Positions 1-43,949 of a stretch of 43,949 nucleotides of DNA are shown here, piece after piece. The translations under genes and the position numbers were made by a program. The stretch covers positions 1-43,949 of the forward strand of contig JAUNMU010000002.1 in assembly GCA_030531745.1 (NCBI GenBank), written 5' to 3'. The notes under the pieces are model-generated. The model saw only the letters and a list, made by a program, of their open reading frames with translations. It made no database searches and had not been told where the DNA came from. The DNA is from Synergistes sp. GTDB lineage: Bacteria > Synergistota > Synergistia > Synergistales > Synergistaceae. Numbering within the stretch: the first letter of the stretch is position 1; each line of letters opens with the position of its first letter.

Positions 1-22
1 CTCCAACGTATGGATATACGCC

Positions 23-76
23 TGATGAACAAACTAAGTTCCGCTACGCAAATCAAAGATTTGCTGCGTCACTTAT
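23..76 (+). repeat. B1 hairpin module (GATGAACAAACTAAG ... CTTA) sitting at a position that is a single T in copy R2
   Basis: Starts with the same 16-mer TGATGAACAAACTAAG as 118-133. Closing stem is TAAGT 35-39 / ACTTA 71-75. Inner stem is GCAAATC 48-54 / GATTTGC 58-64. Confidence 0.6.
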
Positions 77-117
77 CCGCCCCAGTCGTGGACTGCCTGT
101 TTAGCATCCGGCACATC

Positions 118-178
118 TGATGAACAAACTAAGCGACTCACACAAATCGGAAAATCGCCGATTTGGTTCGCTGCTTAT
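118..178 (+). repeat. B2 hairpin module (GATGAACAAACTAAG ... CTTA), second insert-like unit
   Basis: Closing stem TAAGC 130-134 / GCTTA 173-177. Inner 8-bp stem CAAATCGG 143-150 / CCGATTTG 158-165 with loop AAAATCG. A homologous unit lies at 43886-43943 on the minus strand. Confidence 0.6.
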
Positions 179-311
179 AATCAGCGGAAGCCGCTTTTGC
201 GTTTATCTGCCAAAAACAAATTAAACAGCGTTTTCTCAATTATACCATTTTAGGCCGTTATTATCCGTATATTTTTAAGCAATTCAATATATACCTGTAA
301 ATGGAAATTTT

Positions 312-320
312 TGTTATAAT
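312..320 (+). promoter_or_regulatory. Extended -10 promoter element (TGtTATAAT) upstream of rapZ
   Basis: TGTTATAAT lies 33 nt upstream of the rapZ ATG. There is no convincing -35 hexamer. Confidence 0.4.
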
Positions 321-352
321 ACTTGTGTAGTTCGTGGAGGTGAGTGTAGGGT

Positions 353-1228
353 ATGTCGAATACGGAGATACGGTGCGTAGTTATAACAGGACTGTCTGGG
401 AGTGGAAAAACTTCCGCGCTCAATGTCTTGGAGGATATGGGGTATTATGCGGCGAACAACGTGCCTATGGAGATCGTGCCTGAACTCATCACGCTTCTCA
501 TAAATAAGACGCCTTCATGTGATAAGATAGCGGTGGTAGGAAATTTGCATGAAGAAAGCGATGTTAGTGTATTTTTCAGTGTGTTGGATAAAATAAAATC
601 AAACGGCATAAAACTAAAAACGCTTTTTATGAATGCCTCTGATGAAACTATTCTGAGACGCTACGAAACATCAAGACGCAGACATTATTTTGCAAATGGT
701 GTTGCGCTGCTTCAAGCGATAGCTGCAGAGCGCAATGTGCTGAAAGTAGTGAAAGAAAAGTGCGATGCAGAGATAATGACCGATGATATAAGTTTAACCG
801 GTTTAAGGGCTCTTATTACGGAAAATCTGATGCTTGAAGAAACAACGTCGTCAATAGTTGTCAGTTCTTTCGGATTTAAGTATGGTATACCGTCCGATGC
901 GGATTATGTCTTTGATGTGCGTTTTCTTCCGAATCCGAATTATATACCCGAACTGCACGACCTTTCGGGCAAGGATCTTCCCGTTCGTACTTACATGGAG
1001 TCTTTTTCTTCTCTCAGTGATTTCCGTGACAGGCTCATACCTCTTGTGAAGTATATATCATCTGTTTATTCGCAGACGGCTAAGAGACAGATGCACATAG
1101 CGTTCGGCTGTACGGGCGGAAGGCATCGTTCTGTCATGCTTGCGGAAACGGTAGGCAAGATGCTCGCCAAATCGGGCTGCTCCGTTTCAATTATACACAG
1201 AGATATAGACAGGGGAGTATCCGATTGA
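353..1228 (+). CDS. rapZ: RNase adapter protein RapZ (YvcJ-type P-loop NTPase)
   Basis: N-terminal P-loop GLSGSGKTS and C-terminal GCTGGRHRSV motif. SD GGAGGTGA lies upstream. It is followed by yvcK and whiA, the conserved arrangement. Confidence 0.92.
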   Translation: MSNTEIRCVVITGLSGSGKTSALNVLEDMGYYAANNVPMEIVPELITLLINKTPSCDKIAVVGNLHEESDVSVFFSVLDKIKSNGIKLKTLFMNASDETILRRYETSRRRHYFANGVALLQAIAAERNVLKVVKEKCDAEIMTDDISLTGLRALITENLMLEETTSSIVVSSFGFKYGIPSDADYVFDVRFLPNPNYIPELHDLSGKDLPVRTYMESFSSLSDFRDRLIPLVKYISSVYSQTAKRQMHIAFGCTGGRHRSVMLAETVGKMLAKSGCSVSIIHRDIDRGVSD

Positions 1229-2349
1229 CTGCGGTGAATATTTTCCTGTCTATCATAGTGTTTGCTTTAGGAGTCTCCGTCTCTGCGTTTGTGCTGAAAC
1301 GTTCCGGCAGAACTCGTTCCGCAAAGAGACACGGCAAGATGGTGGCCAATGCGGTGAAACATAGGCTTTCCGAAGGTTCAAAGATCGTTGCCATAGGCGG
1401 CGGCACGGGGCTTTCCACGTTGCTCCGCGGTCTTAAGTGTTTTACAAAAAATATAACAGCGGTTGTCGCTGTAACAGACGAGGGCGGAAGCTCAGGACGG
1501 CTGCGTGAAGAGTGGGGGATGTTGCCCCCTGGTGATATACGCAACTGCATTGTTGCTCTTGCCGAAAACGACAGCTCTCTGAGCAGTCTCCTTAACTATC
1601 GCTTTGATAAGGGGCAGCTTTGCGGACACAGTTTGGGAAATATAATTATTCTTGCAGCTACGGAACTTATGGGGGATTTTCAGCGTGCTGTTGAGGAGCT
1701 CAACAATATGCTTGCGATAAGAGGAAGGGTATTGCCTGTTACGACGGAAAATGTAAAGCTTTACGGAGAAACGAACGATGGCAAGTCAATATCGGGAGAA
1801 CTGGAGATTTCCGAAAACGGCAGAATTCTTTCTAAATTATGGATTGAACCGGCAGACGCATCTACGCTTCCGGCGGTGTGCAAGAGCATTGACGATGCCG
1901 ATGTTATAACCATGGGGCCAGGAAGCCTCTTTACAAGTGTTATGCCAAATCTGTTGCTGAAAGATATTGCAAAAAAATTAAATGAAACTAAGATTCCAAT
2001 CATTTATATTGCAAACCTTATGACACAACCGAAAGAGACCGAAGGAATGAACATAGTTGCCCATGTAGATTGGCTTGCGGGAGTTATCGGTCGTGTTCCG
2101 GATTATATTTTTGTAAATCAGTCAAAAATACCTGATGATCTTGTCAAAAGGTATAGCAAAATAGGCGCAGAGCCGTTATACTTGTCTGCGAGGGAGGAGA
2201 AATATCTGACCTCATTGGGAACAAAGATTGTGTTTGGAGATTTTTGTGAAATTAAGGATAACAAATATTTAAGGCATGATGCGTTGCATATTTCAGAGAA
2301 GATAATTGAAATAGCAAAGGGAAACAGCAGACTTTATGAGAAGTCTTAA
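1225..2349 (+). CDS. yvcK: YvcK / gluconeogenesis factor (CofD-like, UPF0052)
   Basis: GGGTGLSTLLRGLK motif. TTG start overlaps the rapZ stop, with AGGGGAG 7 nt upstream. N-terminal TM segment present. Confidence 0.9.
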   Translation: MTAVNIFLSIIVFALGVSVSAFVLKRSGRTRSAKRHGKMVANAVKHRLSEGSKIVAIGGGTGLSTLLRGLKCFTKNITAVVAVTDEGGSSGRLREEWGMLPPGDIRNCIVALAENDSSLSSLLNYRFDKGQLCGHSLGNIIILAATELMGDFQRAVEELNNMLAIRGRVLPVTTENVKLYGETNDGKSISGELEISENGRILSKLWIEPADASTLPAVCKSIDDADVITMGPGSLFTSVMPNLLLKDIAKKLNETKIPIIYIANLMTQPKETEGMNIVAHVDWLAGVIGRVPDYIFVNQSKIPDDLVKRYSKIGAEPLYLSAREEKYLTSLGTKIVFGDFCEIKDNKYLRHDALHISEKIIEIAKGNSRLYEKS

Positions 2350-3247
2350 TCATACGATTTGGGATGAATGGAGTGCCGCCGGAGTTGACGAAGAACTTGT
2401 CATTGATGAGATATCCGGAATAATAAGCGGTTTAGCGTACAGTCCGGTCGGCGATAGGTGTGTGTTTACTTTGCCGCGCCTTTTTGTCCTTAGGCGTTTG
2501 ATGCGCATTTGGGGAAGATACAAATGGAAAGACGGGGACGGCGCAATAAGGGTCATCGGCTCGTATCAGAGAGGCGGAGTTAAGTTTTCAATAAGCAGGG
2601 ATGATGTAAGCGAGATTTTTCAAAGAACAGATACAATGGCCAAACGCACAAGGAATTGGAATTGGGTTCGCGGTATATTTGGCAGCTGCGGGGCTATATA
2701 TCTTCCAAAGACAGGTTACTATTTAGCGGTGCGTTTGCCGATTACCGGAAGACATGTTGATCGTGTTCAGGCAATTTTGAGATCATGTGGTTTTGCTTTG
2801 GGGGTAAGAAAGAAAATATCATTAAAGGAGCTGATATTAAGAGATCAACAGGATATAGTCACGTTTCTGTCCAGAATAGGTCTTGTTAATACAGCACTGG
2901 AACTTGAAAATATGGCGATCTACCGTTCAATGCGCAATCATGCAAATAAGCTTGTAAACTGCGACACGGCGAATATTAACAAGACGTTGCAGGCTGCAAA
3001 AGAACAGATGGCCATTATCAGGCAAATTGAAGACAGCGGTATCATAGACGAGCTTTCCGAGCCGCTTGCGGAACTGGTGGCGGCAAGAAAGAAAAATCCG
3101 AGCATTACATTGAAAGAGTTAGGTCAGACTTTACCAAAGCCTGTAAGTAAAAGTACAGTTGAATACAGATGGCGTAAGCTTGAAACTATACTAAGTGACA
3201 AATTAAAGGGAGATGAAGCCAATGTACTTAGGAAAAGCAGATGTTAA
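2336..3247 (+). CDS. whiA: DNA-binding protein WhiA
   Basis: Third gene of the rapZ-yvcK-whiA trio. LAGLIDADG-like RGIFGSCGAIYLPKTGYYL segment and a C-terminal HTH-like tail (ITLKELGQTLPKPVSKSTVEYRWRKL). Confidence 0.85.
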   Translation: MRSLNHTIWDEWSAAGVDEELVIDEISGIISGLAYSPVGDRCVFTLPRLFVLRRLMRIWGRYKWKDGDGAIRVIGSYQRGGVKFSISRDDVSEIFQRTDTMAKRTRNWNWVRGIFGSCGAIYLPKTGYYLAVRLPITGRHVDRVQAILRSCGFALGVRKKISLKELILRDQQDIVTFLSRIGLVNTALELENMAIYRSMRNHANKLVNCDTANINKTLQAAKEQMAIIRQIEDSGIIDELSEPLAELVAARKKNPSITLKELGQTLPKPVSKSTVEYRWRKLETILSDKLKGDEANVLRKSRC

Positions 3248-5195
3248 TACCTATGACAAAGGTGCCGGAAGGGAGTTTCTTGTATCCAACGGGCGCGGGA
3301 GTTACGGTTTTTCAACGGTCATAGGCGCGAACTCAAGAAGAGAGCACGGGCTTCTTGTTGTAAGGCATGAGAATGAACTTGAACATTCTGTGCTTGTAAG
3401 CAAAATTGAAGAAGTGATCTATCACAGCAGTAAGAAATATCAGCTGTCAACAAACCGTTACAAGGATATTGTATATCCTGACGGTTACAGATATTTACAG
3501 GAATATCAGGGAAATCCTTTCCCAAGTATGCTCTTTGTAATTCACAGCATCCTTCTTAAAAAGTCAATATTTATGCCTCAGGGAGCAGGATGTACGATAG
3601 TGAAGTACGAGTTGCTTGCGGCACCGGAGAAGATACGTCTTGATATCCGTCCGCTCTTCGCGCACAGACATGTCAGTGTAGTGTGTGCGGAAACAGGCAA
3701 AGATAATTTTTCTGTCTCCTCCGCATCGGAAAGAACGATAGGTATAACGGGAAGAGGAATGTCAAGTGCGTGCGAAGCAACGGCGGGCAACTGGTCACTA
3801 AAGCCTCTGTGGTTTGAAAACATTGTCTATGAGCAGGATGACTGTGCCGAAACACCGGAAAGCGACAGCCTTTGGTCACCCGGTATCCTTTCGGTTGATA
3901 TGTCGGAGGGGGAGTCTGTTTATGTCATTCTCTCCGAAAAACCGTCTTCTTTTACAACAGGACAGCTTGCTGAAATGGAGGCAGAGGCTGCCAAGAGATT
4001 TGAGGATATTCTTGAAAAAGCCAACATTTCTGCACTTAACAGCGCAGAACAGGATATGATAGCATCATCGTATCATCTTGTTGATACCGGCACCGAAGAT
4101 AAATCTCCCATATACACAGGATATCCTTCGGTATCCGCCAAGGCGCGAGAAACATTTATCTCGCTTCCCGGACTTTTACTTGCGACCGGAAGAGAGGAAA
4201 CTGCGGAAAAGACGCTTTTGTATTGGTGCAATGTAGCTGAACACAATGATTGGGTCGTTCCAGGTGCCTTATTCCCCGATGGTAAATCTCAGTTCGGATA
4301 TGCGGACGATGGACTTTGGTTGGTATATGCGATTGATAAATACCTTACGCACTGCAATGATACAAAAAATAAGGAAAAATTTGCTGACTGCGCACTGCAT
4401 ATCGTAAACAAGTATCTTTCGGGCATTGAACAGCTTGATCTTGTCTGCGATGCAAATATGCTTCTGCGCGTGACAGGTGATAATTCATGCCGTTATTGGA
4501 TGGGGGAGTCCGTTGACGGAGAAGTCGTTGTTAAACGCAAAGGCTATCTCGTTGATGTGAACTCTCTTTGGTACAACGCACTCAAAGTCGCGGCCAAATA
4601 TGTGCTTGAATGCGGCAAATCGGAAGATGCGGATAAACTTGAGGCTGCGGCTGCAAAGTGTTCAAAGAGTTTTGGTGAAGTATTCCGCAGCTTTGATATG
4701 AGAGGGCTTTACGATTTTGTAGATCCAAACACATTCAAAGGTGAGTATGCTATAAGACCCAACCAGATACTTGCCGCTGCCCTTCCGTTCAGTCCATTGT
4801 CTGACGAAGATGCTCAGTCGGTCGTTCGCCTCTGCTGGAACGAACTTTACACAACGTACGGATTGCGTACGCTTGACCCGCACCACGAGAAATTCAAAGG
4901 GCGTTCGGAGGGAAGGCCGGATCAGCGCATTAAGGCACGCTACCGCGGAATGGCATGGACGTGGCTTCTCGGCCAGTTCATAACGGCATACATAAAATAT
5001 AATCCCACACGCAAGGATATTGGCTGGACGTTTATACGCCCATTCAACTCACATCTGCGCCACGGCTGCCTCGGAGGCATAGCGGAACTCTTTGACGGCA
5101 TTATGCCCTATCGCCCCAACGGAGATGTGCTCAGCGCCATATCTCTTGGAGAAATGCTGCGCGTCCTTTATGAGGACTTGGAGGAAGAGTGCTAA
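3222..5195 (+). CDS. Glycogen debranching enzyme family protein (amylo-alpha-1,6-glucosidase, GDE_N_bis + GDE_C)
   Basis: N-terminal SNGRGSYGFSTVIGANSRREHGLLV matches the bacterial/archaeal GDE N-domain, followed by a long (alpha/alpha)6-type C-domain. The ATG at 3213 abuts the SD AAAGGGAG, so ATG 3222 (9-nt spacing) is preferred. Confidence 0.82.
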   Translation: MYLGKADVNTYDKGAGREFLVSNGRGSYGFSTVIGANSRREHGLLVVRHENELEHSVLVSKIEEVIYHSSKKYQLSTNRYKDIVYPDGYRYLQEYQGNPFPSMLFVIHSILLKKSIFMPQGAGCTIVKYELLAAPEKIRLDIRPLFAHRHVSVVCAETGKDNFSVSSASERTIGITGRGMSSACEATAGNWSLKPLWFENIVYEQDDCAETPESDSLWSPGILSVDMSEGESVYVILSEKPSSFTTGQLAEMEAEAAKRFEDILEKANISALNSAEQDMIASSYHLVDTGTEDKSPIYTGYPSVSAKARETFISLPGLLLATGREETAEKTLLYWCNVAEHNDWVVPGALFPDGKSQFGYADDGLWLVYAIDKYLTHCNDTKNKEKFADCALHIVNKYLSGIEQLDLVCDANMLLRVTGDNSCRYWMGESVDGEVVVKRKGYLVDVNSLWYNALKVAAKYVLECGKSEDADKLEAAAAKCSKSFGEVFRSFDMRGLYDFVDPNTFKGEYAIRPNQILAAALPFSPLSDEDAQSVVRLCWNELYTTYGLRTLDPHHEKFKGRSEGRPDQRIKARYRGMAWTWLLGQFITAYIKYNPTRKDIGWTFIRPFNSHLRHGCLGGIAELFDGIMPYRPNGDVLSAISLGEMLRVLYEDLEEEC

Positions 5196-5207
5196 TTTCT
5201 TGTAGGA

Positions 5208-5236
5208 TTGACATATAACGGAACAAGTATAAGAAT
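5208..5236 (+). promoter_or_regulatory. Candidate sigma70-type promoter for gap-pgk (TTGACA-N16/17-TAAGAAT)
   Basis: TTGACA at 5208-5213 and TAAGAAT at 5230-5236, about 70 nt upstream of the gap ATG. Confidence 0.4.
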
Positions 5237-5304
5237 AAGGGGGGAAATGTAAAATTTTTCTCTCTTACAATAATTGTTATATAAATACTGAGGAGGAACT
5301 TTTT

Positions 5305-6324
5305 ATGGCAAAGTACAAAGTTGCAATCAACGGTTTTGGACGTATCGGACGCCTTTCGCTTCGTGCGTTTTTCACGAACGGCAAGGATAATGAGTTTGAG
5401 ATAGTGGCTATCAATGATTTGACACCGCCGTCATCACTGGCTTATCTGCTCAAATACGACTCTGTTTTCCGCCGTTTCCCCGGAACGGTTGAAGTTGACG
5501 GAGATTTCCTTGTCGTAAACGGTCAGCGCATAAAGGCACTTGCAGAACCCGATCCCGCGAAGTTGCCGTGGAAAGAAATGGGCGTTGATATCGTTATAGA
5601 ATCAACAGGCCGTTACACAGATGCCAACGCAGCAAAGGCACATATTGAAGCAGGAGCAAAGAAAGTTATCATTTCTGCGCCTGCAAAGAATCATGATGTA
5701 ACGATCGTAATGGGTGTCAACGAAAATACTTACGATCCGAAGAAGCACCACATCATTTCAAACGCTTCATGCACAACGAACTGCCTTGCACCGGTGTGCA
5801 AAGTTTTGCAGGACAAGTTCGGAATCGTTGAAGGGCTTATGAACACAGTTCACGCTTACACCAACGACCAGAAAACACTTGATTTTCCGCACAAAAATCT
5901 TTCACGCGGAAGAGCAGCGGCACTTTCAATCATTCCGACAACAACAGGTGCAGCAAAGGCAATTTCCGAAGTCATGCCGGAACTGAAAGGCAAACTGAAC
6001 GGTTTTGCGCTTCGTATTCCAACGCCTGATGTTTCCGTAGTTGACCTTACAGTCGTCCTTGAAAAAGGCACAACGGTTGACGAACTTAACGCAGCAATGA
6101 AAGAAGCCGCCGAAAACGAGCTTAAGGGCGTCCTTGAGTATGAGCCTGAAGATCTCGTATCAATGGATTTTGTCGGCAATACAAACTCATCAATATTCGC
6201 ACCGAGACACACTCTTGCGATGGGTGACAAAATGTTCAAAATCCTCTCATGGTACGACAATGAGTGCGGATACAGCAACAGAGTTATAGATCTTGCAAAC
6301 TTTATACTGAAAAAAGGTCTGTAG
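5305..6324 (+). CDS. gap: Glyceraldehyde-3-phosphate dehydrogenase, type I
   Basis: NGFGRIGR dinucleotide fold and catalytic [21 protein letters not shown] lies upstream. Confidence 0.97.
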
Positions 6325-6327
6325 CTT

Positions 6328-7524
6328 ATGCAGCTTAAAACATTTTCGCAGTCGGATATTGCCGGCAAAAAAGTAGTTGTAAGGGTTGACTTCAATGTTC
6401 CTCTTGCAGACGGTAAAGTCAGCGATGACACACGTATCTTGGCGCATATCCCCACGATCACCGCGTTGCTTGACGCAGGTGCCGATGTGGCGTTGATTTC
6501 ACACCTCGGCAGACCGAAGGGCGAACGCAATATGAAGTATTCGCTTGAGCCGGTTTGCGCAAGGCTTGCGGAACTGACGGGATGGAACGTGAAATTTGTG
6601 CCGGATTGCATCGGCAAAAAAGTCTCGGATGCGGTTACGGAATGGAAGAAAGGCGAAATTCTTCTTTTGGAAAATCTTCGCTTTTATTCTGAGGAAGAAA
6701 AAAACGACAAAGAATTTGCAAAAGCCCTTGCGGCTGACTTTGATGCCTTTGTGATGGATGCTTTCAGTGCGTCACACAGAGCACACGCCTCAACACGCGC
6801 AATTACCGAATTCGTGCCGTCATATTCCGGTATGCTCATTAACCGCGAAATAACCATGCTTTCAGCAGCAAGAGATAATCCGAAAAAGCCCTTTGTGCTT
6901 ATCCTTGGCGGAGCGAAAGTCTCTGACAAGATTGCCGTAGTTGAAAATATGCTTCGCAAGGTTGACACGATTCTTGTAGGCGGCGGCATGGCATTTACCT
7001 TCCTGAAGGCACTCGGTAAAGAGATAGGCAAATCTCTCTGTGAGGAACAGAAACTTGACTTTGCAGCGAAAATGCTTGAAGAAGCAAAACAATTCGGAGT
7101 CAAGATCGTGCTTCCGATAGATGTTGTTACCGCAAAAGAGTTTAAGGCTGATTCTCCGGCACACGTTACAGACGCAGATTCAATACCTGCGGATGAGATG
7201 GGGTTGGACATTGGTCCTGCAACGGCAAAACTCTTCGCGGATGAAATTGCAGCCGCTAAGACCGTTATATGGAATGGTCCCATGGGTGTTTTTGAAATGC
7301 CTTCATTTGCAAAAGGCACTGAGGAAGTTGCAAAAGCACTCGTTTCGGCGACACGCAACGGTACATTGACAGTTGTCGGTGGGGGAGACTCAGCTGCCGC
7401 AATAACACAATTCAATATGCAGGATAAAGTTTCGCATGTATCAACGGGAGGCGGGGCAAGCCTTGAGTTCTTTGAGGGCAAGTTGCTTCCGGGAATTGAA
7501 CCGTTCATATTAGGGAACCACTGA
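6328..7524 (+). CDS. pgk: Phosphoglycerate kinase
   Basis: RVDFNVP N-terminal motif and full-length PGK-like sequence. Starts 3 nt after gap. Confidence 0.97.
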   Translation: MQLKTFSQSDIAGKKVVVRVDFNVPLADGKVSDDTRILAHIPTITALLDAGADVALISHLGRPKGERNMKYSLEPVCARLAELTGWNVKFVPDCIGKKVSDAVTEWKKGEILLLENLRFYSEEEKNDKEFAKALAADFDAFVMDAFSASHRAHASTRAITEFVPSYSGMLINREITMLSAARDNPKKPFVLILGGAKVSDKIAVVENMLRKVDTILVGGGMAFTFLKALGKEIGKSLCEEQKLDFAAKMLEEAKQFGVKIVLPIDVVTAKEFKADSPAHVTDADSIPADEMGLDIGPATAKLFADEIAAAKTVIWNGPMGVFEMPSFAKGTEEVAKALVSATRNGTLTVVGGGDSAAAITQFNMQDKVSHVSTGGGASLEFFEGKLLPGIEPFILGNH

Positions 7525-7530
7525 TTATAT

Positions 7531-7685
7531 GCACCATCCGCGTCACAGTCAGACCGCGCCTGTGGCTCCAACGTATTGATATACGCCTCCGCCCCAGTCG
7601 CGGTCTGACTGTTTAGCGGCTGGCACATCTAATCAGCGGAAGCCGCTACCGTGTTTATCTGCCCCAAACGCATTAGTCAGCGTTC
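7531..7685 (+). repeat. Composite intergenic repeat, copy R2: about 90-nt imperfect palindrome (7534-7623) followed by the D module (7631-7685)
   Basis: 14-bp perfect stem 7545-7558 / 7599-7612 (ACAGTCAGACCGCG / CGCGGTCTGACTGT), extended imperfectly on both sides. The 24-nt loop 7567-7590 equals module A of R1. Confidence 0.85.
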
Positions 7686-7711
7686 CTTAGATTAACCTGA
7701 ATAAATATCTT

Positions 7712-7742
7712 AGGGCGGAATAATTTCCGCCCTTATATTTTA
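7712..7742 (+). terminator. Rho-independent terminator after pgk
   Basis: AGGGCGGAA / TTCCGCCCT 9-bp stem with TAAT loop, followed by TATATTTTA. Confidence 0.75.
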
Positions 7743-7747
7743 TGACC

Positions 7748-7753
7748 TATAAT
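7748..7753 (+). promoter_or_regulatory. Candidate -10 box (TATAAT) for tpiA
   Basis: TATAAT lies 30 nt upstream of the tpiA ATG. The -35 position falls in the terminator stem (TTCCGC) and is weak. Confidence 0.35.
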
Positions 7754-7782
7754 ATCAATAACATTATATAGGAGATATCGTG

Positions 7783-8568
7783 ATGAGAAAGAAATTTATA
7801 GCCGGAAATTGGAAAATGTATAAATCACCCAAAGAGACGAAGGAATTTTTTGCAGCATTTGCAAAAGAGATGGACGCCTCAGAGAGTGTAAAAAAAGCCA
7901 TAGCAGACGGGGTTGAAGACGTAGCATTTTTTGTTCCTTCAATATCTCTGACAACAGCGATTGAAGCCGCTGAAAATATGCCTCTTATCATAGGTGCGGA
8001 AAACGCTCACTGGGAAAAATGCGGTGCATTTACGGGTGAAATTTCAGTACCGATGGTAGCAGAAGTCAAAGCGTCACACGTTCTTATCGGACACAGCGAA
8101 AGACGCCATATATTCCACGAAACAAACGAAGAGACAAATAAAAAAATGCATGCCGTAACAGACGGAGGGCTCAGAGCCGTTTTGTGTGTAGGAGAGACAC
8201 TTGAAGAGCGCGAAAGCGGAAAAGCTCACGATGTAATAAAAGGACAATTCCTTGATGGTCTGAAAAATTTTGATGCACATACAACAGCGGAAAAAGTCAT
8301 AATAGCATACGAGCCGGTCTGGGCAATAGGCACAGGCAAAACGGCAAGTGCCCAAGACGCCGAAGAAATTTGTAAATTCATACGCGACCTTGCATCAGAT
8401 ACATTCGGCACAGAGTGCGCCGAAAAATTGCTCATTCTGTACGGCGGAAGCGTAAAACCGGAAAATACAGCTTCAATTATGTCGGAAGCCGACATTGACG
8501 GAGTACTTGTTGGCGGCGCGTCACTTAAAGCTGAAAGCTTCATTAAGATCGCTGAAAACGCACTGTAA
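7783..8568 (+). CDS. tpiA: Triosephosphate isomerase
   Basis: AGNWKM, IGHSERR and AYEPVWAIGTG motifs. GGAG lies 8 nt before ATG 7783; an in-frame GTG at 7780 is an alternative start. Confidence 0.97.
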   Translation: MRKKFIAGNWKMYKSPKETKEFFAAFAKEMDASESVKKAIADGVEDVAFFVPSISLTTAIEAAENMPLIIGAENAHWEKCGAFTGEISVPMVAEVKASHVLIGHSERRHIFHETNEETNKKMHAVTDGGLRAVLCVGETLEERESGKAHDVIKGQFLDGLKNFDAHTTAEKVIIAYEPVWAIGTGKTASAQDAEEICKFIRDLASDTFGTECAEKLLILYGGSVKPENTASIMSEADIDGVLVGGASLKAESFIKIAENAL

Positions 8569-8585
8569 AAATACACCGGAATAAC

Positions 8586-8648
8586 AAAAATAAGAGCGGC
8601 TTTTTGCTGATAGATAACTCATTTCGCAAAAAAGCCACTCTTATTTTT
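8586..8648. terminator. Bidirectional Rho-independent terminator between tpiA (+) and the HIT gene (-)
   Basis: About 22-bp stem AAAAATAAGAGCGGCTTTTTGC / GCAAAAAAGCCACTCTTATTTTT with one mismatch. A/T tracts lie on both sides. Confidence 0.8.
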
Positions 8649-8712
8649 ATATACGCATTATAACATAAGATAAATTATAGGACATTGCATAACAACTCGT
8701 TATGAGGTCTGC

Positions 8713-9087
8713 TTATCGGCAAACAATATACCCCATCTTCTCAGGCACTACTCCGCGCACTCCACCCAACGGGGCCTTAGTATCGCCTTTGTACCGCGGT
8801 ATAAGATGCATGTGAACGTGCATCACCGACTGGCCGGCACATTCGCCGCAGTTCACGCCAAAATTGTAACCATCGGGACTGTACATATCGTCTAATATAT
8901 GTTTTCCCTTATGAAGCAGATCGTATATTGCGAATTCTTCTTCGTGAGTTATATCAAAGTAACTGCTTACATGCCGTTTTGGAATAATAAGCAAGTGTCC
9001 TTTGTTTACCGGCATAACGTCAAAGACAGCGTAAGCAAGTTCATTTTCTATAACATAATCTTTTAGTTTGCAAAAAATGCAGTCCAT
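8713..9087 (-). CDS. HIT family (histidine triad) nucleotide hydrolase
   Basis: HVHMHLIP triad motif. The internal ATG at 9087 gives the N-terminus MDCIFCKL and sits 4 nt after the rsfS stop. The longer ORF would overlap rsfS. Confidence 0.88.
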   Translation of the reverse strand: MDCIFCKLKDYVIENELAYAVFDVMPVNKGHLLIIPKRHVSSYFDITHEEEFAIYDLLHKGKHILDDMYSPDGYNFGVNCGECAGQSVMHVHMHLIPRYKGDTKAPLGGVRGVVPEKMGYIVCR

Positions 9088-9091
9088 CCTG

Positions 9092-9457
9092 TTATTCGTC
9101 CCTATCCTCAAATTTAATTGTTGGTGCATCTCCCCACAGAGAATCAAGGCGGTAAAAATCGCAGGCATCTTTGCTCAAGATATTGACAATAAGGTCGCCC
9201 GCGTCAATGAGCGTCCAGCGCGTACTCGTTTCACCCTCAACTCTGTATGTTGATCCCATTTCGTCAAGTGTATCCTTTGCCGTGTCTTTGAGTGTCCTTG
9301 CGTTAAGTTCCGAACGTGCTTTCACTACGAGGAATACATCGGCAAATCCGGAAATTCCGCTAAGATCAAGTGCAGTCACCTCAACTGCGTGCTTATCAAT
9401 CAGCGCATTTACAAGCTTCATATAGGGCGTACAAAAGTTATCATTTTTATAGGACAT
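9092..9457 (-). CDS. rsfS: Ribosome silencing factor RsfS (iojap family)
   Basis: Iojap-like sequence (DLSGISGFADVFLVVKARS...WTLIDAGDLIVNIL). ATG 9457 is preceded by AAGGAGAG and follows the LCP stop by 1 nt. Confidence 0.85.
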   Translation of the reverse strand: MSYKNDNFCTPYMKLVNALIDKHAVEVTALDLSGISGFADVFLVVKARSELNARTLKDTAKDTLDEMGSTYRVEGETSTRWTLIDAGDLIVNILSKDACDFYRLDSLWGDAPTIKFEDRDE

Positions 9458-9458
9458 A

Positions 9459-10895
9459 TTACATCTCTCCTTTATCCATTTCTTTAAGCATACCATCCAA
9501 TAACTTTACGATCTCTTTATAGTCATGACCAGCAATGACGGATGCATAAAAAGCCTGATTGCTTTGGCGCACGAGATTTTTCGGAATACCAAGCATTTTG
9601 CCGAGCTTCTTAGCTGTTTCTTTCACACTTTCGGATGCACCTGTCGGATAGACAACATTTGAATACCTGTAGTCAAAGTGTTTCGCATTTCCGGAATGTG
9701 TTACGTCAACGCCGAGTTTTTGCAGTCTTGTTGAAATCTCGGAACTTACTCCCGACTTCCCCACTCCGTTAAGCACAGCTACAGCTTCGGGAATAGATTT
9801 AACAAAAGAGGCTATCTCATCTTTGCTCATTACGCCATGCGTATCCTTCCCCACCGCTTCCGGTTTTTCGTCTTTAGCTCTCTTAACAGAAGAATTTTTT
9901 CCAAGCTCATCGGTTGCGTCTGAGAAATCAACTTTCTTTGCATTTTTCCCTTTGCCTTCCGTTACGTCTCCCGAAATGAGCGAGGCAAGCGGCGCCGATA
10001 AAAACGCTTTTGCGGCATCCACATCGCCGACCCAGTAGCTTAGGCGATCAATCAACGCTGCTTCTCCGGGAAGCATTGAGAAATACATTTTATCGCGTCC
10101 TACCTCATTTTGAACAAATCCGGCGAGCTGAACAGCAAGAGTTGACGACATATCCGTCTTAAAAATTTTCATTGTTTGCTCCGCAAGCTCGGGTATTTTT
10201 ACTATGATTGCAGGGTTATAGGCCTTTTTGATCATAGATTTAATGAACTGCTGTTGCCTCTGCACACGTCCTATATCACCCAGTGCATCTTTTCTGAAAC
10301 GTACAAAGTGTAACGCTTTTTTGCCGTTAAGCACCTGAAGTCCAGGGCTAATATTGATGTCAAGCTTTCCGGCTCTGTCAACGTAGCGCATTTTTTTCTG
10401 AACGTCAACCTCAACTCCACCCAACATATCAACAAACTCAGGGAAGCTGTTGTAATCAACGATCACATGATAAAGTATCGGCTCTTGCAGATAGTTCTCA
10501 ACCGTTTTTTTCATCAGGTCTGCCCCACCGTAGGCAAAGGCATGGTTCAATTTCTGCACGCCATGCCCAGGGATGCTGACTCTTGTATCACGCGGCAGAG
10601 ACATTACTCTCATATTTTTATCATCTATATCAACCGTAATAAAAAGTATTGTGTCTGAACGGCGAGAGCCTTCAACATCATCCTCACCCAAAAGAAGTAT
10701 ATTTATACGCCCCTGCTGTTTCAGAAGCTCAGAATATTTCACATCTTCCTTTTTTTTGCTTTCATCTTCAAATGCGCTCCTTAAATCGGTGGTAGAGGCA
10801 TGCCACGTTGAATAAAGACAAAATGCCACACCTCCAAACATAGCGACTACTCCCAAAACAACAGCCAATATAATTGTTCTTGTCTTAGTTTTCAA
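9459..10895 (-). CDS. LytR-CpsA-Psr (LCP) family protein with C-terminal LytR_C-like domain
   Basis: N-terminal TM anchor. LCP core (RSDTILFITVD, LPRDT, NHAFAYGG). Conserved position between nadD and rsfS. Confidence 0.85.
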   Translation of the reverse strand: MKTKTRTIILAVVLGVVAMFGGVAFCLYSTWHASTTDLRSAFEDESKKKEDVKYSELLKQQGRINILLLGEDDVEGSRRSDTILFITVDIDDKNMRVMSLPRDTRVSIPGHGVQKLNHAFAYGGADLMKKTVENYLQEPILYHVIVDYNSFPEFVDMLGGVEVDVQKKMRYVDRAGKLDINISPGLQVLNGKKALHFVRFRKDALGDIGRVQRQQQFIKSMIKKAYNPAIIVKIPELAEQTMKIFKTDMSSTLAVQLAGFVQNEVGRDKMYFSMLPGEAALIDRLSYWVGDVDAAKAFLSAPLASLISGDVTEGKGKNAKKVDFSDATDELGKNSSVKRAKDEKPEAVGKDTHGVMSKDEIASFVKSIPEAVAVLNGVGKSGVSSEISTRLQKLGVDVTHSGNAKHFDYRYSNVVYPTGASESVKETAKKLGKMLGIPKNLVRQSNQAFYASVIAGHDYKEIVKLLDGMLKEMDKGEM

Positions 10896-10907
10896 ACTCT
10901 TTCCTCC

Positions 10908-11519
10908 TCAGTCTTTATAGAGCTGCTTTTTTATGATAAATTGCTCTATTGATGACGGAACCATAAATTTGATACTTCTGCCTCTTTTTATTCTATCACG
11001 CAATTCTGTACTTGAAATCGCAAGCAACGGAATTTCAAGAGGAATTATCTTATCTCTTATATCGTCGGGGAGTTCATTCATTCTTTCGTGTGTGTAACCA
11101 TATCGGCTTACAGCAACAAGTTTGCAAAGTTTCGTTACTTCATGAGCATTTTTCCAAGTCATTATACCAAGAATGGCGTCCAAACCGGTGATGAAATAGA
11201 ATTGTACTCCTGTGTATTCGGGGTCTGCGGTGACCTCACGCAATGTGTCAATCGTATAGCTGCTGCCCTCTCTGTTTATCTCTATGCGTGAAACTTTGAA
11301 ATATGGGCAGTCTACTGTTGCAAGTTCTGCCATTAAGCAACGATCCTCCGCGCACGTTATTTTCTTACCGGATTTATGCGGCGGTCTCCCTGTCGGTATA
11401 AAAATAACCTCAGAGAGCTCAAATGCGGCTCTTGCTTCCTCAGCTGCCAAAAGATGACCATTGTGTATGGGATCAAATGTTCCGCCCATTATGCCAATTC
11501 TTCGTTTTGAATAAGACAT
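10908..11519 (-). CDS. nadD: Nicotinate-nucleotide adenylyltransferase
   Basis: GGTFDPIHNGH motif, about 200 aa. Confidence 0.93.
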   Translation of the reverse strand: MSYSKRRIGIMGGTFDPIHNGHLLAAEEARAAFELSEVIFIPTGRPPHKSGKKITCAEDRCLMAELATVDCPYFKVSRIEINREGSSYTIDTLREVTADPEYTGVQFYFITGLDAILGIMTWKNAHEVTKLCKLVAVSRYGYTHERMNELPDDIRDKIIPLEIPLLAISSTELRDRIKRGRSIKFMVPSSIEQFIIKKQLYKD

Positions 11520-11547
11520 TCTTCATACTCCCGTCGGCAGATCGAAT

Positions 11548-12900
11548 TTATTCGGAATCTTCTTCGTTTTCGCTGTCATATTCTTCGCTTGGATAGTAAT
11601 CGGGATAAAAATTAAATTCTTTGTATCCGATCGCGACACTGTCACCGGAAACAGCTCCCGCAGCTTCCAAAAGTTCTTCAACTTTATGCTTTCTCAAAAG
11701 TCTGACAAAACGCGCAACGTTTTCTTCCTGACTGAAATCATAACGCTCAACGGCCTTTTCCAACTGTGTATGCAAAACACGATAGCCGCCGCCGTGCAGT
11801 GCTATTATCTGTATTTTTGCACGTTTGCGCAACGGCATCTTTTCCGGTAATTTTTCTTCCATAGCAAACAGGCGGACGTTGCTCTGAGGTCTCGGATGCA
11901 ATGCGGCAAATTTTGTTATTTCTTTGTAAAGTTCGGGGATCCCGTCTTCCGTCAGTGCGCTTGTAAGCAAAAAACGAGTGCCGATTGCAGCAAAATGCTC
12001 TCTCAAAGATGTTGAAAGCGTTTTCAAAGCATCATCGTCTATTTCATCGGATTTATTGCCGACGACAAAATATGGCCTTTGGGGAAGTTTTTCATCATAC
12101 TCCTGCATTTCGCGGCGCACGACCTCAAAGTCATTAAGTATGGAATCATAATCTCCGGACTCAAGACTAAGCACATGAATCAAAAGGCGCGTCCTATCAA
12201 CGTGTCTTAAAAAATCAAGTCCTAAGCCTCTGTTTTCATGCGCACCTTCAATAAGTCCCGGAATATCGGCGATAACGATCCTTTCATCGCCGGTATTGAG
12301 AACACCTAAATTCGGAGAAAGAGTTGTGAAAGGGTAATTTGCTATTTTCGGCTGTGCATTTGAAATTGCCGCTAAAATGCTTGATTTTCCGACATTTGGC
12401 AGTCCAACGAGCCCGACATCGGCTATAAGGCTTAACTCAAGGCGCAGCATCACCTCTTCCCCACTCTCACCTTGTTCGCAGAAGCGCGGAGCCTTGCGTG
12501 AAGAGCTTGCAAAATATCTGTTGCCTCTTCCGCCTCTGCCTCCCCTTGCCGCAACAAAACGATCCCCAGGCTCAACAAGGTCGGCACAGCCCTCCCCCGT
12601 CGCCAGATCATAAATAACAGTACCGCACGGAACATTTATAATTTTATCCTTGCCTGCGGCTCCGTTGCGTGCTGCTCCCTTCCCATGGTCGCCGTTTTCG
12701 CCTTTAATCTGATGCATATATTCAAGATCCGCAAGTGTCTGTAAATTCGTAACAGCTTCAAAAATGACGCTGCCTCCCCTGCCTCCGTTTCCACCATCCG
12801 GTCCGCCGTTTGGCTTGAAGCGTTCGCGCAGGAAACTCATGCAGCCATTGCCGCCGCGGCCTGCCTTTACAGATATTCGCATAGAATCAACAAACTTCAT
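11548..12900 (-). CDS. obg: GTPase Obg/CgtA with C-terminal OCT domain and acidic tail
   Basis: Glycine-rich Obg fold (GGNGGRGGS), G1 GLPNVGKSS, G3 DIPG, NKSD. MKFVD is the typical N-terminus, so the upstream TTG extension is rejected. Confidence 0.95.
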   Translation of the reverse strand: MKFVDSMRISVKAGRGGNGCMSFLRERFKPNGGPDGGNGGRGGSVIFEAVTNLQTLADLEYMHQIKGENGDHGKGAARNGAAGKDKIINVPCGTVIYDLATGEGCADLVEPGDRFVAARGGRGGRGNRYFASSSRKAPRFCEQGESGEEVMLRLELSLIADVGLVGLPNVGKSSILAAISNAQPKIANYPFTTLSPNLGVLNTGDERIVIADIPGLIEGAHENRGLGLDFLRHVDRTRLLIHVLSLESGDYDSILNDFEVVRREMQEYDEKLPQRPYFVVGNKSDEIDDDALKTLSTSLREHFAAIGTRFLLTSALTEDGIPELYKEITKFAALHPRPQSNVRLFAMEEKLPEKMPLRKRAKIQIIALHGGGYRVLHTQLEKAVERYDFSQEENVARFVRLLRKHKVEELLEAAGAVSGDSVAIGYKEFNFYPDYYPSEEYDSENEEDSE

Positions 12901-12928
12901 AAACTCACCACTTATCAAGGCAAAATAA

Positions 12929-12957
12929 CAAAAAAGGGCTACTCTGTGAGTGGCCCC
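12929..12957 (-). terminator. Rho-independent terminator/attenuator between rpmA and obg
   Basis: On the minus strand GGGCCACT / AGTAGCCC (8 bp, one mismatch) with loop CACAG, followed by TTTTTTGTT. Confidence 0.55.
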
Positions 12958-13007
12958 AAAGAAAATTAAAGATCAAAGTAACTGAGCGTCGCCTCAAAAA
13001 CAATACG

Positions 13008-13277
13008 CTACTGCTCGTTTTCTTCCGCAACAGGCTCTATCGTCACAAACTTACGGTCAGCCTTCGTACTAAAACGCACGAGACCGGGAACCGTTGCAAA
13101 AATCGTAAAATCACGTCCCAGTCCGGTATTCTTGCCGGGATGGAACTTAGTTCCTCTCTGACGAAGTATAATGGTTCCTGCGTTTACGAAGCTGCCGTCA
13201 CCGCGTTTAATACCAAGATATTTTGGCTGACTGTCACGACCGTTGGTTGAGCTGCCTTGCCCTTTTTTATGTGCCAT
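13008..13277 (-). CDS. rpmA: 50S ribosomal protein L27
   Basis: [17 protein letters not shown]-terminus and full-length L27. Confidence 0.97.
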
Positions 13278-13299
13278 AAGTTATTTCCCCCTTGAAAAA

Positions 13300-13611
13300 C
13301 TAAGCGTTGATAGCTTCTATCTGAATGAGAGTGTACTGCTGACGATGACCGCGGAATTTACGATAATTCTTCTTTCTGCGATACTTAAAGACGATAACCT
13401 TGTTGTCCTTTCCGCTTTCAACAACTTTCGCAGTCACCTTTGCGCCGTCAACATAAGGCGCACCGACAACAACACCATCGTCCTTAGCAAGAAGGATCAC
13501 TTTGTCAAACTCAACAAGTGCACCGTCTTCTGCATGAAGCTTTTCAACTCTGAACTTGTCACCTTCGGAAACGCGATACTGCTTTCCGCCCTGTTCAATT
13601 ATAGCGTACAT
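13300..13611 (-). CDS. rplU: 50S ribosomal protein L21
   Basis: [14 protein letters not shown] is the typical L21 start. GGAGGAGG SD present. An extra in-frame ATG one codon upstream (13614) is also possible. Confidence 0.96.
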
Positions 13612-13685
13612 CATTTTTCCTCCTCCGCTGTGCGTAAGGCAGCTGACAGCTTTAAGCCCACGCCAAGCGATTTATAAACTCAGCA

Positions 13686-13714
13686 ATTATAAAGTCAAAA
13701 CACTAAGCTGTCAA
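13686..13714 (-). promoter_or_regulatory. Consensus sigma70 promoter for rplU-rpmA (TTGACA-N17-TATAAT)
   Basis: On the minus strand TTGACA lies at 13714-13709, a 17-nt spacer follows, and TATAAT lies at 13691-13686. It is about 70 nt upstream of rplU. Confidence 0.7.
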
Positions 13715-13818
13715 GCAACGTGATTTGAGCCAATAGACCCCGTATTCACGGGCAAATTGCCAAAGTTAAATCCGTTTTTCGGCGCAGGAACGGCGGCAGA
13801 TTTTACTTCGTTTGCGTA

Positions 13819-14874
13819 TTATTCTATAAACATCGCATCTCCGAATGAGAAAAATCGGTAGTGTTTTGATACTGCTTCGCGGTATGCGTTCATTAAGGTG
13901 TCGTAGCCACCGAAGGCAGAGACGAGCATGAGGAGTGTACTCATAGGAAGGTGAAAGTTTGTTATCAGAGCGTCAACGACCCTGAAATCAAACCCCGGGG
14001 TTATGAAAAGATTCGTTGAGAGCGTCCCCGATTTAATACAGCCGAATTTTGCGGCAAATGACTCAAGCGTTCTTACGACGGTCGTGCCGACTGCTACTAC
14101 TCTGCCGCCCGCCGCTTTTGTTTTGGATATTGCTTCTGCCGTTTCTTTCGGTATTTCGCAAAATTCGGTGTGCATTATGTGCTGTGAAATATTTTCTGTT
14201 TTAACGGGGCGGAAAGTCCCCAACCCTACCTGTAATGTGACAAATGTATGTTTCACACCTTTGGCTTCCAGTTTTTTAAGCAGTTCGGGCGTAAAATGCA
14301 AGCCGGCTGTCGGCGCGGCAACTGAATTTTCTTTTTCTGCCTTTGCATATACTGTCTGATAGCGCTCTGCCTCGGCGTGCGTGTCGGTGATATAGTGCGG
14401 CAGCGGTGTCTGTCCGTATTTGTGTATTACAGACAGTGGGTCGTTGTTTCTGTCAAAGATTATTGTGCGCAGACCGTCTTCCAATCTTTTTTCCACTGTA
14501 ACCGTTACAGAATCGGAGATCATGACCTGAGTCCCCTCCGGCAGTTTGCGTCCCGGGCGAACCAAAGCAGTCCATTCGTTTGGAATTGCCGTGGGATTTA
14601 GGAAAAATATTTCAACTTTTGCGCCGTCTTTATTGCCGTTTATCTTTACTGCACTTACTCTTGCCGGAAGTACACGTGTATCATTCATTACAAGCAGGTC
14701 ATCGCAGCGCAGATATTCTGCTATGTCACGAAAAATTTTATCTTCTGTTTTTCCGTTCTCTTTATGCACGACAAACAAACGCGAAGAATCTCTCGGCTCT
14801 GCCGGATCCTGCGCGATAAGTTCTTTGGGGAGAAAATAATCGTAAGATGATGTTTTGGTAAGGTCGGGTGTCAA
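13819..14874 (-). CDS. queA: S-adenosylmethionine:tRNA ribosyltransferase-isomerase
   Basis: YDYFLPKELIAQDPAEPRDSSRL N-terminal signature and C-terminal YRFFSFGDAMFI. TTG start at 14874 with AAAGAGG SD, 1 nt after the spoIID-like stop. The 60-codon upstream ORF extension overlaps that gene. Confidence 0.9.
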   Translation of the reverse strand: MTPDLTKTSSYDYFLPKELIAQDPAEPRDSSRLFVVHKENGKTEDKIFRDIAEYLRCDDLLVMNDTRVLPARVSAVKINGNKDGAKVEIFFLNPTAIPNEWTALVRPGRKLPEGTQVMISDSVTVTVEKRLEDGLRTIIFDRNNDPLSVIHKYGQTPLPHYITDTHAEAERYQTVYAKAEKENSVAAPTAGLHFTPELLKKLEAKGVKHTFVTLQVGLGTFRPVKTENISQHIMHTEFCEIPKETAEAISKTKAAGGRVVAVGTTVVRTLESFAAKFGCIKSGTLSTNLFITPGFDFRVVDALITNFHLPMSTLLMLVSAFGGYDTLMNAYREAVSKHYRFFSFGDAMFIE

Positions 14875-14875
14875 T

Positions 14876-16285
14876 TCAGTTACCTCTTTCCACTGTTGTT
14901 CCCGGGAAGTAATAATCAAGAATCTGTCTGTATGTCCAACCGGCATCTGCCATTGCCTTTGCCGTCCACTGAGGCATACCCACGCCATGTCCGTAGCCTG
15001 CGCCGCATATTTCAATCTCCGTTCCGGAGACAAAGGAGTCTGATTGATTTTCATTGTTGAGTGCTGTCGTATTCACAGATCGGTTGTCTGCGGTCTGCAC
15101 GGCAGCAGAAGAATTTGAATCAGATCGCCTTTTCATTCTTGCCTTGCCTTCCGCAATGTATTCGGGATATTTATCCGTCTTTCCGAGCATTGAGACGAGT
15201 TCACTTGCTGAAAATATTCTGTTGCGCGACATCCACATCAATATATCCTCTTCGTTTTGCGGCATATCGCTTTCGTCAATATCTGCTGTGCTGCTCTGCG
15301 TGTCATCCGTAACAGGCATATTTACAGCCGTAGATGCTGCATATAGCGGTGCTGTGCCAAATGAAAACAGCGTACTTTTTACGACTGCCGCGCCTATGGC
15401 AGAACGGAATTTAGTTCCGGAAATTAACTTTGTTCCGGCAGTTCCCGAGATTTCAAGCTGAGATACTCTTCCGCTTTCATCTCTTTGCGCTATCCGCAAT
15501 GAATCAACGCTGCCGTTGTATAATTTTGCAGCGGCAAGTTTGCCTGAGATCTGCTGCATGGTAAATGAAGCCTTCCAATTTCTTCCGGTGTAGTTGACTT
15601 CAACAGGGTCATTTTTGCTTTGCAGATATGGTATTTCTTTTCCAAAGACAGATCTGTTAGAGGCTGTAACGCCGCCGCTGTCCGCAAAATAATATATTTG
15701 CGCCGTGTTGCCGCCGGATGTCAGTATTTCGCCTTTTGTATCTTCAACTGCGGCCCTCACTGCGTCCGTTTCTTTGGTTATACCCTTATATACCTGACAG
15801 TGACTTGCACTGCATATATCATATTTTCCGTGCCTTTTGGATAACAATGTGTATGTCCTTGCAAGTACCGCCTGTGCTTTCAGGGCTTCAACGTTCCACG
15901 CAGGATTCATTTCTATGGGTATCACACCCTTAAGATAATCTTCCAAGTCTATATTATTTATTATATTGACACCTTTTGAATTCTGTTCAAATGTTATATT
16001 TCCGTAATATGAAATGCCGTTTATCACCACCGGATTGGGAGATGTCACGGTTACAGGCAGAAGATATGTAACACTTCCTGCTGCAAGGCAATTTCCCGAT
16101 GCCGCAACGCTGAAAATTCCGGTGATAGGGGGCGTAACGCCTCCATCTCCCACGCGCAGTACAAAATCCGTGCCAGCGATACTGCACCCGGGAGCGTTTG
16201 CTTCCAAAAGGACTGCTATTTCGTGTGCCTCTGCAACCCCCGACATATAGCACAGCAATAAGAGGAGCAACAGCAGCTTTTTCAT
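14876..16285 (-). CDS. SpoIID/LytB domain-containing protein (secreted)
   Basis: Signal peptide [20 protein letters not shown]. SpoIID-type motifs (LKAQAVLARTY, YYFADSGG, GAGYGHGVGMPQWTA). A low-complexity insert of about 100 aa lies before the C-terminal motif. Confidence 0.8.
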   Translation of the reverse strand: MKKLLLLLLLLCYMSGVAEAHEIAVLLEANAPGCSIAGTDFVLRVGDGGVTPPITGIFSVAASGNCLAAGSVTYLLPVTVTSPNPVVINGISYYGNITFEQNSKGVNIINNIDLEDYLKGVIPIEMNPAWNVEALKAQAVLARTYTLLSKRHGKYDICSASHCQVYKGITKETDAVRAAVEDTKGEILTSGGNTAQIYYFADSGGVTASNRSVFGKEIPYLQSKNDPVEVNYTGRNWKASFTMQQISGKLAAAKLYNGSVDSLRIAQRDESGRVSQLEISGTAGTKLISGTKFRSAIGAAVVKSTLFSFGTAPLYAASTAVNMPVTDDTQSSTADIDESDMPQNEEDILMWMSRNRIFSASELVSMLGKTDKYPEYIAEGKARMKRRSDSNSSAAVQTADNRSVNTTALNNENQSDSFVSGTEIEICGAGYGHGVGMPQWTAKAMADAGWTYRQILDYYFPGTTVERGN

Positions 16286-16506
16286 TATTTGATCCTTGTG
16301 AATATGTTGATCACGACAGTTAAGATAATGCTCACCACGATCATCGTACCGAATGGCGCAAATACAGTCACATTTTTCCTGTGGTATGTAAAATCAAACG
16401 GTAGATTGCCAAATGGAATATTGAACTTTCCTGCTGCAAGCATAAGCACACCAAGCACTATAAGTACAGCCCCAAACGTAATGAGCATTTTTCCTATGGA
16501 AATCAA
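16285..16506 (-). CDS. DUF2905 family small membrane protein
   Basis: 73 aa with two TM helices and a GNLPFDF-type central motif. Start overlaps the ruvB stop (ATGA) and stop overlaps the next start (TAATG). Confidence 0.7.
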
Positions 16507-17579
16507 TTTTCTTCACCTTCCGCAAATAAAGCCCTTTGCGCCGTCTGTTGTTGAGATGTATCCTGCGGCACGGGCAGACCGAGATATTCCCAGGTCGTGC
16601 GCGTTGCTTTTCTGCCGCGCGGGGTACGTTCAATCATGCCTTTTTGGATAAGATACGGTTCGTAAATATCTTCTATTGTCTGCGCATCTTCATTAAGTGC
16701 CGCAGCAAGAGTTGAAAGTCCTACGGGACCTCCGTCAAAAAGTTCTGTCAGCGCACGGAGAAATTTTCTGTCACCTTCATCAAGTCCGTCAGAGTCTACG
16801 CCGAGCATATCAAGTGCGTAGCGCGCAAGACCGCGCTCTATCGTGCGTATCTGTTTTACTTCGGCAACATCCCTTACGCGGCGAAGCAGACGCAATGCCA
16901 CCCTCGGTGTGCCGCGCGAACGCTTGCCTATTTCGTCCGCCGCTTCATCTGTTATTTCAACACCCAATACACCGCACCCACGCTTTACGATAGCCATAAG
17001 TTCCTCCGGCTTATAGAGGTGAAGCTGCTCCATAATGCCAAAGCGTGCGCGAAGCGGCGATGTCAAGAGACCAAGGCGCGTTGTTGCACCGATCAACGTG
17101 AATTTGGGCAGCGCAAGCTTTATGCTGCGTGCCATAGGACCTTTTCCGACAATTATTGAAAGAGAAAAATCTTCCATCGCAGGATAAAGGATTTCTTCAA
17201 TGTTGGCAGACATTCTGTGAATTTCATCAATGAAAAGGACATCATTTGCCTGAATATTTGAGAGGATAGCAGCCAAATCACCGGCACGCTCAAGAGCGGG
17301 CCCCGTAGTGACACGAAGATTGCCTTTCATTTCTTTTGCTATGATTCCGGCAAGCGTAGTTTTGCCAAGCCCGGGAGGCCCGTAAAAAAGAGTGTGGTCA
17401 AGCGGTTCACCGCGCTGCTGTGATGCTTTTATGAATATTGAAAGTTTGTCTTTCAGGTCGCTTTGTCCGATAAAATCCTCCAAAGCCTGAGGACGCAGAG
17501 TGAGCCCCTCATCTTCCTTGCCCTGACGCATTATTTCAATCAGTTTATGGCTGTTTTCCATTTCATTCATGGCTGTCAA
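16503..17579 (-). CDS. ruvB: Holliday junction branch migration helicase RuvB
   Basis: Walker [10 protein letters not shown], Walker B LFIDEIHR, and a RuvB winged-helix C-terminus. Confidence 0.97.
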
Positions 17580-17580
17580 C

Positions 17581-18180
17581 CTACTTGCGCTGCAATATAC
17601 CGAGAGACGCTTTCAGCAAAGTCTCTTCTGTCCAAACAACGTCATCATCCGCCTGCGCCTTTGCCGCGGCTATTGATCTTGCCGCTTCGCCATGCGTAAA
17701 TCCAAGCCCGATAAGCGCATCCGCGACAAAAGAGTCAAATGCAGACGAGGCATCTGTCTGCACAACAGGCAAATCGGCAAATTTTTTATCTATCTTTTGT
17801 TTAAGTTCAAAACAAATTCTCTCGGCACGTTTAGCCCCAAGCCCGGGAACAGAAAGCGTCTGCACGTTTCCGATCTTAATTGCATTTACGATCGCAGGCA
17901 GATCAAGGTTGCGCATAAGAGAAATAGCCATCTTGCCGCCTATTGTCTTTACCTGTAGGAGTTCCATGAAAAATCTGCGCTCAACATCTGAGGAAAAGCC
18001 GAACATAGCAACATTTGCATCGGAAATCTGCATATAGGTAAGACATTTCATCTCCGAATCAATAGCGACAGATGTCATAAGCGACTTTGTCGGGTATAAC
18101 TCAATGCCAAATCCCGATACGTCAATTACTATAGTTTCATTATTTATATCTGTGACTGTTCCGCGCAGGAAAGTGATCAT
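17581..18180 (-). CDS. ruvA: Holliday junction DNA-binding protein RuvA
   Basis: MITFLRGT N-terminus and HhH motif region ([12 protein letters not shown]). Lies directly upstream of ruvB. Confidence 0.92.
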
Positions 18181-18181
18181 T

Positions 18182-18709
18182 TTAATATCCCTTCAAAATA
18201 TTGCGTTCGTAGCTTTTCATCGCAAGCCCCGCGATCGCTATCGCAAGCGCATCGGCGGCATCATCGGGCGTAGGACGTTTCACAAGCCCCAACAGGCTTG
18301 CCGTCATCGCCTGAACCTGTCCTTTTTCCGCGCTGCCGTAGCCGCAGACTGCTATTTTTGCCTCGCTTGGTTTGATCTCGTAAGGCTCATATCCCAACTG
18401 AGCCGCAAAGAGAAGAACAACTCCCCTCGCCTGCCACACCATTTCCGCAGTGGTCACGTTTCTTCCAAAGTACAACTTTTCAACCGCGATCATATCGGGA
18501 GGAAATTCATCGGTTTTTGCTTTAAGTTCGGAGTACAGCAGAGCGAGCCTTCGTGAGAGTGACAGGTCGGTCGGTGTCTTTATAACACCGTAGGTCTCAC
18601 ATACGAGAGAATTTCCTGACTGAGAAACGACCCCGTAGCCCAAAGTTCCAAGCCCGGGGTCTATACCTAAAGCCCTTATAGTGGCGGAGCCGTAAATGTT
18701 ATCAGTCAA
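18182..18709 (-). CDS. ruvC: Crossover junction endodeoxyribonuclease RuvC
   Basis: LGIDPGLGTLGYGVV catalytic N-terminus. TTG at 18709 overlaps the yebC stop. The longer ATG ORF (to 18778) would overlap yebC by 77 nt. Confidence 0.85.
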   Translation of the reverse strand: MTDNIYGSATIRALGIDPGLGTLGYGVVSQSGNSLVCETYGVIKTPTDLSLSRRLALLYSELKAKTDEFPPDMIAVEKLYFGRNVTTAEMVWQARGVVLLFAAQLGYEPYEIKPSEAKIAVCGYGSAEKGQVQAMTASLLGLVKRPTPDDAADALAIAIAGLAMKSYERNILKGY

Positions 18710-19448
18710 GTTCCGCAAGAATATCCTCAGGAATGTCAAAGTTTGCATAGACGGATTGAACATCGTCATGCTCTTCAAAACGCTCCACCATGGACATCAT
18801 TTTCTGCGCATCTGCTTTATTTTTGATAGCAACGGTGTTCTTCGGAATCATGCGAACTTCCATTGTATCAAGGTTGTACCCTGCATCTTTCAGAGCTTTG
18901 CCGACCTGTGAAAGAACATTGGGCGCACAGGAGATCTCAAATCCATCATCTCCGGCCTCAACATCGTCAGCACCTGAATCAAGTGCCGCCATCATAAGTT
19001 CGTCCTCGTCAATGCCTTCGCCCGTAATTTCCACTATTCCCTTGCGGTCAAAGTTCCATGCAACGCATCCCATTTCTCCTATTGCTCCGCCGCACTTTGT
19101 AAAGAGAGAGCGCATATCGGGAGCCGTGCGGTTCCTGTTATCTGTCATCGTCTGTACCATAACGGCAACACCGTTCGGCCCATAACCCTCATAGTAGACC
19201 TCTTCCATCGGGCCGCCAAGTTCACCGGTACCGCGTTTAATTCCGCGTTCAATGTTGTCTATCGGGACGTTTCCTGCTTTTGCGCGTTCAACGGCAACTT
19301 TAAGACGGAAATTATTATTCGGGTCTCCGCCGCCTTCCTTTGCAGCCGCTATAATATCCTTGACCAACTTCTGGAACGCAACACCTTTCTTTGCGTCCTG
19401 AGCTGCCTTTCTGTGTTTGATACCTGCCCAGTGTGAATGTCCTGACAA
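18702..19448 (-). CDS. yebC: YebC/PmpR family DNA-binding transcriptional regulator
   Basis: (M)SGHSHWAGIKHRK is the canonical N-terminus when started at TTG 19448. SD GAGGTGA lies 5 nt upstream. Confidence 0.92.
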   Translation of the reverse strand: MSGHSHWAGIKHRKAAQDAKKGVAFQKLVKDIIAAAKEGGGDPNNNFRLKVAVERAKAGNVPIDNIERGIKRGTGELGGPMEEVYYEGYGPNGVAVMVQTMTDNRNRTAPDMRSLFTKCGGAIGEMGCVAWNFDRKGIVEITGEGIDEDELMMAALDSGADDVEAGDDGFEISCAPNVLSQVGKALKDAGYNLDTMEVRMIPKNTVAIKNKADAQKMMSMVERFEEHDDVQSVYANFDIPEDILAELD

Positions 19449-19481
19449 GAAGATCACCTCATTAAAATGTAAAAATTAAAA

Positions 19482-20231
19482 TTAAAGAGTATCGGGAAGC
19501 TTTGCCATAAGAGCAAATTTCCTTTTGTGCGCCGACCTTGCGGCGGCTCTCTCAATCTTTTCTGTTTCTTCGTCTGTTGCTTTGCCAGACGCGATATAAT
19601 TATCCAAAGCATCGTAGGTTATACCCATCTCATCTTCATCGGTCTGTCCTTCCCAAAGCGCCGCAGTCGGAGGACGGTCAATTATTTCGCGCGGCACACC
19701 CAAATATTCCGCAACAGCACGGACTTCCCCTTTCAGTAAATCCGAAATGGGCATCATATCAACGCCGGAATCACCGTACTTTGTGAAATACCCGAATGTT
19801 ATTTCGTCCTTGTTGCTCCCGCCGCAAACGAGATAATTATAATTTTGTGCAACTGCGTAAAGTGTTGTCATACGAAGTCTCGGCTTGATGTTTGATGAGG
19901 AAAGACCTTTAAGGTCAATTTCTTTAGATGTGATTTCATTAAAAAGCGTGTCGTAAGTTGAGGTCAGGTCAATTTTAATATGCCTTATGCCTAACTTTGA
20001 TGCCAACATAAGGGCATACTGCTCGTCAATCTGAAGACTGTGGCAAGGCATAATAAGACCTATGACATTATCTTTACCCAACGCTCTCGCAAGCAGAGCC
20101 GCAAGGACAGCAGAATCAATGCCGCCGCTTATCCCAAGGACAGCTCCCACTGCACCGGCTGCCAAAACATTTTCCTTGATCCAACCGGTCAAATATTCCG
20201 TTATCCTGCCTGCATCACGATAGATACCCAT
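19482..20231 (-). CDS. nadE: Ammonia-dependent NAD+ synthetase
   Basis: PP-loop SGGIDSAV, about 250 aa NadE-type. Confidence 0.93.
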   Translation of the reverse strand: MGIYRDAGRITEYLTGWIKENVLAAGAVGAVLGISGGIDSAVLAALLARALGKDNVIGLIMPCHSLQIDEQYALMLASKLGIRHIKIDLTSTYDTLFNEITSKEIDLKGLSSSNIKPRLRMTTLYAVAQNYNYLVCGGSNKDEITFGYFTKYGDSGVDMMPISDLLKGEVRAVAEYLGVPREIIDRPPTAALWEGQTDEDEMGITYDALDNYIASGKATDEETEKIERAAARSAHKRKFALMAKLPDTL

Positions 20232-20323
20232 GCGCTTTCCTCACTTTCCAAAACGCCCCTCAGGCGCAAGGTATATTCTAACATAAATATTAAAGATGCG
20301 TCACAAGAATACATGGTTAAGAT

Positions 20324-20965
20324 TTACAGTTTTTCTCTCACTTTGTTGATCACGGGGCGAAGGCTGAAACCTATCAGCGCACAGCCGACAAGAATATTCA
20401 ATGCCATGATAACCGCACGCGGAATGAAGCTGCTAAGCAAAGCCCCTGCCGCCGCAATGAGCGGCATACATACAACCGTTGAGACCACTGCACCCGCGCC
20501 AAAGAGCCATATATCAAGTCCTTTCATTTCTCCGTCTTCCAATCGTGACGCAAAAACCCCCGCCCAAAAGATAATAGTAAGAGGACTTGAAAACGCAAGA
20601 ATAAATGCCTGCAAAAACGCAGCCGACGGAGTTTCCGATACCGCAAACCGCAAGACAGCGTTACTTCCCAATGCTCCCATGATTATTGAAACGCCGAAAA
20701 AAGCCACGGCGGCAGACCCCAAGATGCCGAAAAGCATCTTTGCCCTGCCGCATCGCTCTATCATCATTCCGACGCCCAATATTGCAGCCGCAACGTAAAT
20801 GGCATCAACGACGGCAACCCCCATAGCTGCGGCAATACCGGACACTAATCCTCCCTGCACCGAGGTCTGAAATATCAAAAGCGCAACAGGCCCGATCGCA
20901 GCCTGAAGCACTATTCCCAACTTAAAACCGTTGAATATGAACTTATATCTCATGCTCTCCGGCAC
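20324..20965 (-). CDS. LysE family amino-acid exporter
   Basis: About 210 aa, six hydrophobic segments, LysE-like N-terminus (GFKLGIVLQAAIGPV). Start is uncertain: GTG 20965 or ATG 20953. Confidence 0.72.
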   Translation of the reverse strand: MPESMRYKFIFNGFKLGIVLQAAIGPVALLIFQTSVQGGLVSGIAAAMGVAVVDAIYVAAAILGVGMMIERCGRAKMLFGILGSAAVAFFGVSIIMGALGSNAVLRFAVSETPSAAFLQAFILAFSSPLTIIFWAGVFASRLEDGEMKGLDIWLFGAGAVVSTVVCMPLIAAAGALLSSFIPRAVIMALNILVGCALIGFSLRPVINKVREKL

Positions 20966-20984
20966 AGCACAACGCTGAAAACTT

Positions 20985-22400
20985 TCAATTCACACCGATC
21001 ATATCCGCTGAAATCTTTGAGAACCATGAACGTACTTCTTCAGCGTCCTTATCATACCCCACACGTCCCATAAGCCCGTATGTGTATTTTTTCCCCTGCT
21101 CTACCCCGGGTTGATCAAATGGATCTATACCCATCATATTTCCGGTAAGTGCGGTAAGATACTCATAAAAGAATATCAGTCTGCCGAGTGTCTCTGCGCC
21201 TATTTCGTCAAGCTCAACCCAAAGAAGCGGATGTCCTGATTTAACTATTGCTGCGGCAGTGCTTTGAGCTTCAAGATTCAGCATCTCGCCTATCTTTTGA
21301 TTTTCAAGATACCGGAGACCGTCAAGCGCAGAGTTGTCTATCTGCGGCACAGCAACATCTTCACCGTGATTTTTTATACAAAACAGCGTAAAGAATTTAT
21401 CATCAGGCCCCTCAGTGTACAACTGAACCTGTGAGTGCTGATCTATTGCGCCTATGGCTCTTACGGGTGTCGTCCCGCAAGCGTTTTTGCCAAGACTCTC
21501 AGCCCAAAGCTGCGCATACCACTCACAAAAATACGACATTTTACTTGAATACGGCATAAGTACGGAAATATTTCTCCCGTTCCTCTCATGTTCAAGATGC
21601 AGAGCCGCAAGCTTCAAAGCCGGATTTTTATCAAAATCTCTTTCTTTCGCAAGAAATTCGCGCATTTCGGCAGCACCTTTAAGCAGTCTGCGCACATCAA
21701 TTCCGAGAGCAGCCGCAGAAACAAGCCCGACTGAACTCAGCACAGAGAAACGTCCGCCGACCGAAGCCGGAAGATCAAGAACGCGACATCCGGAATTATT
21801 CGCAAAGCTGCGAAAAATGCCATTCTTCGGGTCTGTTATGATCAAAATATCATTGTCGCTTCCGCCATTCTCACGAAGCCTTTCTCGCAGCCAAAGAAAC
21901 TGCGTCATGGTCTCAGCAGTTGAGCCTGACTTACTGACACCGATAAGAGCTGTTTTAGTACCGCGGACAGACTCCCATATAAAGCGGAGTTTTTCCGGAT
22001 CCGGATTATCCGCCATAAAAAATTTCGGAGTGCCACAGGCACTGCAATATCCCGCAAGAGCCTCATGAAGCATAAGATTGCCGAGAGCAGAGCCGCCTAT
22101 ACCTACCTGAACGATATTTGAATAACCGGAGAGCCATTCAGCATTCTCAATGATCCCATCAACATCACCGTCGGGAAGCGAATACCAACCATGCCCCGAT
22201 GTCTCCGGCGAAGTACCCTCCAACCACTCCTTAGACTTCAGAGCCGAGCTCTCATATTTTTTTCTCAGGGATACACCATCTGCCCCACTGCTATATGAAG
22301 CCCCAAAAGAAAAAGAAATTTTTCTCAAGATAACACCTACTCTCCCATCGTTCTCAAAAATTGTGCGATCAAACCATATTCTCCTTTGCGCCTGTTTCAT
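20985..22400 (-). CDS. pgi: Glucose-6-phosphate isomerase
   Basis: SIS-domain motifs (VGIGGSALG, GVSKSGSTAET) and PGI C-terminal region (DQPGVEQGK). Start is ambiguous: ATG 22400 or TTG 22445. Confidence 0.9.
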   Translation of the reverse strand: MKQAQRRIWFDRTIFENDGRVGVILRKISFSFGASYSSGADGVSLRKKYESSALKSKEWLEGTSPETSGHGWYSLPDGDVDGIIENAEWLSGYSNIVQVGIGGSALGNLMLHEALAGYCSACGTPKFFMADNPDPEKLRFIWESVRGTKTALIGVSKSGSTAETMTQFLWLRERLRENGGSDNDILIITDPKNGIFRSFANNSGCRVLDLPASVGGRFSVLSSVGLVSAAALGIDVRRLLKGAAEMREFLAKERDFDKNPALKLAALHLEHERNGRNISVLMPYSSKMSYFCEWYAQLWAESLGKNACGTTPVRAIGAIDQHSQVQLYTEGPDDKFFTLFCIKNHGEDVAVPQIDNSALDGLRYLENQKIGEMLNLEAQSTAAAIVKSGHPLLWVELDEIGAETLGRLIFFYEYLTALTGNMMGIDPFDQPGVEQGKKYTYGLMGRVGYDKDAEEVRSWFSKISADMIGVN

Positions 22401-22626
22401 TATACTACCAAGACAATCACCTTTGAATAATTTTGCCGAAAACAATTTGCTGTTCGCACTTTTATTCAGGTGAACGGAACAAGTTTGATCATGATTTTTT
22501 CACAAGCCACACACATCTTATTTTATTACAGTAAAAACAGATATATATCTTAATTATCACATTAAAAAAATATATTTACCATATTTTACGTTGAATTTTA
22601 TCACAACTCACTCATTCACGCTGACA

Positions 22627-22654
22627 TTGCATATTAAAAAAATTTTGTTAAAAT
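22627..22654 (+). promoter_or_regulatory. Candidate promoter for nfnAB-like operon (TTGCAT-N16-TGtTAAAAT)
   Basis: TTGCAT at 22627-22632. Extended -10 TGTTAAAAT at 22646-22654. Confidence 0.45.
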
Positions 22655-22666
22655 TCACTTAGCAGC

Positions 22667-22700
22667 GTGATTGACAATCACTTGTGTGATTTTGATCACA
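22667..22700. promoter_or_regulatory. Two adjacent perfect palindromes (operator-like): GTGATTGaCAATCAC and TGTGATtttgATCACA
   Basis: Site 1 is 22667-22681 (7-bp arms). Site 2 is 22685-22700 and fits TGTGA-N6-TCACA. They are 3 bp apart and end 22 nt before the ATG at 22722. Confidence 0.6.
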
Positions 22701-22721
22701 TCAAAAGGATGGATGCAGATC

Positions 22722-23567
22722 ATGTATGAGATAGTTTCAAAAGAAAAGCTTGCACCCAAAGAGTTTGACCTTTGGGTTAAGGCACCGCGCATAGCGAACC
22801 ATGCAAAGGCAGGACAGTTCGTTGTGCTGCGCGTCAACGAAAACGGAGAAAGAATTCCGCTTACAATAGCCGATTATGATAAGGAAAATGGACTTATCCG
22901 CCTCATATTTCAGGTAGTGGGAAAGACAACAGCCGCAATGTCGTGCCTGTCTGTCGGCGACAGTCTTAAGGATATTTCAGGTCCGCTTGGCACTCCGAGC
23001 GAAATTGAAAAATACGGAACAGTGCTCATGATCGGCGGCGGCGTAGGCATTGCCGCACTCTACCCCATTATAAAAGCTCTGAAACTTGCGGGCAACAAGG
23101 TCATAACCATACTCGGCGGTCGCACGTCAAATCTTGTTGTGATGAAAGAAGAATGCCGCAAATACTCAGATGAACTCATCATAACAACAGATGATGGTTC
23201 TGAAGGTATGAAGGGCGTAGTAACAGACGCAATGAAGATGGTAGTTGAACGCGGAGAAAAAGTAGACAGAACATGGTGCATCGGTCCGTCAATTATGATG
23301 AAATTCGGGACAAAGGCAGCAAAGGAACTCAATCTGCCGATATGGGTCTCGCTCAATCCTCTCATGGTTGACGGAACGGGTATGTGCGGCTGCTGCCGCG
23401 TGACTGTTGACGGTAAAATATTCTTTGCCTGCGTTGACGGCCCCGAATTTGACGGTCACAAGGTCAACTGGGATGAATTTATGAGCCGTCTGCGTCAGTA
23501 TAAAGACGAAGAAAAGATCTCAATGGATAAATTTAAGGCTGAAGTTGGTGAAGAGACATGGCTGTAA
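22722..23567 (+). CDS. Ferredoxin-NADP+ reductase / sulfide dehydrogenase-type subunit alpha (NfnA/SudB-like, FAD + 2Fe-2S)
   Basis: PyrK-like flavoprotein fold (RIPLTIADYD, GGGVGIA) and a C-terminal Cys cluster GMCGCCRV...FACVDGP. Paired with the GltD-like subunit. Confidence 0.85.
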   Translation: MYEIVSKEKLAPKEFDLWVKAPRIANHAKAGQFVVLRVNENGERIPLTIADYDKENGLIRLIFQVVGKTTAAMSCLSVGDSLKDISGPLGTPSEIEKYGTVLMIGGGVGIAALYPIIKALKLAGNKVITILGGRTSNLVVMKEECRKYSDELIITTDDGSEGMKGVVTDAMKMVVERGEKVDRTWCIGPSIMMKFGTKAAKELNLPIWVSLNPLMVDGTGMCGCCRVTVDGKIFFACVDGPEFDGHKVNWDEFMSRLRQYKDEEKISMDKFKAEVGEETWL

Positions 23568-24964
23568 CATTTTCAAAACAAAAAACACCGATAAAAGAAC
23601 AGGATCCGCAGATAAGAAGAGGGAACTTTAAGGAAGTATGTCTCGGCTATTCGCTTGAAGAGGGGCGCACGGAGGCAGGACGCTGTCTTCAGTGCAAGAC
23701 GAAGCCATGCATTAACGGATGTCCTGTAAAAATTGACATTCCGGCTTTCATAAAATGTATAAAAGAAGGCAATATGGCAGAGGCTGCGGCGGTATTAGAC
23801 AAATACACCAACCTCCCCGCTGTGTGCGGTCGTGTCTGTCCTCAGGAATCACAGTGCGAAGGTCTCTGCACTGTCGGCAAAATGAAAGATTTTGAGCCTG
23901 TATCAATCGGCAAACTTGAGCGTCTTGTCGCTGACTGGAAATATTCACAGGATAATTTGACACAGAAGGCATACGAAGGCGAAAAAAAAGGCAAAGTAGC
24001 AGTTGTAGGATCCGGTCCGTCAAGCCTCACAGTTGCGGGCGACCTTGCAAAAATGGGCTACGAAGTGAAGATATTTGAAGCACTTCACGCAGCCGGCGGC
24101 GTCCTCATTTACGGCATACCGGAATTTCGCCTTCCCAAAAACATAGTAAAGATGGAAATTGAAGCGATGCAGAAACTCGGCGTTGAGATTGAGACAAACG
24201 TCGTTGTCGGCAAGACGATCACGATGCAGGAAATAATGCGCGAATTTGACGCCTGCTATATCGCAGTCGGCGCAGGCGCCCCCCACTTCCAGGGCATACC
24301 CGGCACGACTCTCAACGGCGTTTACTCAGCCTCCGAATATCTTACGAGAATAAACCTTATGCACGGTTACGAATTTCCGGAATTTGACACACCGGCAAAG
24401 AAAGCCCGTAAAGTCGTAGTAATAGGCGGCGGCAACGTCGCAATGGACGCGGCACGCTCTGCAAAACGTCTTGGCGCAGAAGAAGTCTCAATCGTCTACC
24501 GCCGTTCACTTGCGGAGCTTCCGGCAAGAATTGAAGAATACCACCACGCCGTTGAAGAGGGAATTATATTCAACTGGCTGACCAACCCAACAGAATATGT
24601 AGGCGACGGAGATGGAAAACTGAAAGGTGTTAAGTGCATCAAGATGGAGCTCGGCGAACCTGACGCATCAGGCCGACGCCGCCCCGTCCCCATTGAAGGC
24701 AGCGAGTTCTTCATTGAAGCCGACTGCGCAATAGAGGCAATAGGTCAGGGCGCAAACAGAGTGCTTCTGTCAACATTCCCCGAAATGAAGCTAAACAAGT
24801 GGGGTTACATTGACGCAGACGAAAAGACCGGCGCAACATCCGTTCCCGGCGTCTACGCCGGAGGCGACATTGTCACAGGAGCTGCAACAGTAATACTTGC
24901 TATGGGCGCGGGAAAAGACGCAGCAATAGCCATTGACAAGTACATCACCGAAAAGAAAAAATAA
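23558..24964 (+). CDS. NADPH-dependent glutamate synthase small-subunit-like oxidoreductase (NfnB/GltD-like)
   Basis: N-terminal Fe-S Cys motifs (CLQCKTKPCINGCP; CGRVCPQESQCEGLC). Two dinucleotide folds (VVGSGPSSL, VIGGGNVAMD). Overlaps the upstream gene by 10 nt. Confidence 0.88.
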   Translation: MAVTFSKQKTPIKEQDPQIRRGNFKEVCLGYSLEEGRTEAGRCLQCKTKPCINGCPVKIDIPAFIKCIKEGNMAEAAAVLDKYTNLPAVCGRVCPQESQCEGLCTVGKMKDFEPVSIGKLERLVADWKYSQDNLTQKAYEGEKKGKVAVVGSGPSSLTVAGDLAKMGYEVKIFEALHAAGGVLIYGIPEFRLPKNIVKMEIEAMQKLGVEIETNVVVGKTITMQEIMREFDACYIAVGAGAPHFQGIPGTTLNGVYSASEYLTRINLMHGYEFPEFDTPAKKARKVVVIGGGNVAMDAARSAKRLGAEEVSIVYRRSLAELPARIEEYHHAVEEGIIFNWLTNPTEYVGDGDGKLKGVKCIKMELGEPDASGRRRPVPIEGSEFFIEADCAIEAIGQGANRVLLSTFPEMKLNKWGYIDADEKTGATSVPGVYAGGDIVTGAATVILAMGAGKDAAIAIDKYITEKKK

Positions 24965-25028
24965 CCGATAGCATCAACTGCTTTTCATAAGGAGCAGTCA
25001 GGTCAATAACTGATAAAAATATTTTTAA

Positions 25029-25057
25029 GGCAGTCACTCGCATAATGAGTGACTGCC
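25029..25057. terminator. Perfect 11-bp hairpin downstream of the nfnB-like gene (atypical or bidirectional terminator)
   Basis: GGCAGTCACTC-GCATAAT-GAGTGACTGCC. There is no T-tract on the plus side. On the minus side it is followed by TTAAAAATATTTTT. Confidence 0.45.
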
Positions 25058-25243
25058 GCATCATTCCATAACACAGTGTTTTCTTAGCATAACAACAGTG
25101 CATATCTTATTTCACGCGACCAATCAATCAAACAAAAGTCAGTAATGGAAACATCTCCGTATCTTGTTCTGTGTAAAGTGCAGTTCTCGTGTGTATTTTA
25201 TTTCCTTTCGTGTCATACGAAAAATGCTACGATTTTTTATTTT

Positions 25244-25272
25244 TTGACGTTACAGGCGGCGTGTTATAAAAT
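25244..25272 (+). promoter_or_regulatory. Candidate sigma70 promoter for the nif3-trpS-scpAB-rluB gene string (TTGACG-N17-TAAAAT)
   Basis: TTGACG at 25244-25249 and TAAAAT at 25267-25272, 25 nt before the ATG, with SD GAGGTGG. Confidence 0.55.
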
Positions 25273-25296
25273 ATAGACTTGAATTGAGGTGGCGGA

Positions 25297-26124
25297 ATGA
25301 AACTGTCTTGTGTGATTTCTAAAATTGAAGAGAGAATACCCAAAGCATGGGCTGAGGAGTGGGATAATTTCGGTCTGATGTTCGGAGATACAGACGCGGA
25401 AGTGACAAAGGTCGCCGTTTCGCTTGATGCCACGCCGCAAACTGTATCTTCGGCTGCGGCGTGTGGCTGCGGACTTTTGGTGACACATCATCCCGTGATA
25501 TTTCGTCCGTTTAAGTCGCTCACGAATGATACGCTTGCAGGCAGAACGATGATTTCAGCCGTAAAGTCAAACACGGCTGTTTATGCGGCTCACACGAATT
25601 GGGATAATTCTCCGGAGGGTGTAAATTATTCACTTGCCTCGCTTATCGGCCTTATAGGGATAAGGCCGCTCGTGCCTGCCGAAAACGGATCATGGGGAGT
25701 TTGCGCTGTCGGCGATTTGCCATCGCCTGTGTCGCCTTTTGAACTTACCGAACTGCTGCACAAGCATTGGGGAGTAAGCAGGGTCTTTTGTTACGCACAG
25801 AAAACCGCATATATAAGGAAAATTGCGGTTGGCGGAGGTGCGTGCAAAGAATTTTGGCGCGATGCGTTCGCATCGGGTGCAGACACGTTTATAACAGCAG
25901 ATGTCTCCTATCATATAAAAGAGGAGGCAGCTGCCTGCGGACTTAATCTTATCGTTTGCGATCATGGTGAGATGGAACGCGCCTCGCTTCCGTCATTGAA
26001 AAAAGTTATTGAAGAAGCGACGGGGATAGAGTGTTGTATGCTTAACGACAGCTTTGCGCCGTTTTGCTGCTCATTCTGCGAAGAATATACGGATAGAATT
26101 GAATTATACAAAAACAGAGGTTAA
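25297..26124 (+). CDS. Nif3-like dinuclear metal center protein (YqfO/YbgI family)
   Basis: WDNFGL, THHP and AAHTNWD motifs typical of NIF3. Short form of about 275 aa. Confidence 0.85.
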   Translation: MKLSCVISKIEERIPKAWAEEWDNFGLMFGDTDAEVTKVAVSLDATPQTVSSAAACGCGLLVTHHPVIFRPFKSLTNDTLAGRTMISAVKSNTAVYAAHTNWDNSPEGVNYSLASLIGLIGIRPLVPAENGSWGVCAVGDLPSPVSPFELTELLHKHWGVSRVFCYAQKTAYIRKIAVGGGACKEFWRDAFASGADTFITADVSYHIKEEAAACGLNLIVCDHGEMERASLPSLKKVIEEATGIECCMLNDSFAPFCCSFCEEYTDRIELYKNRG

Positions 26125-26152
26125 TCATAATTTTCAGGAAGGACGATAAACT

Positions 26153-27148
26153 ATGGACGAAAGAAAAAGGATTTTCAGCGCAATGCGCCCGACAGGAAAG
26201 CTCCATTACGGACACATGGCAGGGGCGCTGTTCAACTGGGTAAAGCTTCAGAATGAATATAATTGTTTCTGGGGTATCGCGGACTGGCACGCGATGATGT
26301 CCGACTATGCCGATACAAGCAGAATAAAAGACAACTGCTATGAAATACTTCTTGATTGGCTTGCAGTTGGCGTTGATCCGGAAAAATCAGCTATATTTGT
26401 CCAGTCGCACGTCAAACAGCATGCGGAGATACACCTTGCACTTTCAATGATAACGCCGCTTGGCTGGCTGCAGCGCTGCCCGACATACAAGGAACAGATT
26501 TTGAATTTACAGAACAAAGATCTCTCAACCTACGCATTCCTCGGTTATCCCACGCTTATGGCAGGAGATATTCTGCTTTACAGATCATGGGCTGTTCCCG
26601 TTGGTGAGGATCAGAGCGCACACCTTGAATTGACGCGCGAAATTGTCCGCCGCTTCAACGGATTCTATGGCGAAGTCTTCCCCGAACCCGAGACACTGCT
26701 GACTCCGGCGGCAAAAATGCCCGGGCTTGACGGTCGTAAAATGAGCAAGTCTTATGGCAACTCGTTGGATATAGCCGAGGATATGGATACGGTATGGAAT
26801 AAACTCCGCACCATGGTGACCGATCCGGCACGCGAGCGCAGAACGGACAAAGGTACGCCGGAAAAATGCCCTGTTTGGGATATTCACAAATTCTTCAATA
26901 AGAATGCAGAAGAGATGGCAGAACTTCACGAAGGATGCCTGACCGCGGGCTGCGGCTGTGTTGACTGCAAGAAAAAACTCATGGCTCACGTTGCGGAAAT
27001 GATGGATCCGATACAGAAGCGCCGCGCCGAACTTGCGAAAAATCGTGACGATCTTACGCAGATACTTGAAGAAGGTGCGAAACGCGCAAGAGTTGTTGCC
27101 GAAGCAACAATGGAAAAAGTCTACACAGCAATGAAAATGCTGCATTAG
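26153..27148 (+). CDS. trpS: Tryptophan--tRNA ligase
   Basis: Class I motifs GKLHYGH (HIGH variant) and KMSKS. Cys cluster C239-x22-C262-x6-C269-x2-C272. Confidence 0.95.
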   Translation: MDERKRIFSAMRPTGKLHYGHMAGALFNWVKLQNEYNCFWGIADWHAMMSDYADTSRIKDNCYEILLDWLAVGVDPEKSAIFVQSHVKQHAEIHLALSMITPLGWLQRCPTYKEQILNLQNKDLSTYAFLGYPTLMAGDILLYRSWAVPVGEDQSAHLELTREIVRRFNGFYGEVFPEPETLLTPAAKMPGLDGRKMSKSYGNSLDIAEDMDTVWNKLRTMVTDPARERRTDKGTPEKCPVWDIHKFFNKNAEEMAELHEGCLTAGCGCVDCKKKLMAHVAEMMDPIQKRRAELAKNRDDLTQILEEGAKRARVVAEATMEKVYTAMKMLH

Positions 27149-27156
27149 GTGTAACG

Positions 27157-27960
27157 TTGCCTGAAGAGATTATTCAGCAAGTCAATGACAGTGAAAAAAC
27201 CAACGAGGCCGGTTTTGAGGCTCATCTCGGCTCATTCTCCGGCCCGTTGGATCTGTTGTGCCATTTGGTAGAATCAAGAGAATTAAATGCCGTTGAGTTA
27301 AATCTTACCGATCTTGTATCTCAATACATAGATTTTCTTGTAAAAGTGCGTAAAGCAACATTAAACGAACTGGCAGAATTTTTTACATTTGCCAGCAGAA
27401 TTATACTTCGCAAGGTACGTTCATTATTCTCCGATCAGGAAGAAGAACCCCAACAAGAAGATTTTGACCTCATTGACACGGATGATACAATATCAGAAGA
27501 TGATCTGCGTGCCATGATTGCAAGGTACAGACCGTACCGCAGCGCAGCGAAATGGCTTGCCGAAAGCAAAGAAAAAAGGGAAAGATATTTCCTGCGTGTA
27601 ATTGACGAAGAAGAAAATTATTACTTTGACATAGGAGACATAGAGACGCTTGCCTCAAAGTGGTGGGAGATCCTTGCCCTGTACGACGAAAGAACAAGGG
27701 CAGCGGAATATGATGCTGAGACTGAAATATGGGACGAAATTCCGGATGCAGTGCCGGAAGAACGGCAAATTGAAGACAGAATGGACGAATTGCTTGCGCT
27801 CGTGCGCGGTAAACGCCTGAAACTTGCAGATCTTCTTGCTGACAGATCATCAAAGACACTCATTGTAACGCTCCTTGCCATGCTTGAACTTTCAAGGCTG
27901 GGACTCATTCATATAATTCAACCTGAAACACTTGGGAGTGTAGAACTTGCAGCCGACTGA
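27157..27960 (+). CDS. scpA: Segregation and condensation protein A (kleisin)
   Basis: FSGPLDLLCHLVE N-terminal motif. TTG start. Followed by scpB. Confidence 0.87.
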   Translation: MPEEIIQQVNDSEKTNEAGFEAHLGSFSGPLDLLCHLVESRELNAVELNLTDLVSQYIDFLVKVRKATLNELAEFFTFASRIILRKVRSLFSDQEEEPQQEDFDLIDTDDTISEDDLRAMIARYRPYRSAAKWLAESKEKRERYFLRVIDEEENYYFDIGDIETLASKWWEILALYDERTRAAEYDAETEIWDEIPDAVPEERQIEDRMDELLALVRGKRLKLADLLADRSSKTLIVTLLAMLELSRLGLIHIIQPETLGSVELAAD

Positions 27961-28591
27961 AGAAAATAAAAATACAATAGGACAGATAGAACGGCAGATA
28001 GAGGCACTGCTCTTTGTCTCTCCTCAGCCGGTATCCACGGCCTCATTAGCTGCGCACCTCAGCATATCAGAAGAACGTGTTGAAAGTGCCGTCTCTGTGA
28101 TAAAAGATAAATTTGACAAAGAGAGCGGCCTTACACTTCTGAAACTCGCGGGCGGATGGCAGATGGCAACAGCTCCGGATCTTACCGATACCGTTGACAG
28201 CTTCGCTTCCTTCCTGTCAATGCAAAGGATTAGGCTTTCCCGTGCAGCACTGGAGACACTTGCCGTAATAGCGTACAATCAGCCCGTAACAATGGCAGAG
28301 ATAGAAGAAATACGCTCCGTCCGCTGTGACAGAGTGGTTGAAACACTGCTGAAAAACGGACTTATAGACAGACCTCACCGCGACAACAAAAAGAAATCAA
28401 TGCGGAGATACCGCACCACAAATAAATTTTTGGAAGTATTCGGACTTTCCGCAATAAGTGCGCTTCCAACTTTGGAAGAATTAAGAGAATACGATTCCTA
28501 CGAAGAGGACGCACCGGACGAAGAAAACACGAAAGACGAAGAATACGCAGAAGAGATGAATAACGATGAGCGAAGAGACGATACGGCTTAA
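27947..28591 (+). CDS. scpB: Segregation and condensation protein B
   Basis: IEALLFVSPQPVS motif and tandem winged-helix pattern (LSRAALETLAVIAYNQPVTMAEIEEIR). Acidic tail. Confidence 0.88.
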   Translation: MQPTEENKNTIGQIERQIEALLFVSPQPVSTASLAAHLSISEERVESAVSVIKDKFDKESGLTLLKLAGGWQMATAPDLTDTVDSFASFLSMQRIRLSRAALETLAVIAYNQPVTMAEIEEIRSVRCDRVVETLLKNGLIDRPHRDNKKKSMRRYRTTNKFLEVFGLSAISALPTLEELREYDSYEEDAPDEENTKDEEYAEEMNNDERRDDTA

Positions 28592-29297
28592 CCGCTACCT
28601 TGCAATGTGCGGCGCGGGCGCAAGACGAAAAGTTGAGGAATACATCTCGCAGGGTCGCGTAAAAATAAATAAAGAAACCGTAACAGAACCCGGCAGACAG
28701 GTATCCGCAAACGACCGCGTTGAATTTGACGGCAAAGTGATAAGCCCTGTCACGCAGAAATATCTGATATTTCATAAACCGACAGGCGTAATATCCGCTG
28801 TGGAAGACTCGCGGGAGCGCACCGTCATTGATATTCTTCCACCGTCAATGGACAAATACAGGCTTTTCCCCGTAGGACGCCTTGACCGCGACAGCGAGGG
28901 GCTGATAATCCTGACCAACGATGGGATATTCTCACAGGAACTTATCCATCCGCGAAACGGATTCACAAAAACTTATGAAGTGGAATTACGAAAACCGATG
29001 AATGAAGAGCGGCTTGCAAAATGGAGAAACGGAGTAGAAGCCGACGACCATTTTCTGCGCCCGCTGTCGGTGAGCAGAATAAACCGCGCACCATTCGGTC
29101 GCTGCTTTGAAGTTGTCCTCGGAGAAGGAATAAAACGCGAAATACGTGCAATGGCGCGTGCATTGGACAACGACGTCACAAAACTATTCCGCCGCAAAAT
29201 AGGCAAACTGACGCTCCAAAACCTGCCGCCGTGCGAATTTATAGAGACAACAAAAGAAGAACTGTGGGACTATATAAAAAACGGGAAAACGGTGTGA
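28566..29297 (+). CDS. rluB: Pseudouridine synthase, RsuA/RluB family (S4 domain + catalytic GRLD)
   Basis: S4 N-domain (RLNRYLAMCG...SRRKVEEYI) and catalytic motif VGRLDRDSEGLIILTNDG. Confidence 0.87.
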   Translation: MSEETIRLNRYLAMCGAGARRKVEEYISQGRVKINKETVTEPGRQVSANDRVEFDGKVISPVTQKYLIFHKPTGVISAVEDSRERTVIDILPPSMDKYRLFPVGRLDRDSEGLIILTNDGIFSQELIHPRNGFTKTYEVELRKPMNEERLAKWRNGVEADDHFLRPLSVSRINRAPFGRCFEVVLGEGIKREIRAMARALDNDVTKLFRRKIGKLTLQNLPPCEFIETTKEELWDYIKNGKTV

Positions 29298-29405
29298 TAT
29301 CCAAGGAAAACGTCAGATGATCTCACTTCTGCCGTCTACAATAAAGCCACGACAACATTATCATTTAACAAGAGTGCGTATATATAACCGATAGAAAAAT
29401 ACATT

Positions 29406-29448
29406 AAGGCTAAAATGCGATCGCATCGCATTTTAGCCTTAATTTTTT
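29406..29448 (+). terminator. Rho-independent terminator after rluB
   Basis: Perfect 16-bp stem AAGGCTAAAATGCGAT / ATCGCATTTTAGCCTT with a 3-nt loop, then AATTTTTT. Confidence 0.85.
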
Positions 29449-29504
29449 CCGTGAAATGTTGTAAAATATCCTTGCATATATAAAAATGAAAGGGTGCAAG
29501 AGAT

Positions 29505-30731
29505 ATGGGATACATAAAAAGAGATATAGAAACGGCAATGAGAGCTGCAATGGAAGACTACCCATGCATAATTGCAGCAGGGCCAAGGCAGGTCGGGAAG
29601 ACAACATTGTTGAAAAATATGTCGGAAGAGGGCAGAGATTATGTCACTCTTGACGATTTCGGTGACAGAGCGCTTGCAAAAAATGATCCGGCACTTTTCT
29701 TGTCGCTCCACAAACCGCCCGTCCTGATTGATGAAGTACAGTATGCACCTGAGTTGTTCCCATATATAAAAATTGCGGCAGACAACGGCGCACCGGCATC
29801 ATCCTTTTGGCTGACGGGGTCGCAGACTTTCTCTCTTATGTCATTGGCGCAGGAATCTTTGGCTGGGCGATGTGCTGTTTTTCGGATTCCATCGCTTTCA
29901 CAGCATGAAATATACGGTACCGGCGAAAATTCTCCGTTTACCCTATCACTTGATGCCCTTAATGAAAGACGATTCAGAGGAAATACCGCCTCTGTCTCGG
30001 AGATTTTTAGGCGTATTTGGCGCGGCTCAATGCCCGGACACATAAGCGGAAAATTCAAAGACCGCGATATATTTTATTCAAGCTACATTCAAACATATAT
30101 TGAGCGTGATGTCAGTGAAGCGGTTGATATTGCAAATAAATTTCAATTCACTGATTTTATTCGCGCTGCTGCCTGCCGCACATCTCAAATGCTGAATATA
30201 CACAGCATTGCCGCCGATGTCGGTATTTCCGATGATACGGCAAAACGCTGGCTGCATGTTTTGGAAAAATCAGGTGTAATATTTTACCTGCATCCGTATA
30301 GTGCCAATTTGTTGAAACGAACAGTAAAGACGCCGAAGATGTATTTCTTTGACACCGGACTTACTGCGTACCTGACAAAATATACCTCGCCGGAAATTTT
30401 GGAAGCAGGGGCAATAAACGGTGCATTGCTTGAAAATTATGTTGTTGCGGAACTTCGTAAAAGTTGGACAAATGCCGCAAAGGATTGCCCGATTTGGTAT
30501 TACAGGGACAAAAATTCCCGTGAGATTGATATTATAATGGAGTTTGACGGAGAACTTCACCCAATAGAGATAAAGAAAACAATAAATCCCGATGCGCGTT
30601 TGATACGCACATTTGAAATTTTAGACTCCTCTGTCTCCGTTCCACGCGGCACCGGAGCCGTACTCTGCATGCGTGAGAGCATCTCCGCGTTTGACGCGCA
30701 AAACTTCATTGTGCCTGTATGGATGATATGA
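29505..30731 (+). CDS. AAA+ ATPase, AAA_14 + DUF4143 type (orphan ATP-binding protein)
   Basis: Walker A GPRQVGKTT and Walker B LIDEVQ. The C-terminal region is typical of DUF4143 proteins (YFFDTGL..., REIDII). Confidence 0.75.
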   Translation: MGYIKRDIETAMRAAMEDYPCIIAAGPRQVGKTTLLKNMSEEGRDYVTLDDFGDRALAKNDPALFLSLHKPPVLIDEVQYAPELFPYIKIAADNGAPASSFWLTGSQTFSLMSLAQESLAGRCAVFRIPSLSQHEIYGTGENSPFTLSLDALNERRFRGNTASVSEIFRRIWRGSMPGHISGKFKDRDIFYSSYIQTYIERDVSEAVDIANKFQFTDFIRAAACRTSQMLNIHSIAADVGISDDTAKRWLHVLEKSGVIFYLHPYSANLLKRTVKTPKMYFFDTGLTAYLTKYTSPEILEAGAINGALLENYVVAELRKSWTNAAKDCPIWYYRDKNSREIDIIMEFDGELHPIEIKKTINPDARLIRTFEILDSSVSVPRGTGAVLCMRESISAFDAQNFIVPVWMI

Positions 30732-30903
30732 AATTGTGATTTATGATGAAATAATTTTGTGCATTGAAGATGTATTGACTGTAAAGGACCAGAAAAAAAC
30801 CGTGTGGCTGCGAAAGACAACAGAGAGAAAGAATTTGCGGCAACCGTAAAATCCCACTGCCGCCGTGCGCTGAAAGTATCAAAAATTCGGCGTGCGGTCG
30901 TTT

Positions 30904-31260
30904 TTATGCCATATTGACAGAGATCCCATCTTTCACCGCCGCTGAAATAAATGCCTGATCCTTAGCATAAGAAAATACCTTAAATTTAGCCTCCGGTGTC
31001 ATAGAAAGCATCATACTCACAGTCTCCGAAACCGTACTGTCGGAAATGCCTTTTACGGCAGTGCTTGAATTGTACTCAAATAAATCATTCGGCGAACAGT
31101 CAAGAAGATCAAAGAGTTTTACAACGATCGGCAGCGAAGGCTGGGCGCGTCCCTTTTCTATCGCAGAAATATAATTCGGTGACACAAAGAGCTTTTCCGC
31201 AAGTTCACTCTGCTTCATTCCCTTAAGCATCCTAAAATGTTTTATCCTGTCTCCAAGCAT
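30904..31260 (-). CDS. XRE-family helix-turn-helix transcriptional regulator
   Basis: HTH_3 signature (IKHFRMLKGMKQSELAEKLFVSPNYISAIEKGRAQPSL). ATG 31260 is preceded by GGGGG at 9 nt. The longer ORF adds only a hydrophobic leader. Confidence 0.8.
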   Translation of the reverse strand: MLGDRIKHFRMLKGMKQSELAEKLFVSPNYISAIEKGRAQPSLPIVVKLFDLLDCSPNDLFEYNSSTAVKGISDSTVSETVSMMLSMTPEAKFKVFSYAKDQAFISAAVKDGISVNMA

Positions 31261-31287
31261 TGATAATACCCCCATAACTGTGCTAAT

Positions 31288-31300
31288 GATAAATATTATC
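31288..31300. promoter_or_regulatory. Palindrome GATAA-ata-TTATC in the divergent XRE/cassette control region
   Basis: Perfect 5-bp arms with a 3-bp spacer, 28 nt upstream of the XRE start. Confidence 0.4.
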
Positions 31301-31327
31301 AATGCGACAAACAATTCACTGTTAGTG

Positions 31328-31355
31328 TTGACAAAAGCAATATAAGTATTATAAT
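31328..31355 (+). promoter_or_regulatory. Near-consensus sigma70 promoter for the five-gene cassette (TTGACA-N16-TATAAT)
   Basis: TTGACA at 31328-31333 and TATAAT at 31350-31355, 63 nt upstream of ATG 31419. Confidence 0.6.
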
Positions 31356-31418
31356 GACCATAGATGGCATTTATAGAATTAAAAATACAACTATAAATGT
31401 TACTTAGGAGGGAATGTT

Positions 31419-32198
31419 ATGAAAAGATTTTTAACACTGTTTGCATTGCTGTTTGTTGTGGGTTTGCCTTGTAATGCTTATGCGTATGTTAATTATGACC
31501 CTGATTTGAATCCTGTACTACATAATGCTTCGGACGAGGATTTACAGCCTTTGGTTGAGTATATTACAGGAAAATTGAGCAATTATATTGAAATAGATGA
31601 GAATTACAAAAGAGATCCATACAAACCTACGGCTTATGCTAATACAATAGCTTCCGAGATACGCAGTATGGGTGGAAACACTTTTGCGAATTTGGTGCGC
31701 GGCGGCGGAGTTGAGTACAGGGAAATTGTCTGTGATGTGGCAGACAAACTCAAAGTTAACTATAACAAAAATGCAAGTGTTGAAAGAATTGAAGGATATA
31801 TAATTCAAAAATTATTTGCCGATGTTTTGGAAAGTTTACCAAGCAAGGAAAGAGAACAGTTATTGAACGACATTGCCCCAGGTGTCCCACTTAAAAAGCA
31901 AGCCGCAGCTGCGGCGGCAATAGCGGCTTTTAATGCCGGAGGATTTGTTTCGTATAAGATAGCTCTGATAGTAGCTAACAGCGTTGCTAAAATAATCTTG
32001 GGACATGGTTTGTCCTTAGCTGCAAACGCGACGTTGACTCAAACATTGGGAATCTTGAGCGGTCCTGTAGGTTGGGCAGCCGTAGGAGCTTGGACACTAA
32101 TTAACGTGGCAGGTCCGAGTTATAAGGTGACAATACCATGCGTTGTACATATTGCTATGTTGCGACAGAAACAGAAATACGAGGATTATGCGGATTAG
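31419..32198 (+). CDS. YaaW/UPF0174-like protein carrying an N-terminal signal peptide
   Basis: From memory of E. coli YaaW: GGNTFANLVRGGGVEYREIVCDVADKLKV resembles GGDSIANKLRGHGKLYRAILLDVSKRLKL, and YKVTIPCVVHIAMLRQ resembles YRVTIPAVLQIACLRR. Signal peptide MKRFLTLFALLFVVGLPCNAYA. SD AGGAGG at 7 nt. Confidence 0.7.
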   Translation: MKRFLTLFALLFVVGLPCNAYAYVNYDPDLNPVLHNASDEDLQPLVEYITGKLSNYIEIDENYKRDPYKPTAYANTIASEIRSMGGNTFANLVRGGGVEYREIVCDVADKLKVNYNKNASVERIEGYIIQKLFADVLESLPSKEREQLLNDIAPGVPLKKQAAAAAAIAAFNAGGFVSYKIALIVANSVAKIILGHGLSLAANATLTQTLGILSGPVGWAAVGAWTLINVAGPSYKVTIPCVVHIAMLRQKQKYEDYAD

Positions 32199-32263
32199 CA
32201 TAGTTTTAGCGAATGAGTTTTGTGTATTTTGAAATATATATTTGAATGAACGGAGGAGTTGTT

Positions 32264-32491
32264 GTGTCTAAGAAGGAAGTAATTGAACCGATAGGAAGGA
32301 CTGAAGATGGTAAAATCTGCTGTCCGAAATGTGGTAGCACTAATTTGCAAGCCGTGTCAGATACGCATAGTAAAGGAATTAGTTTTTGGAAGGTGTGTCT
32401 GTGCGGATTGTTCGGTTTTTGTGGCGCTAATAAACCAGTTACGGAGCATTATTGGGTATGTTCTGATTGCGGATCTAAGTTCAAACAGTGA
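32264..32491 (+). CDS. Small zinc-ribbon membrane protein (CxxC - hydrophobic segment - CxxC; LITAF-like topology)
   Basis: CPKCGS ... ISFWKVCLCGLFGFCGA ... HYWVCSDCGS. GTG 32264 is preceded by GGAGGAG at 7 nt; the ATG at 32246 lacks an SD. Confidence 0.6.
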   Translation: MSKKEVIEPIGRTEDGKICCPKCGSTNLQAVSDTHSKGISFWKVCLCGLFGFCGANKPVTEHYWVCSDCGSKFKQ

Positions 32492-32880
32492 AAAATAAGG
32501 GAGTTGAAATTTGGATTAAGTTAATGGACATAAGTGCTAAATATTGGGGCTGTCATCAAATGCCACAACGCAGTTTTTTCTTGGGTGATTGGCAGTTCCC
32601 GATATGTGCACGTTGCACCGGGGTTTTGGTAGGTTATATAATGGCAATGTTTTGTCGTTCATTGTTGCGCCATCGTCTTAGTTTGAGCGACTATATGATG
32701 TTGATGTTGCCTATGGCTGTTGACGGAGGAATACAGTACATATCACGGTATGAATCAACTAATTTACGCAGATTTTTTACCGGTCTGCTTGCAGGGATAG
32801 GATTGATGTCCATAGTACTGAATTTAGTTGCTTGCATTTTATCTGCGCTACACAAATTGCTTGAGTTTGAACCGCTATAG
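32488..32880 (+). CDS. DUF2085 family membrane protein
   Basis: CHQMPQRSF...FPICARCTGVLVGY signature plus three further TM segments. Start is uncertain: GTG 32488 (overlaps the upstream stop) or ATG 32524. Confidence 0.7.
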   Translation: MKNKGVEIWIKLMDISAKYWGCHQMPQRSFFLGDWQFPICARCTGVLVGYIMAMFCRSLLRHRLSLSDYMMLMLPMAVDGGIQYISRYESTNLRRFFTGLLAGIGLMSIVLNLVACILSALHKLLEFEPL

Positions 32881-32900
32881 TTGGGGAAGGTGCGTTTTCT

Positions 32901-33266
32901 ATGATCATAAGCTTGTATGGGAAAAAACACGATTTAATCAAAGTTAAATATGGTTTTAGTTGGACTGTACTTTTCTTTGGTTTCTTTGCACCGTTTTTCA
33001 GGCGTGATATAAAATGGGGTGCGATAATGTTTGTAGCAACTATTGGAGTTATTTGGTTAACCGTGGAACTACATCTACCTGTTGACATGCAGCCTTTTTG
33101 CCTTTATATTGCGCAGATACTATTTTCTTTTATATATAATAATATTTATATTAAAGAGTTGTTGGCAAAAGGATATATGCCATACGATAATGTATCAAGA
33201 ACAATACTTATTGAGAATGGTTATCTTACGGATGACTTTGACTTTGGTAAAAAGGAAGAAGTTTAG
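32901..33266 (+). CDS. DUF2628-like small membrane protein
   Basis: GFSWTVLFFGFFAPFFRRDIKWG motif resembles DUF2628. Two TM helices. SD GGGGAAGGTG. Confidence 0.5.
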   Translation: MIISLYGKKHDLIKVKYGFSWTVLFFGFFAPFFRRDIKWGAIMFVATIGVIWLTVELHLPVDMQPFCLYIAQILFSFIYNNIYIKELLAKGYMPYDNVSRTILIENGYLTDDFDFGKKEEV

Positions 33267-33278
33267 AGGTCTTACGGC

Positions 33279-33728
33279 ATGAAGAAAGTTATTATGTTCT
33301 TAGTCACTGTTTGTATTTTTGTATCTTCGGGTGAATGTTTTGCCGAAAACTGGAAGTATGCGGTAACATCTATGGGCGGAGATAAATACTATGTTGATAT
33401 GGACAGTGTTTATGAGCAGAAACTACCGTTTGGCGCAAGTGACATTTTCTTTTACGTTAAAATCACTTATGGTAGTGACGGCAAAAGAAAAATGTCTAAA
33501 AAATACGGAGAGCCGATCGCTTGTGCGATAGAAAGATGGGCTGTTTCTTTTAGAGAGTATTTTGTGACAATAGTGAGTTATAAAATATATAACACAAGCG
33601 GTAAGGTGGTATCTAAATCAAGCAGAGAGTTAGATTACAATAACTATGAGGAGATAAAAGAAAATACAATCGCTGATAAAGTGGCTGACTTGGTTTGGAA
33701 AACAAAATTTCTACCAAGACTTCAGTAA
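33279..33728 (+). CDS. Secreted hypothetical protein
   Basis: Signal peptide MKKVIMFLVTVCIFVSSGECFA, then a beta-rich region of about 125 aa (KYYVDMDSV...). No family recognised. Confidence 0.6.
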   Translation: MKKVIMFLVTVCIFVSSGECFAENWKYAVTSMGGDKYYVDMDSVYEQKLPFGASDIFFYVKITYGSDGKRKMSKKYGEPIACAIERWAVSFREYFVTIVSYKIYNTSGKVVSKSSRELDYNNYEEIKENTIADKVADLVWKTKFLPRLQ

Positions 33729-33756
33729 TCTCAATGATTATTGCTCCCTTAATAAA

Positions 33757-33812
33757 ACCGCCGTCTTCCTGCGAGCGGCGTAATCGCCGCACAGGAAGAC
33801 GGCGGTTTTTTT
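33757..33812 (+). terminator. Rho-independent terminator of the five-gene cassette
   Basis: 15-bp stem ACCGCCGTCTTCCTG / CAGGAAGACGGCGGT followed by TTTTTTT. Confidence 0.85.
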
Positions 33813-33858
33813 CGGCTTTCGCGCATCGGAATAGATTTTAGTACGATAATTTACGAAA

Positions 33859-33955
33859 GATTTTAGCTTCTTGCCTATAATCAGCGCAAAACAGCTATAG
33901 TGTTTATCTGCCAAAAACGAATTAATCAGCGTGTCCTTATCTATGCCGTATCAAT
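33859..33955 (+). repeat. Composite intergenic repeat, copy R3 (degenerate end of B plus D module 33879-33936 plus a partial extra D tail)
   Basis: TAATCAGCGCAAAACAGCTATAGTGTTTATCTGCCAAAAACGAATTAATCAGCGTGTCC aligns with the D modules of R1, R2 and R5. Confidence 0.75.
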
Positions 33956-34036
33956 TAAAAACTTTTCAAAGGACAAAAACTCGCCGTAATTTCTGATTGT
34001 CGTTTATAATATTCCCGGCAGAGGGAGGCGATTGCC

Positions 34037-35620
34037 GTGGGGAAATATTTTAATCCGAGTAATCAGAGCTTTACAGATGATTCTACAGCTCCGATATACG
34101 TTGATAAAACGGGGCTGCTTGAACATCTGAATAGATGCATACGCACACCGAACAGGTGCGTAGCCGTCAGCCACGCAAGACGCTTCGGCAAATCGCAGGC
34201 CGCGGGAATGTTAGACGCATATTACAGCAAAGGCTGTAATTCGCACGAACTCTTTTCAAGGTTTGAGATCGCAAAAACGGCGGATTTTGAAAAATACCTG
34301 AATAAATATAATGTCATACACATTGATATGGCGCAAATGTGCGATAACTGCAACGGAGATTTCATGGAAAAACTCTTCAAAACACTTACCGCTGAATTTG
34401 CCGCATCGGAACTCGGTGACAAACTTGACTGTTCCAAACCTGTTGAACTTGTGATAAGTGACATATACACGCTGACCGATTTACCCTTTGTCATAATCAT
34501 AGATGAATGGGACTGCGTAGTGCGTAATTACGCAAGTGATCAAAGACTTGTACATGAGTATATGCAGTTTCTGCACGCTCTCTTCAAAAGTGAATTGGCA
34601 AAACAGTTTCTTGCCCTCGGCTATATAACAGGCATACTCCCGATAAAGAAATTTGATGACGAATCAACACTGAATAATTTCAGAGAATATACGATGATAA
34701 ATTCAAGAGGGCTGACAAAGTACTTCGGTTTCACCGAAAACGAAGTGGAAGAACTGTGCATAAAATATAACGCGGATATTGTAGGTGTGAAAGAATGGTA
34801 CGATGGCTATGACATAAATGGCATATCAATGTATAATCCGAACTCGGTTTGTCAGGCTATGGAGTTTCATGAACTCACATCTTATTGGACGAATACTTCC
34901 TCTTTCAGCACCATAAACAGATTTGTTACGCTGAACTTTGAAGGGCTGAAAGATGACGTTATAAATATGCTCAAGGGTGAGAGAGTTGCTGTAAATGTCC
35001 GCACGTTTAGGAACGATTTGTCCGAGATAAACTCAAAGGACGATGCTTTGACTGCACTCATACATTTGGGTTATCTTGCATACGATACTGAGATGGAAGA
35101 GGCATACATACCGAACTTTGAAGTTGCCCTTGCATATCATTCCGCACTGCCGTCAAGCGGCTGGAAGGACGTTGCCGACTCAATATCGCGTTGTACCGAT
35201 CTGTTGAATGCAACGATAAGAAAAGACGAAGAAAAAGTTGCGGAGCTGATAGATAAGGCTCACACTGCGTACACTTCGCATATCAAATACAATGATGAAA
35301 ATTCTCTGTCATGTGTTGTGTCAATGGCGTACTTCACAGCTCCCGCGTATTATACGATAGTCCGTGAATTTGCATCCGGCAGAGGCTTTGCGGATCTTGC
35401 TTTCATACCGAAGAAAATGTCATCAAACAGACCGCCTATGATAATAGAACTTAAATGGAACAAGTCTGCCGACAGCGCGATAAAACAAGTTAAAGAAAAA
35501 AGGTATCACGGAGCACTCTCCGGATTTTGTAATGAAATTCTCCTTGTAGGTATAAACTACGACAAAGACGACAAGGATAAAAAACATACGTGCAAAATAG
35601 AAAGAGTGAGGAACGTGTAA
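34037..35620 (+). CDS. AAA-ATPase-like (PF09820-type) protein with C-terminal PD-(D/E)XK nuclease-like domain
   Basis: N-terminus FTDDSTAPIYVDKTGLLEHL...RFGKSQAAGMLDAYY and IIDEWD are typical of the predicted AAA-ATPase family. C-terminal GRGFADLAFIP...IIELKWN is a PD-(D/E)XK-like motif. GTG start with AGAGGGAGG SD. Confidence 0.75.
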   Translation: MGKYFNPSNQSFTDDSTAPIYVDKTGLLEHLNRCIRTPNRCVAVSHARRFGKSQAAGMLDAYYSKGCNSHELFSRFEIAKTADFEKYLNKYNVIHIDMAQMCDNCNGDFMEKLFKTLTAEFAASELGDKLDCSKPVELVISDIYTLTDLPFVIIIDEWDCVVRNYASDQRLVHEYMQFLHALFKSELAKQFLALGYITGILPIKKFDDESTLNNFREYTMINSRGLTKYFGFTENEVEELCIKYNADIVGVKEWYDGYDINGISMYNPNSVCQAMEFHELTSYWTNTSSFSTINRFVTLNFEGLKDDVINMLKGERVAVNVRTFRNDLSEINSKDDALTALIHLGYLAYDTEMEEAYIPNFEVALAYHSALPSSGWKDVADSISRCTDLLNATIRKDEEKVAELIDKAHTAYTSHIKYNDENSLSCVVSMAYFTAPAYYTIVREFASGRGFADLAFIPKKMSSNRPPMIIELKWNKSADSAIKQVKEKRYHGALSGFCNEILLVGINYDKDDKDKKHTCKIERVRNV

Positions 35621-35635
35621 ATGCTGATGTTTTGA

Positions 35636-35671
35636 GCGTTTATCACTTATAACGTATCAATCAGTGTGTCC
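35636..35671 (+). repeat. Composite intergenic repeat, copy R4 (D-module tail only)
   Basis: GCGTTTATCACTTATAACGTATCAATCAGTGTGTCC aligns with GTTTATCTGCCAAAAACGAATTAATCAGCGTGTCC of R3. Confidence 0.6.
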
Positions 35672-35911
35672 TCAATATTTCATTTTTGTCAGCAGAGGTG
35701 CGAACAATGTGTCGTTGGTGCGGCTGAGTTTCAATCCGCGTACGATGTCGCGCAGGTCTCCCCGTCTGATGTTCTTTGATATTTTCATCGTGATAAGCTG
35801 GCCTGTGCCGCACTTGCCGCAGGTCCAGACAAAGTTTTCAATCATTCCTGAGCTTGGTGTGCCCGCAAGGACTTTCAACTCTCCGCATTTTTGGCATGCA
35901 ACTACATACAT
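35672..35911 (-). CDS. Small zinc-ribbon protein (two CxxC knuckles), hypothetical
   Basis: CQKCG ... CGKCG. SD AAGGAAG lies 7 nt upstream. Starts 12 nt after the DUF3084 gene stop. Confidence 0.6.
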   Translation of the reverse strand: MYVVACQKCGELKVLAGTPSSGMIENFVWTCGKCGTGQLITMKISKNIRRGDLRDIVRGLKLSRTNDTLFAPLLTKMKY

Positions 35912-35923
35912 TCAAATACTTCC

Positions 35924-37126
35924 TTATCTCAATCTTATATTCACCGCAAGGGGACCTTCCGTATAAACATCTTTTGCGGCGAAAATTTCAATGGTAGTTT
36001 CTTTGCTGCTCTTTGATATGTGTTCAATGGCATCCATAAGTTCGTTTGAATCAAGCGAGCCTACATCACCGGTGATAGGATCCCTTAAAACGCCGTCCGA
36101 TGCCGCATTGCCATTCATTGATTTGAGAGCCATATAAATGACCTGTTCAACATCTTGCTGCTTTGTGTTTGGGGCAAATTTATGGCTGAAAAGAACGTCG
36201 CCGGATTTGTAGACAAGCTTTGACTCGCGTGCATCAAGCCGTACTTGAATTGAAGAGTCTCCGTCCACAAGGTTTCCGAGTGCAGAAAGGCGCAGAAGCC
36301 AACGACCGTTTGTATTGATGACTTTGTTCTTTGCCTCTGTAAGGGATGCGGACGAAATCTGCGGCAGCGGAAGCTCCGAAGGTTTTTTGCCGAATCTGTA
36401 AGCAAGCATATCCCTTGCCCATGTACGCATTCTTGCGATGTGGTCGTTCATTTGACGTTCTGTTACGGGTGAGTACTCTGCTATGGATTGTGCCAAAATT
36501 TCCTCGGAAAAGGCGGCAATTCTTCCTGTGCGGAGCTTTTGAATGCCTTGTTTGAGAGTTTCGGATTCTTTTCTGAGTTTATTCACGGATGCCTCAAGTT
36601 TTTTGCTCTCCGCGGTCAATTTTTGGTTTTCAGATGTGAGTTTTTCCTGTTCCGCCTCTGTCTTTGCACGTTCGGCTCTCATATTTGCCAAATCGGAACG
36701 CGCTCTTTGAAGATTATCCATTTCTTCTTTTAATTTTGTGCTGACGCTGTCAAGTTCTCTTTCTCTATCGGATAGATCTCCGCGGCTCTGAAGGAGATCA
36801 ACTTCCATTTTGTACATAGTGTCCTGATTGGTACGCAACTGATCGCGCATAGTGAGAAGCTGGCGCTGGACGAATTGCATTGAAAAAAGCGCCGTCCTCA
36901 CCTGTTCGGAAGCGAGGCTCAATCCTACCATTACGACTACTGCTATCCCAAGTCCCGTGAGGACAGATATGATTCGTGATGTGTACTTAGGACGCAGACC
37001 GAGAAGCGTTATGCGCTTCTTGCCAAGTTTCATCCCGACTACGTCGCCTATAAAGGAGACAAGAATACTCAACGCGATAAGAGCGCATATCAGCATCCAG
37101 TTGACTTCGTAAAGTAATTCGCTCAT
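35924..37126 (-). CDS. DUF3084 domain-containing membrane protein with long coiled coil
   Basis: N-terminal TM pair with the GDVVGMKLGKKRITLLGLRPKYTS motif typical of DUF3084. Coiled-coil segment of about 120 aa. ATG 37138 abuts the SD, so ATG 37126 is preferred. Confidence 0.7.
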   Translation of the reverse strand: MSELLYEVNWMLICALIALSILVSFIGDVVGMKLGKKRITLLGLRPKYTSRIISVLTGLGIAVVVMVGLSLASEQVRTALFSMQFVQRQLLTMRDQLRTNQDTMYKMEVDLLQSRGDLSDRERELDSVSTKLKEEMDNLQRARSDLANMRAERAKTEAEQEKLTSENQKLTAESKKLEASVNKLRKESETLKQGIQKLRTGRIAAFSEEILAQSIAEYSPVTERQMNDHIARMRTWARDMLAYRFGKKPSELPLPQISSASLTEAKNKVINTNGRWLLRLSALGNLVDGDSSIQVRLDARESKLVYKSGDVLFSHKFAPNTKQQDVEQVIYMALKSMNGNAASDGVLRDPITGDVGSLDSNELMDAIEHISKSSKETTIEIFAAKDVYTEGPLAVNIRLR

Positions 37127-37219
37127 CGTGCATATCATCTCCCTACAAGCACCAAAACACTATCGTGTATTATAACAGAAATTTTGTGTAAAATGAATTG
37201 CGGCGGTGAAGTTCATGCA

Positions 37220-37251
37220 AACAAAAAATCGGGAAGAAAACTCTTCCCGAT
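37220..37251 (-). terminator. Rho-independent terminator after the ABC permease gene
   Basis: On the minus strand ATCGGGAAG / CTTCCCGAT stem followed by TTTTTTG. Confidence 0.8.
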
Positions 37252-37256
37252 CACCG

Positions 37257-38495
37257 CTATTCATATTTGAGCGCGTCTATAGGATTCAAAAGAGACGCCT
37301 TGTAAGCGGGGTAATAGCCGAAGCCGATCCCGACCATTGCGGAGAATGCGAATGCAAGCATAATTGATGATATGTTAAATATCGGCGGCGAGGATGTAAA
37401 TGAAGAAAGTGAGGATGTAAACGAAGAAATCGTGTATCCTGCGACAACCCCGAGCAATATTCCGAATGCGCCGCCTATCATTGAGAGAACCACGGCCTCA
37501 ATAAGAAACTGCATTCTTATGTCTTTGGACGTTGCACCTACTGCCATTCTTATGCCTATTTCGCGTGTGCGCTCTGTTACCGATACAAGCATGATGTTCA
37601 TTATTCCTATGCCGCCGACTACGAGTGAAATGAGTGCTACCGAGCCGAGCAGCATTGACATTACCGCTGTGGTTTTGCGTCTGGCTTCAAGCATCTGTGT
37701 TACATTGCGCACTGCAAAGTCATCCGCATCGCCCTGCTTTATCTTGTGCCTTTCGCGCAGCAGAGTTTCTGTCTCGTGCTGAATATATTCAAGCGATTCC
37801 ATTGATATGCCTTTGATGTAAATGTTCCCTATACGTCCGGCTGTCGCCCAGCGAGATAGTCTCCTCTGAGCTGTGGTAAGAGGAACGAGGATAAAATCAT
37901 CATAGTCATTGCCCATTGCGGAGATGCCTCTGCGCTCAAAAATCCCCACGACTGTGAAGGGAATCTTGTTGATTCTTATGGATCTGCCTATAGGATTTTC
38001 TCCGGCAAAAAGTTTATCAACTATAGTATATCCAACTACTGCGACCTTTGCTCCCTGTCTTACATCGGTTGCTTCTATATCGCGCCCAATATCTACCGCT
38101 ATGTCCTGAACGTATGAATAACCTTCGGTGCTGCCAATGACGCTTGAGTTCCAGTTTGTGTTTTCGCAAACCACCGTTGCGGTAAGACTTATCATAGGCG
38201 CGATCGCTGCCACACCGGAGACATTATTTTCAATAGCACGTGCGTCATCATAAGTCAGATACTTTGTGATACCTGCTGTTGATCGTCCAGAACGATCGGG
38301 ATATACCGAGATAAAGTTGCTCCCAAACGAAGATATTTGATCGTCTATGCTCTTGCTTGCTCCGGCACCGATTGCGAAAGCAGCGATGACCGCCCCTACG
38401 CCTATGATTATCCCAAGCGTGGTAAGCATGGAGCGCGTTTTGTTCCTGCGCAGTGCGGTCACGGATGCCGTGAATACCTCAGACATTGCTATCAT
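37257..38495 (-). CDS. ABC transporter permease, MacB/FtsX type
   Basis: MacB_PCD-like periplasmic domain between TM1 and TM2. C-terminal FtsX domain (TREIGIRMAVGA). Confidence 0.9.
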   Translation of the reverse strand: MIAMSEVFTASVTALRRNKTRSMLTTLGIIIGVGAVIAAFAIGAGASKSIDDQISSFGSNFISVYPDRSGRSTAGITKYLTYDDARAIENNVSGVAAIAPMISLTATVVCENTNWNSSVIGSTEGYSYVQDIAVDIGRDIEATDVRQGAKVAVVGYTIVDKLFAGENPIGRSIRINKIPFTVVGIFERRGISAMGNDYDDFILVPLTTAQRRLSRWATAGRIGNIYIKGISMESLEYIQHETETLLRERHKIKQGDADDFAVRNVTQMLEARRKTTAVMSMLLGSVALISLVVGGIGIMNIMLVSVTERTREIGIRMAVGATSKDIRMQFLIEAVVLSMIGGAFGILLGVVAGYTISSFTSSLSSFTSSPPIFNISSIMLAFAFSAMVGIGFGYYPAYKASLLNPIDALKYE

Positions 38496-38497
38496 TG

Positions 38498-39196
38498 TTA
38501 TACACTCCTGCGGTTATTGTTTATTTCGTCTTTCGTGATCACTCCATCGCGAAAGTGAAGTATTCTTTTTGCATACAGTGCAACGTCAAGTTCGTGAGTA
38601 ACCAAAATTATCGTTATCCCTTCATCATTCAGGCGACAGAAGAGCGACATTATTTCATCGCTTGTCTTTGTGTCAAGGTTTCCTGTCGGTTCGTCTGCCA
38701 TAAGTATCGGGGCATGGTTCACTATGCCGCGTGCGATCGCAACACGCTGCTGCTGGCCTCCGGAAAGTTGTGTAGGTTCGTGGTACAGACGATCTTTCAG
38801 CCCCATAGCGATCAGGACCTCTTTTGCCTTAGCGTGCCTTTCGGCTTTCGGCACTCCCGCATACAGCAGAGGAAGTTCAACGTTTTCCATTGCGGTCGTC
38901 TTGGAAAGAAGGTTAAATCCCTGAAAAACAAATCCGATCATTTTATTTCGGATTTCCGCAAGCTGATCGGAAGCCATCTGCGAAACATCTTTGCCGTTCA
39001 GAAAATATTCTCCGCTCGTAGGATGATCAAGACAGCCCAAAATATTCATCGTAGTTGATTTACCGGATCCCGACGGTCCCATCATTGCGACAAACTCTCC
39101 GTCACCCACCGCAAGATCAACACCGTGAAGGATCTCTATGCTTTCATTTCCGAGATTGAAGCTTTTTCTTATGTTCTTAAGTTCAACAAGGTGCAT
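38498..39196 (-). CDS. ABC transporter ATP-binding protein, MacB/LolD type
   Basis: Walker A GPSGSGKST, signature LSGGQQQRVAIAR, Walker B ILMADEPT. Confidence 0.95.
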   Translation of the reverse strand: MHLVELKNIRKSFNLGNESIEILHGVDLAVGDGEFVAMMGPSGSGKSTTMNILGCLDHPTSGEYFLNGKDVSQMASDQLAEIRNKMIGFVFQGFNLLSKTTAMENVELPLLYAGVPKAERHAKAKEVLIAMGLKDRLYHEPTQLSGGQQQRVAIARGIVNHAPILMADEPTGNLDTKTSDEIMSLFCRLNDEGITIILVTHELDVALYAKRILHFRDGVITKDEINNNRRSV

Positions 39197-39197
39197 T

Positions 39198-40400
39198 TTA
39201 TCTACCGCCGTCTCTTGGTACGATAATTCCGGTTATTACCTGCTGACCTTCGTTAATTCCCGATATTATTTCCGTATTCTCTCCGTCCGTTATGCCCTTT
39301 TCAACTTCAACCCTTACAGGTTTTTTGTTTTTGCCAAGTGTATAAACCGCAGGCCCTAAAACTTCAGTAGCGGCGTCTTTCTTTTTCCCCTGATTGGCGG
39401 TCATTTGGTTGGGAAGTCCGTCTGACGGCTTAAAGCGGAATGCGCTGTTCGGAACGGTGAGAACATTGTCTTTGTGTTCCAGAAGAAGTGATACGTTTGC
39501 CGTCATGCCCGGAATCAATTTCTGATCCGGGTTGGCTACCTGCGCTACGACTACATACGTTACCACGTTATCCGATGCTTGAGGTGCAAGTCGTATCTGT
39601 GCGACTTTGCCCGCAAATTCCTCGTTAGGGTAGGCATCAACATTAAAAATAGCCCGCTGACCGTTATAGACACCCCCTATATCTGCTTCATCAACATTTA
39701 TTTCAACCTGCATGTGCGTTAAGTCTCTTGCTATTTTGGCGATTGAAGGCGTCTGATAGCTTGCGGCAACTGTCTGTCCCTCTTCAACATTTTTTGCGAT
39801 TACCGTGCCTTTTACCGGCGAATATATCCGTGTGTAGTTAAGGTTTATTTTTGTCTTCTGCAGTGTCGCCTGATATTGTTCAACCTTTGCCTGTGCCGCT
39901 GCAAGCTTCGCTTCCGCTATGTCGCGTGTGCTCTGATTTTTATCAAGTTCACTCTTTGCTACCAGGTCGTTTTTTATGAGCTGCTGTGTGCGCGAAAGAT
40001 CTTTTTCGGCAACGATAAGAGACGCCTTTGCGCTCAGCACATCGGCCTTTGCCGAGTCAACATTTGCCTGTGCAAGGTCAACTTCGGCTTCCTGTGTAGC
40101 GGAATCCATCAGCGCTATCAGCTGTCCCTGCTCCACTTCGCTGTTATAGTCAAAGAAAAGCTGCTTTATTCTGCCTGAGATCTGTGTACCTACATCAACA
40201 GTCTCAACGGGATTAAGTGTTCCCGTTGCCTGAATCGTTGAAACAAGGTCTCCGCGCACGACCGGACTTGTTCTGTAATTTATCTCCTGCTTACCGTCTC
40301 TTAAGTATGCGTAACCGCCGGCCGCTGCGACGCATACCACTAATACCCAAAATGCCGGTTTGAATAATTTGCTTCCCCTGCCAAGAAATTTAATTCCCAT
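39198..40400 (-). CDS. Efflux periplasmic adaptor subunit (MacA/HlyD family)
   Basis: TM anchor, coiled-coil hairpin, lipoyl and beta-barrel segments. ATG 40400 is preceded by GGAGG at 8 nt; the ORF-track start at 40427 would overlap the tolC-like gene. Confidence 0.87.
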   Translation of the reverse strand: MGIKFLGRGSKLFKPAFWVLVVCVAAAGGYAYLRDGKQEINYRTSPVVRGDLVSTIQATGTLNPVETVDVGTQISGRIKQLFFDYNSEVEQGQLIALMDSATQEAEVDLAQANVDSAKADVLSAKASLIVAEKDLSRTQQLIKNDLVAKSELDKNQSTRDIAEAKLAAAQAKVEQYQATLQKTKINLNYTRIYSPVKGTVIAKNVEEGQTVAASYQTPSIAKIARDLTHMQVEINVDEADIGGVYNGQRAIFNVDAYPNEEFAGKVAQIRLAPQASDNVVTYVVVAQVANPDQKLIPGMTANVSLLLEHKDNVLTVPNSAFRFKPSDGLPNQMTANQGKKKDAATEVLGPAVYTLGKNKKPVRVEVEKGITDGENTEIISGINEGQQVITGIIVPRDGGR

Positions 40401-41664
40401 AGTCCAATCCTCCCATAGCTTTTTCAAGGTTAAGCTGTGCTGTCTTGCATATATGAAGTGAAAGCACTTTGTTAGTTGATGCAGATGCGTAGCTTTCTAC
40501 AGCATCGGAGATCTCAAGGCTGCTTCCAACACCTGCTGCATAGCGCCCTTCCGCTAAATCCAAAGTTGCCTTTGCGGAACGTTCTGCCTCCAGTGACGAA
40601 AGGTATGCCTCCTTTGCCTCTCTGAGAGCTTGCCAATATTGGCGTATTTCAAGCGAAACACTGTTTTTCAAAGACTGCATCTCAAACTCTGCCACTTTCA
40701 GCTTCGCTTCGGCCTCCTGCGTCCTGCTCTTTGTCAAACCTCCGTCGGATATGGGCAGGGTAAGTGAAAGTCCTGCGTTCCAGTCCCCTCCGTTGTCAAA
40801 AAACGACACGCCTCCGGAGCCGTAGCCTGCTGTGGCAGAAAGGGAAGGCGAAAGTCCCTTTTTCTGGAGTGTAAGGTTTGTCTTGGCATATTCAACACGC
40901 TTTGCCTTTGCTGCGATCTCAGGTCTGTTTTGCATTGCTCTTTCAATGGCCTCGTCAACCGTGACTTCAAATTCTTTGAAATCAAGCATATCAACAACAC
41001 CGTCTATGTCGCGCAGCGGCTCGCCCATAAGGTTTGCAAGTTCTGCTTTACAATCTTCTTTGTCTGCTTGAGCCTTTACAATGGCAAGTTTTGATGCGGC
41101 TAAATCTGCCTCTGCCTTTGTGACTTCAATCTTTGCCTTTGTACCGGCATTGTAATACGATTTTGCCCAAGCAAGACGTTTTTTGTAGTTGTTAAGACGT
41201 GTTTTCGCTATTTCTTCATCTCTGACAGCTTTGTTGATTCCGTAATACGCGGTCCACACATCCTTAATGAGAGCCTGCCTTACTGAAAAAAGATCATAAG
41301 ATGCAGCTTCTGTTGAGAGGATCGCACCTTTAACCTTTGACTCGCGCCTGCCCCAATCGGAGATAGACTCCGTTAAGGCAACTCGTTCCGTAAAGCTGCC
41401 GTTATGGTTTTCGCTTGAAAGTCCGCTGCCGGCACGTGTATAACCCGCGCTTGCCGAGATCTGAGGACGGGCTGTTGAGGCTGCCTGCTGAATTGTTGCC
41501 TTCTGTGCCGTAATTGTTTCTGCTGCGCTCTTCACATCGGGATTGTTCATAATGGCTGCCGAAAGACATTCTTCTATCGTCAGCGTTGCCCCAAAGCATG
41601 AAGCAGCCGATGATAAAGTTATCACTGCGGCGGAGATAAAAACGCCTATAGCCGATCTGCTCAT
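40390..41664 (-). CDS. TolC family outer-membrane efflux protein
   Basis: Signal peptide. Two OEP repeats with a long coiled-coil pattern. 424 aa. Confidence 0.85.
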   Translation of the reverse strand: MSRSAIGVFISAAVITLSSAASCFGATLTIEECLSAAIMNNPDVKSAAETITAQKATIQQAASTARPQISASAGYTRAGSGLSSENHNGSFTERVALTESISDWGRRESKVKGAILSTEAASYDLFSVRQALIKDVWTAYYGINKAVRDEEIAKTRLNNYKKRLAWAKSYYNAGTKAKIEVTKAEADLAASKLAIVKAQADKEDCKAELANLMGEPLRDIDGVVDMLDFKEFEVTVDEAIERAMQNRPEIAAKAKRVEYAKTNLTLQKKGLSPSLSATAGYGSGGVSFFDNGGDWNAGLSLTLPISDGGLTKSRTQEAEAKLKVAEFEMQSLKNSVSLEIRQYWQALREAKEAYLSSLEAERSAKATLDLAEGRYAAGVGSSLEISDAVESYASASTNKVLSLHICKTAQLNLEKAMGGLDYGN

Positions 41665-43109
41665 GATAGATATGCTCCTTTTTCTTTTATCTTTAGCGGA
41701 ATTTCAACGGTGAAAGTGCTGCCTTTGCCCAATTCGCTTTCTGCCCTAATAGTTCCGTTATGTGCTTCAACTATCGCTTTTACTATCGCAAGACCTATGC
41801 CGATACCGCCGCTTGTCCTTGTGCGCGAAAGATCCGTCCTGTAAAAACGTTCAAAGACGTATGGGAGATCCTTAGGAGCAATGCCTATGCCCGTATCCTT
41901 AACCTTTATCGTAAAGCTGTTGCCTGTATTTGCGGCGGTGAATGTGACACTGCCCCCCTCATCTGTGTAACGCAGAGCATTTGATAAAAGGTTTTCCACG
42001 ACCTGACGAATCTTTGCTCCGTCAACCTCAGCAAATATCTTATCTTCAATACTGCGTTTAAGCAATACGCCTTTGGCTGCATACATGGGATCAAACGCCA
42101 TAGCTGCTCTCTCCGCGGTTTGCGATATATCTATATTTTCAAATGTTATGCAGTGCGCCGCGCTCTCTATGGACGTAAGCTTTTCCACTTCGCGTATGAG
42201 AGAAGAAAGCCTGTCAATTTCACCTACCGTAAGACGTATTCTTTCAGGTGTCGGCTGCCACACCCCATCTTCAATCGCCTCAAGATGAGATTTGATTATT
42301 GTTACTGGATTGCGCAGCTCATGCGCTATGTCACTTAACAGGCGTCTGCGCAGGTTTTCCTGTTCTTTAAGGGATTCTCCGAGCCTGTCAACGCTGTCAA
42401 CCAATACGGCAAGCTCTGTTATATCCGTATCGGTCTTTTCGCTCTTTTCATATTCGCCTCTGCTTATCTGACGAGCCATATTTGCCGTGTTCAAAACGGG
42501 GCGGCTTATGCGATGTGCCATAAAGACTGCGATCAACACGGCAACGGCAAGCATTGCCGCGACTGCGTAATACATTATTTTATTAAATTTTGTCAGAAAT
42601 CGTCCTTCGGGGCTGAACGAGAAAGGAAGAATGCTGAAATGTATTTCTCCGATTCTGATCCCTTCTACATACAGTTCACGTCTTTCAATCATAATATCCC
42701 TTGCAGGTACGGTATCTCCATGTGTATGAAGGCTGTGCGAACCTGTATTCGGCCTTCTGCCACTAAGCTCCAAACTGCTGCTGCGGCGGCTCGTACTCTC
42801 CATACGATTGTACATTCTGACGCTTCTTCCGTCGTTGTCAAAAAGCTCAACCTTAAACATCGGCCATCTGATAAAGTCGTTGTTTTCAGGGAAAAGTCTG
42901 CTCTCTCTCCAAGTGCCATACTCAAGATATACACGCACAAAGTACTCCGCGATCTCAATCTCGTTTTCCTGAAGCCTTTCACTCGCAAAACGTCTGAACT
43001 GCATATCAAGCAGTTTTGAGATCGCCGCCGGTATCACGATCATACAGACAATTACGATCACCATATACTGGAAAATGAGCTGTGTGCGGAGAGAGCGCTT
43101 GACCTTCAT
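41661..43109 (-). CDS. Sensor histidine kinase (TM - periplasmic loop - TM - HAMP - HisKA - HATPase_c)
   Basis: H-box SDIAHELRNP, N-box NLLSNALRYT, G-boxes DTGIGI and GGIGIGLAIV. Confidence 0.92.
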   Translation of the reverse strand: MKVKRSLRTQLIFQYMVIVIVCMIVIPAAISKLLDMQFRRFASERLQENEIEIAEYFVRVYLEYGTWRESRLFPENNDFIRWPMFKVELFDNDGRSVRMYNRMESTSRRSSSLELSGRRPNTGSHSLHTHGDTVPARDIMIERRELYVEGIRIGEIHFSILPFSFSPEGRFLTKFNKIMYYAVAAMLAVAVLIAVFMAHRISRPVLNTANMARQISRGEYEKSEKTDTDITELAVLVDSVDRLGESLKEQENLRRRLLSDIAHELRNPVTIIKSHLEAIEDGVWQPTPERIRLTVGEIDRLSSLIREVEKLTSIESAAHCITFENIDISQTAERAAMAFDPMYAAKGVLLKRSIEDKIFAEVDGAKIRQVVENLLSNALRYTDEGGSVTFTAANTGNSFTIKVKDTGIGIAPKDLPYVFERFYRTDLSRTRTSGGIGIGLAIVKAIVEAHNGTIRAESELGKGSTFTVEIPLKIKEKGAYLS

Positions 43110-43798
43110 TTTGTGCCGTCCGAAATTTTGTAGCCAAAACCGTGAACAGTTCTTATATAACCGTTTTCGTGCTGTGGGTCGCTCAGTTTCTTGCGTATAT
43201 TTTTGATATAGCTGTCTATTGATCGTTCAAAACCGTCATATTCATATCCAAGTGCGTATGTTATAAGATCGTCTCGGCTCCATGTCTTTTCGGGCCGTGA
43301 TGCCAATTTTGACAAAATCATAAATTCATTGCGGGTCAAAGAGATCTCTTCACCGTTTTTTAATACCGTGAGGTTATCTGTGTCAATGGCAAGCGAATCG
43401 CCCACGTTTATTACATTGTTTTTCAGTGAATTTTGTGTCGGTTTGTTCCTGCGCAGATTTGCCCTGATTCTTGCCATCATAACACGCGGCGAAAACGGCT
43501 TTACAATGTAATCATCGGCTCCGGCATCAAGCCCCGCTATAATGTCATCTTCGCCGCTCTTTGCCGTGACCATTAAGATAGGTGTTGCGGAATTTTTGCG
43601 TATTTCTCGGCACACGTCAACTCCGGACATCTCGGGAAGCATCAGATCAAGCAAAACAAGGTCATATTTGTCCTGATAAAATTTTGCAAGCCCCTCTGTA
43701 CCGGAAGCCGCAATATCCGCACTATGACCATCGCGTTCAATATACGCTCGTTCTACCTCTGCTATGGCTCTTTCGTCTTCAACAATAAGTATCTTCAT
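43106..43798 (-). CDS. OmpR-family response regulator
   Basis: Receiver domain (ILIVEDE, DLVLLDLMLP, K at ...IVKPF) and winged-helix output (RTVHGFGYK). Overlaps the kinase start (ATGA). Confidence 0.94.
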   Translation of the reverse strand: MKILIVEDERAIAEVERAYIERDGHSADIAASGTEGLAKFYQDKYDLVLLDLMLPEMSGVDVCREIRKNSATPILMVTAKSGEDDIIAGLDAGADDYIVKPFSPRVMMARIRANLRRNKPTQNSLKNNVINVGDSLAIDTDNLTVLKNGEEISLTRNEFMILSKLASRPEKTWSRDDLITYALGYEYDGFERSIDSYIKNIRKKLSDPQHENGYIRTVHGFGYKISDGTK

Positions 43799-43829
43799 AA
43801 CGATAACAACACCTCACCTTCAATTTATT

Positions 43830-43949
43830 GACACACTGATTAATTCGTTTTTTGCAAATAAACGCAAAAGCTGCTTCCGCTGATTATAAGCAGAGAACCG
43901 ATTTGCCGATTTTGCAAATCGTGTGACTCGCTTAGTTTGTTCACCGGAT
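43830..43949 (-). repeat. Composite intergenic repeat, copy R5 (minus orientation; B module 43886-43943, D module 43830-43885; cut by window end)
   Basis: The reverse complement aligns base-for-base with 121-235 except for the swapped hairpin stem and a few substitutions. The D module ends 31 nt upstream of the response-regulator ATG. Confidence 0.85.

Follow-up and report, generated by a model that had tools for sequence, protein, structure and literature searches.

Genomic context and the repeat copies

The window, i.e. the whole stretch of DNA analysed, is an entire contig of 43,949 nt with a G+C content of 45%. Its gene order runs rapZ-cofD-whiA-GDE-gap-pgk-tpiA onward through housekeeping operons, and contigs of related bacteria display the same rapZ-cofD-whiA-GDE-gap-pgk-tpiA synteny. 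The PGK encoded in the window is 77-79% identical to those of Cloacibacillus, 'Candidatus Caccocola' and unnamed Synergistaceae. Short repeats are scattered along the contig, and an nhmmer profile of their most conserved part, module D, revealed no copies in the fetched loci of the relatives.

The 30-nt core of the repeat, GTTTATYTGCNNNAAACNNATTANNCAGYG, has four exact matches in the window, at 201-230(+), 7653-7682(+), 33902-33931(+) and 43834-43863(-), while none is expected by chance and none occurred in 100 dinucleotide-preserving shuffles. A fifth copy is a diverged fragment at about 35621-35682, detected by nhmmer (E 2.6e-10) and in agreement with sensitive blastn. Beyond the core, positions 1-23 match 7566-7588 with 96% identity (module A), 76-121 match 7588-7633 with 85% identity (module C), and 115-231 match the reverse complement of 43833-43949 over 117 nt with 85% identity (modules B and D). 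The copies in the window are as follows.

1-235, plus strand: copy 1, cut by the contig start; module A 1-23, B1 24-75, C 76-118, B2 119-177, D 178-235
7514-7686, plus strand: copy 2, 173 nt, the sole complete copy in the window; left terminal inverted repeat (TIR), C', loop A, C, D, right TIR
33868-33936, plus strand: copy 3; only about 10 nt of eroded B at the left, then core D, whose right end is intact and reads GGACACGCTGATTA in reverse complement
35630-35671, plus strand: copy 4, diverged; holds the right half of D, whose right end is intact
43830-43949, minus strand: copy 5, cut by the contig end; B2 and D, 85% identical to copy 1 (115-231)

A multi-copy modular repeat, as proposed in the preliminary description, is thus real, with four exact cores, a diverged fifth fragment and recurring modules A, B and C. 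The copies differ by 15-25% from one another. Copy 3 is located 3' of a terminator at 33751-33812, copy 4 begins directly past the stop codon of an ATPase gene, and the right end of copy 5 is followed after 31 nt by the response-regulator ATG (43798). Copies 3 and 4 may be eroded or truncated remnants of longer elements. Two architectures are present, one without module B (copy 2 and the translated copies P0241 and P0242 described below) and one with it (copies 1 and 5 and the translated copy P0249). Both have been propagated, B2 being found at the same position in copies 1 and 5.

Several particulars of the preliminary description needed correction. Copy 2 is present where it had been placed, yet it starts at 7514 and not at 7531. 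The 8-mer AATCAGCG, said to bound module D on both sides, does so exactly only in copy 3 and is one base off in the other copies. The statement that copies always lie between operons does not hold, as copy 2 extends over the final 11 nt of the pgk reading frame. The observation that both window ends lie inside copies is borne out, the window being a whole contig that ends in copies 1 and 5. Neither a transposase nor a RAYT or integrase gene was seen in gene calls and Pfam scans, which covered most of the window though not every ORF, in line with the earlier reading.

Insertion of copy 2 at the end of pgk

The junctions of copy 2 with the host sequence were analysed by comparison with the pgk ends of the relatives. 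Copy 2 (7514-7686) is flanked by a direct duplication of TTAG, at 7510-7513 and 7687-7690, and the features on which its delimitation rests are listed below.

7510-7513, plus strand: left TTAG duplication, inside the pgk codons TTA G..
7514-7527, plus strand: left TIR, 14 nt, GGAACCACTGATTA, which matches the reverse-complemented family right end GGACACRCTGATTA
7673-7686, plus strand: right TIR of copy 2, TAGTCAGCGTTCC, one base shorter than those of copies 3, 4 and 5
7687-7695, plus strand: right TTAG followed by ATTAA, a relic of the original pgk end TTA GAT TAA (Leu-Asp-stop)
7712-7745, plus strand: host pgk terminator, GGGCGGAATAATTTCCGCCC followed by a T-rich tail, outside the element and displaced downstream

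When 7513 is joined to 7691, the sequence reads CCG TTC ATA TTA GAT TAA, and pgk then encodes a protein of 396 aa ending in KLLPGIEPFILD. The present PGK of the window has 398 aa and the ending ..PFILGNH; excision of 7514-7690 restores 396 aa and ..PFILD*. PGKs of the relatives are likewise 396 aa long (397 in one listed match) and end in ..PYVLD* or ..PYVVE*, as in the relative locus L006 with ..GIEPYVLD*. In the relatives the element is absent between pgk and its terminator, which lies at most about 27 nt past the pgk stop codon. The homologous terminator of L006, GGGCGGATAATATCCGCCC, is found about 27 nt after the stop, and the window terminator GGGCGGAATAATTTCCGCCC is 190 nt further on than in the relatives. 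The empty site is a reconstruction and not a strain-level polymorphism, the relatives being only 77-79% identical in PGK.

Judged from its sequence, copy 2 is evidently a complete insertion with an empty site that can be reconstructed. TIRs, a 4-bp target duplication and an empty site together are the hallmark of MITEs that a DDE transposase mobilises. As incidental effects, the insertion would have replaced the PGK C-terminus ..ILD by ..ILGNH and added a 120-nt hairpin to the pgk 3' UTR, upstream of the terminator.

Ends of the element and target site

The TIR of the basic element is 14 nt long, GGAMMCRCTGATTA. At 11-12 of its 14 positions the left TIR agrees with the reverse-complemented right ends, which read GGACACGCTGATTA in copy 3 and GGACACACTGATTR in copies 4 and 5. 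Only seven of the 87,870 14-mers in the window reach 11 of 14 matches to the TIR, and five of these seven are copy ends. A third, internal TIR-like site, TAATCAGCGG, opens the tail D, which is closed by the right TIR.

The right flanks of copies 1 to 5 are TCAA, TTAG, TTAT, TCAA and AATA, of which four conform to T-N-A. IS5 duplicates a 4-bp 5'-YTAR-3' target (PMC5009759), and the TTAG of copy 2 fits this target in the one case at hand. The target-site duplication (TSD) rests on this single example, copy 2 being the sole complete copy seen as DNA. Two further complete copies, P0241 and P0242, are seen as protein only, and their flanking codons cannot encode an identical duplication of 3-4 nt at these same boundaries; either their flanks have changed or the TSD is not general. 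The left flanks are TTAG in copy 2, and YAAR and NGAY as deduced from the codons of P0241 and P0242.

Internal anatomy and folding

The basic element, as seen in copy 2, encodes nothing. Its larger part forms one hairpin.

7518-7639, plus strand: long hairpin with 49-nt arms (7518-7566 and 7591-7639) that are 80% complementary; its loop is module A, 24 nt

The predicted folding energy of copy 2 is -41.8 kcal/mol as DNA (z -7.1) and -75.2 kcal/mol as RNA (z -8.0). Modules A/C and B fold with z-scores of -3.5 to -8, so the description of the repeat as hairpin-rich stands for these modules. It fails for core D, whose fold by itself does not surpass that of shuffled sequence (z-scores of -0.5, +0.07 and +0.3 in three of the copies, -2.3 in copy 2). 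The tail D, 57 nt long, is unstructured; the most conserved part of the repeat is therefore an unstructured, TIR-bounded end and not a hairpin.

Module B as an accessory unit

Module B is 52-60 nt long and consists of GATGAACAAACTAAG, an AAATCG/CGATTT hairpin and GCTTAT. B1 (52 nt) is placed exactly between A and C in copy 1, and B2 (about 59 nt) exactly between C and D in copies 1 and 5. At the corresponding insertion points of B1 and B2, copy 2 reads CGCCT|CCGCC and CACATCT|AATCAG. Altogether module B occupies three sites, after CGCCT, after CACATCT and within another B, and none of them displays a duplication of more than 1 nt. The hairpins of B2 in the two copies are as follows.

143-165, plus strand: B2 hairpin of copy 1; CAAATCGG, loop AAAATCG, CCGATTTG
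43899-43921: B2 hairpin of copy 5 in the same register; CGATTTGC, loop AAAATCG, GCAAATCG

Of the 117 positions shared by copies 1 and 5, 18 differ, and eight of these 18 constitute four both-side changes in the B2 stem. Four of its eight base pairs have thus been changed on both sides, with an identical AAAATCG loop. These compensatory changes point to pressure at the single-strand level, for which a plain double-strand DDE model has no need.

Each B is built of AAATCG/CGATTT units in differing orientations. Module B could be a nested hairpin-dependent mini-element, or could have arisen by recombination among the AAATCG units. The more specific proposal, that B is a separate nested mini-element moved or copied as a single-stranded hairpin, is considered unlikely; if true, a DDE-type MITE would itself be host to a hairpin-dependent mobile unit that ranks among the smallest known.

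Copies beyond the window

Further copies were sought at the protein level, using six-frame translations of the copies and then a peptide profile against 1.84 billion representative proteins. Translated copies of the element are contained in three proteins, encoded on other contigs that all belong to a single NCBI 'Synergistes sp.' MAG. P0241 (MDO4988454.1) is an ornithine cyclodeaminase with the element at the 3' end of its gene, and its last 70 aa begin with TTDYMHHPRHSQATPVAPTYGYTPPPQSGPDCLAAGTSNQRKPL. P0242 (MDO4987423.1) carries 58 element residues between its ThiD and TPK (thiamine pyrophosphokinase) domains. Both have the element layout of copy 2, and the 58 residues are the same in the two proteins. 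P0249 (MDO4987892.1), a 'partial' ORF that runs off its contig end, reads C, B and D with a further B nested in B. If the window is part of this MAG, as we infer, the known copies number at least eight.

P0242 is annotated as a 536-aa 'bifunctional' ThiD and reads as ThiD, the 58 element residues, ERLK and then MPRC.. (TPK). It probably represents two genes bridged by an in-frame MITE, and the fusion may be either an annotation artefact or a real product of the element.

Diverged relatives of the repeat were found as small ORFs on short ENA contigs (P0246, P0250 and P0247). The hairpin part and the AATCAGCG-type ends are common to the family, and the interior of D differs in these three. P0246 and P0250 diverge directly past the predicted right end, indicating different flanks. 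A further match, P0248, is an unrelated tandem-repeat protein and was discarded as false. The view that the repeat is a dispersed multi-copy family is thus strengthened by the three translated copies on other contigs of the MAG and by the diverged relatives on ENA contigs.

Independent Logan contigs of SRR24915802 match the window without a difference, one over 188-7538 and another over 34171-43903. The first of these breaks inside copies at both ends (188 and 7538) and the second at one end (43903). As evidence for a repeat these breaks are weak, since Logan contigs also break at the copy-free positions 13756, 29146 and 34171, the last inside the ATPase gene. The suggestion that assemblies break at copies agrees with both ends of the window, the contig end at MDO4987892.1 and the Logan breaks.

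Searches outside this group gave no named family, as had been anticipated. PLSDB plasmids contained no blastn match to copy 1 or copy 2, and scans of viral contigs for the core and for the right end were likewise negative. Rfam returned no match at gathering thresholds and nothing meaningful at E <= 1, so that no Rfam RNA family applies; the sub-threshold hits were MIR9666, a generic hairpin (28.5 bits vs a threshold of 88), and MicX (18.9 bits vs 75), which is located downstream of the element. A core-pattern scan of GTDB genomes and JGI metagenomes matched only within ORFs with unrelated flanks. Such matches in L003 and L005 (1419-1448; termite-gut Treponema MAG) and in L004 (1403-1430; an unrelated metagenome contig) were accordingly attributed to chance. 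A limited full-text literature search yielded no report of a MITE family in Synergistota. The family is previously undescribed, and the kind of element is ordinary.

Host signals around the copies

About 75 nt downstream of copy 1, at about 308-330, is a rapZ promoter motif, TTTGTTATAAT, that is also conserved in the relatives. This motif and the pgk terminator, both conserved despite the 77-79% identity of PGK, anchor the boundaries of the insertions. No sigma-70 promoter consensus was found in or at D. D was rejected as a promoter on this ground and on that of the conserved rapZ promoter outside copy 1, and as a terminator because only copies 1 and 5 have the small hairpin followed by a T-run. 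Since the host promoter and terminator are outside the copies and D contains no promoter, the element is best seen as a passenger. Its effects on the host, on the PGK C-terminus, the pgk 3' UTR hairpin and the extended or fused ORFs elsewhere, would be incidental.

Copy 5 faces an operon (37257-43798, minus strand) for a response regulator, a histidine kinase, an outer-membrane factor (OEP), an RND/MFP adaptor, an ABC ATPase and a MacB/FtsX permease. As copy 5 is the sole upstream sequence in the contig, the promoter of this operon must be in or beyond the element.

Nature of the element and alternative explanations

The repeats are probably a non-autonomous transposable element, a MITE with a basic form of about 173 nt, of an uncultured, gut-type Synergistaceae bacterium. 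The element is smaller than about 500 bp and carries no transposase gene, and it has TIRs, an empty site and dispersed copies, as is characteristic of MITEs. The TIR sites would be bound by a DDE transposase from a full-length IS located elsewhere in the genome, and this enzyme would move the element in trans. The best guess from the sequence is an IS5-like enzyme, because the 4-bp TTAG fits YTAR and four of the five right flanks are T-N-A. Scans of the window did not find a matching full-length IS or transposase. A high copy number would explain the fragmentation of assemblies at the copies. Against the MITE reading, two of the five copies retain the right end without the left part, a pattern also seen with one-ended mechanisms.

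The compensated hairpins raise the question of a mobile repeat that depends on single-stranded hairpins, either REP/REPIN-like and moved by a RAYT, or PATE-like and moved by an IS200/IS605-type Y1 transposase. RAYT and Y1 transposases recognise hairpins in single-stranded DNA and make no target duplication. Such an origin would agree with the very stable hairpins of the element, with the B2 stem kept through four both-side changes around an identical loop, with the three internal sites of module B lacking a duplication of more than 1 nt, and with P0241 and P0242, in which no obvious TSD is seen at the codon level. Copy 2, however, has a 4-bp duplication and 14-nt TIRs, and Y1-type elements have neither; the left flanks TTAG, YAAR and NGAY share no conserved tetranucleotide, no GTAG-type REP head is recognisable, and the window showed no gene for a Y1 or RAYT enzyme. 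On this balance a single-strand mechanism for the whole element is quite improbable. We give still lower probability to a host cis-regulatory element of several operons, such as a promoter/operator array, leader RNA or terminator/stabiliser, conserved for its function. All four full D cores are oriented to the downstream gene at 31-121 nt from its start, TAATCAGCG-like sites occur two or three times per copy, a weak hairpin resembling a terminator is found in the D of copies 1 and 5, and copy 5 leaves no space for another promoter of the response-regulator gene. The orientation bias, however, comes from only four copies, copies 2 and 3 do not conserve the small hairpin of D, and the fold of D is not significant. 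D also lacks a promoter consensus, the element has no Rfam match, and the conserved host promoter and terminator are outside the copies. The element is moreover missing from the same intergenic regions of syntenic relatives, one copy interrupts a coding sequence, and the flanking genes are functionally unrelated.

An artefact of assembly or binning, through chimeric joins or duplicated contig ends, might be suspected in a MAG with two of five copies at contig ends. It has next to no probability, as copies 2, 3 and 4 are internal and lie in uniquely assembled sequence, the independent SRR24915802 contigs are identical to the window over the two segments given above, the copies are 15-25% different from each other, and further copies occur on other contigs and in other samples.

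Comparison with known elements

DDE-derived bacterial MITEs are the closest known kind, and in modular build the closest are the BOX elements of pneumococcus. Like MITEs of the DDE/IS5 group, the present element is small (173 nt) and non-coding, with TIRs and strong fold-back, and the 4-bp duplication TTAG fits the 5'-YTAR-3' of IS5 (PMC5009759). It shares with DDE MITEs its multi-copy occurrence in or at the edge of intergenic DNA and the ability to extend or fuse reading frames. Unlike them, it has an extra internal TIR-like site and an unstructured 57-nt tail on one side only, its family carries accessory B modules, and there is no known parent IS for the GGAMMCRCTGATTA ends.

BOX elements of Streptococcus pneumoniae are composed of boxA, boxB repeated n times and boxC (Croucher et al. 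2011, PMC3049150). The likeness is one of build and not of direct sequence comparison, a sequence relation not being expected: both are modular, with an internal module of about 45-60 nt in variable number and extensive secondary structure (PMC3049150). Restriction to one lineage, co-transcription with neighbours, the capacity to create reading frames and a character seen as parasitic and not functional are also common to both (PMC3049150). In contrast to BOX, the B modules here are dispersed or nested and not in tandem, the complete copy has a clear TIR and TSD, and the host phylum is Synergistota.

Correia elements of Neisseria and RUP of S. pneumoniae resemble the present family as MITEs of 100-160 nt with TIRs, found in intergenic regions and 3' UTRs, which form mRNA hairpins and are divided into subfamilies by internal insertion or deletion. 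Correia and RUP duplicate TA and have longer TIRs, unlike the TTAG duplication and the 14-nt TIR observed here. REP/BIME/REPIN sequences are similar in their hairpin doublets of about 100-120 nt, mosaic modules and compensatory changes in stems. Assignment to the RAYT-mobilised REP/REPIN class was rejected: the hairpin pair is present, but copy 2 has TIRs and the TTAG TSD, and no Y1 or RAYT gene is seen in the window, while REPINs consist of imperfect palindromes in inverted pairs, lack the combination of TIR and TSD, and need a REP-flanked RAYT gene. PATEs derived from IS200/IS605 insert 3' of a fixed tetra- or pentanucleotide without duplication and have subterminal hairpins at both ends; the varying left flanks (TTAG, YAAR, NGAY) and the duplication in copy 2 speak against this class as well.

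The element would explain fragmentation of the Synergistaceae MAG, and shows where long reads or repeat-aware scaffolding would help. It also flags annotation artefacts and gene changes, namely the altered PGK C-terminus, the 70-aa tail of ornithine cyclodeaminase and the 'bifunctional' ThiD-TPK protein, which may be two genes bridged by an in-frame element.

Other features of the contig

An inverted repeat at 29398-29448, with 24-nt arms that are 92% complementary, a 3-nt loop and a subsequent T run, sits between a pseudouridine synthase gene and a DUF4143/AAA_14 ATPase gene and is probably a bidirectional terminator. The adjoining region of 29.5-35.9 kb looks like a variable or accessory island; it contains the DUF4143 ATPase, an HTH_3 regulator, several proteins with no Pfam match and a PDDEXK_9 ATPase.

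The gene of the latter (AAA-ATPase_like and PDDEXK_9; 34037-35620, plus strand) is flanked by the truncated copies 3 and 4. The 'Synergistes sp.' MAG has at least four paralogues of it that are more than 90% alike, two of them adjacent on one contig, and these are 64% identical to the window gene. The nearest homologue of the window protein (P0122) comes from other samples. The gene family looks multi-copy and possibly mobile.

Follow-up and report, generated by a model that had tools for sequence, protein, structure and literature searches.

A short hairpin module seamlessly nested in a MITE of a Synergistaceae genome and in other repeats of Synergistota and Bacillota

The origin and spread of tiny hairpin repeats such as REP, BOX and ERIC are poorly understood beyond a few Proteobacteria. 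ERIC/IRU elements are palindromic intergenic repeats, some copies of which are lengthened by a block inserted at one constant position inside the repeat; these insertions are not known to form a separate family common to unrelated frames or phyla. The BOX elements of Streptococcus consist of two modules that pair with each other, boxA and boxC, and a self-folding module, boxB, that can be absent or repeated and that in S. suis, where boxE/boxF frames exist, is found within two frame types (PMC3049150). REP sequences are defined by the tetranucleotide GTAG or GTGG located 0 to 2 nt 5′ of the hairpin foot and by a GC-rich basal stem (PMC6006769). The IS200/IS605 and REP/RAYT systems recognise their DNA by a hairpin together with a conserved 5′ flank (PMC3333891, PMC6006769), and the E. 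coli RAYT cleaves between C and T within the site TGCC^TGAT (PMC3333891; here and below, ^ marks a junction or a point of cleavage). IS5 duplicates a YTAR target (PMC5009759).

The DNA analysed here (the window) is the 43,949-nt contig JAUNMU010000002.1 of the Synergistes sp. assembly GCA_030531745.1. Its genes are ordinary chromosomal ones (rapZ, the glycogen debranching enzyme gene, gap, pgk, tpiA and others), and the best relatives of its PGK, 79% identical, are from Synergistaceae (Cloacibacillus, Ca. Caccocola). As this PGK is alone in its cluster, the genus is one that is otherwise unsampled. An initial annotation had described a repeat with segments A, C and D, and had proposed that two hairpin units, B, occupy in one copy (R1) positions that are a single T in another copy (R2). 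This reading agreed with the letters of the window: after removal of 24–76 (53 nt) and 119–178 (60 nt), R1 aligned without gaps to R2 at 7566–7698 over 133 nt, 108 of them identical. The 15-mer GATGAACAAACTAAG is present exactly at 24–38 and 119–133; its minus-strand copy at 43931–43945 has one mismatch. When up to 3 mismatches were allowed, 5 matches were found in the window versus 1.48 expected, a number (five or more) reached in 0 of 100 shuffles. The D segment is present in 4 copies versus 0.19 expected. The features are listed below.

1–23, plus strand: R1 A segment, tip hairpin (CGTAT..ATACG) of the long hairpin of the MITE
24–76, plus strand: B1, divergent 53-nt B hairpin nested in R1; T23 flanks it and T76 is its last base
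77–118, plus strand: R1 C segment, 3′ arm of the long hairpin of the MITE, ending in ..TTTAGCATCCGGCACATCT
119–178, plus strand: B2, canonical 60-nt B hairpin module
179–235, plus strand: R1 D segment, with an internal TIR-like (T)AATCAGCGG, a small hairpin, GTTTATCTGCCAAAAAC and the right TIR TAAACAGCGTTTTC
7510–7513, plus strand: left TTAG of the R2 TSD, a single TTAG in the ortholog L043
7514–7686, plus strand: R2, 173-nt MITE, complete but lacking B, with the end of pgk on one side and the pgk terminator on the other
7687–7690, plus strand: right TTAG of the R2 TSD, a single TTAG in the ortholog L043
33878–33936, plus strand: R3, D segment with the right TIR TAATCAGCGTGTCC and, upstream of it, what is left of a degenerate frame; without B
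43830–43885, minus strand: R5 D segment, 35 nt upstream of the start codon of a response-regulator-like gene
43886–43945, minus strand: R5 B unit, its head reading GGTGAAC; the contig ends 4 nt beyond

The R1 A segment is identical to R2 7566–7588 at 22 of 23 nt (95.7%), and the left arm and left TIR of R1 are missing, cut off by the start of the contig. The C segment is 86% identical to R2 7588–7630, and its tail, TTTAGC..GCACRTCT, is kept in loci L035, L037, L039, L041 and L042 (loci fetched for comparison carry L numbers); B2 plus this tail is 88.9% identical to L041. The hairpins claimed for the two R1 units, closed by TAAGY and RCTTA, were confirmed by DNA folding (24–76, −8.5 kcal/mol, z −3.2; 119–178, −11.7 kcal/mol, z −4.4), B1 having the exact 15-nt head and a TAAGT and ACTTA closure. 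The R5 unit folds more strongly (−17.7 kcal/mol, z −6.3). The suggestion that R3 and R5 both carry B fused to D held for R5, where B lies beside D, and failed for R3, which has no match to the covariance model described below and whose junction, TTTAGC..TATAATCAGCG, resembles that of the B-less R2. The GGTGAAC of the R5 head results from the loss of 9 nt, CACATCTGA in R1, at the C/B junction (ATCCGG^TGAAC). The B head thus shows another indel, distinct from the first, although so close to the end of the contig (4 nt) it could be an assembly effect. The gene downstream of R5 (43106–43798) we take to encode a response-regulator-like protein from its sequence. All three B units of the 44-kb window are intergenic.

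The initial annotation overlooked that the frame itself is an element of the TIR/TSD type. The A-C-D frame (R1, R2, R3 and R5) is a non-autonomous MITE of about 173 bp, with TIRs that start with GGAAC, a long internal hairpin and a TTAG TSD. Two relatives, L043 and L044, share the gene order GDE-gap-pgk-tpiA; their pgk-tpiA spacer consists of the terminator only, with neither frame nor B in it. The window minus 7514–7690 is colinear with L043 through ..TTTTAG^ATTA.., and therefore 7514–7686 (173 nt, including D) is an insertion in a duplicated TTAG, the TSD being read from one copy and one relative with 79% PGK identity. The R2 TIRs are GGAACCACTGATTA and, as the reverse complement, GGAACGCTGACTA; those of related frames are 21 nt long. 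The internal hairpin of R2 has 49-nt arms (DNA fold −37.1 kcal/mol, z −7.2). Since D lies inside the R2 insertion, it is not a separate unit: it is the stretch of the MITE that runs from an internal TIR copy, TAATCAGCGG, to the true right TIR, and by analogy the D segment of R1 would also lie within the MITE. D was considered as a promoter or terminator and rejected, as a weak 5-bp stem followed by Ts is found in R1 alone and there is no promoter-like site on the gene strand. In its TIRs, 4-bp TTAG duplication, length, strong fold and intergenic location the frame is like classical TIR/TSD MITEs, and TTAG fits the YTAR of IS5-type MITEs, a resemblance in target only. B is unlike such MITEs in having no TIR and a duplication of at most 1 nt.

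The R2 insertion also affected the gene next to it, and nested repeats can thus rewrite gene ends. The last codon of pgk was hit by the MITE; the protein ends in ..EPFILGNH (398 aa), compared with ..EPYVLD (396 aa) in the relative L043, and the original pgk tail, TTAGATTA, persists downstream of the MITE (window 7500–7530 and 7680–7700). The arms of the MITE hairpin (window 7518–7639; L037, L041, L042, L035) are highly divergent between copies, even within one metagenome, with pairing kept.

Nested repeats break assemblies as well, and both ends of this contig lie inside them. The ends, 1–246 and 43830–43949, stop in inverted repeat copies (I1, 117 nt, 85% complementary between the 43830 side and 115–231), and the host-repeat copies broken there, R1 and R5, both carry B. 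Since both ends fall in repeat copies, an element present many times over is the probable cause of the breaks in the assembly, and the genome would hold many more copies of it.

B was searched for beyond the window by scanning one genome per species with the pattern GATGAACAAACTAAG-N25-50-CTTAT. The scan returned 33 loci, of which 17 are hairpin-type units and the remainder are chance matches, mostly intragenic; a metagenome scan added 8 further units, and two MAGs hold 6 and 5 exact-pattern copies. B is a discrete, strand-specific module of 52–61 nt with defined ends. It consists of the head GATGAACAAAC, the hairpin TAAGY-GA..CAC-[variable stem-loop]-GG..CT-RCTTA and a T, its ends being constant (GATGAACAAACTAAG, 15 nt, at the 5′ side and CTTAT at the 3′ side). 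Alignment of 22 distinct units gave a consensus of 16 pairs. In these units the fraction of cells that pair is 96.4%, compared with 83.9% in shuffles and 31–46% in slid controls. Compensatory changes were found in 8 of the 16 pairs, with a covariation score of 0.320 versus 0.110, reached by 0 of 500 shuffles. The closing pair covaries between C-G and T-A and the terminal stem varies in nearly every lineage, while hardly any variation is seen in the 15-nt unpaired head or in the nucleotides of the loops (GA, CAC, GG and CT). A covariance model built from the 22 units scored true units at 60–88 bits and chance matches with only the head and CTTAT at 20–35 bits. In the window, 119–178 scored 84.7 bits, 43886–43945 (minus strand) 78 bits and 24–76 42.7 bits; standing above the chance matches, B1 is therefore a divergent member of the family.

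Searches with Rfam 15 gave no match in the window (nothing credible in 1–360 at E up to 10), and the sole hit among 16 related loci was a T-box that is unrelated. There were no matches to B in viral contigs, phage records or plasmid records, and a phage or plasmid origin was rejected on these grounds. Literature searches returned no papers for the 15-mer and only unrelated primer sequences for the terminus of the bin.8 frame described below. B is thus undescribed in the databases (Rfam, plasmid, phage) and the literature searched. Two further candidates were discarded. A small ORF through B (MNKLS.., with the ATG in the head) conflicts with the unit lengths of 52, 53, 58, 59, 60 and 61 nt, which do not keep to multiples of 3, with a TGA in frame in L014a and with the lack of a ribosome-binding site ahead of it. 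A helix of the head with GTTTATC of D, GTTTCATC of the Tissierella frame or TTTGTCAT of the bin.8 frame was rejected because duplex energies were no better than those of shuffled flanks in most of the 22 units.

Outside the A-B-C-B-D frame, to which B units would have had to be confined if they were not mobile, the module was found in a minimum of five further contexts, spread over two phyla (Synergistota and Bacillota). Its ends, GATGAAC...CTTAT, are constant across contexts and the flanks are unrelated. The contexts and their hosts are given below.

Window-like frames: ERZ1673695/Ga0192242 Synergistaceae
Short GC-rich closing helices: two other Synergistaceae MAGs, with tandem units in L014
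Palindromic frame TGTCATYCTGAGCG..: Bacillota MAG bin.8 and three metagenomes
Promoter-proximal frame: a Tissierella MAG
Single sites: T. pigra and A. multivorans

The finding is therefore more general than could be seen from the window alone. Within any one host frame B occupies a single fixed site, and none was seen at a plain, non-repeat location among the model and pattern matches examined.

Several individual loci deserve description. The Tissierella frame (L003, L007, L011, L024, L031) starts with (T)ATAACGAGG, which is like a −10 box, and ends with ..GCTTAAA near the start of the next gene; in L007 and L031 a ribosome-binding site directly follows it. The genes that follow it (MreB, PNPase, ABC ATPases, a holin-like protein) are unrelated, and the frame also has a short form in which about 60 internal nt are absent. 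This frame may be a mobile promoter or leader cassette. In A. multivorans (L013, 3981–4321) a lone B lies on the strand opposite to both neighbour genes; on its own strand the hairpin is followed by UUAGUUUGUU, and it could be a terminator for a HAD hydrolase gene. The right terminus of the bin.8-type frame in L021 (4471–4485, minus strand), GATGACAAAACTAAA, matches GATGAACAAACTAAG at 12 of 15 positions, a likeness that may hint at the origin of the B head. In L041, a filled copy (3194–3400, plus strand) and an empty copy (3617–3800, minus strand) of the same frame lie inverted, about 220 nt apart, in one intergenic region, an arrangement that recalls a BIME or REPIN.

Comparison of copies with and without the module showed that the filled site reads T-[B]-T and the empty site a single T, B being gained or lost as one piece; these comparisons are between copies of a frame rather than between orthologous loci of one species. 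The initial annotation had recognized that R2, as the sole B-less copy, would point to a local deletion. It is not the sole one, as R3 is B-less too and filled and empty pairs exist in three further frames. On both points, the presence of B in other contexts and the B-less copies besides R2, the outcome favours mobility. Window-type frames are filled in L042, L039, L041, L037 and L035 (GCACKTCT^GATGAAC..GCTTAT^AAACGCCGATTT) and empty in L041 (3617–3800, minus strand) and L035 (12925–13050), which read GCACKTCT^AAACGCCGATTT. Within this frame type, GCACGTCT^B^AAACGCC corresponds to GCACKTCT^AAACGCC, with L039 (filled) and the end of L035 (empty) sharing all of the 62 nt available upstream (62/62). 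In the Tissierella locus L031 an empty copy, AATCACCT^CGTTGCAGCC, is directly followed by a filled one, AATCACCT^B^CGTTGCAGC, so that the junctions AATCACCT^CGTTGC and AATCACCT^B^CGTTGC are adjacent. The bin.8-type frame is empty as TGTCATY^CTGARCG and filled as TGTCAT-TA-GATGAAC..CTTAT^CTGARCG. In L012, the 3′ end of 5S rRNA is partly duplicated and a B-like unit interrupts the duplicate (CTACTCT-G-B-CCCACGAA), with the intact CTACTCT^CCCACGAA 100 nt away; the 5S assignment is from a truncated match of 16.6 bits plus reading of the sequence. The duplicated block of this locus (6406–6678) is 80 nt long and comprises a terminator hairpin and the 5S rRNA 3′ end, the upstream copy holding the B-like unit. 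The head of that unit is GGTGGGAAAACTAAG, and its GTGGG complements the flanking CCCAC.

The proposal that B inserts at or next to a T with at most 1 nt of duplication was upheld as regards presence or absence at a T and an ambiguity of at most 1 nt; the direction of the change, insertion or excision, could be assigned at one of the two sites. The B1 site is empty in R2 and in 7 related frames of alignment A3 (GCCT^CCGC or GGYT^CCGG). It is filled in R1 alone, 1 of 9 related frames, and therefore B1 is a derived insertion. The B2 site is filled in 7 cases and empty in 3–4, and its junction, GCACRTCT^GATGAAC, is kept across species. As filled copies prevail there and share this junction between species, the direction at B2 is not polarised, and R2 could equally represent an excision or a lineage that was never filled.

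The same state of the B2 site is what would be expected if R2 had simply lost both B units by precise deletion and nothing were mobile. We regard this explanation as very improbable. The flanking homology amounts to 1 nt, and slippage across the hairpin would leave the 11-nt unpaired head behind; since the head is lost as well and the same junction recurs, slippage is a poor explanation of the empty copies. Moreover, identical empty junctions are found in four unrelated frames, and the empty state is ancestral at the B1 site.

B behaves as a discrete and probably mobile module. The reading that we favour, with slightly more belief than doubt, has two nested layers: the MITE frame and, separate from it, the B module moved in trans by a hairpin-recognising single-strand enzyme. 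According to this proposal, B would be non-autonomous and would be moved on one DNA strand by a nuclease/ligase that recognises hairpins, for which an enzyme of the HUH/Y1 type, as in REP-RAYT and IS200/IS605, would be the best candidate. Cleavage and rejoining by such an enzyme would leave no target duplication, and its preferred substrate would be DNA exposed by the folding of palindromic repeats. B adjoins a helix junction of the host repeat. In R1, B1 is the derived insertion, and B2 occupies the usual site of the family, vacant in R2.

Several features bear on the type of enzyme. The junctions of the window, CGCC^TGATG and CATC^TGATG, can be compared with the RAYT site, and many B units follow C-T. 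The only flank common to B units at the 5′ side is YT (ATCT, GCCT, GTCT, ACCT, CATT, CTCT). The lack of a TIR and the ambiguity of at most 1 nt (T) would fit an IS200/IS605 derivative. The hairpin with its conserved 5′ flank, the seamless junctions and the C-T 5′ of many units favour HUH/Y1-type movement. A search by tblastn with three Y1 queries found no Y1 transposase in the window and loci L001–L042, about 365–370 kb, and Pfam scans of the genes neighbouring B, which are housekeeping genes, detected no Y1/HUH transposase; in these loci B was linked to no transposase of any kind. The lack of a Y1 gene in these loci, the YT-only target, the absence of the REP hallmarks, the single hairpin and the single site per frame count against such movement.

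The initial annotation had likened B to a REP/RAYT or IS200/IS605-derived element, and this classification is unsupported: there is no GTAG-type tag, no GC-rich basal stem and only one hairpin. B is like REP, BIME and REPIN sequences in being a short, multi-copy, strand-specific extragenic hairpin with a conserved 5′ tag, in a mosaic with other motifs. It is unlike REP in that the foot TAAG is preceded by AAAC, within the head GATGAACAAAC, instead of a GTAG or GTGG tag, and in that the foot (TAAGY and RCTTA) is AT-rich, with 1 G-C in the first 4 pairs. The units of the window also differ from REPINs, as they are not inverted doublets and the window and loci L001–L042 yielded no RAYT gene. With the ends of IS200/IS605 elements B shares a hairpin plus 5′ flank as a recognition unit and seamless, strand-dependent junctions without target duplication; it differs from them in having one hairpin versus two different subterminal hairpins (LE and RE), and its YT flank is much weaker than their 4–5-nt targets. 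A frame with B resembles ERIC/IRU, a palindromic repeat with an optional block at a fixed internal site. By virtue of the boxB module, BOX elements appear to be the closest analogue. Compared by layout, B and its frame are like BOX in that the terminal modules pair and an optional internal module folds independently, with B-plus and B-minus forms in four frame types. B is unlike boxB in that it is common to two phyla, has a 15-nt invariant unpaired head, and is usually present in 0–1 copy at a T junction, with no long tandem arrays.

The analogy with BOX suggests another interpretation, namely that B is a passive module, internal to composite repeats as boxB is and with no machinery of its own, whose old B-plus and B-minus alleles spread with the frame and are reshuffled by gene conversion or recombination. 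One ancient capture of B by each frame, after which both forms spread and underwent gene conversion, would also agree with its single fixed position there. The same interpretation agrees with the lack of B at non-repeat sites and of a transposase in the loci examined, with the tandem units of L014, and with the behaviour of BOX elements, in which boxB of S. suis is found in two frame types (PMC3049150). We nevertheless consider it unlikely, as the entry of B with exactly the same ends would still be needed for at least four unrelated frames, the 5S fragment and the B1 site, the last of these being filled in just 1 of 9 related frames, and both forms would have to persist in several lineages.

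It is also conceivable that B is mainly a structured RNA, or a single-stranded protein-binding motif, under selection, that the host repeats are RNA scaffolds and that the indels reflect modular RNA evolution. The strong covariation and the invariant unpaired nucleotides (the 15-nt head, GA, CAC, GG and CT) speak for it, as does an identity of about 83% between B units of the two phyla. G-U pairs are tolerated on one strand: on the top strand there are 26 G-T versus 2 A-C pairs, of which 20 of the 26 come from one invariant pair, the counts being otherwise 6 versus 2. The same excess is in keeping with the strand specificity of B in the two-layer reading. Furthermore, all five filled copies of the Tissierella MAG (5/5) lie 52–146 nt upstream of the next gene and in its direction, and the 4 D copies of the window are all oriented with the next gene. 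Against this, B as a whole is oriented with the next gene in 14 cases and opposite to it in 9, the genes downstream are unrelated (MreB, PNPase, ABC ATPases, rapZ, tpiA), B-less copies exist at equivalent positions, no Rfam family matches, and pairing between head and flank is no better than in shuffles. As a main explanation we judge this improbable. A role as an RNA or binding motif is compatible with mobility of B.

Returning to the two-layer reading, it can be extended, tentatively and with more doubt than belief, to the proposal that an undescribed system of Synergistota and Bacillota inserts and excises DNA seamlessly as single strands and has B as its substrate; the system would be REP/RAYT-like and outside Proteobacteria, would recognise the 15-nt tail and the conserved-loop hairpin, and would home to helix junctions. 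If this were true, B would be a mobile element living mainly inside other mobile elements. B is unusual among small modular interspersed repeats in its conservation across two phyla, its invariant 15-nt head and its seamless nesting in other repeats. With sharp bounds, filled and empty sites in several frames, a presence in two phyla and a searchable covariance model, it offers a concrete handle on the origin and spread of such repeats.

Orthologous repeat sites were looked for, and no synteny was found between the window and the fetched loci. The fold of the host frame was also compared between strands. The bottom-strand fold was better by 5–14 kcal/mol in 6 of 6 frames, with 3–5 versus 0–1 G-U pairs, and the strand preferred by the frame is the opposite of that preferred by B. 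Strong hairpins of the intrinsic-terminator type are found in the window at 7712–7733, 29398–29448 and 33751–33812, the first of which is the conserved pgk terminator, found in L043 too. The gene at 34037–35620, downstream of R3, is predicted to encode an AAA-ATPase with a C-terminal PD-(D/E)XK nuclease domain (PF09820, PF08011).

Follow-up and report, generated by a model that had tools for sequence, protein, structure and literature searches.

In the window analyzed here, a 43,949-nt stretch of a Synergistaceae contig, an XRE-family HTH regulator gene on the minus strand (likely 30904 to 31260; 30904 to 31314 as the maximal open reading frame) lies divergent to five close-packed genes on the plus strand. 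These encode a JukA/YaaW-family protein of 259 aa (G1, 31419 to 32198), a small zinc-ribbon protein (G2, likely 32264 to 32491, alternatively 32246 to 32491), a DUF2085 polytopic membrane protein (G3, 32488 to 32880), a small membrane protein of the phrog_4915 family (G4, 32901 to 33266), and an exported protein with a Protein E-like predicted fold (G5, 33279 to 33728). With the GTG start of G2, 65 nt separate G1 and G2; the start of G3 overlaps the stop of G2 by 4 nt (GTGA), and the remaining gaps are 20 nt (G3-G4) and 12 nt (G4-G5). A first-pass annotation had described this anatomy, promoter and terminator included, and it was borne out at the same coordinates. The locus was seen in one Synergistaceae assembly and in an identical Logan contig (L087).

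The cassette has a GC content of 0.383, lower than any other 2.3-kb stretch of the window (which averages 0.452, SD 0.024), in line with the foreign composition proposed earlier from hand counts, which are exact (0.325 versus 0.475). By gene, GC is 0.32 in G4 and 0.35 in G5 versus 0.41 in G1 to G3. The accessory-island setting likewise holds: upstream lies a plus-strand DUF4143/AAA_14 ATPase gene (29505 to 30731; Pfam), whose product matches the PADLOC candidate PDC-S01 (6.8e-104), and downstream a plus-strand gene (34037 to 35620) for a protein with AAA-ATPase_like (PF09820, 8.8e-23) and PD-(D/E)XK_9 (PF08011, 4e-8) domains and no PADLOC match. The vicinity shows no tRNA or flanking (att) repeats and no phage genes of the structural, integrase, or replication classes.

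The regulator matches Pfam HTH_3 (2.4e-14) and PADLOC HTH_VI (8.5e-14). Its true start is most likely ATG 31260, giving 118 aa, as judged from a GGGGG Shine-Dalgarno-like run 7 nt ahead of this codon and from the 118-aa call carried by the identical Logan contig, while the 136-aa frame from TTG 31314 is a mechanical maximum. A putative operator set spans 31257 to 31305. The GATAA-N3-TTATC palindrome recognized in the first pass is present in the shared control region and extends to TGATAAATATTATCA (31287 to 31301); it is unique in the window, although a match also arises at least once in 15 of 100 shuffles. A perfect 12-nt inverted repeat, GCATTGATAATA (31257 to 31268) and TATTATCAATGC (31294 to 31305), is the stronger operator evidence; its left arm covers the start codon of the regulator gene, and 22 bp separate its right arm from the −35 element of the operon downstream. 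The XRE protein would bind the inverted repeat and TGATAA-N3-TTATCA within the 158-bp control region, and, once bound, would autoregulate and possibly tune the operon.

The sigma-70-type promoter TTGACA-16-TATAAT (31328 to 31355, plus strand), previously called near-consensus, matches at 12 of 12 positions, and perfect TTGACA-N16-18-TATAAT matches occur twice in the window versus 0.04 expected. It would drive a single mRNA of ~2.4 kb, stopped by a strong intrinsic terminator (33754 to 33815, plus strand). The terminator that had been said to close the operon proved to be a hairpin (approximately 33754 to 33809) with an outer stem of 18 bp, an inner one of 6 bp, and a U7 run behind; its minimum free energy is −48.2 kcal/mol (centroid −45.8; z = −5.75), and none of 200 shuffles folds as well. 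It was also recovered as inverted repeat I2, while a simple terminator scan overlooked it because the loop exceeds 8 nt. Co-transcription, XRE binding, export of G1, and anti-phage activity are all predictions.

By its profile matches, G1 is a full-length JukA/YaaW homolog. It matches PADLOC JukA at 1.1e-66 over positions 9 to 242 of the 250 in the profile, phrog_13238 at 2.5e-50, and Pfam PF03981 at 3.6e-8, and it combines a DUF3944-like N-terminal motif with a Cbp3-like domain. There are 233 homologs at E ≤ 1e-5, carrying the source labels YaaW or DUF3944, and G1 has 17 of the 17 family-invariant residues. AF2 models the protein as all-alpha (pLDDT 80), with low confidence for the N-terminal 21 residues. 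The closest homologs, at 58 to 61% identity, come from Treponema, where XRE and JukA genes are likewise divergent; Aggregatibacter, Haemophilus, and Campylobacter concisus loci, too, have a small divergent HTH gene directly upstream of JukA. The partners of JukA are highly variable, with JukB found in 1 of 10 downstream neighbors tested, and no PADLOC match to JukB was obtained among G2 to G5 or the two flanking genes.

In the Juk reports, YaaW appears under the name JukA as the sensor of an anti-jumbo-phage system, Juk, and its pairing with XRE regulators is already described; JukA alone gave immunity in the XRE-paired operons of Escherichia and Janthinobacterium (bioRxiv 10.1101/2022.09.17.508391; Cell 2025 via PMC13282480 and PMC13434031). 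The same work describes a JukA that recognizes, on the infection vesicle, a protein made early by the phage; in PA14 JukA is diffuse in the cytoplasm. There, every bacterial JukA studied experimentally is anti-phage, and JukA loci are rich in defense genes (bioRxiv 10.1101/2022.09.17.508391; PMC13282480, PMC13434031). The first-pass annotation, which saw no assigned function for any product, knew of no described system, and expected no PADLOC hit, is superseded on these points, G1 being the JukA of a published system and both G1 and the upstream ATPase giving strong PADLOC matches. Its suggestion of phage defense was reasonable because the family of G1 has demonstrated anti-phage function; its extension to five genes acting as one system did not hold (see below). 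To our knowledge, Juk activity has so far been shown solely against phiKZ-like jumbo phages of Pseudomonas, and we know of no phiKZ-like phage of Synergistaceae.

G2 comprises 75 aa from GTG 32264 or 81 aa from ATG 32246; the former, which is preceded by GGAGG and gives the 65-nt gap quoted before, is the likelier start. Pfam returned weak zinc-ribbon matches (LITAF-like, E = 0.076 over residues 22 to 78), and a LITAF-like layout is seen in the hydrophobic segment between two CxxC knuckles. Further matches of G2 are to phrog_3845 and phrog_2546, in both cases over the C-terminal part, and in Monoglobus a DUF2085 gene has a homolog of G2 upstream of it (BLASTP, 5e-8). G3 has an N-terminal Cys cluster and matches Pfam DUF2085 at 6e-31 (107 bits versus a cut-off of 25); the CxxC-hydrophobic-CxxC layout noted earlier for G2 and the DUF2085 assignment of G3 both stand. 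In 7 of 9 plasmid-borne homolog loci DUF2085 is directly adjoined upstream by a gene for a small Cys-rich membrane protein, just as G2 directly precedes and overlaps G3. The partner proteins in such pairs are heterogeneous, having either an N-terminal zinc ribbon and two transmembrane segments or two transmembrane segments and a Cys/Asp-rich tail. Pairs of the G2+G3 type without JukA occur in Bacillus, Paenibacillus, Brevibacillus, Jeotgalibacillus, and Monoglobus and, unlike G2+G3, those of Bacillus, Paenibacillus, Brevibacillus, and Monoglobus are linked to neither JukA, G4, nor G5. The Monoglobus pair sits among housekeeping genes. In the literature, as far as accessible, we found nothing on DUF2085 function.

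G4 matches phrog_4915 (8.7e-21) and has two to three transmembrane segments. No Pfam family matches, DUF2628 included; the previous label "DUF2628-like" survives only in the UniRef name of the nearest homolog. A search of 5.8 billion proteins gave only three homologs, of which the best (47% identity) is a lone gene of the Bacillus relative Lederbergia lenta. G5 carries the signal peptide expected of the secreted protein it had been taken for (MKKVIMFLVTVCIFVSSGECFA/E, the slash marking the cleavage site), with a signal-peptidase-I type site and no lipobox. By sequence searches it is a near-orphan: a word search found G5 alone, and an exhaustive HMMER search found five distant relatives, which are tandem paralogs located behind a cI-like repressor in a region resembling a prophage. 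Its AF2 model (pLDDT 80.3) is predicted to have a fold like that of Haemophilus Protein E (Adhesin_E): the top nine PDB matches are all Protein E (probability 0.96 to 1.0, TM-score 0.35 to 0.60), among them H. influenzae 3zh5, 3zh7, and 6gus, and phage "Surface-adhesin protein E" proteins are matched in BFVD. The Pfam Adhesin_E match is below the cut-off (E = 0.027; 15.2 versus 23.7 bits). G5 and Protein E are both exported; Protein E, however, is a lipoprotein.

Relatives of G2 to G5 occur in none of about 160 JukA loci (76 from genome, viral, and look-up contigs and 80 metagenomic), an absence due in part to the sparse sampling of the Synergistaceae lineage. On this survey the operon, met once and in a Synergistaceae contig, is a mosaic and not the conserved five-gene system first proposed, the genes not co-occurring in other genomes. 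It is probably best read as a JukB-less Juk-type anti-phage unit, consisting of JukA and the divergent XRE regulator, joined in this one Synergistaceae lineage into a single operon with three unrelated envelope modules (G2+G3, G4, and G5); the whole lies in an accessory, low-GC region next to a candidate defense ATPase. By analogy with its published relatives, the JukA domain would be the phage-sensing or phage-blocking component. G2 to G5 are most likely independent, co-expressed, moron-like envelope cargo, with possible roles in membrane-level exclusion or in modifying the surface; given that they do not co-occur with JukA, they are unlikely to be its dedicated effectors.

Residues 1 to 22 of G1 form a textbook Sec-type signal peptide (MKR-FLTLFALLFVVGL-PCNAYA/Y), in which two positive charges are followed by 13 hydrophobic residues, a proline, and finally A-Y-A, features that confirm the first-pass call. 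This secretion signal on a JukA protein is the sole unusual feature of the cassette and predicts an envelope location; the site of action of G1 would be the inner membrane or outside it, not the cytoplasm. Once exported, JukA could not reach an infection vesicle inside the cytoplasm, and the mechanism of the family may therefore not transfer. The signal peptide could instead be an annotation artefact or a nonfunctional recent 5′ extension, leaving G1 an ordinary cytoplasmic, XRE-paired, single-gene JukA. Such an extension was seen in none of about 270 relatives inspected (119 close homologs plus the JukA loci read), and the in-frame internal starts GTG 31458 and TTG 31464 would drop the signal peptide and give 244 to 246 aa, the usual length in the family. 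We nevertheless regard the artefact as quite improbable: a strong AGGAGG lies 7 nt ahead of ATG 31419, while the internal starts lack a purine-rich ribosome-binding site, the segment shows all features of a Sec signal, and a transcript from the consensus promoter would include ATG 31419.

Taken as functional, the signal peptide could also belong to an integrated envelope-acting defense, a Juk variant working outside the cytoplasm, in which exported JukA senses phage ejection proteins, either within the periplasm or on the inner membrane's outer face, and the co-expressed membrane proteins (G2/G3, G4) and periplasmic G5 are effectors that block genome entry. Each of the five products is predicted to be either exported or bound to the membrane, and this all-envelope content, with the close spacing and the single promoter and terminator, speaks against independent cargo and for functional integration of G2 to G5 with G1. 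JukA is moreover known with varied effectors, many of them membrane-acting (the JukB pore, a patatin phospholipase, RfaL); in several JukA loci the next gene downstream encodes a membrane protein; and ~40% of JukA relatives have a zinc ribbon, as in G2, fused or in the next gene. This integration is unlikely given the lack of co-occurrence, the presence of each module elsewhere without JukA, the differing GC of G4/G5 and G1 to G3, and the single instance of the locus; in addition, G2 has no signal peptide, which would place its knuckles in the cytoplasm, opposite an exported G1. Alternatively, the cluster might serve no defense at all but adhesion or remodeling of the envelope or surface, or be a remnant of prophage lysogenic conversion, with the JukA domain re-used as an exported chaperone-like or membrane-binding protein. 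The adhesin fold of G5, the prophage moron positions of its relatives, the PHROG matches of G4 and G2, the housekeeping context in Monoglobus, the relation of JukA to Cbp3, which chaperones a hydrophobic membrane protein, and the incompatibility of a signal peptide with the published cytoplasmic mechanism all point this way. The uniform anti-phage record of bacterial JukA and the defense-gene enrichment of its loci, the neighboring PDC-S01 candidate, and the absence of phage genes, tRNA, or flanking repeats nearby make it a rather doubtful alternative.

Like JukAB of Pseudomonas aeruginosa PA14, the locus has a full-length JukA and, as many JukA loci do, adjoins a candidate defense gene, but it lacks JukB, carries the Sec signal, and resides in a Synergistaceae host. 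It shares with the XRE-paired, JukB-less operons of Escherichia and Janthinobacterium a JukA beside an XRE gene and no recognizable effector domain in JukA, while differing in the signal peptide and in four extra co-oriented envelope genes in one predicted transcript. Prophage moron or superinfection-exclusion cassettes beside cI/XRE repressors resemble it in having a repressor-type HTH gene, a strong promoter and terminator, and small AT-rich ORFs for membrane or secreted proteins, as well as in the repressor-adjacent relatives of G5 and the phage families matched by G2 and G4; unlike them, the locus has no phage hallmarks nearby and is led by a gene of a cellular defense family. In the Treponema XRE-JukA loci, the downstream gene encodes a zinc-ribbon and Sel1-repeat protein rather than relatives of G2 to G5.

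The lead gene of the five-gene operon (G1, 31419-32198, plus strand) encodes a member of the JukA family, formerly named YaaW. G1 matched the PADLOC JukA profile PDLC04111 at 1.1e-66, with residues 27-256 aligned to profile positions 9-242 of 250, as well as PDLC04113 (2.7e-61), phrog_13238 (2.5e-50), and the Cbp3-like chaperone domain PF03981, the last at 3.6e-8 and over the cut-off. The first-pass annotation had held that none of the five products has an assigned function and had expected a PADLOC screen to come back blank; once the screen was run, G1 proved to contradict both statements. An alignment of 49 JukA sequences contains 17 invariant and 26 nearly invariant columns, and G1 carries the consensus residue in all 17 of the invariant ones. 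The match to PF13099 (DUF3944) is weak (E = 0.022; 15.1 bits versus a cut-off of 24), and the YDxDLNPVL segment aligns with the homologues. Assignment of G1 as the PRK10236 equivalog, which NCBI names “acidic protein MsyB,” was rejected at 66.6 bits against an equivalog cut-off of 395 bits. There are 233 detectable homologues, named YaaW or DUF3944 at their sources, of which the closest are pig-gut Treponema/Spirochaetia proteins with 61% identity. The AlphaFold model of G1 is all-helical apart from a low-confidence N-terminal segment and gives no functional information; Foldseek found no match for it in the PDB (best E = 0.58), so the modeled JukA/Cbp3-like fold appears to have no representative among solved structures. 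Searches of PDB sequences with G1, G3, and G5 gave no meaningful matches. An 88-aa antisense ORF inside G1 (31542-31808, minus strand) bears no sign of being real; an overprinted antisense gene is known on E. coli yaaW (PMC2268670).

JukA serves as the sensor of the Juk anti-jumbo-phage system. The Pseudomonas aeruginosa protein is spread diffusely through the cytoplasm and then relocates to the infection site; on the early-infection vesicle it binds gp241, an early phage protein, and brings in pore-forming JukB, and JukA has also been found with many other putative effectors (bioRxiv 10.1101/2022.09.17.508391; PMC13282480; PMC13434031). JukA is reportedly among the most widespread bacterial immune proteins (PMC13282480), and the XRE-paired JukAs of Escherichia and Janthinobacterium gave protection on their own (bioRxiv 10.1101/2022.09.17.508391). 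While jukB lies adjacent to jukA in the two-gene JukAB system, G2 to G5 and both flanking genes yielded no PADLOC JukB match at E<=1; the gene after Pseudomonas ceruminis JukA, used as a positive control, matched JukB at 2.6e-8. The divergent XRE/HTH-JukA unit recurs in Treponema, Aggregatibacter, Haemophilus, and Campylobacter concisus, and the pairing also appears in the Juk paper (bioRxiv 10.1101/2022.09.17.508391).

The genes downstream of JukA are very diverse, and JukB accounts for just 1 of the 10 tested; Treponema has a zinc-ribbon and Sel1-repeat protein in this position, and a Synergistaceae metagenome-assembled genome has a 62-aa acidic protein. Of the 119 close JukA homologues (P0002-P0120), 43 carry a fused CxxC...CxxC zinc ribbon at the C terminus, and among the fetched loci L001-L089 a terminal zinc ribbon was seen in 26 of 68 JukA genes and in the next gene for three more. 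Seven loci have more than one JukA-family gene call, as full-length pairs (L010, L026, L028, and L059) or as split fragments (L058, L071, and L072). In a Megasphaera locus (L034), the gene directly downstream of JukA (7754-8587) matches the PADLOC candidate PDC-M72B at 3.3e-6; the downstream gene of a related viral contig (L081) is similar in size (274 aa). There are hints that some JukA pairings have already been catalogued as candidate systems under another name.

The layout described in the first-pass annotation, with six genes in their places, was borne out by the ORF list and the raw sequence. Divergent from G1 is the XRE gene (30904-31314, minus strand), and G1 is followed on the plus strand by G2 (from 32246 or, likelier, GTG 32264, to 32491), G3 (32488-32880, overlapping the G2 stop), G4 (32901-33266), and G5 (33279-33728). 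The XRE product has a standard HTH_3, Cro/C1-type domain (Pfam, 2.4e-14; 53.5 bits versus a cut-off of 23). On the Logan contig L087, which is identical to window positions 29217-33929, it is called as 118 aa from ATG 31260; this call and a G-rich ribosome-binding site make ATG 31260 the likely XRE start. A minus-strand promoter-like site (31292-31263) was rejected as the XRE promoter because its -10 element would sit only a few bases from the start codon.

The operon promoter, TTGACA-16-TATAAT (31328-31355, plus strand), matches the consensus in 12 of 12 positions; perfect promoter consensus occurs twice in the window versus 0.04 times expected. The only other instance is TTGACA-N17-TATAAT at 13686-13714 on the minus strand. 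The predicted terminator consists of a long hairpin with a U7 run after it; its minimum free energy is -48.2 kcal/mol (centroid, -45.8) and its z score is -5.75. A simple terminator scan was negative, but it allows loops of 3 to 8 nt only, and its result was rejected as a sign that the operon has no terminator. Rfam and tandem-repeat scans over 29.0-36.5 kb gave no matches.

Two candidate XRE operator sites lie in the control region. The palindrome proposed earlier is present, extends to TGATAAATATTATCA, and is unique in the window, although alone it is weak evidence, as one also turns up in 15 of 100 shuffled sequences. The more convincing candidate is a perfect 12-nt inverted repeat that overlies the XRE start codon with its left arm. 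A perfect 9-bp inverted repeat (31368-31376/31391-31399) was also seen in the predicted 5′ untranslated region of the operon, and the interval between G1 and G2 holds an AT-only palindrome, TTGAAATATATATTTGAA (32229-32246); both could be RNA hairpins or extra operators.

The foreign composition of the cassette is real: its GC content of 0.383 is the lowest of any 2.3-kb stretch of the window (mean, 0.452; standard deviation, 0.024), and the two earlier hand counts of G+C were exact. G4 (0.32) and G5 (0.35) are lower than G1 to G3 (~0.41). A TTGACA-17-TATATT sequence (11 of 12 positions) lies inside G4 at 33082-33110 on the plus strand, 170 nt upstream of G5. Given this promoter-like site and the AT-richness of G4 and G5, it is possible that G5 is of separate origin and is served by a promoter of its own.

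The proposal of a five-gene system did not survive comparison with other genomes. We fetched 70 JukA loci from genomes sampled at one per GTDB species, 6 from viral contigs, 8 from close-homologue look-ups, and 80 from metagenomes, and compared G2 to G5 by phmmer --max with 76 JukA-bearing loci from the genomes, viral contigs, and look-ups and with the 80 metagenomic loci. No credible relative of G2 to G5 was found in these ~160 loci. The reverse search gave no JukA near relatives of G3, G4, or G5 in the loci examined. The G2 and G3 types are the only cassette genes that recur together. Since G2+G3, G4, G5, and JukA occur separately, the operon is, judging from where homologues occur, a mosaic built from four or more modules, each with a distribution of its own, a reading that the differing GC content of G4 and G5 fits.

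G2 is a small membrane protein with a LITAF-like layout, in which CPKC (residue 26) and CSDC (residue 72) are separated by a short hydrophobic stretch; its match to the LITAF-like zinc ribbon PF10601 is weak (E = 0.076; 13.6 bits versus a cut-off of 23.8). G3 is a clear DUF2085 protein (PF09858, 6e-31; 107.1 bits versus a cut-off of 25), aligned over profile positions 1-89 of 90, and neither tblastn against phage genomes nor a viral-contig scan gave any match to it. In 7 of 9 plasmid-borne loci, the gene for a small Cys-rich membrane protein abuts or overlaps the start of the DUF2085 gene, and G2 has a homologue in the Monoglobus partner (5e-8). None of the nine loci has JukA, G4, or G5. The analysis thus brings out a recurrent, uncharacterized pair of a small Cys-rich membrane protein and DUF2085. 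The upstream partner has three architectures (L092, L093, L095, and L097-L100), on replicons of Bacillus, Monoglobus, Brevibacillus, Paenibacillus, and Jeotgalibacillus. Three of the nine loci have TerD or TelA-type stress genes no more than ~2.5 kb away.

G4 was earlier described as DUF2628-like, a label that can be traced to the UniRef name of a homologue (P0123). PF10947 was not matched: G4 has no Pfam match at E<=5, and only one relative reaches E = 3.3. G4 belongs to phrog_4915 and has three homologues only among 5.8 billion proteins; the best, from Lederbergia lenta (47% identity), is the one that UniRef labels DUF2628. The closest G4 relative stands alone, flanked by the genes of a PRD regulator and a sugar-binding protein. 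The viral-contig scan with G4 gave no matches, and tblastn against phage genomes gave one, in an unannotated wine phage.

G5 is a near-orphan: a word-index homology search matched only G5 itself, and an exhaustive HMMER search found five distant relatives among 1.84 billion representatives. The Adhesin_E profile PF16747 stays below the cut-off (E = 0.027; 15.2 bits versus 23.7), and G5 alone matches it of the 6 family members scanned. The AF2 model of G5, built on a small alignment, is reasonably confident (pLDDT, 80.3; pTM, 0.72), and Haemophilus influenzae Protein E accounts for all nine of its top PDB matches (probability, 0.96 to 1.0; TM, 0.35 to 0.60). In BFVD, phage “surface-adhesin protein E” models match with E values down to 7e-7. 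G5 is therefore predicted to have the Protein E fold, in agreement with the sub-threshold Adhesin_E match, and this near-orphan secreted protein gains a fold assignment. Four of the relatives form a tandem array of paralogues that directly follows a cI-like repressor within a prophage-like region, and one more lies beside Sel1/LprI and Fic genes. The four paralogues (L090, GCA_045642025.1, 3641-6152) are of 173 to 184 aa, each with a signal peptide; the repressor upstream of them is of the HTH_3+Peptidase_S24 type, and a SLFN-type helicase gene follows them.

The one feature that sets G1 apart is a hydrophobic N-terminal extension of 22 residues, whose ATG is preceded by a strong AGGAGG. By simple Sec rules (a positive N terminus, 13 to 15 hydrophobic residues, and small residues at -3 and -1), G1 and G5 have textbook predicted signal peptides; 6 of the 47 window genes pass these rules in all. 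No comparable extension was present in the 119 closest homologues, in the stop-to-stop frames of selected genome loci, or in the JukA ORFs from the 80 metagenomic loci. G1 is predicted to be exported, provided that this signal is functional. Studied JukA members are typically soluble and cytoplasmic before infection, although no formal definition requires it, and G1 departs from them by prediction; an exported G1, unlike the diffuse cytoplasmic JukA of P. aeruginosa, would not fit the published cytoplasmic mechanism. An annotation artifact is rather improbable: starting at the in-frame GTG 31458 or TTG 31464 would remove the signal, but neither codon has a ribosome-binding site.

We infer all functions at the locus from homology and sequence features, and on this basis the operon is probably a single-instance joining of an XRE-regulated, JukB-less JukA defense gene with unrelated envelope-protein cargo. 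Apart from the signal peptide, the locus is by its gene content an ordinary putative defense gene with acquired neighboring cargo in an accessory island. The all-envelope gene content and the predicted export of JukA would be expected if they belonged together in an integrated, envelope-acting Juk variant, the main rival reading, which we regard as unlikely; that the genes form an envelope cluster with no role in defense is quite unlikely. The likelihoods of these three readings and of the signal artifact are separate and need not sum to 1, because the artifact would overlap with the others and exclude none of them. A housekeeping protein encoded in the window clusters with Cloacibacillus and Synergistes, which places the organism in the Synergistaceae, taken to be diderm. 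A topologically inverted Juk, in which a Sec-exported JukA, G2/G3, G4, and periplasmic G5 would jointly stop genome entry, is likewise quite unlikely; here JukA would sense ejection proteins or early proteins of the phage, either within the periplasm or on the inner membrane's outer face. An exported and active JukA, if real, would mean that the family is able to act outside the cytoplasm and senses a wider range of infection steps. For the preferred reading, a JukA defense gene with unrelated cargo, the main practical value is one of annotation: what the first-pass annotation observed is confirmed overall, and its interpretation holds in part but has to be corrected in that this is not a new five-gene system and the lead gene has an assigned role.

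The cassette lies downstream of housekeeping genes, namely NIF3, a class I W/Y-type aminoacyl-tRNA synthetase (PF00579), ScpA, ScpB, and a pseudouridine synthase, and the island is followed by a DUF3084 gene and a MacB-type ABC system. The surroundings of the cassette yielded no tRNA, integrase, or flanking direct repeats, and synteny with Cloacibacillus and Synergistes, anchored on glutamate synthase, showed no conservation of the downstream gene order. Directly upstream, a DUF4143/AAA_14 ATPase gene (29505-30731, plus strand) matches the PADLOC single-gene candidate PDC-S01 at 6.8e-104; the cassette thus adjoins another putative defense gene. Downstream of it, an AAA-ATPase_like (PF09820) and PD-(D/E)XK_9 (PF08011) gene (34037-35620, plus strand) has no PADLOC match. 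Weak relatives of the latter protein were seen near two other JukA loci (L056 and L011). At the right edge of the low-GC stretch lies a 79-aa ORF (35672-35911, minus strand) with no Pfam match and two CxxC pairs (CQKCG...CGKCG).

Follow-up and report, generated by a model that had tools for sequence, protein, structure and literature searches.

The BOX, RUP and SPRITE repeats of pneumococci, the Correia elements of Neisseria and the ERIC sequences of enterobacteria are intergenic modular stem-loop units, often co-transcribed and variable in their module content. Those modular repeats of this group whose mobilisation is known are associated with TA or longer duplications. Insertion at a fixed position inside a palindromic repeat is found for IS1397 and ISKpn1 in REP loops, for the IS1111-attC group and for the MITE Chunjie, all of them either protein-coding IS or MITEs of larger size whose TIR and TSD are defined.

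REPs come closer to the element described here. They are recognised as a folded single strand, and an imperfection of the stem and a 5' tag are required (PMC3333891). PMC3333891 and PMC3733652 give the defining tag as a conserved GTAG (or CGTC) at the 5' foot of the palindrome. Recognition of IS200/IS605 elements is also based on hairpins, with functional sequence lying 5' of the hairpin foot (PMC3333891).

The window analysed is a stretch of 43,949 nucleotides of Synergistes sp. (Synergistaceae; assembly GCA_030531745.1, contig JAUNMU010000002.1, positions 1 to 43,949 of the forward strand). An earlier note on this DNA had drawn attention to a hairpin whose stem differs between two repeat copies, R1 and R5, by paired changes. 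This hairpin is the tip of a discrete inserted cassette of 53-61 nt; the earlier note was right about the hairpin and missed the cassette that encloses it. We favour, at a probability of about one in two, the view that a small non-autonomous mobile DNA cassette, 53-61 nt long and propagated via its folded single strand, carries this hairpin as its apical stem-loop.

Cassette anatomy and copies in the window

The cassette is composed of an unpaired purine-rich 5' tail, GRTGRRMAAAC, of one long imperfect hairpin and of the end ...CTTAT with its terminal T. Its hairpin comprises an outer stem TAAGY/RCTTA, an internal loop ..ACAC/GGTT.., an apical stem of 5-8 bp and an A-rich loop. A single continuous hairpin covers the whole cassette according to folding and to RNAalifold, which predicts the same structure independently.

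A covariance model applied window-wide with filters off finds exactly three cassette copies, R1a, R1b and R5 (Table 1). Two subtypes, distinguished by loop length (7-8 nt in the long one, 3-5 nt in the short one), co-occur in the window and in one Synergistaceae MAG. R1a is ~85% identical to short-type copies of a Synergistaceae locus (L073). By comparison with R1, R5 is devoid of 9 nt (CACATCTGA) at the 5' junction between host and cassette, the first two cassette bases included; its junction at 43940-43949 reads ATCCGG|TGAAC on the minus strand, and the inner stem of R5 is perfect nonetheless.

Table 1. Cassettes, inner hairpins and host repeat segments of the window
Feature	Position	Strand	Description
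Short-type cassette R1a, 53 nt	24..76	+	Same tail, ...CTTAT end; covariance-model match 26.8 bits
Inner hairpin of R1a (B1)	48..64	+	GCAAATC-AAA-GATTTGC
Long-type cassette R1b, 60 nt	119..178	+	GATGAACAAAC tail, TAAGC/GCTTA, ACAC/GGTT, CTTAT; covariance-model match 84.7 bits
Inner hairpin of R1b	143..165	+	CAAATCGG-AAAATCG-CCGATTTG; DNA fold -6.3 kcal/mol, z = -3.3
Long-type cassette R5, 60 nt	43886..43945	-	Begins GGTGAAC; covariance-model match 79.4 bits
Inner hairpin of R5	43899..43921	-	CGATTTGC-AAAATCG-GCAAATCG; DNA fold -6.8 kcal/mol, z = -4.0
Complete host repeat without cassettes	7518..7698	+	Inverted repeat I4 (49 nt, 80%); families D2, D3, D15
Host repeat, apical part, clipped by window start	1..23	+	Equivalent to 7566-7588; family D15, 96% identity
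Host repeat, right arm	77..118	+	Equivalent to 7589-7630; family D3, 85% identity
Host repeat, 3' module	179..246	+	Family D2; terminator-like hairpin 183-195
Host repeat, 3' module only (R4)	33870..33947	+	Families D2, I3; 30-mer match
Host repeat 3' module adjoining R5	43830..43885	-	Inverted repeats I1-I3; upstream of response-regulator gene (43798-43106, -)

Insertion sites

Five filled/empty comparisons define the cassette boundaries. The first lies in the window, where R1a and R1b fill the sites that are empty at 7588|7589 and 7630|7631, respectively, of the complete host copy; the segment 24-76 is flanked by ..CGCCT and CCGCCCC..., the segment 119-178 by ..CACATCT and AATCAGCGG..., and both begin with GATGAACAAACTAAG and finish with CTTAT. 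A second is provided by Tissierella (L086), with an empty unit (..ATCACCT|CGTTGCAG..) situated ~70 nt upstream of the filled one, and a third by a Bacillota MAG (L052), whose empty palindrome TGTCATYCTGAGC...GCTCAGRATGACA is set against the filled TGTCATTA|cassette|CTGAGC. The remaining two are the empty and filled versions of GACCTACTCT|CCCACGAA at L064 and, at L073, a short-type cassette nested in a long-type one after GATT|. The cassette lies in all five settings directly 3' of YT, with no duplication beyond an ambiguous 1-nt T, and beside or inside another hairpin-forming repeat. Taken together, sites that exist filled and empty, nesting of one copy in another and placement after YT with at most 1 nt duplicated point to a small mobile element of non-autonomous type. 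The TIR and TSD of at least 2 bp of a classical MITE are not found, the outer stem being preceded by an 11-nt unmatched 5' tail.

Two of these loci have features of their own. The filled (6470-6545) and empty (6640-6660) sites of L064 lie in a duplicated stretch similar to the 3' terminus of 5S rRNA with its terminator, the cassette there carrying the variant tail GGGTGGGAAAAC; the neighbouring copy, clipped by the contig end, scores weakly as a truncated 5S (16.6 bits). On the minus strand of L073, the short-in-long nesting extends over 169-57, and the same short type is followed at 1994-1900 by only the 3' two-thirds of the long type. The short and long subtypes may travel together.

Host repeats of the window and their neighbourhood

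The repeats of the window are composites, each of the three cassettes sitting inside a larger intergenic palindromic repeat. In its complete form, between pgk and tpiA, this host repeat is made of a long hairpin (arms 7518-7566 / 7591-7639) followed by the 3' module, and it gives no covariance-model match for the cassette. Positions 1-246 hold this host repeat again, clipped by the window start and enlarged by the two extra segments R1a and R1b. Just 3' of the cassette, at 183-195 (+) and 43880-43864 (-), the host carries a terminator-like hairpin, AGCGG-AAG-CCGCT, and then the T-rich TTTGCGTTT; the junction between cassette end and host reads TATAAT in R1b, R4 and R5. The window begins and ends within inverted copies of the repeat (115-231 versus 43833-43949, 85% complementary). 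Short-read (Logan) contigs of the same sample end at the repeats, as found in look-ups of rapZ and tpiA, which gave only short contigs of this kind, so that cassettes and host repeats fragment short-read assemblies.

R4 precedes a gene (34037-35620, +) for a predicted AAA-ATPase with a PD-(D/E)XK nuclease domain, while R5 precedes genes (35924-43798, -) whose Pfam annotation indicates a response regulator of OmpR type, a histidine kinase and an efflux operon of OEP/HlyD/MacB type. Among the ten window proteins scanned, none was seen to be a transposase. The Pgk of the window is 77-79% identical to that of Cloacibacillus and of Ca. Caccocola. These relatives also share its gene order rapZ-cofD-whiA-GDE-gap-pgk-tpiA, and the two findings place the window in Synergistaceae. 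The orthologous pgk-tpiA spacer of Cloacibacillus and of a relative with 79% Pgk identity contains neither the host repeat nor the cassettes. A look-up of the response-regulator protein, aimed at the orthologous R5 locus in other strains, gave no record.

Distribution in other genomes

A pattern anchored on the tail and on CTTAT yielded ~21 true copies among 39 matches in the GTDB species genomes, and a second pattern 8 further cassette copies in JGI metagenomes. The conservation of the tail is partly built in because copies were retrieved by exact-match tail patterns. The cassette was found at three Synergistaceae MAG loci, in an uncultured Tissierella (MAG CAZHLF01, 5 loci), in the cultured Tissierella pigra and Anaerovirgula multivorans, in an unclassified Bacillota MAG (JARBUP01, 6 loci) and in the assembly ERZ1673695. 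Given the Synergistaceae window and the Bacillota carriers, the cassette spans two phyla. At least six exact-pattern copies are found in one MAG and three copies in the 44 kb of the window, arranged singly, in direct tandem (L066: 136-195, 223-282) or nested (L073). Cassette flanks vary from genome to genome, and the host repeat differs between genomes.

Several of the host repeats can be delimited. The window host hairpin (~115 nt, 7518-7640) is homologous to the host repeat of ERZ1673695 (L093, minus strand, 9262-9137; L097, L098, L091, L095), with which it has in common the motifs TTATAWGCAC, GCGTCAYA, an apical CGTAT..ATACG hairpin, TTTAGC and GCACNTCT; the intervening stems differ with pairing kept. 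It is a second structured repeat family, for which Rfam has no match. The host of the uncultured Tissierella (L055, L059, L063, L078, L086) is a ~200-nt repeat, TATAACGAGGTG...CACTCACCT|CGTTGCAG..GCTTAAA, which is always gene-oriented and stops right at the RBS of unrelated genes (ABC ATPases, PNPase-like, MreB-like). This repeat could be a mobile 5'-UTR or promoter element. The Bacillota MAG has a ~75-110-nt palindromic host repeat, TGTCATYCTGAGC..AGCGAAGRATCT..loop..AGATYCTTCGCT..GCTCAGRATGACA, seen at L052 (~1640-1755) and hosting cassettes at L052-L079, L090, L094 and L096. A hairpin of L066 holds CCGCTGATT, the complement of the window flank AATCAGCGG.

Other searches gave no relative of the cassette. 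In viral contigs the specific cassette pattern has 0 matches, and the 49 matches to a short pattern were rejected as chance or unrelated. BLAST of the cassette consensus against plasmids returned chance matches only, and a k-mer search of literature full text found unrelated primers only and no published sequence match. Two structural assignments were also discarded. The CTGATGA of R1 recalls a hammerhead, but its CT belongs to the flank and there is no stem II/GAAA arrangement downstream. A pseudoknot between the GAAC of the tail and GGTTC is broken by the variants GGCTC, GGTAC and GGTTG, the tail remaining constant.

Variation of the apical stem and loop

The inner hairpins of R1 and R5, as read directly from the sequence, each have an 8-bp stem and a 7-nt loop. 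Their ungapped alignment over 113 nt (121-233 versus 43943-43831) reveals 17 mismatches; the stem accounts for 8 over its 16 positions, the loop for 0 over 7 and the remainder for 9 over 90, a significant enrichment in the stem (Fisher's test, p = 3e-4). The claim of the earlier note that four of eight pairs differ around an identical loop is thereby confirmed: the differences sit at pairs 144/164, 146/162, 148/160 and 150/158 and all eight are compensatory, the chance that 8 random stem substitutions make 4 complete Watson-Crick-restored pairs being ~7e-5. It was equally correct in describing the near flanks as unchanged (CACA.. and ..GGTTC in both copies) and the short inner hairpin of R1a as the R5 stem with its arms swapped around an AAA loop. 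Both 23-mers fold as predicted as single-stranded DNA, and the full 60-nt cassettes R1b and R5 have fold z values of -4.0 and -4.6 versus shuffles.

This pattern extends to the family. In 20 long-type copies from at least six genomes, aligned by MAFFT on sequence alone, 96.6% of stem cells are paired; shuffles give 84% (none of 500 attains the observed value) and slid partners 27-48%. Double-sided changes occur at 8 pairs. The earlier note had seen a risk for its inference in stems that would often lose pairing in a larger alignment; the model-based alignment of 28 distinct copies has 96.8% of stem cells paired and double-sided changes at 13 of 15 pairs. At least 15 different apical stems occur, all of them paired, and all four Watson-Crick types are seen in the apical four pairs. 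The basal CAAA/TTTG is nearly fixed, R5 being the main exception, and the strands are asymmetric, with an A-rich 5' arm in ~25 of 27 copies. The proposal of selection on a hairpin with a sequence-specific loop is supported in part, for constraint on the pairing but not, as worded, for the loop. AAAATCG is not invariant: the consensus is ARAAYCR, of which only the A-rich 5' half is well conserved, and long-type loops include AAAATCA, AAAACCG, AAAACCA, AGAATCA, TGAATCG, AAGAACG, AAAAACA and AAAACTT, those of the short subtype being AAA, AGA and GGAAG.

Constraint on pairing is therefore supported, as the earlier note had argued against neutral decay, but a mutation process acting on DNA palindromes can also compensate, without selection on each pair. 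According to this view, the R1/R5 compensation would be mutational, by intra-hairpin template switching, gene conversion templated by inverted sequence nearby or one rearrangement of the three AAATCG/CGATTT copies. It is the main rival of the mobile cassette reading. In its favour, the stem changes 5x as much as the flanks, the loop duplicates an arm and a 12-nt copy of the host is found in ERZ1673695, all of which is in line with templated changes in a palindrome. The stem differs by 50% and the flanks by 10%, faster than background, as fits a local process. The loop AAAATCG of R1 and R5 itself contains the arm motif AAATCG, the order being AAATCG, AAATCG, CGATTT in R1 and CGATTT, AAATCG, AAATCG in R5. 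A 14-mer AAATCGG-N-AAATCG is common to R1b (144-157) and R5 (43912-43899), 13/14 identical and offset by 8 nt, and R5 corresponds roughly to the order X' X L of the R1b parts X L X'. With this layout of repeated motifs, an alternative to four independent double substitutions is that three motif copies changed their order. The loop repeats the 5' arm in several lineages (AAATCGG/AAAATCG, AAAATCG/AAAATCA, GAATCGC/TGAATCG).

The cassettes of ERZ1673695 provide the other argument. Their loop and 3' arm (AAATCGGCGTTT) are a 12-nt copy of the left end of the host repeat, complementary also to 12 nt situated 3' of the cassette (L093, minus strand, 9136-9060; equivalents in L097, L095, L098 and L091). 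The match has p < 0.0005 versus shuffles in L093, amounts to 8-11/12 in the other ERZ1673695 loci, and suggests re-templating from neighbouring sequence. Perfect inner stems are moreover kept in truncated, presumably immobile copies (L066b, L073:1908 and R5 of the window), so that pairing may be maintained by something besides selection for mobility. Against a purely mutational origin, three features that pure homogenisation would not lead one to expect are conserved across phyla: the basal CAAA/TTTG, the arm asymmetry and, in the loop, the A-rich 5' half. This conservation shows that some selection also acts. The unchanged flanks and 23-nt length of R5 mean in addition that any rearrangement would need to have been exact. 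Cassette and host have no significant similarity in the window (p = 0.5-0.8), the ERZ1673695 12-mer being the only significant case, and a derivation of the cassette from its host repeat was rejected. We consider it rather unlikely that mutation by itself accounts for the R1/R5 difference.

Orientation and possible roles of the hairpin

All 29 of 29 cassette copies are intergenic. The genes beside them are unrelated (rapZ, pgk/tpiA and the two-component/efflux operon in the window), and clustering of the ORFs next to the copies on the genome fragments revealed no recurrent neighbouring protein family.

The cassette could be a structured RNA module of transcripts, such as a stabiliser, a small ribozyme or a hairpin for protein binding or processing, with selection at the RNA level keeping the stem and the A-rich loop. 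The strong covariation and the semi-conserved loop and tail are in line with this proposal, as is the position of the Tissierella composite directly upstream of the RBSs of unrelated genes. In the Bacillota MAG, cassette and host together fold into a three-way junction, of which a 13-nt joining strand is conserved. Composites mostly share the strand of the downstream gene in the window (3/3 cassettes) and in the window, ERZ1673695 and Tissierella together (10 of 11 composites in one count, 13 of 14 in another), where they may play a part in transcripts. Over all copies, however, 16 have the orientation of the downstream gene and 11 the opposite one, and five oppose both neighbouring genes; such mixed orientation weakens a general role at the transcript level. 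An optional insert in a host repeat that also nests in itself displays insertion behaviour, unlike a dedicated regulatory leader, and the diversity of the neighbouring genes likewise speaks against an RNA module. Rfam 15 at gathering thresholds yields no family match in the window or in 16 loci, and only noise around the cassettes even at E <= 10. Nothing indicates a ribozyme or a described RNA family; the earlier note had found a protein- or ribozyme-recognised structure a better fit than neutral decay. An RNA module appears slightly less probable still than a purely mutational origin of the compensation.

It is very improbable that a dimeric DNA-binding protein uses the palindrome as its double-stranded operator. 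Several copies do have a perfect 13-14 bp palindrome formed by loop and 3' arm, such as AAAATCATGATTTT in the Bacillota MAG and AAATCG-C-CGATTT in R1b, but many others have none (ERZ1673695, L066, L082, L065). The stem sequence varies within and between genomes with only pairing kept, the opposite of what a sequence-reading protein needs, and the neighbouring genes are unrelated. An intrinsic terminator or its remnant, to which the intergenic position, the stable hairpin and the terminator-like hairpin of the host immediately 3' could point, is scarcely credible since the cassette stem is A/T-rich with no T-run after it and the terminator scan flags only the host hairpins 183-195 and 43880-43864, never the cassette.

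Relation to known elements and proposed propagation

The mobile cassette reading finds its closest models in REP/BIME sequences and their RAYT (TnpA-REP, Y1 HUH) enzymes. Like the cassette, these are short imperfect palindromes in many intergenic copies with a conserved unpaired 5' sequence, and they are cleaved or inserted with limited specificity at a pyrimidine dinucleotide. Unlike REPs as defined in the two REP sources, the cassette has no GTAG/CGTC: its tail is GRTGRRMAAAC and its foot CTAAGY, the short type carrying CTAC 5' of the inner hairpin. It is also longer (53-61 nt versus the usual 20-40 nt), occurs as single, tandem-direct or nested copies with no inverted pairs of the BIME/REPIN kind, and has its junction after YT and not within C|T. 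Its hosts are Synergistota and Bacillota, and no RAYT gene, other HUH enzyme or transposase was found in ~215 kb of loci and the window, whose ORFs display no Y1/HUH-like motif pair.

The cassette shares with IS200/IS605 elements the lack of classical TIRs and of target duplication and the insertion 3' of a short motif. It departs from them by having one hairpin in place of distinct left and right ends, a target that is merely YT and no TnpA/TnpB nearby. The strand bias expected of lagging-strand ssDNA transposition is not detectable either: between co-oriented flanking genes the cassette is on the same strand in 6 cases and on the opposite one in 5, a small sample of 2-21 kb fragments with crude ORF calls in which flanking genes serve as proxy.

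Other systems are more distant. Integron attC sites, which are recognised by structure, also have a fixed hairpin base and unpaired bases with a variable central paired part. The cassette ends, however, are GRTG.../...CTTAT and not the core sites RYYYAAC/GTTRRRY, there is neither integrase nor cassette array, and the neighbours are housekeeping genes. BOX/RUP/SPRITE, Correia and ERIC have no known sequence relation to the cassette, which inserts in a different host repeat per genome. IS1397/ISKpn1, IS1111-attC and Chunjie resemble it in forming nested repeats and differ from its ~55 nt devoid of coding capacity.

The unpaired constants, the covarying apical stem, the absence of target duplication and the hairpin-rich targets correspond to the substrate logic of REP/RAYT and IS200/IS605. 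By analogy with these systems we infer that single-stranded DNA is the recognised form, and the type of enzyme likewise. The propagating factor would read the folded single strand by its shape and by a few fixed unpaired bases, those of the tail, the internal loop and the AAAA of the loop, leaving the apical stem sequence free to vary as long as pairing holds. Insertion would take place exactly 3' of YT, next to or inside hairpin-forming repeats, and the cassette would have spread between Synergistota and Bacillota. Compensation was possibly aided by palindrome mutation, through arm-to-arm template switching and reshuffling of the AAATCG motif.

A bolder proposal, which we put forward tentatively and regard as considerably less likely than the mobile cassette reading, is that an undescribed structure-specific system acting on a folded single strand inserts a ~55-nt hairpin precisely 3' of YT, beside hairpins already present and even within copies of itself, and has been shared horizontally between Synergistota and Bacillota. 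The co-occurring and nesting long and short types could then be two cognate ends or substrates.

Significance

The cassette is best regarded as a new family within a known kind of element, the small structured interspersed repeats. It resembles REP and IS200/IS605-type elements in its apparent logic and fits the definition of neither. Hairpin repeats with compensated stems are already familiar; the new part is an undescribed cross-phylum element. One lesson of the R1/R5 pair is that compensatory changes in DNA palindromes are by themselves insufficient evidence for a functional RNA. The cassette represents a clean case of a structure-conserved, sequence-variable repeat, in which tail, internal loop and pairing are constant over two phyla while the apical stem varies. 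If its mobilising enzyme is found, single-strand recognition of the REP/IS200 type would be extended to Synergistota and anaerobic Bacillota, and this could explain how small hairpins accumulate inside other repeats.
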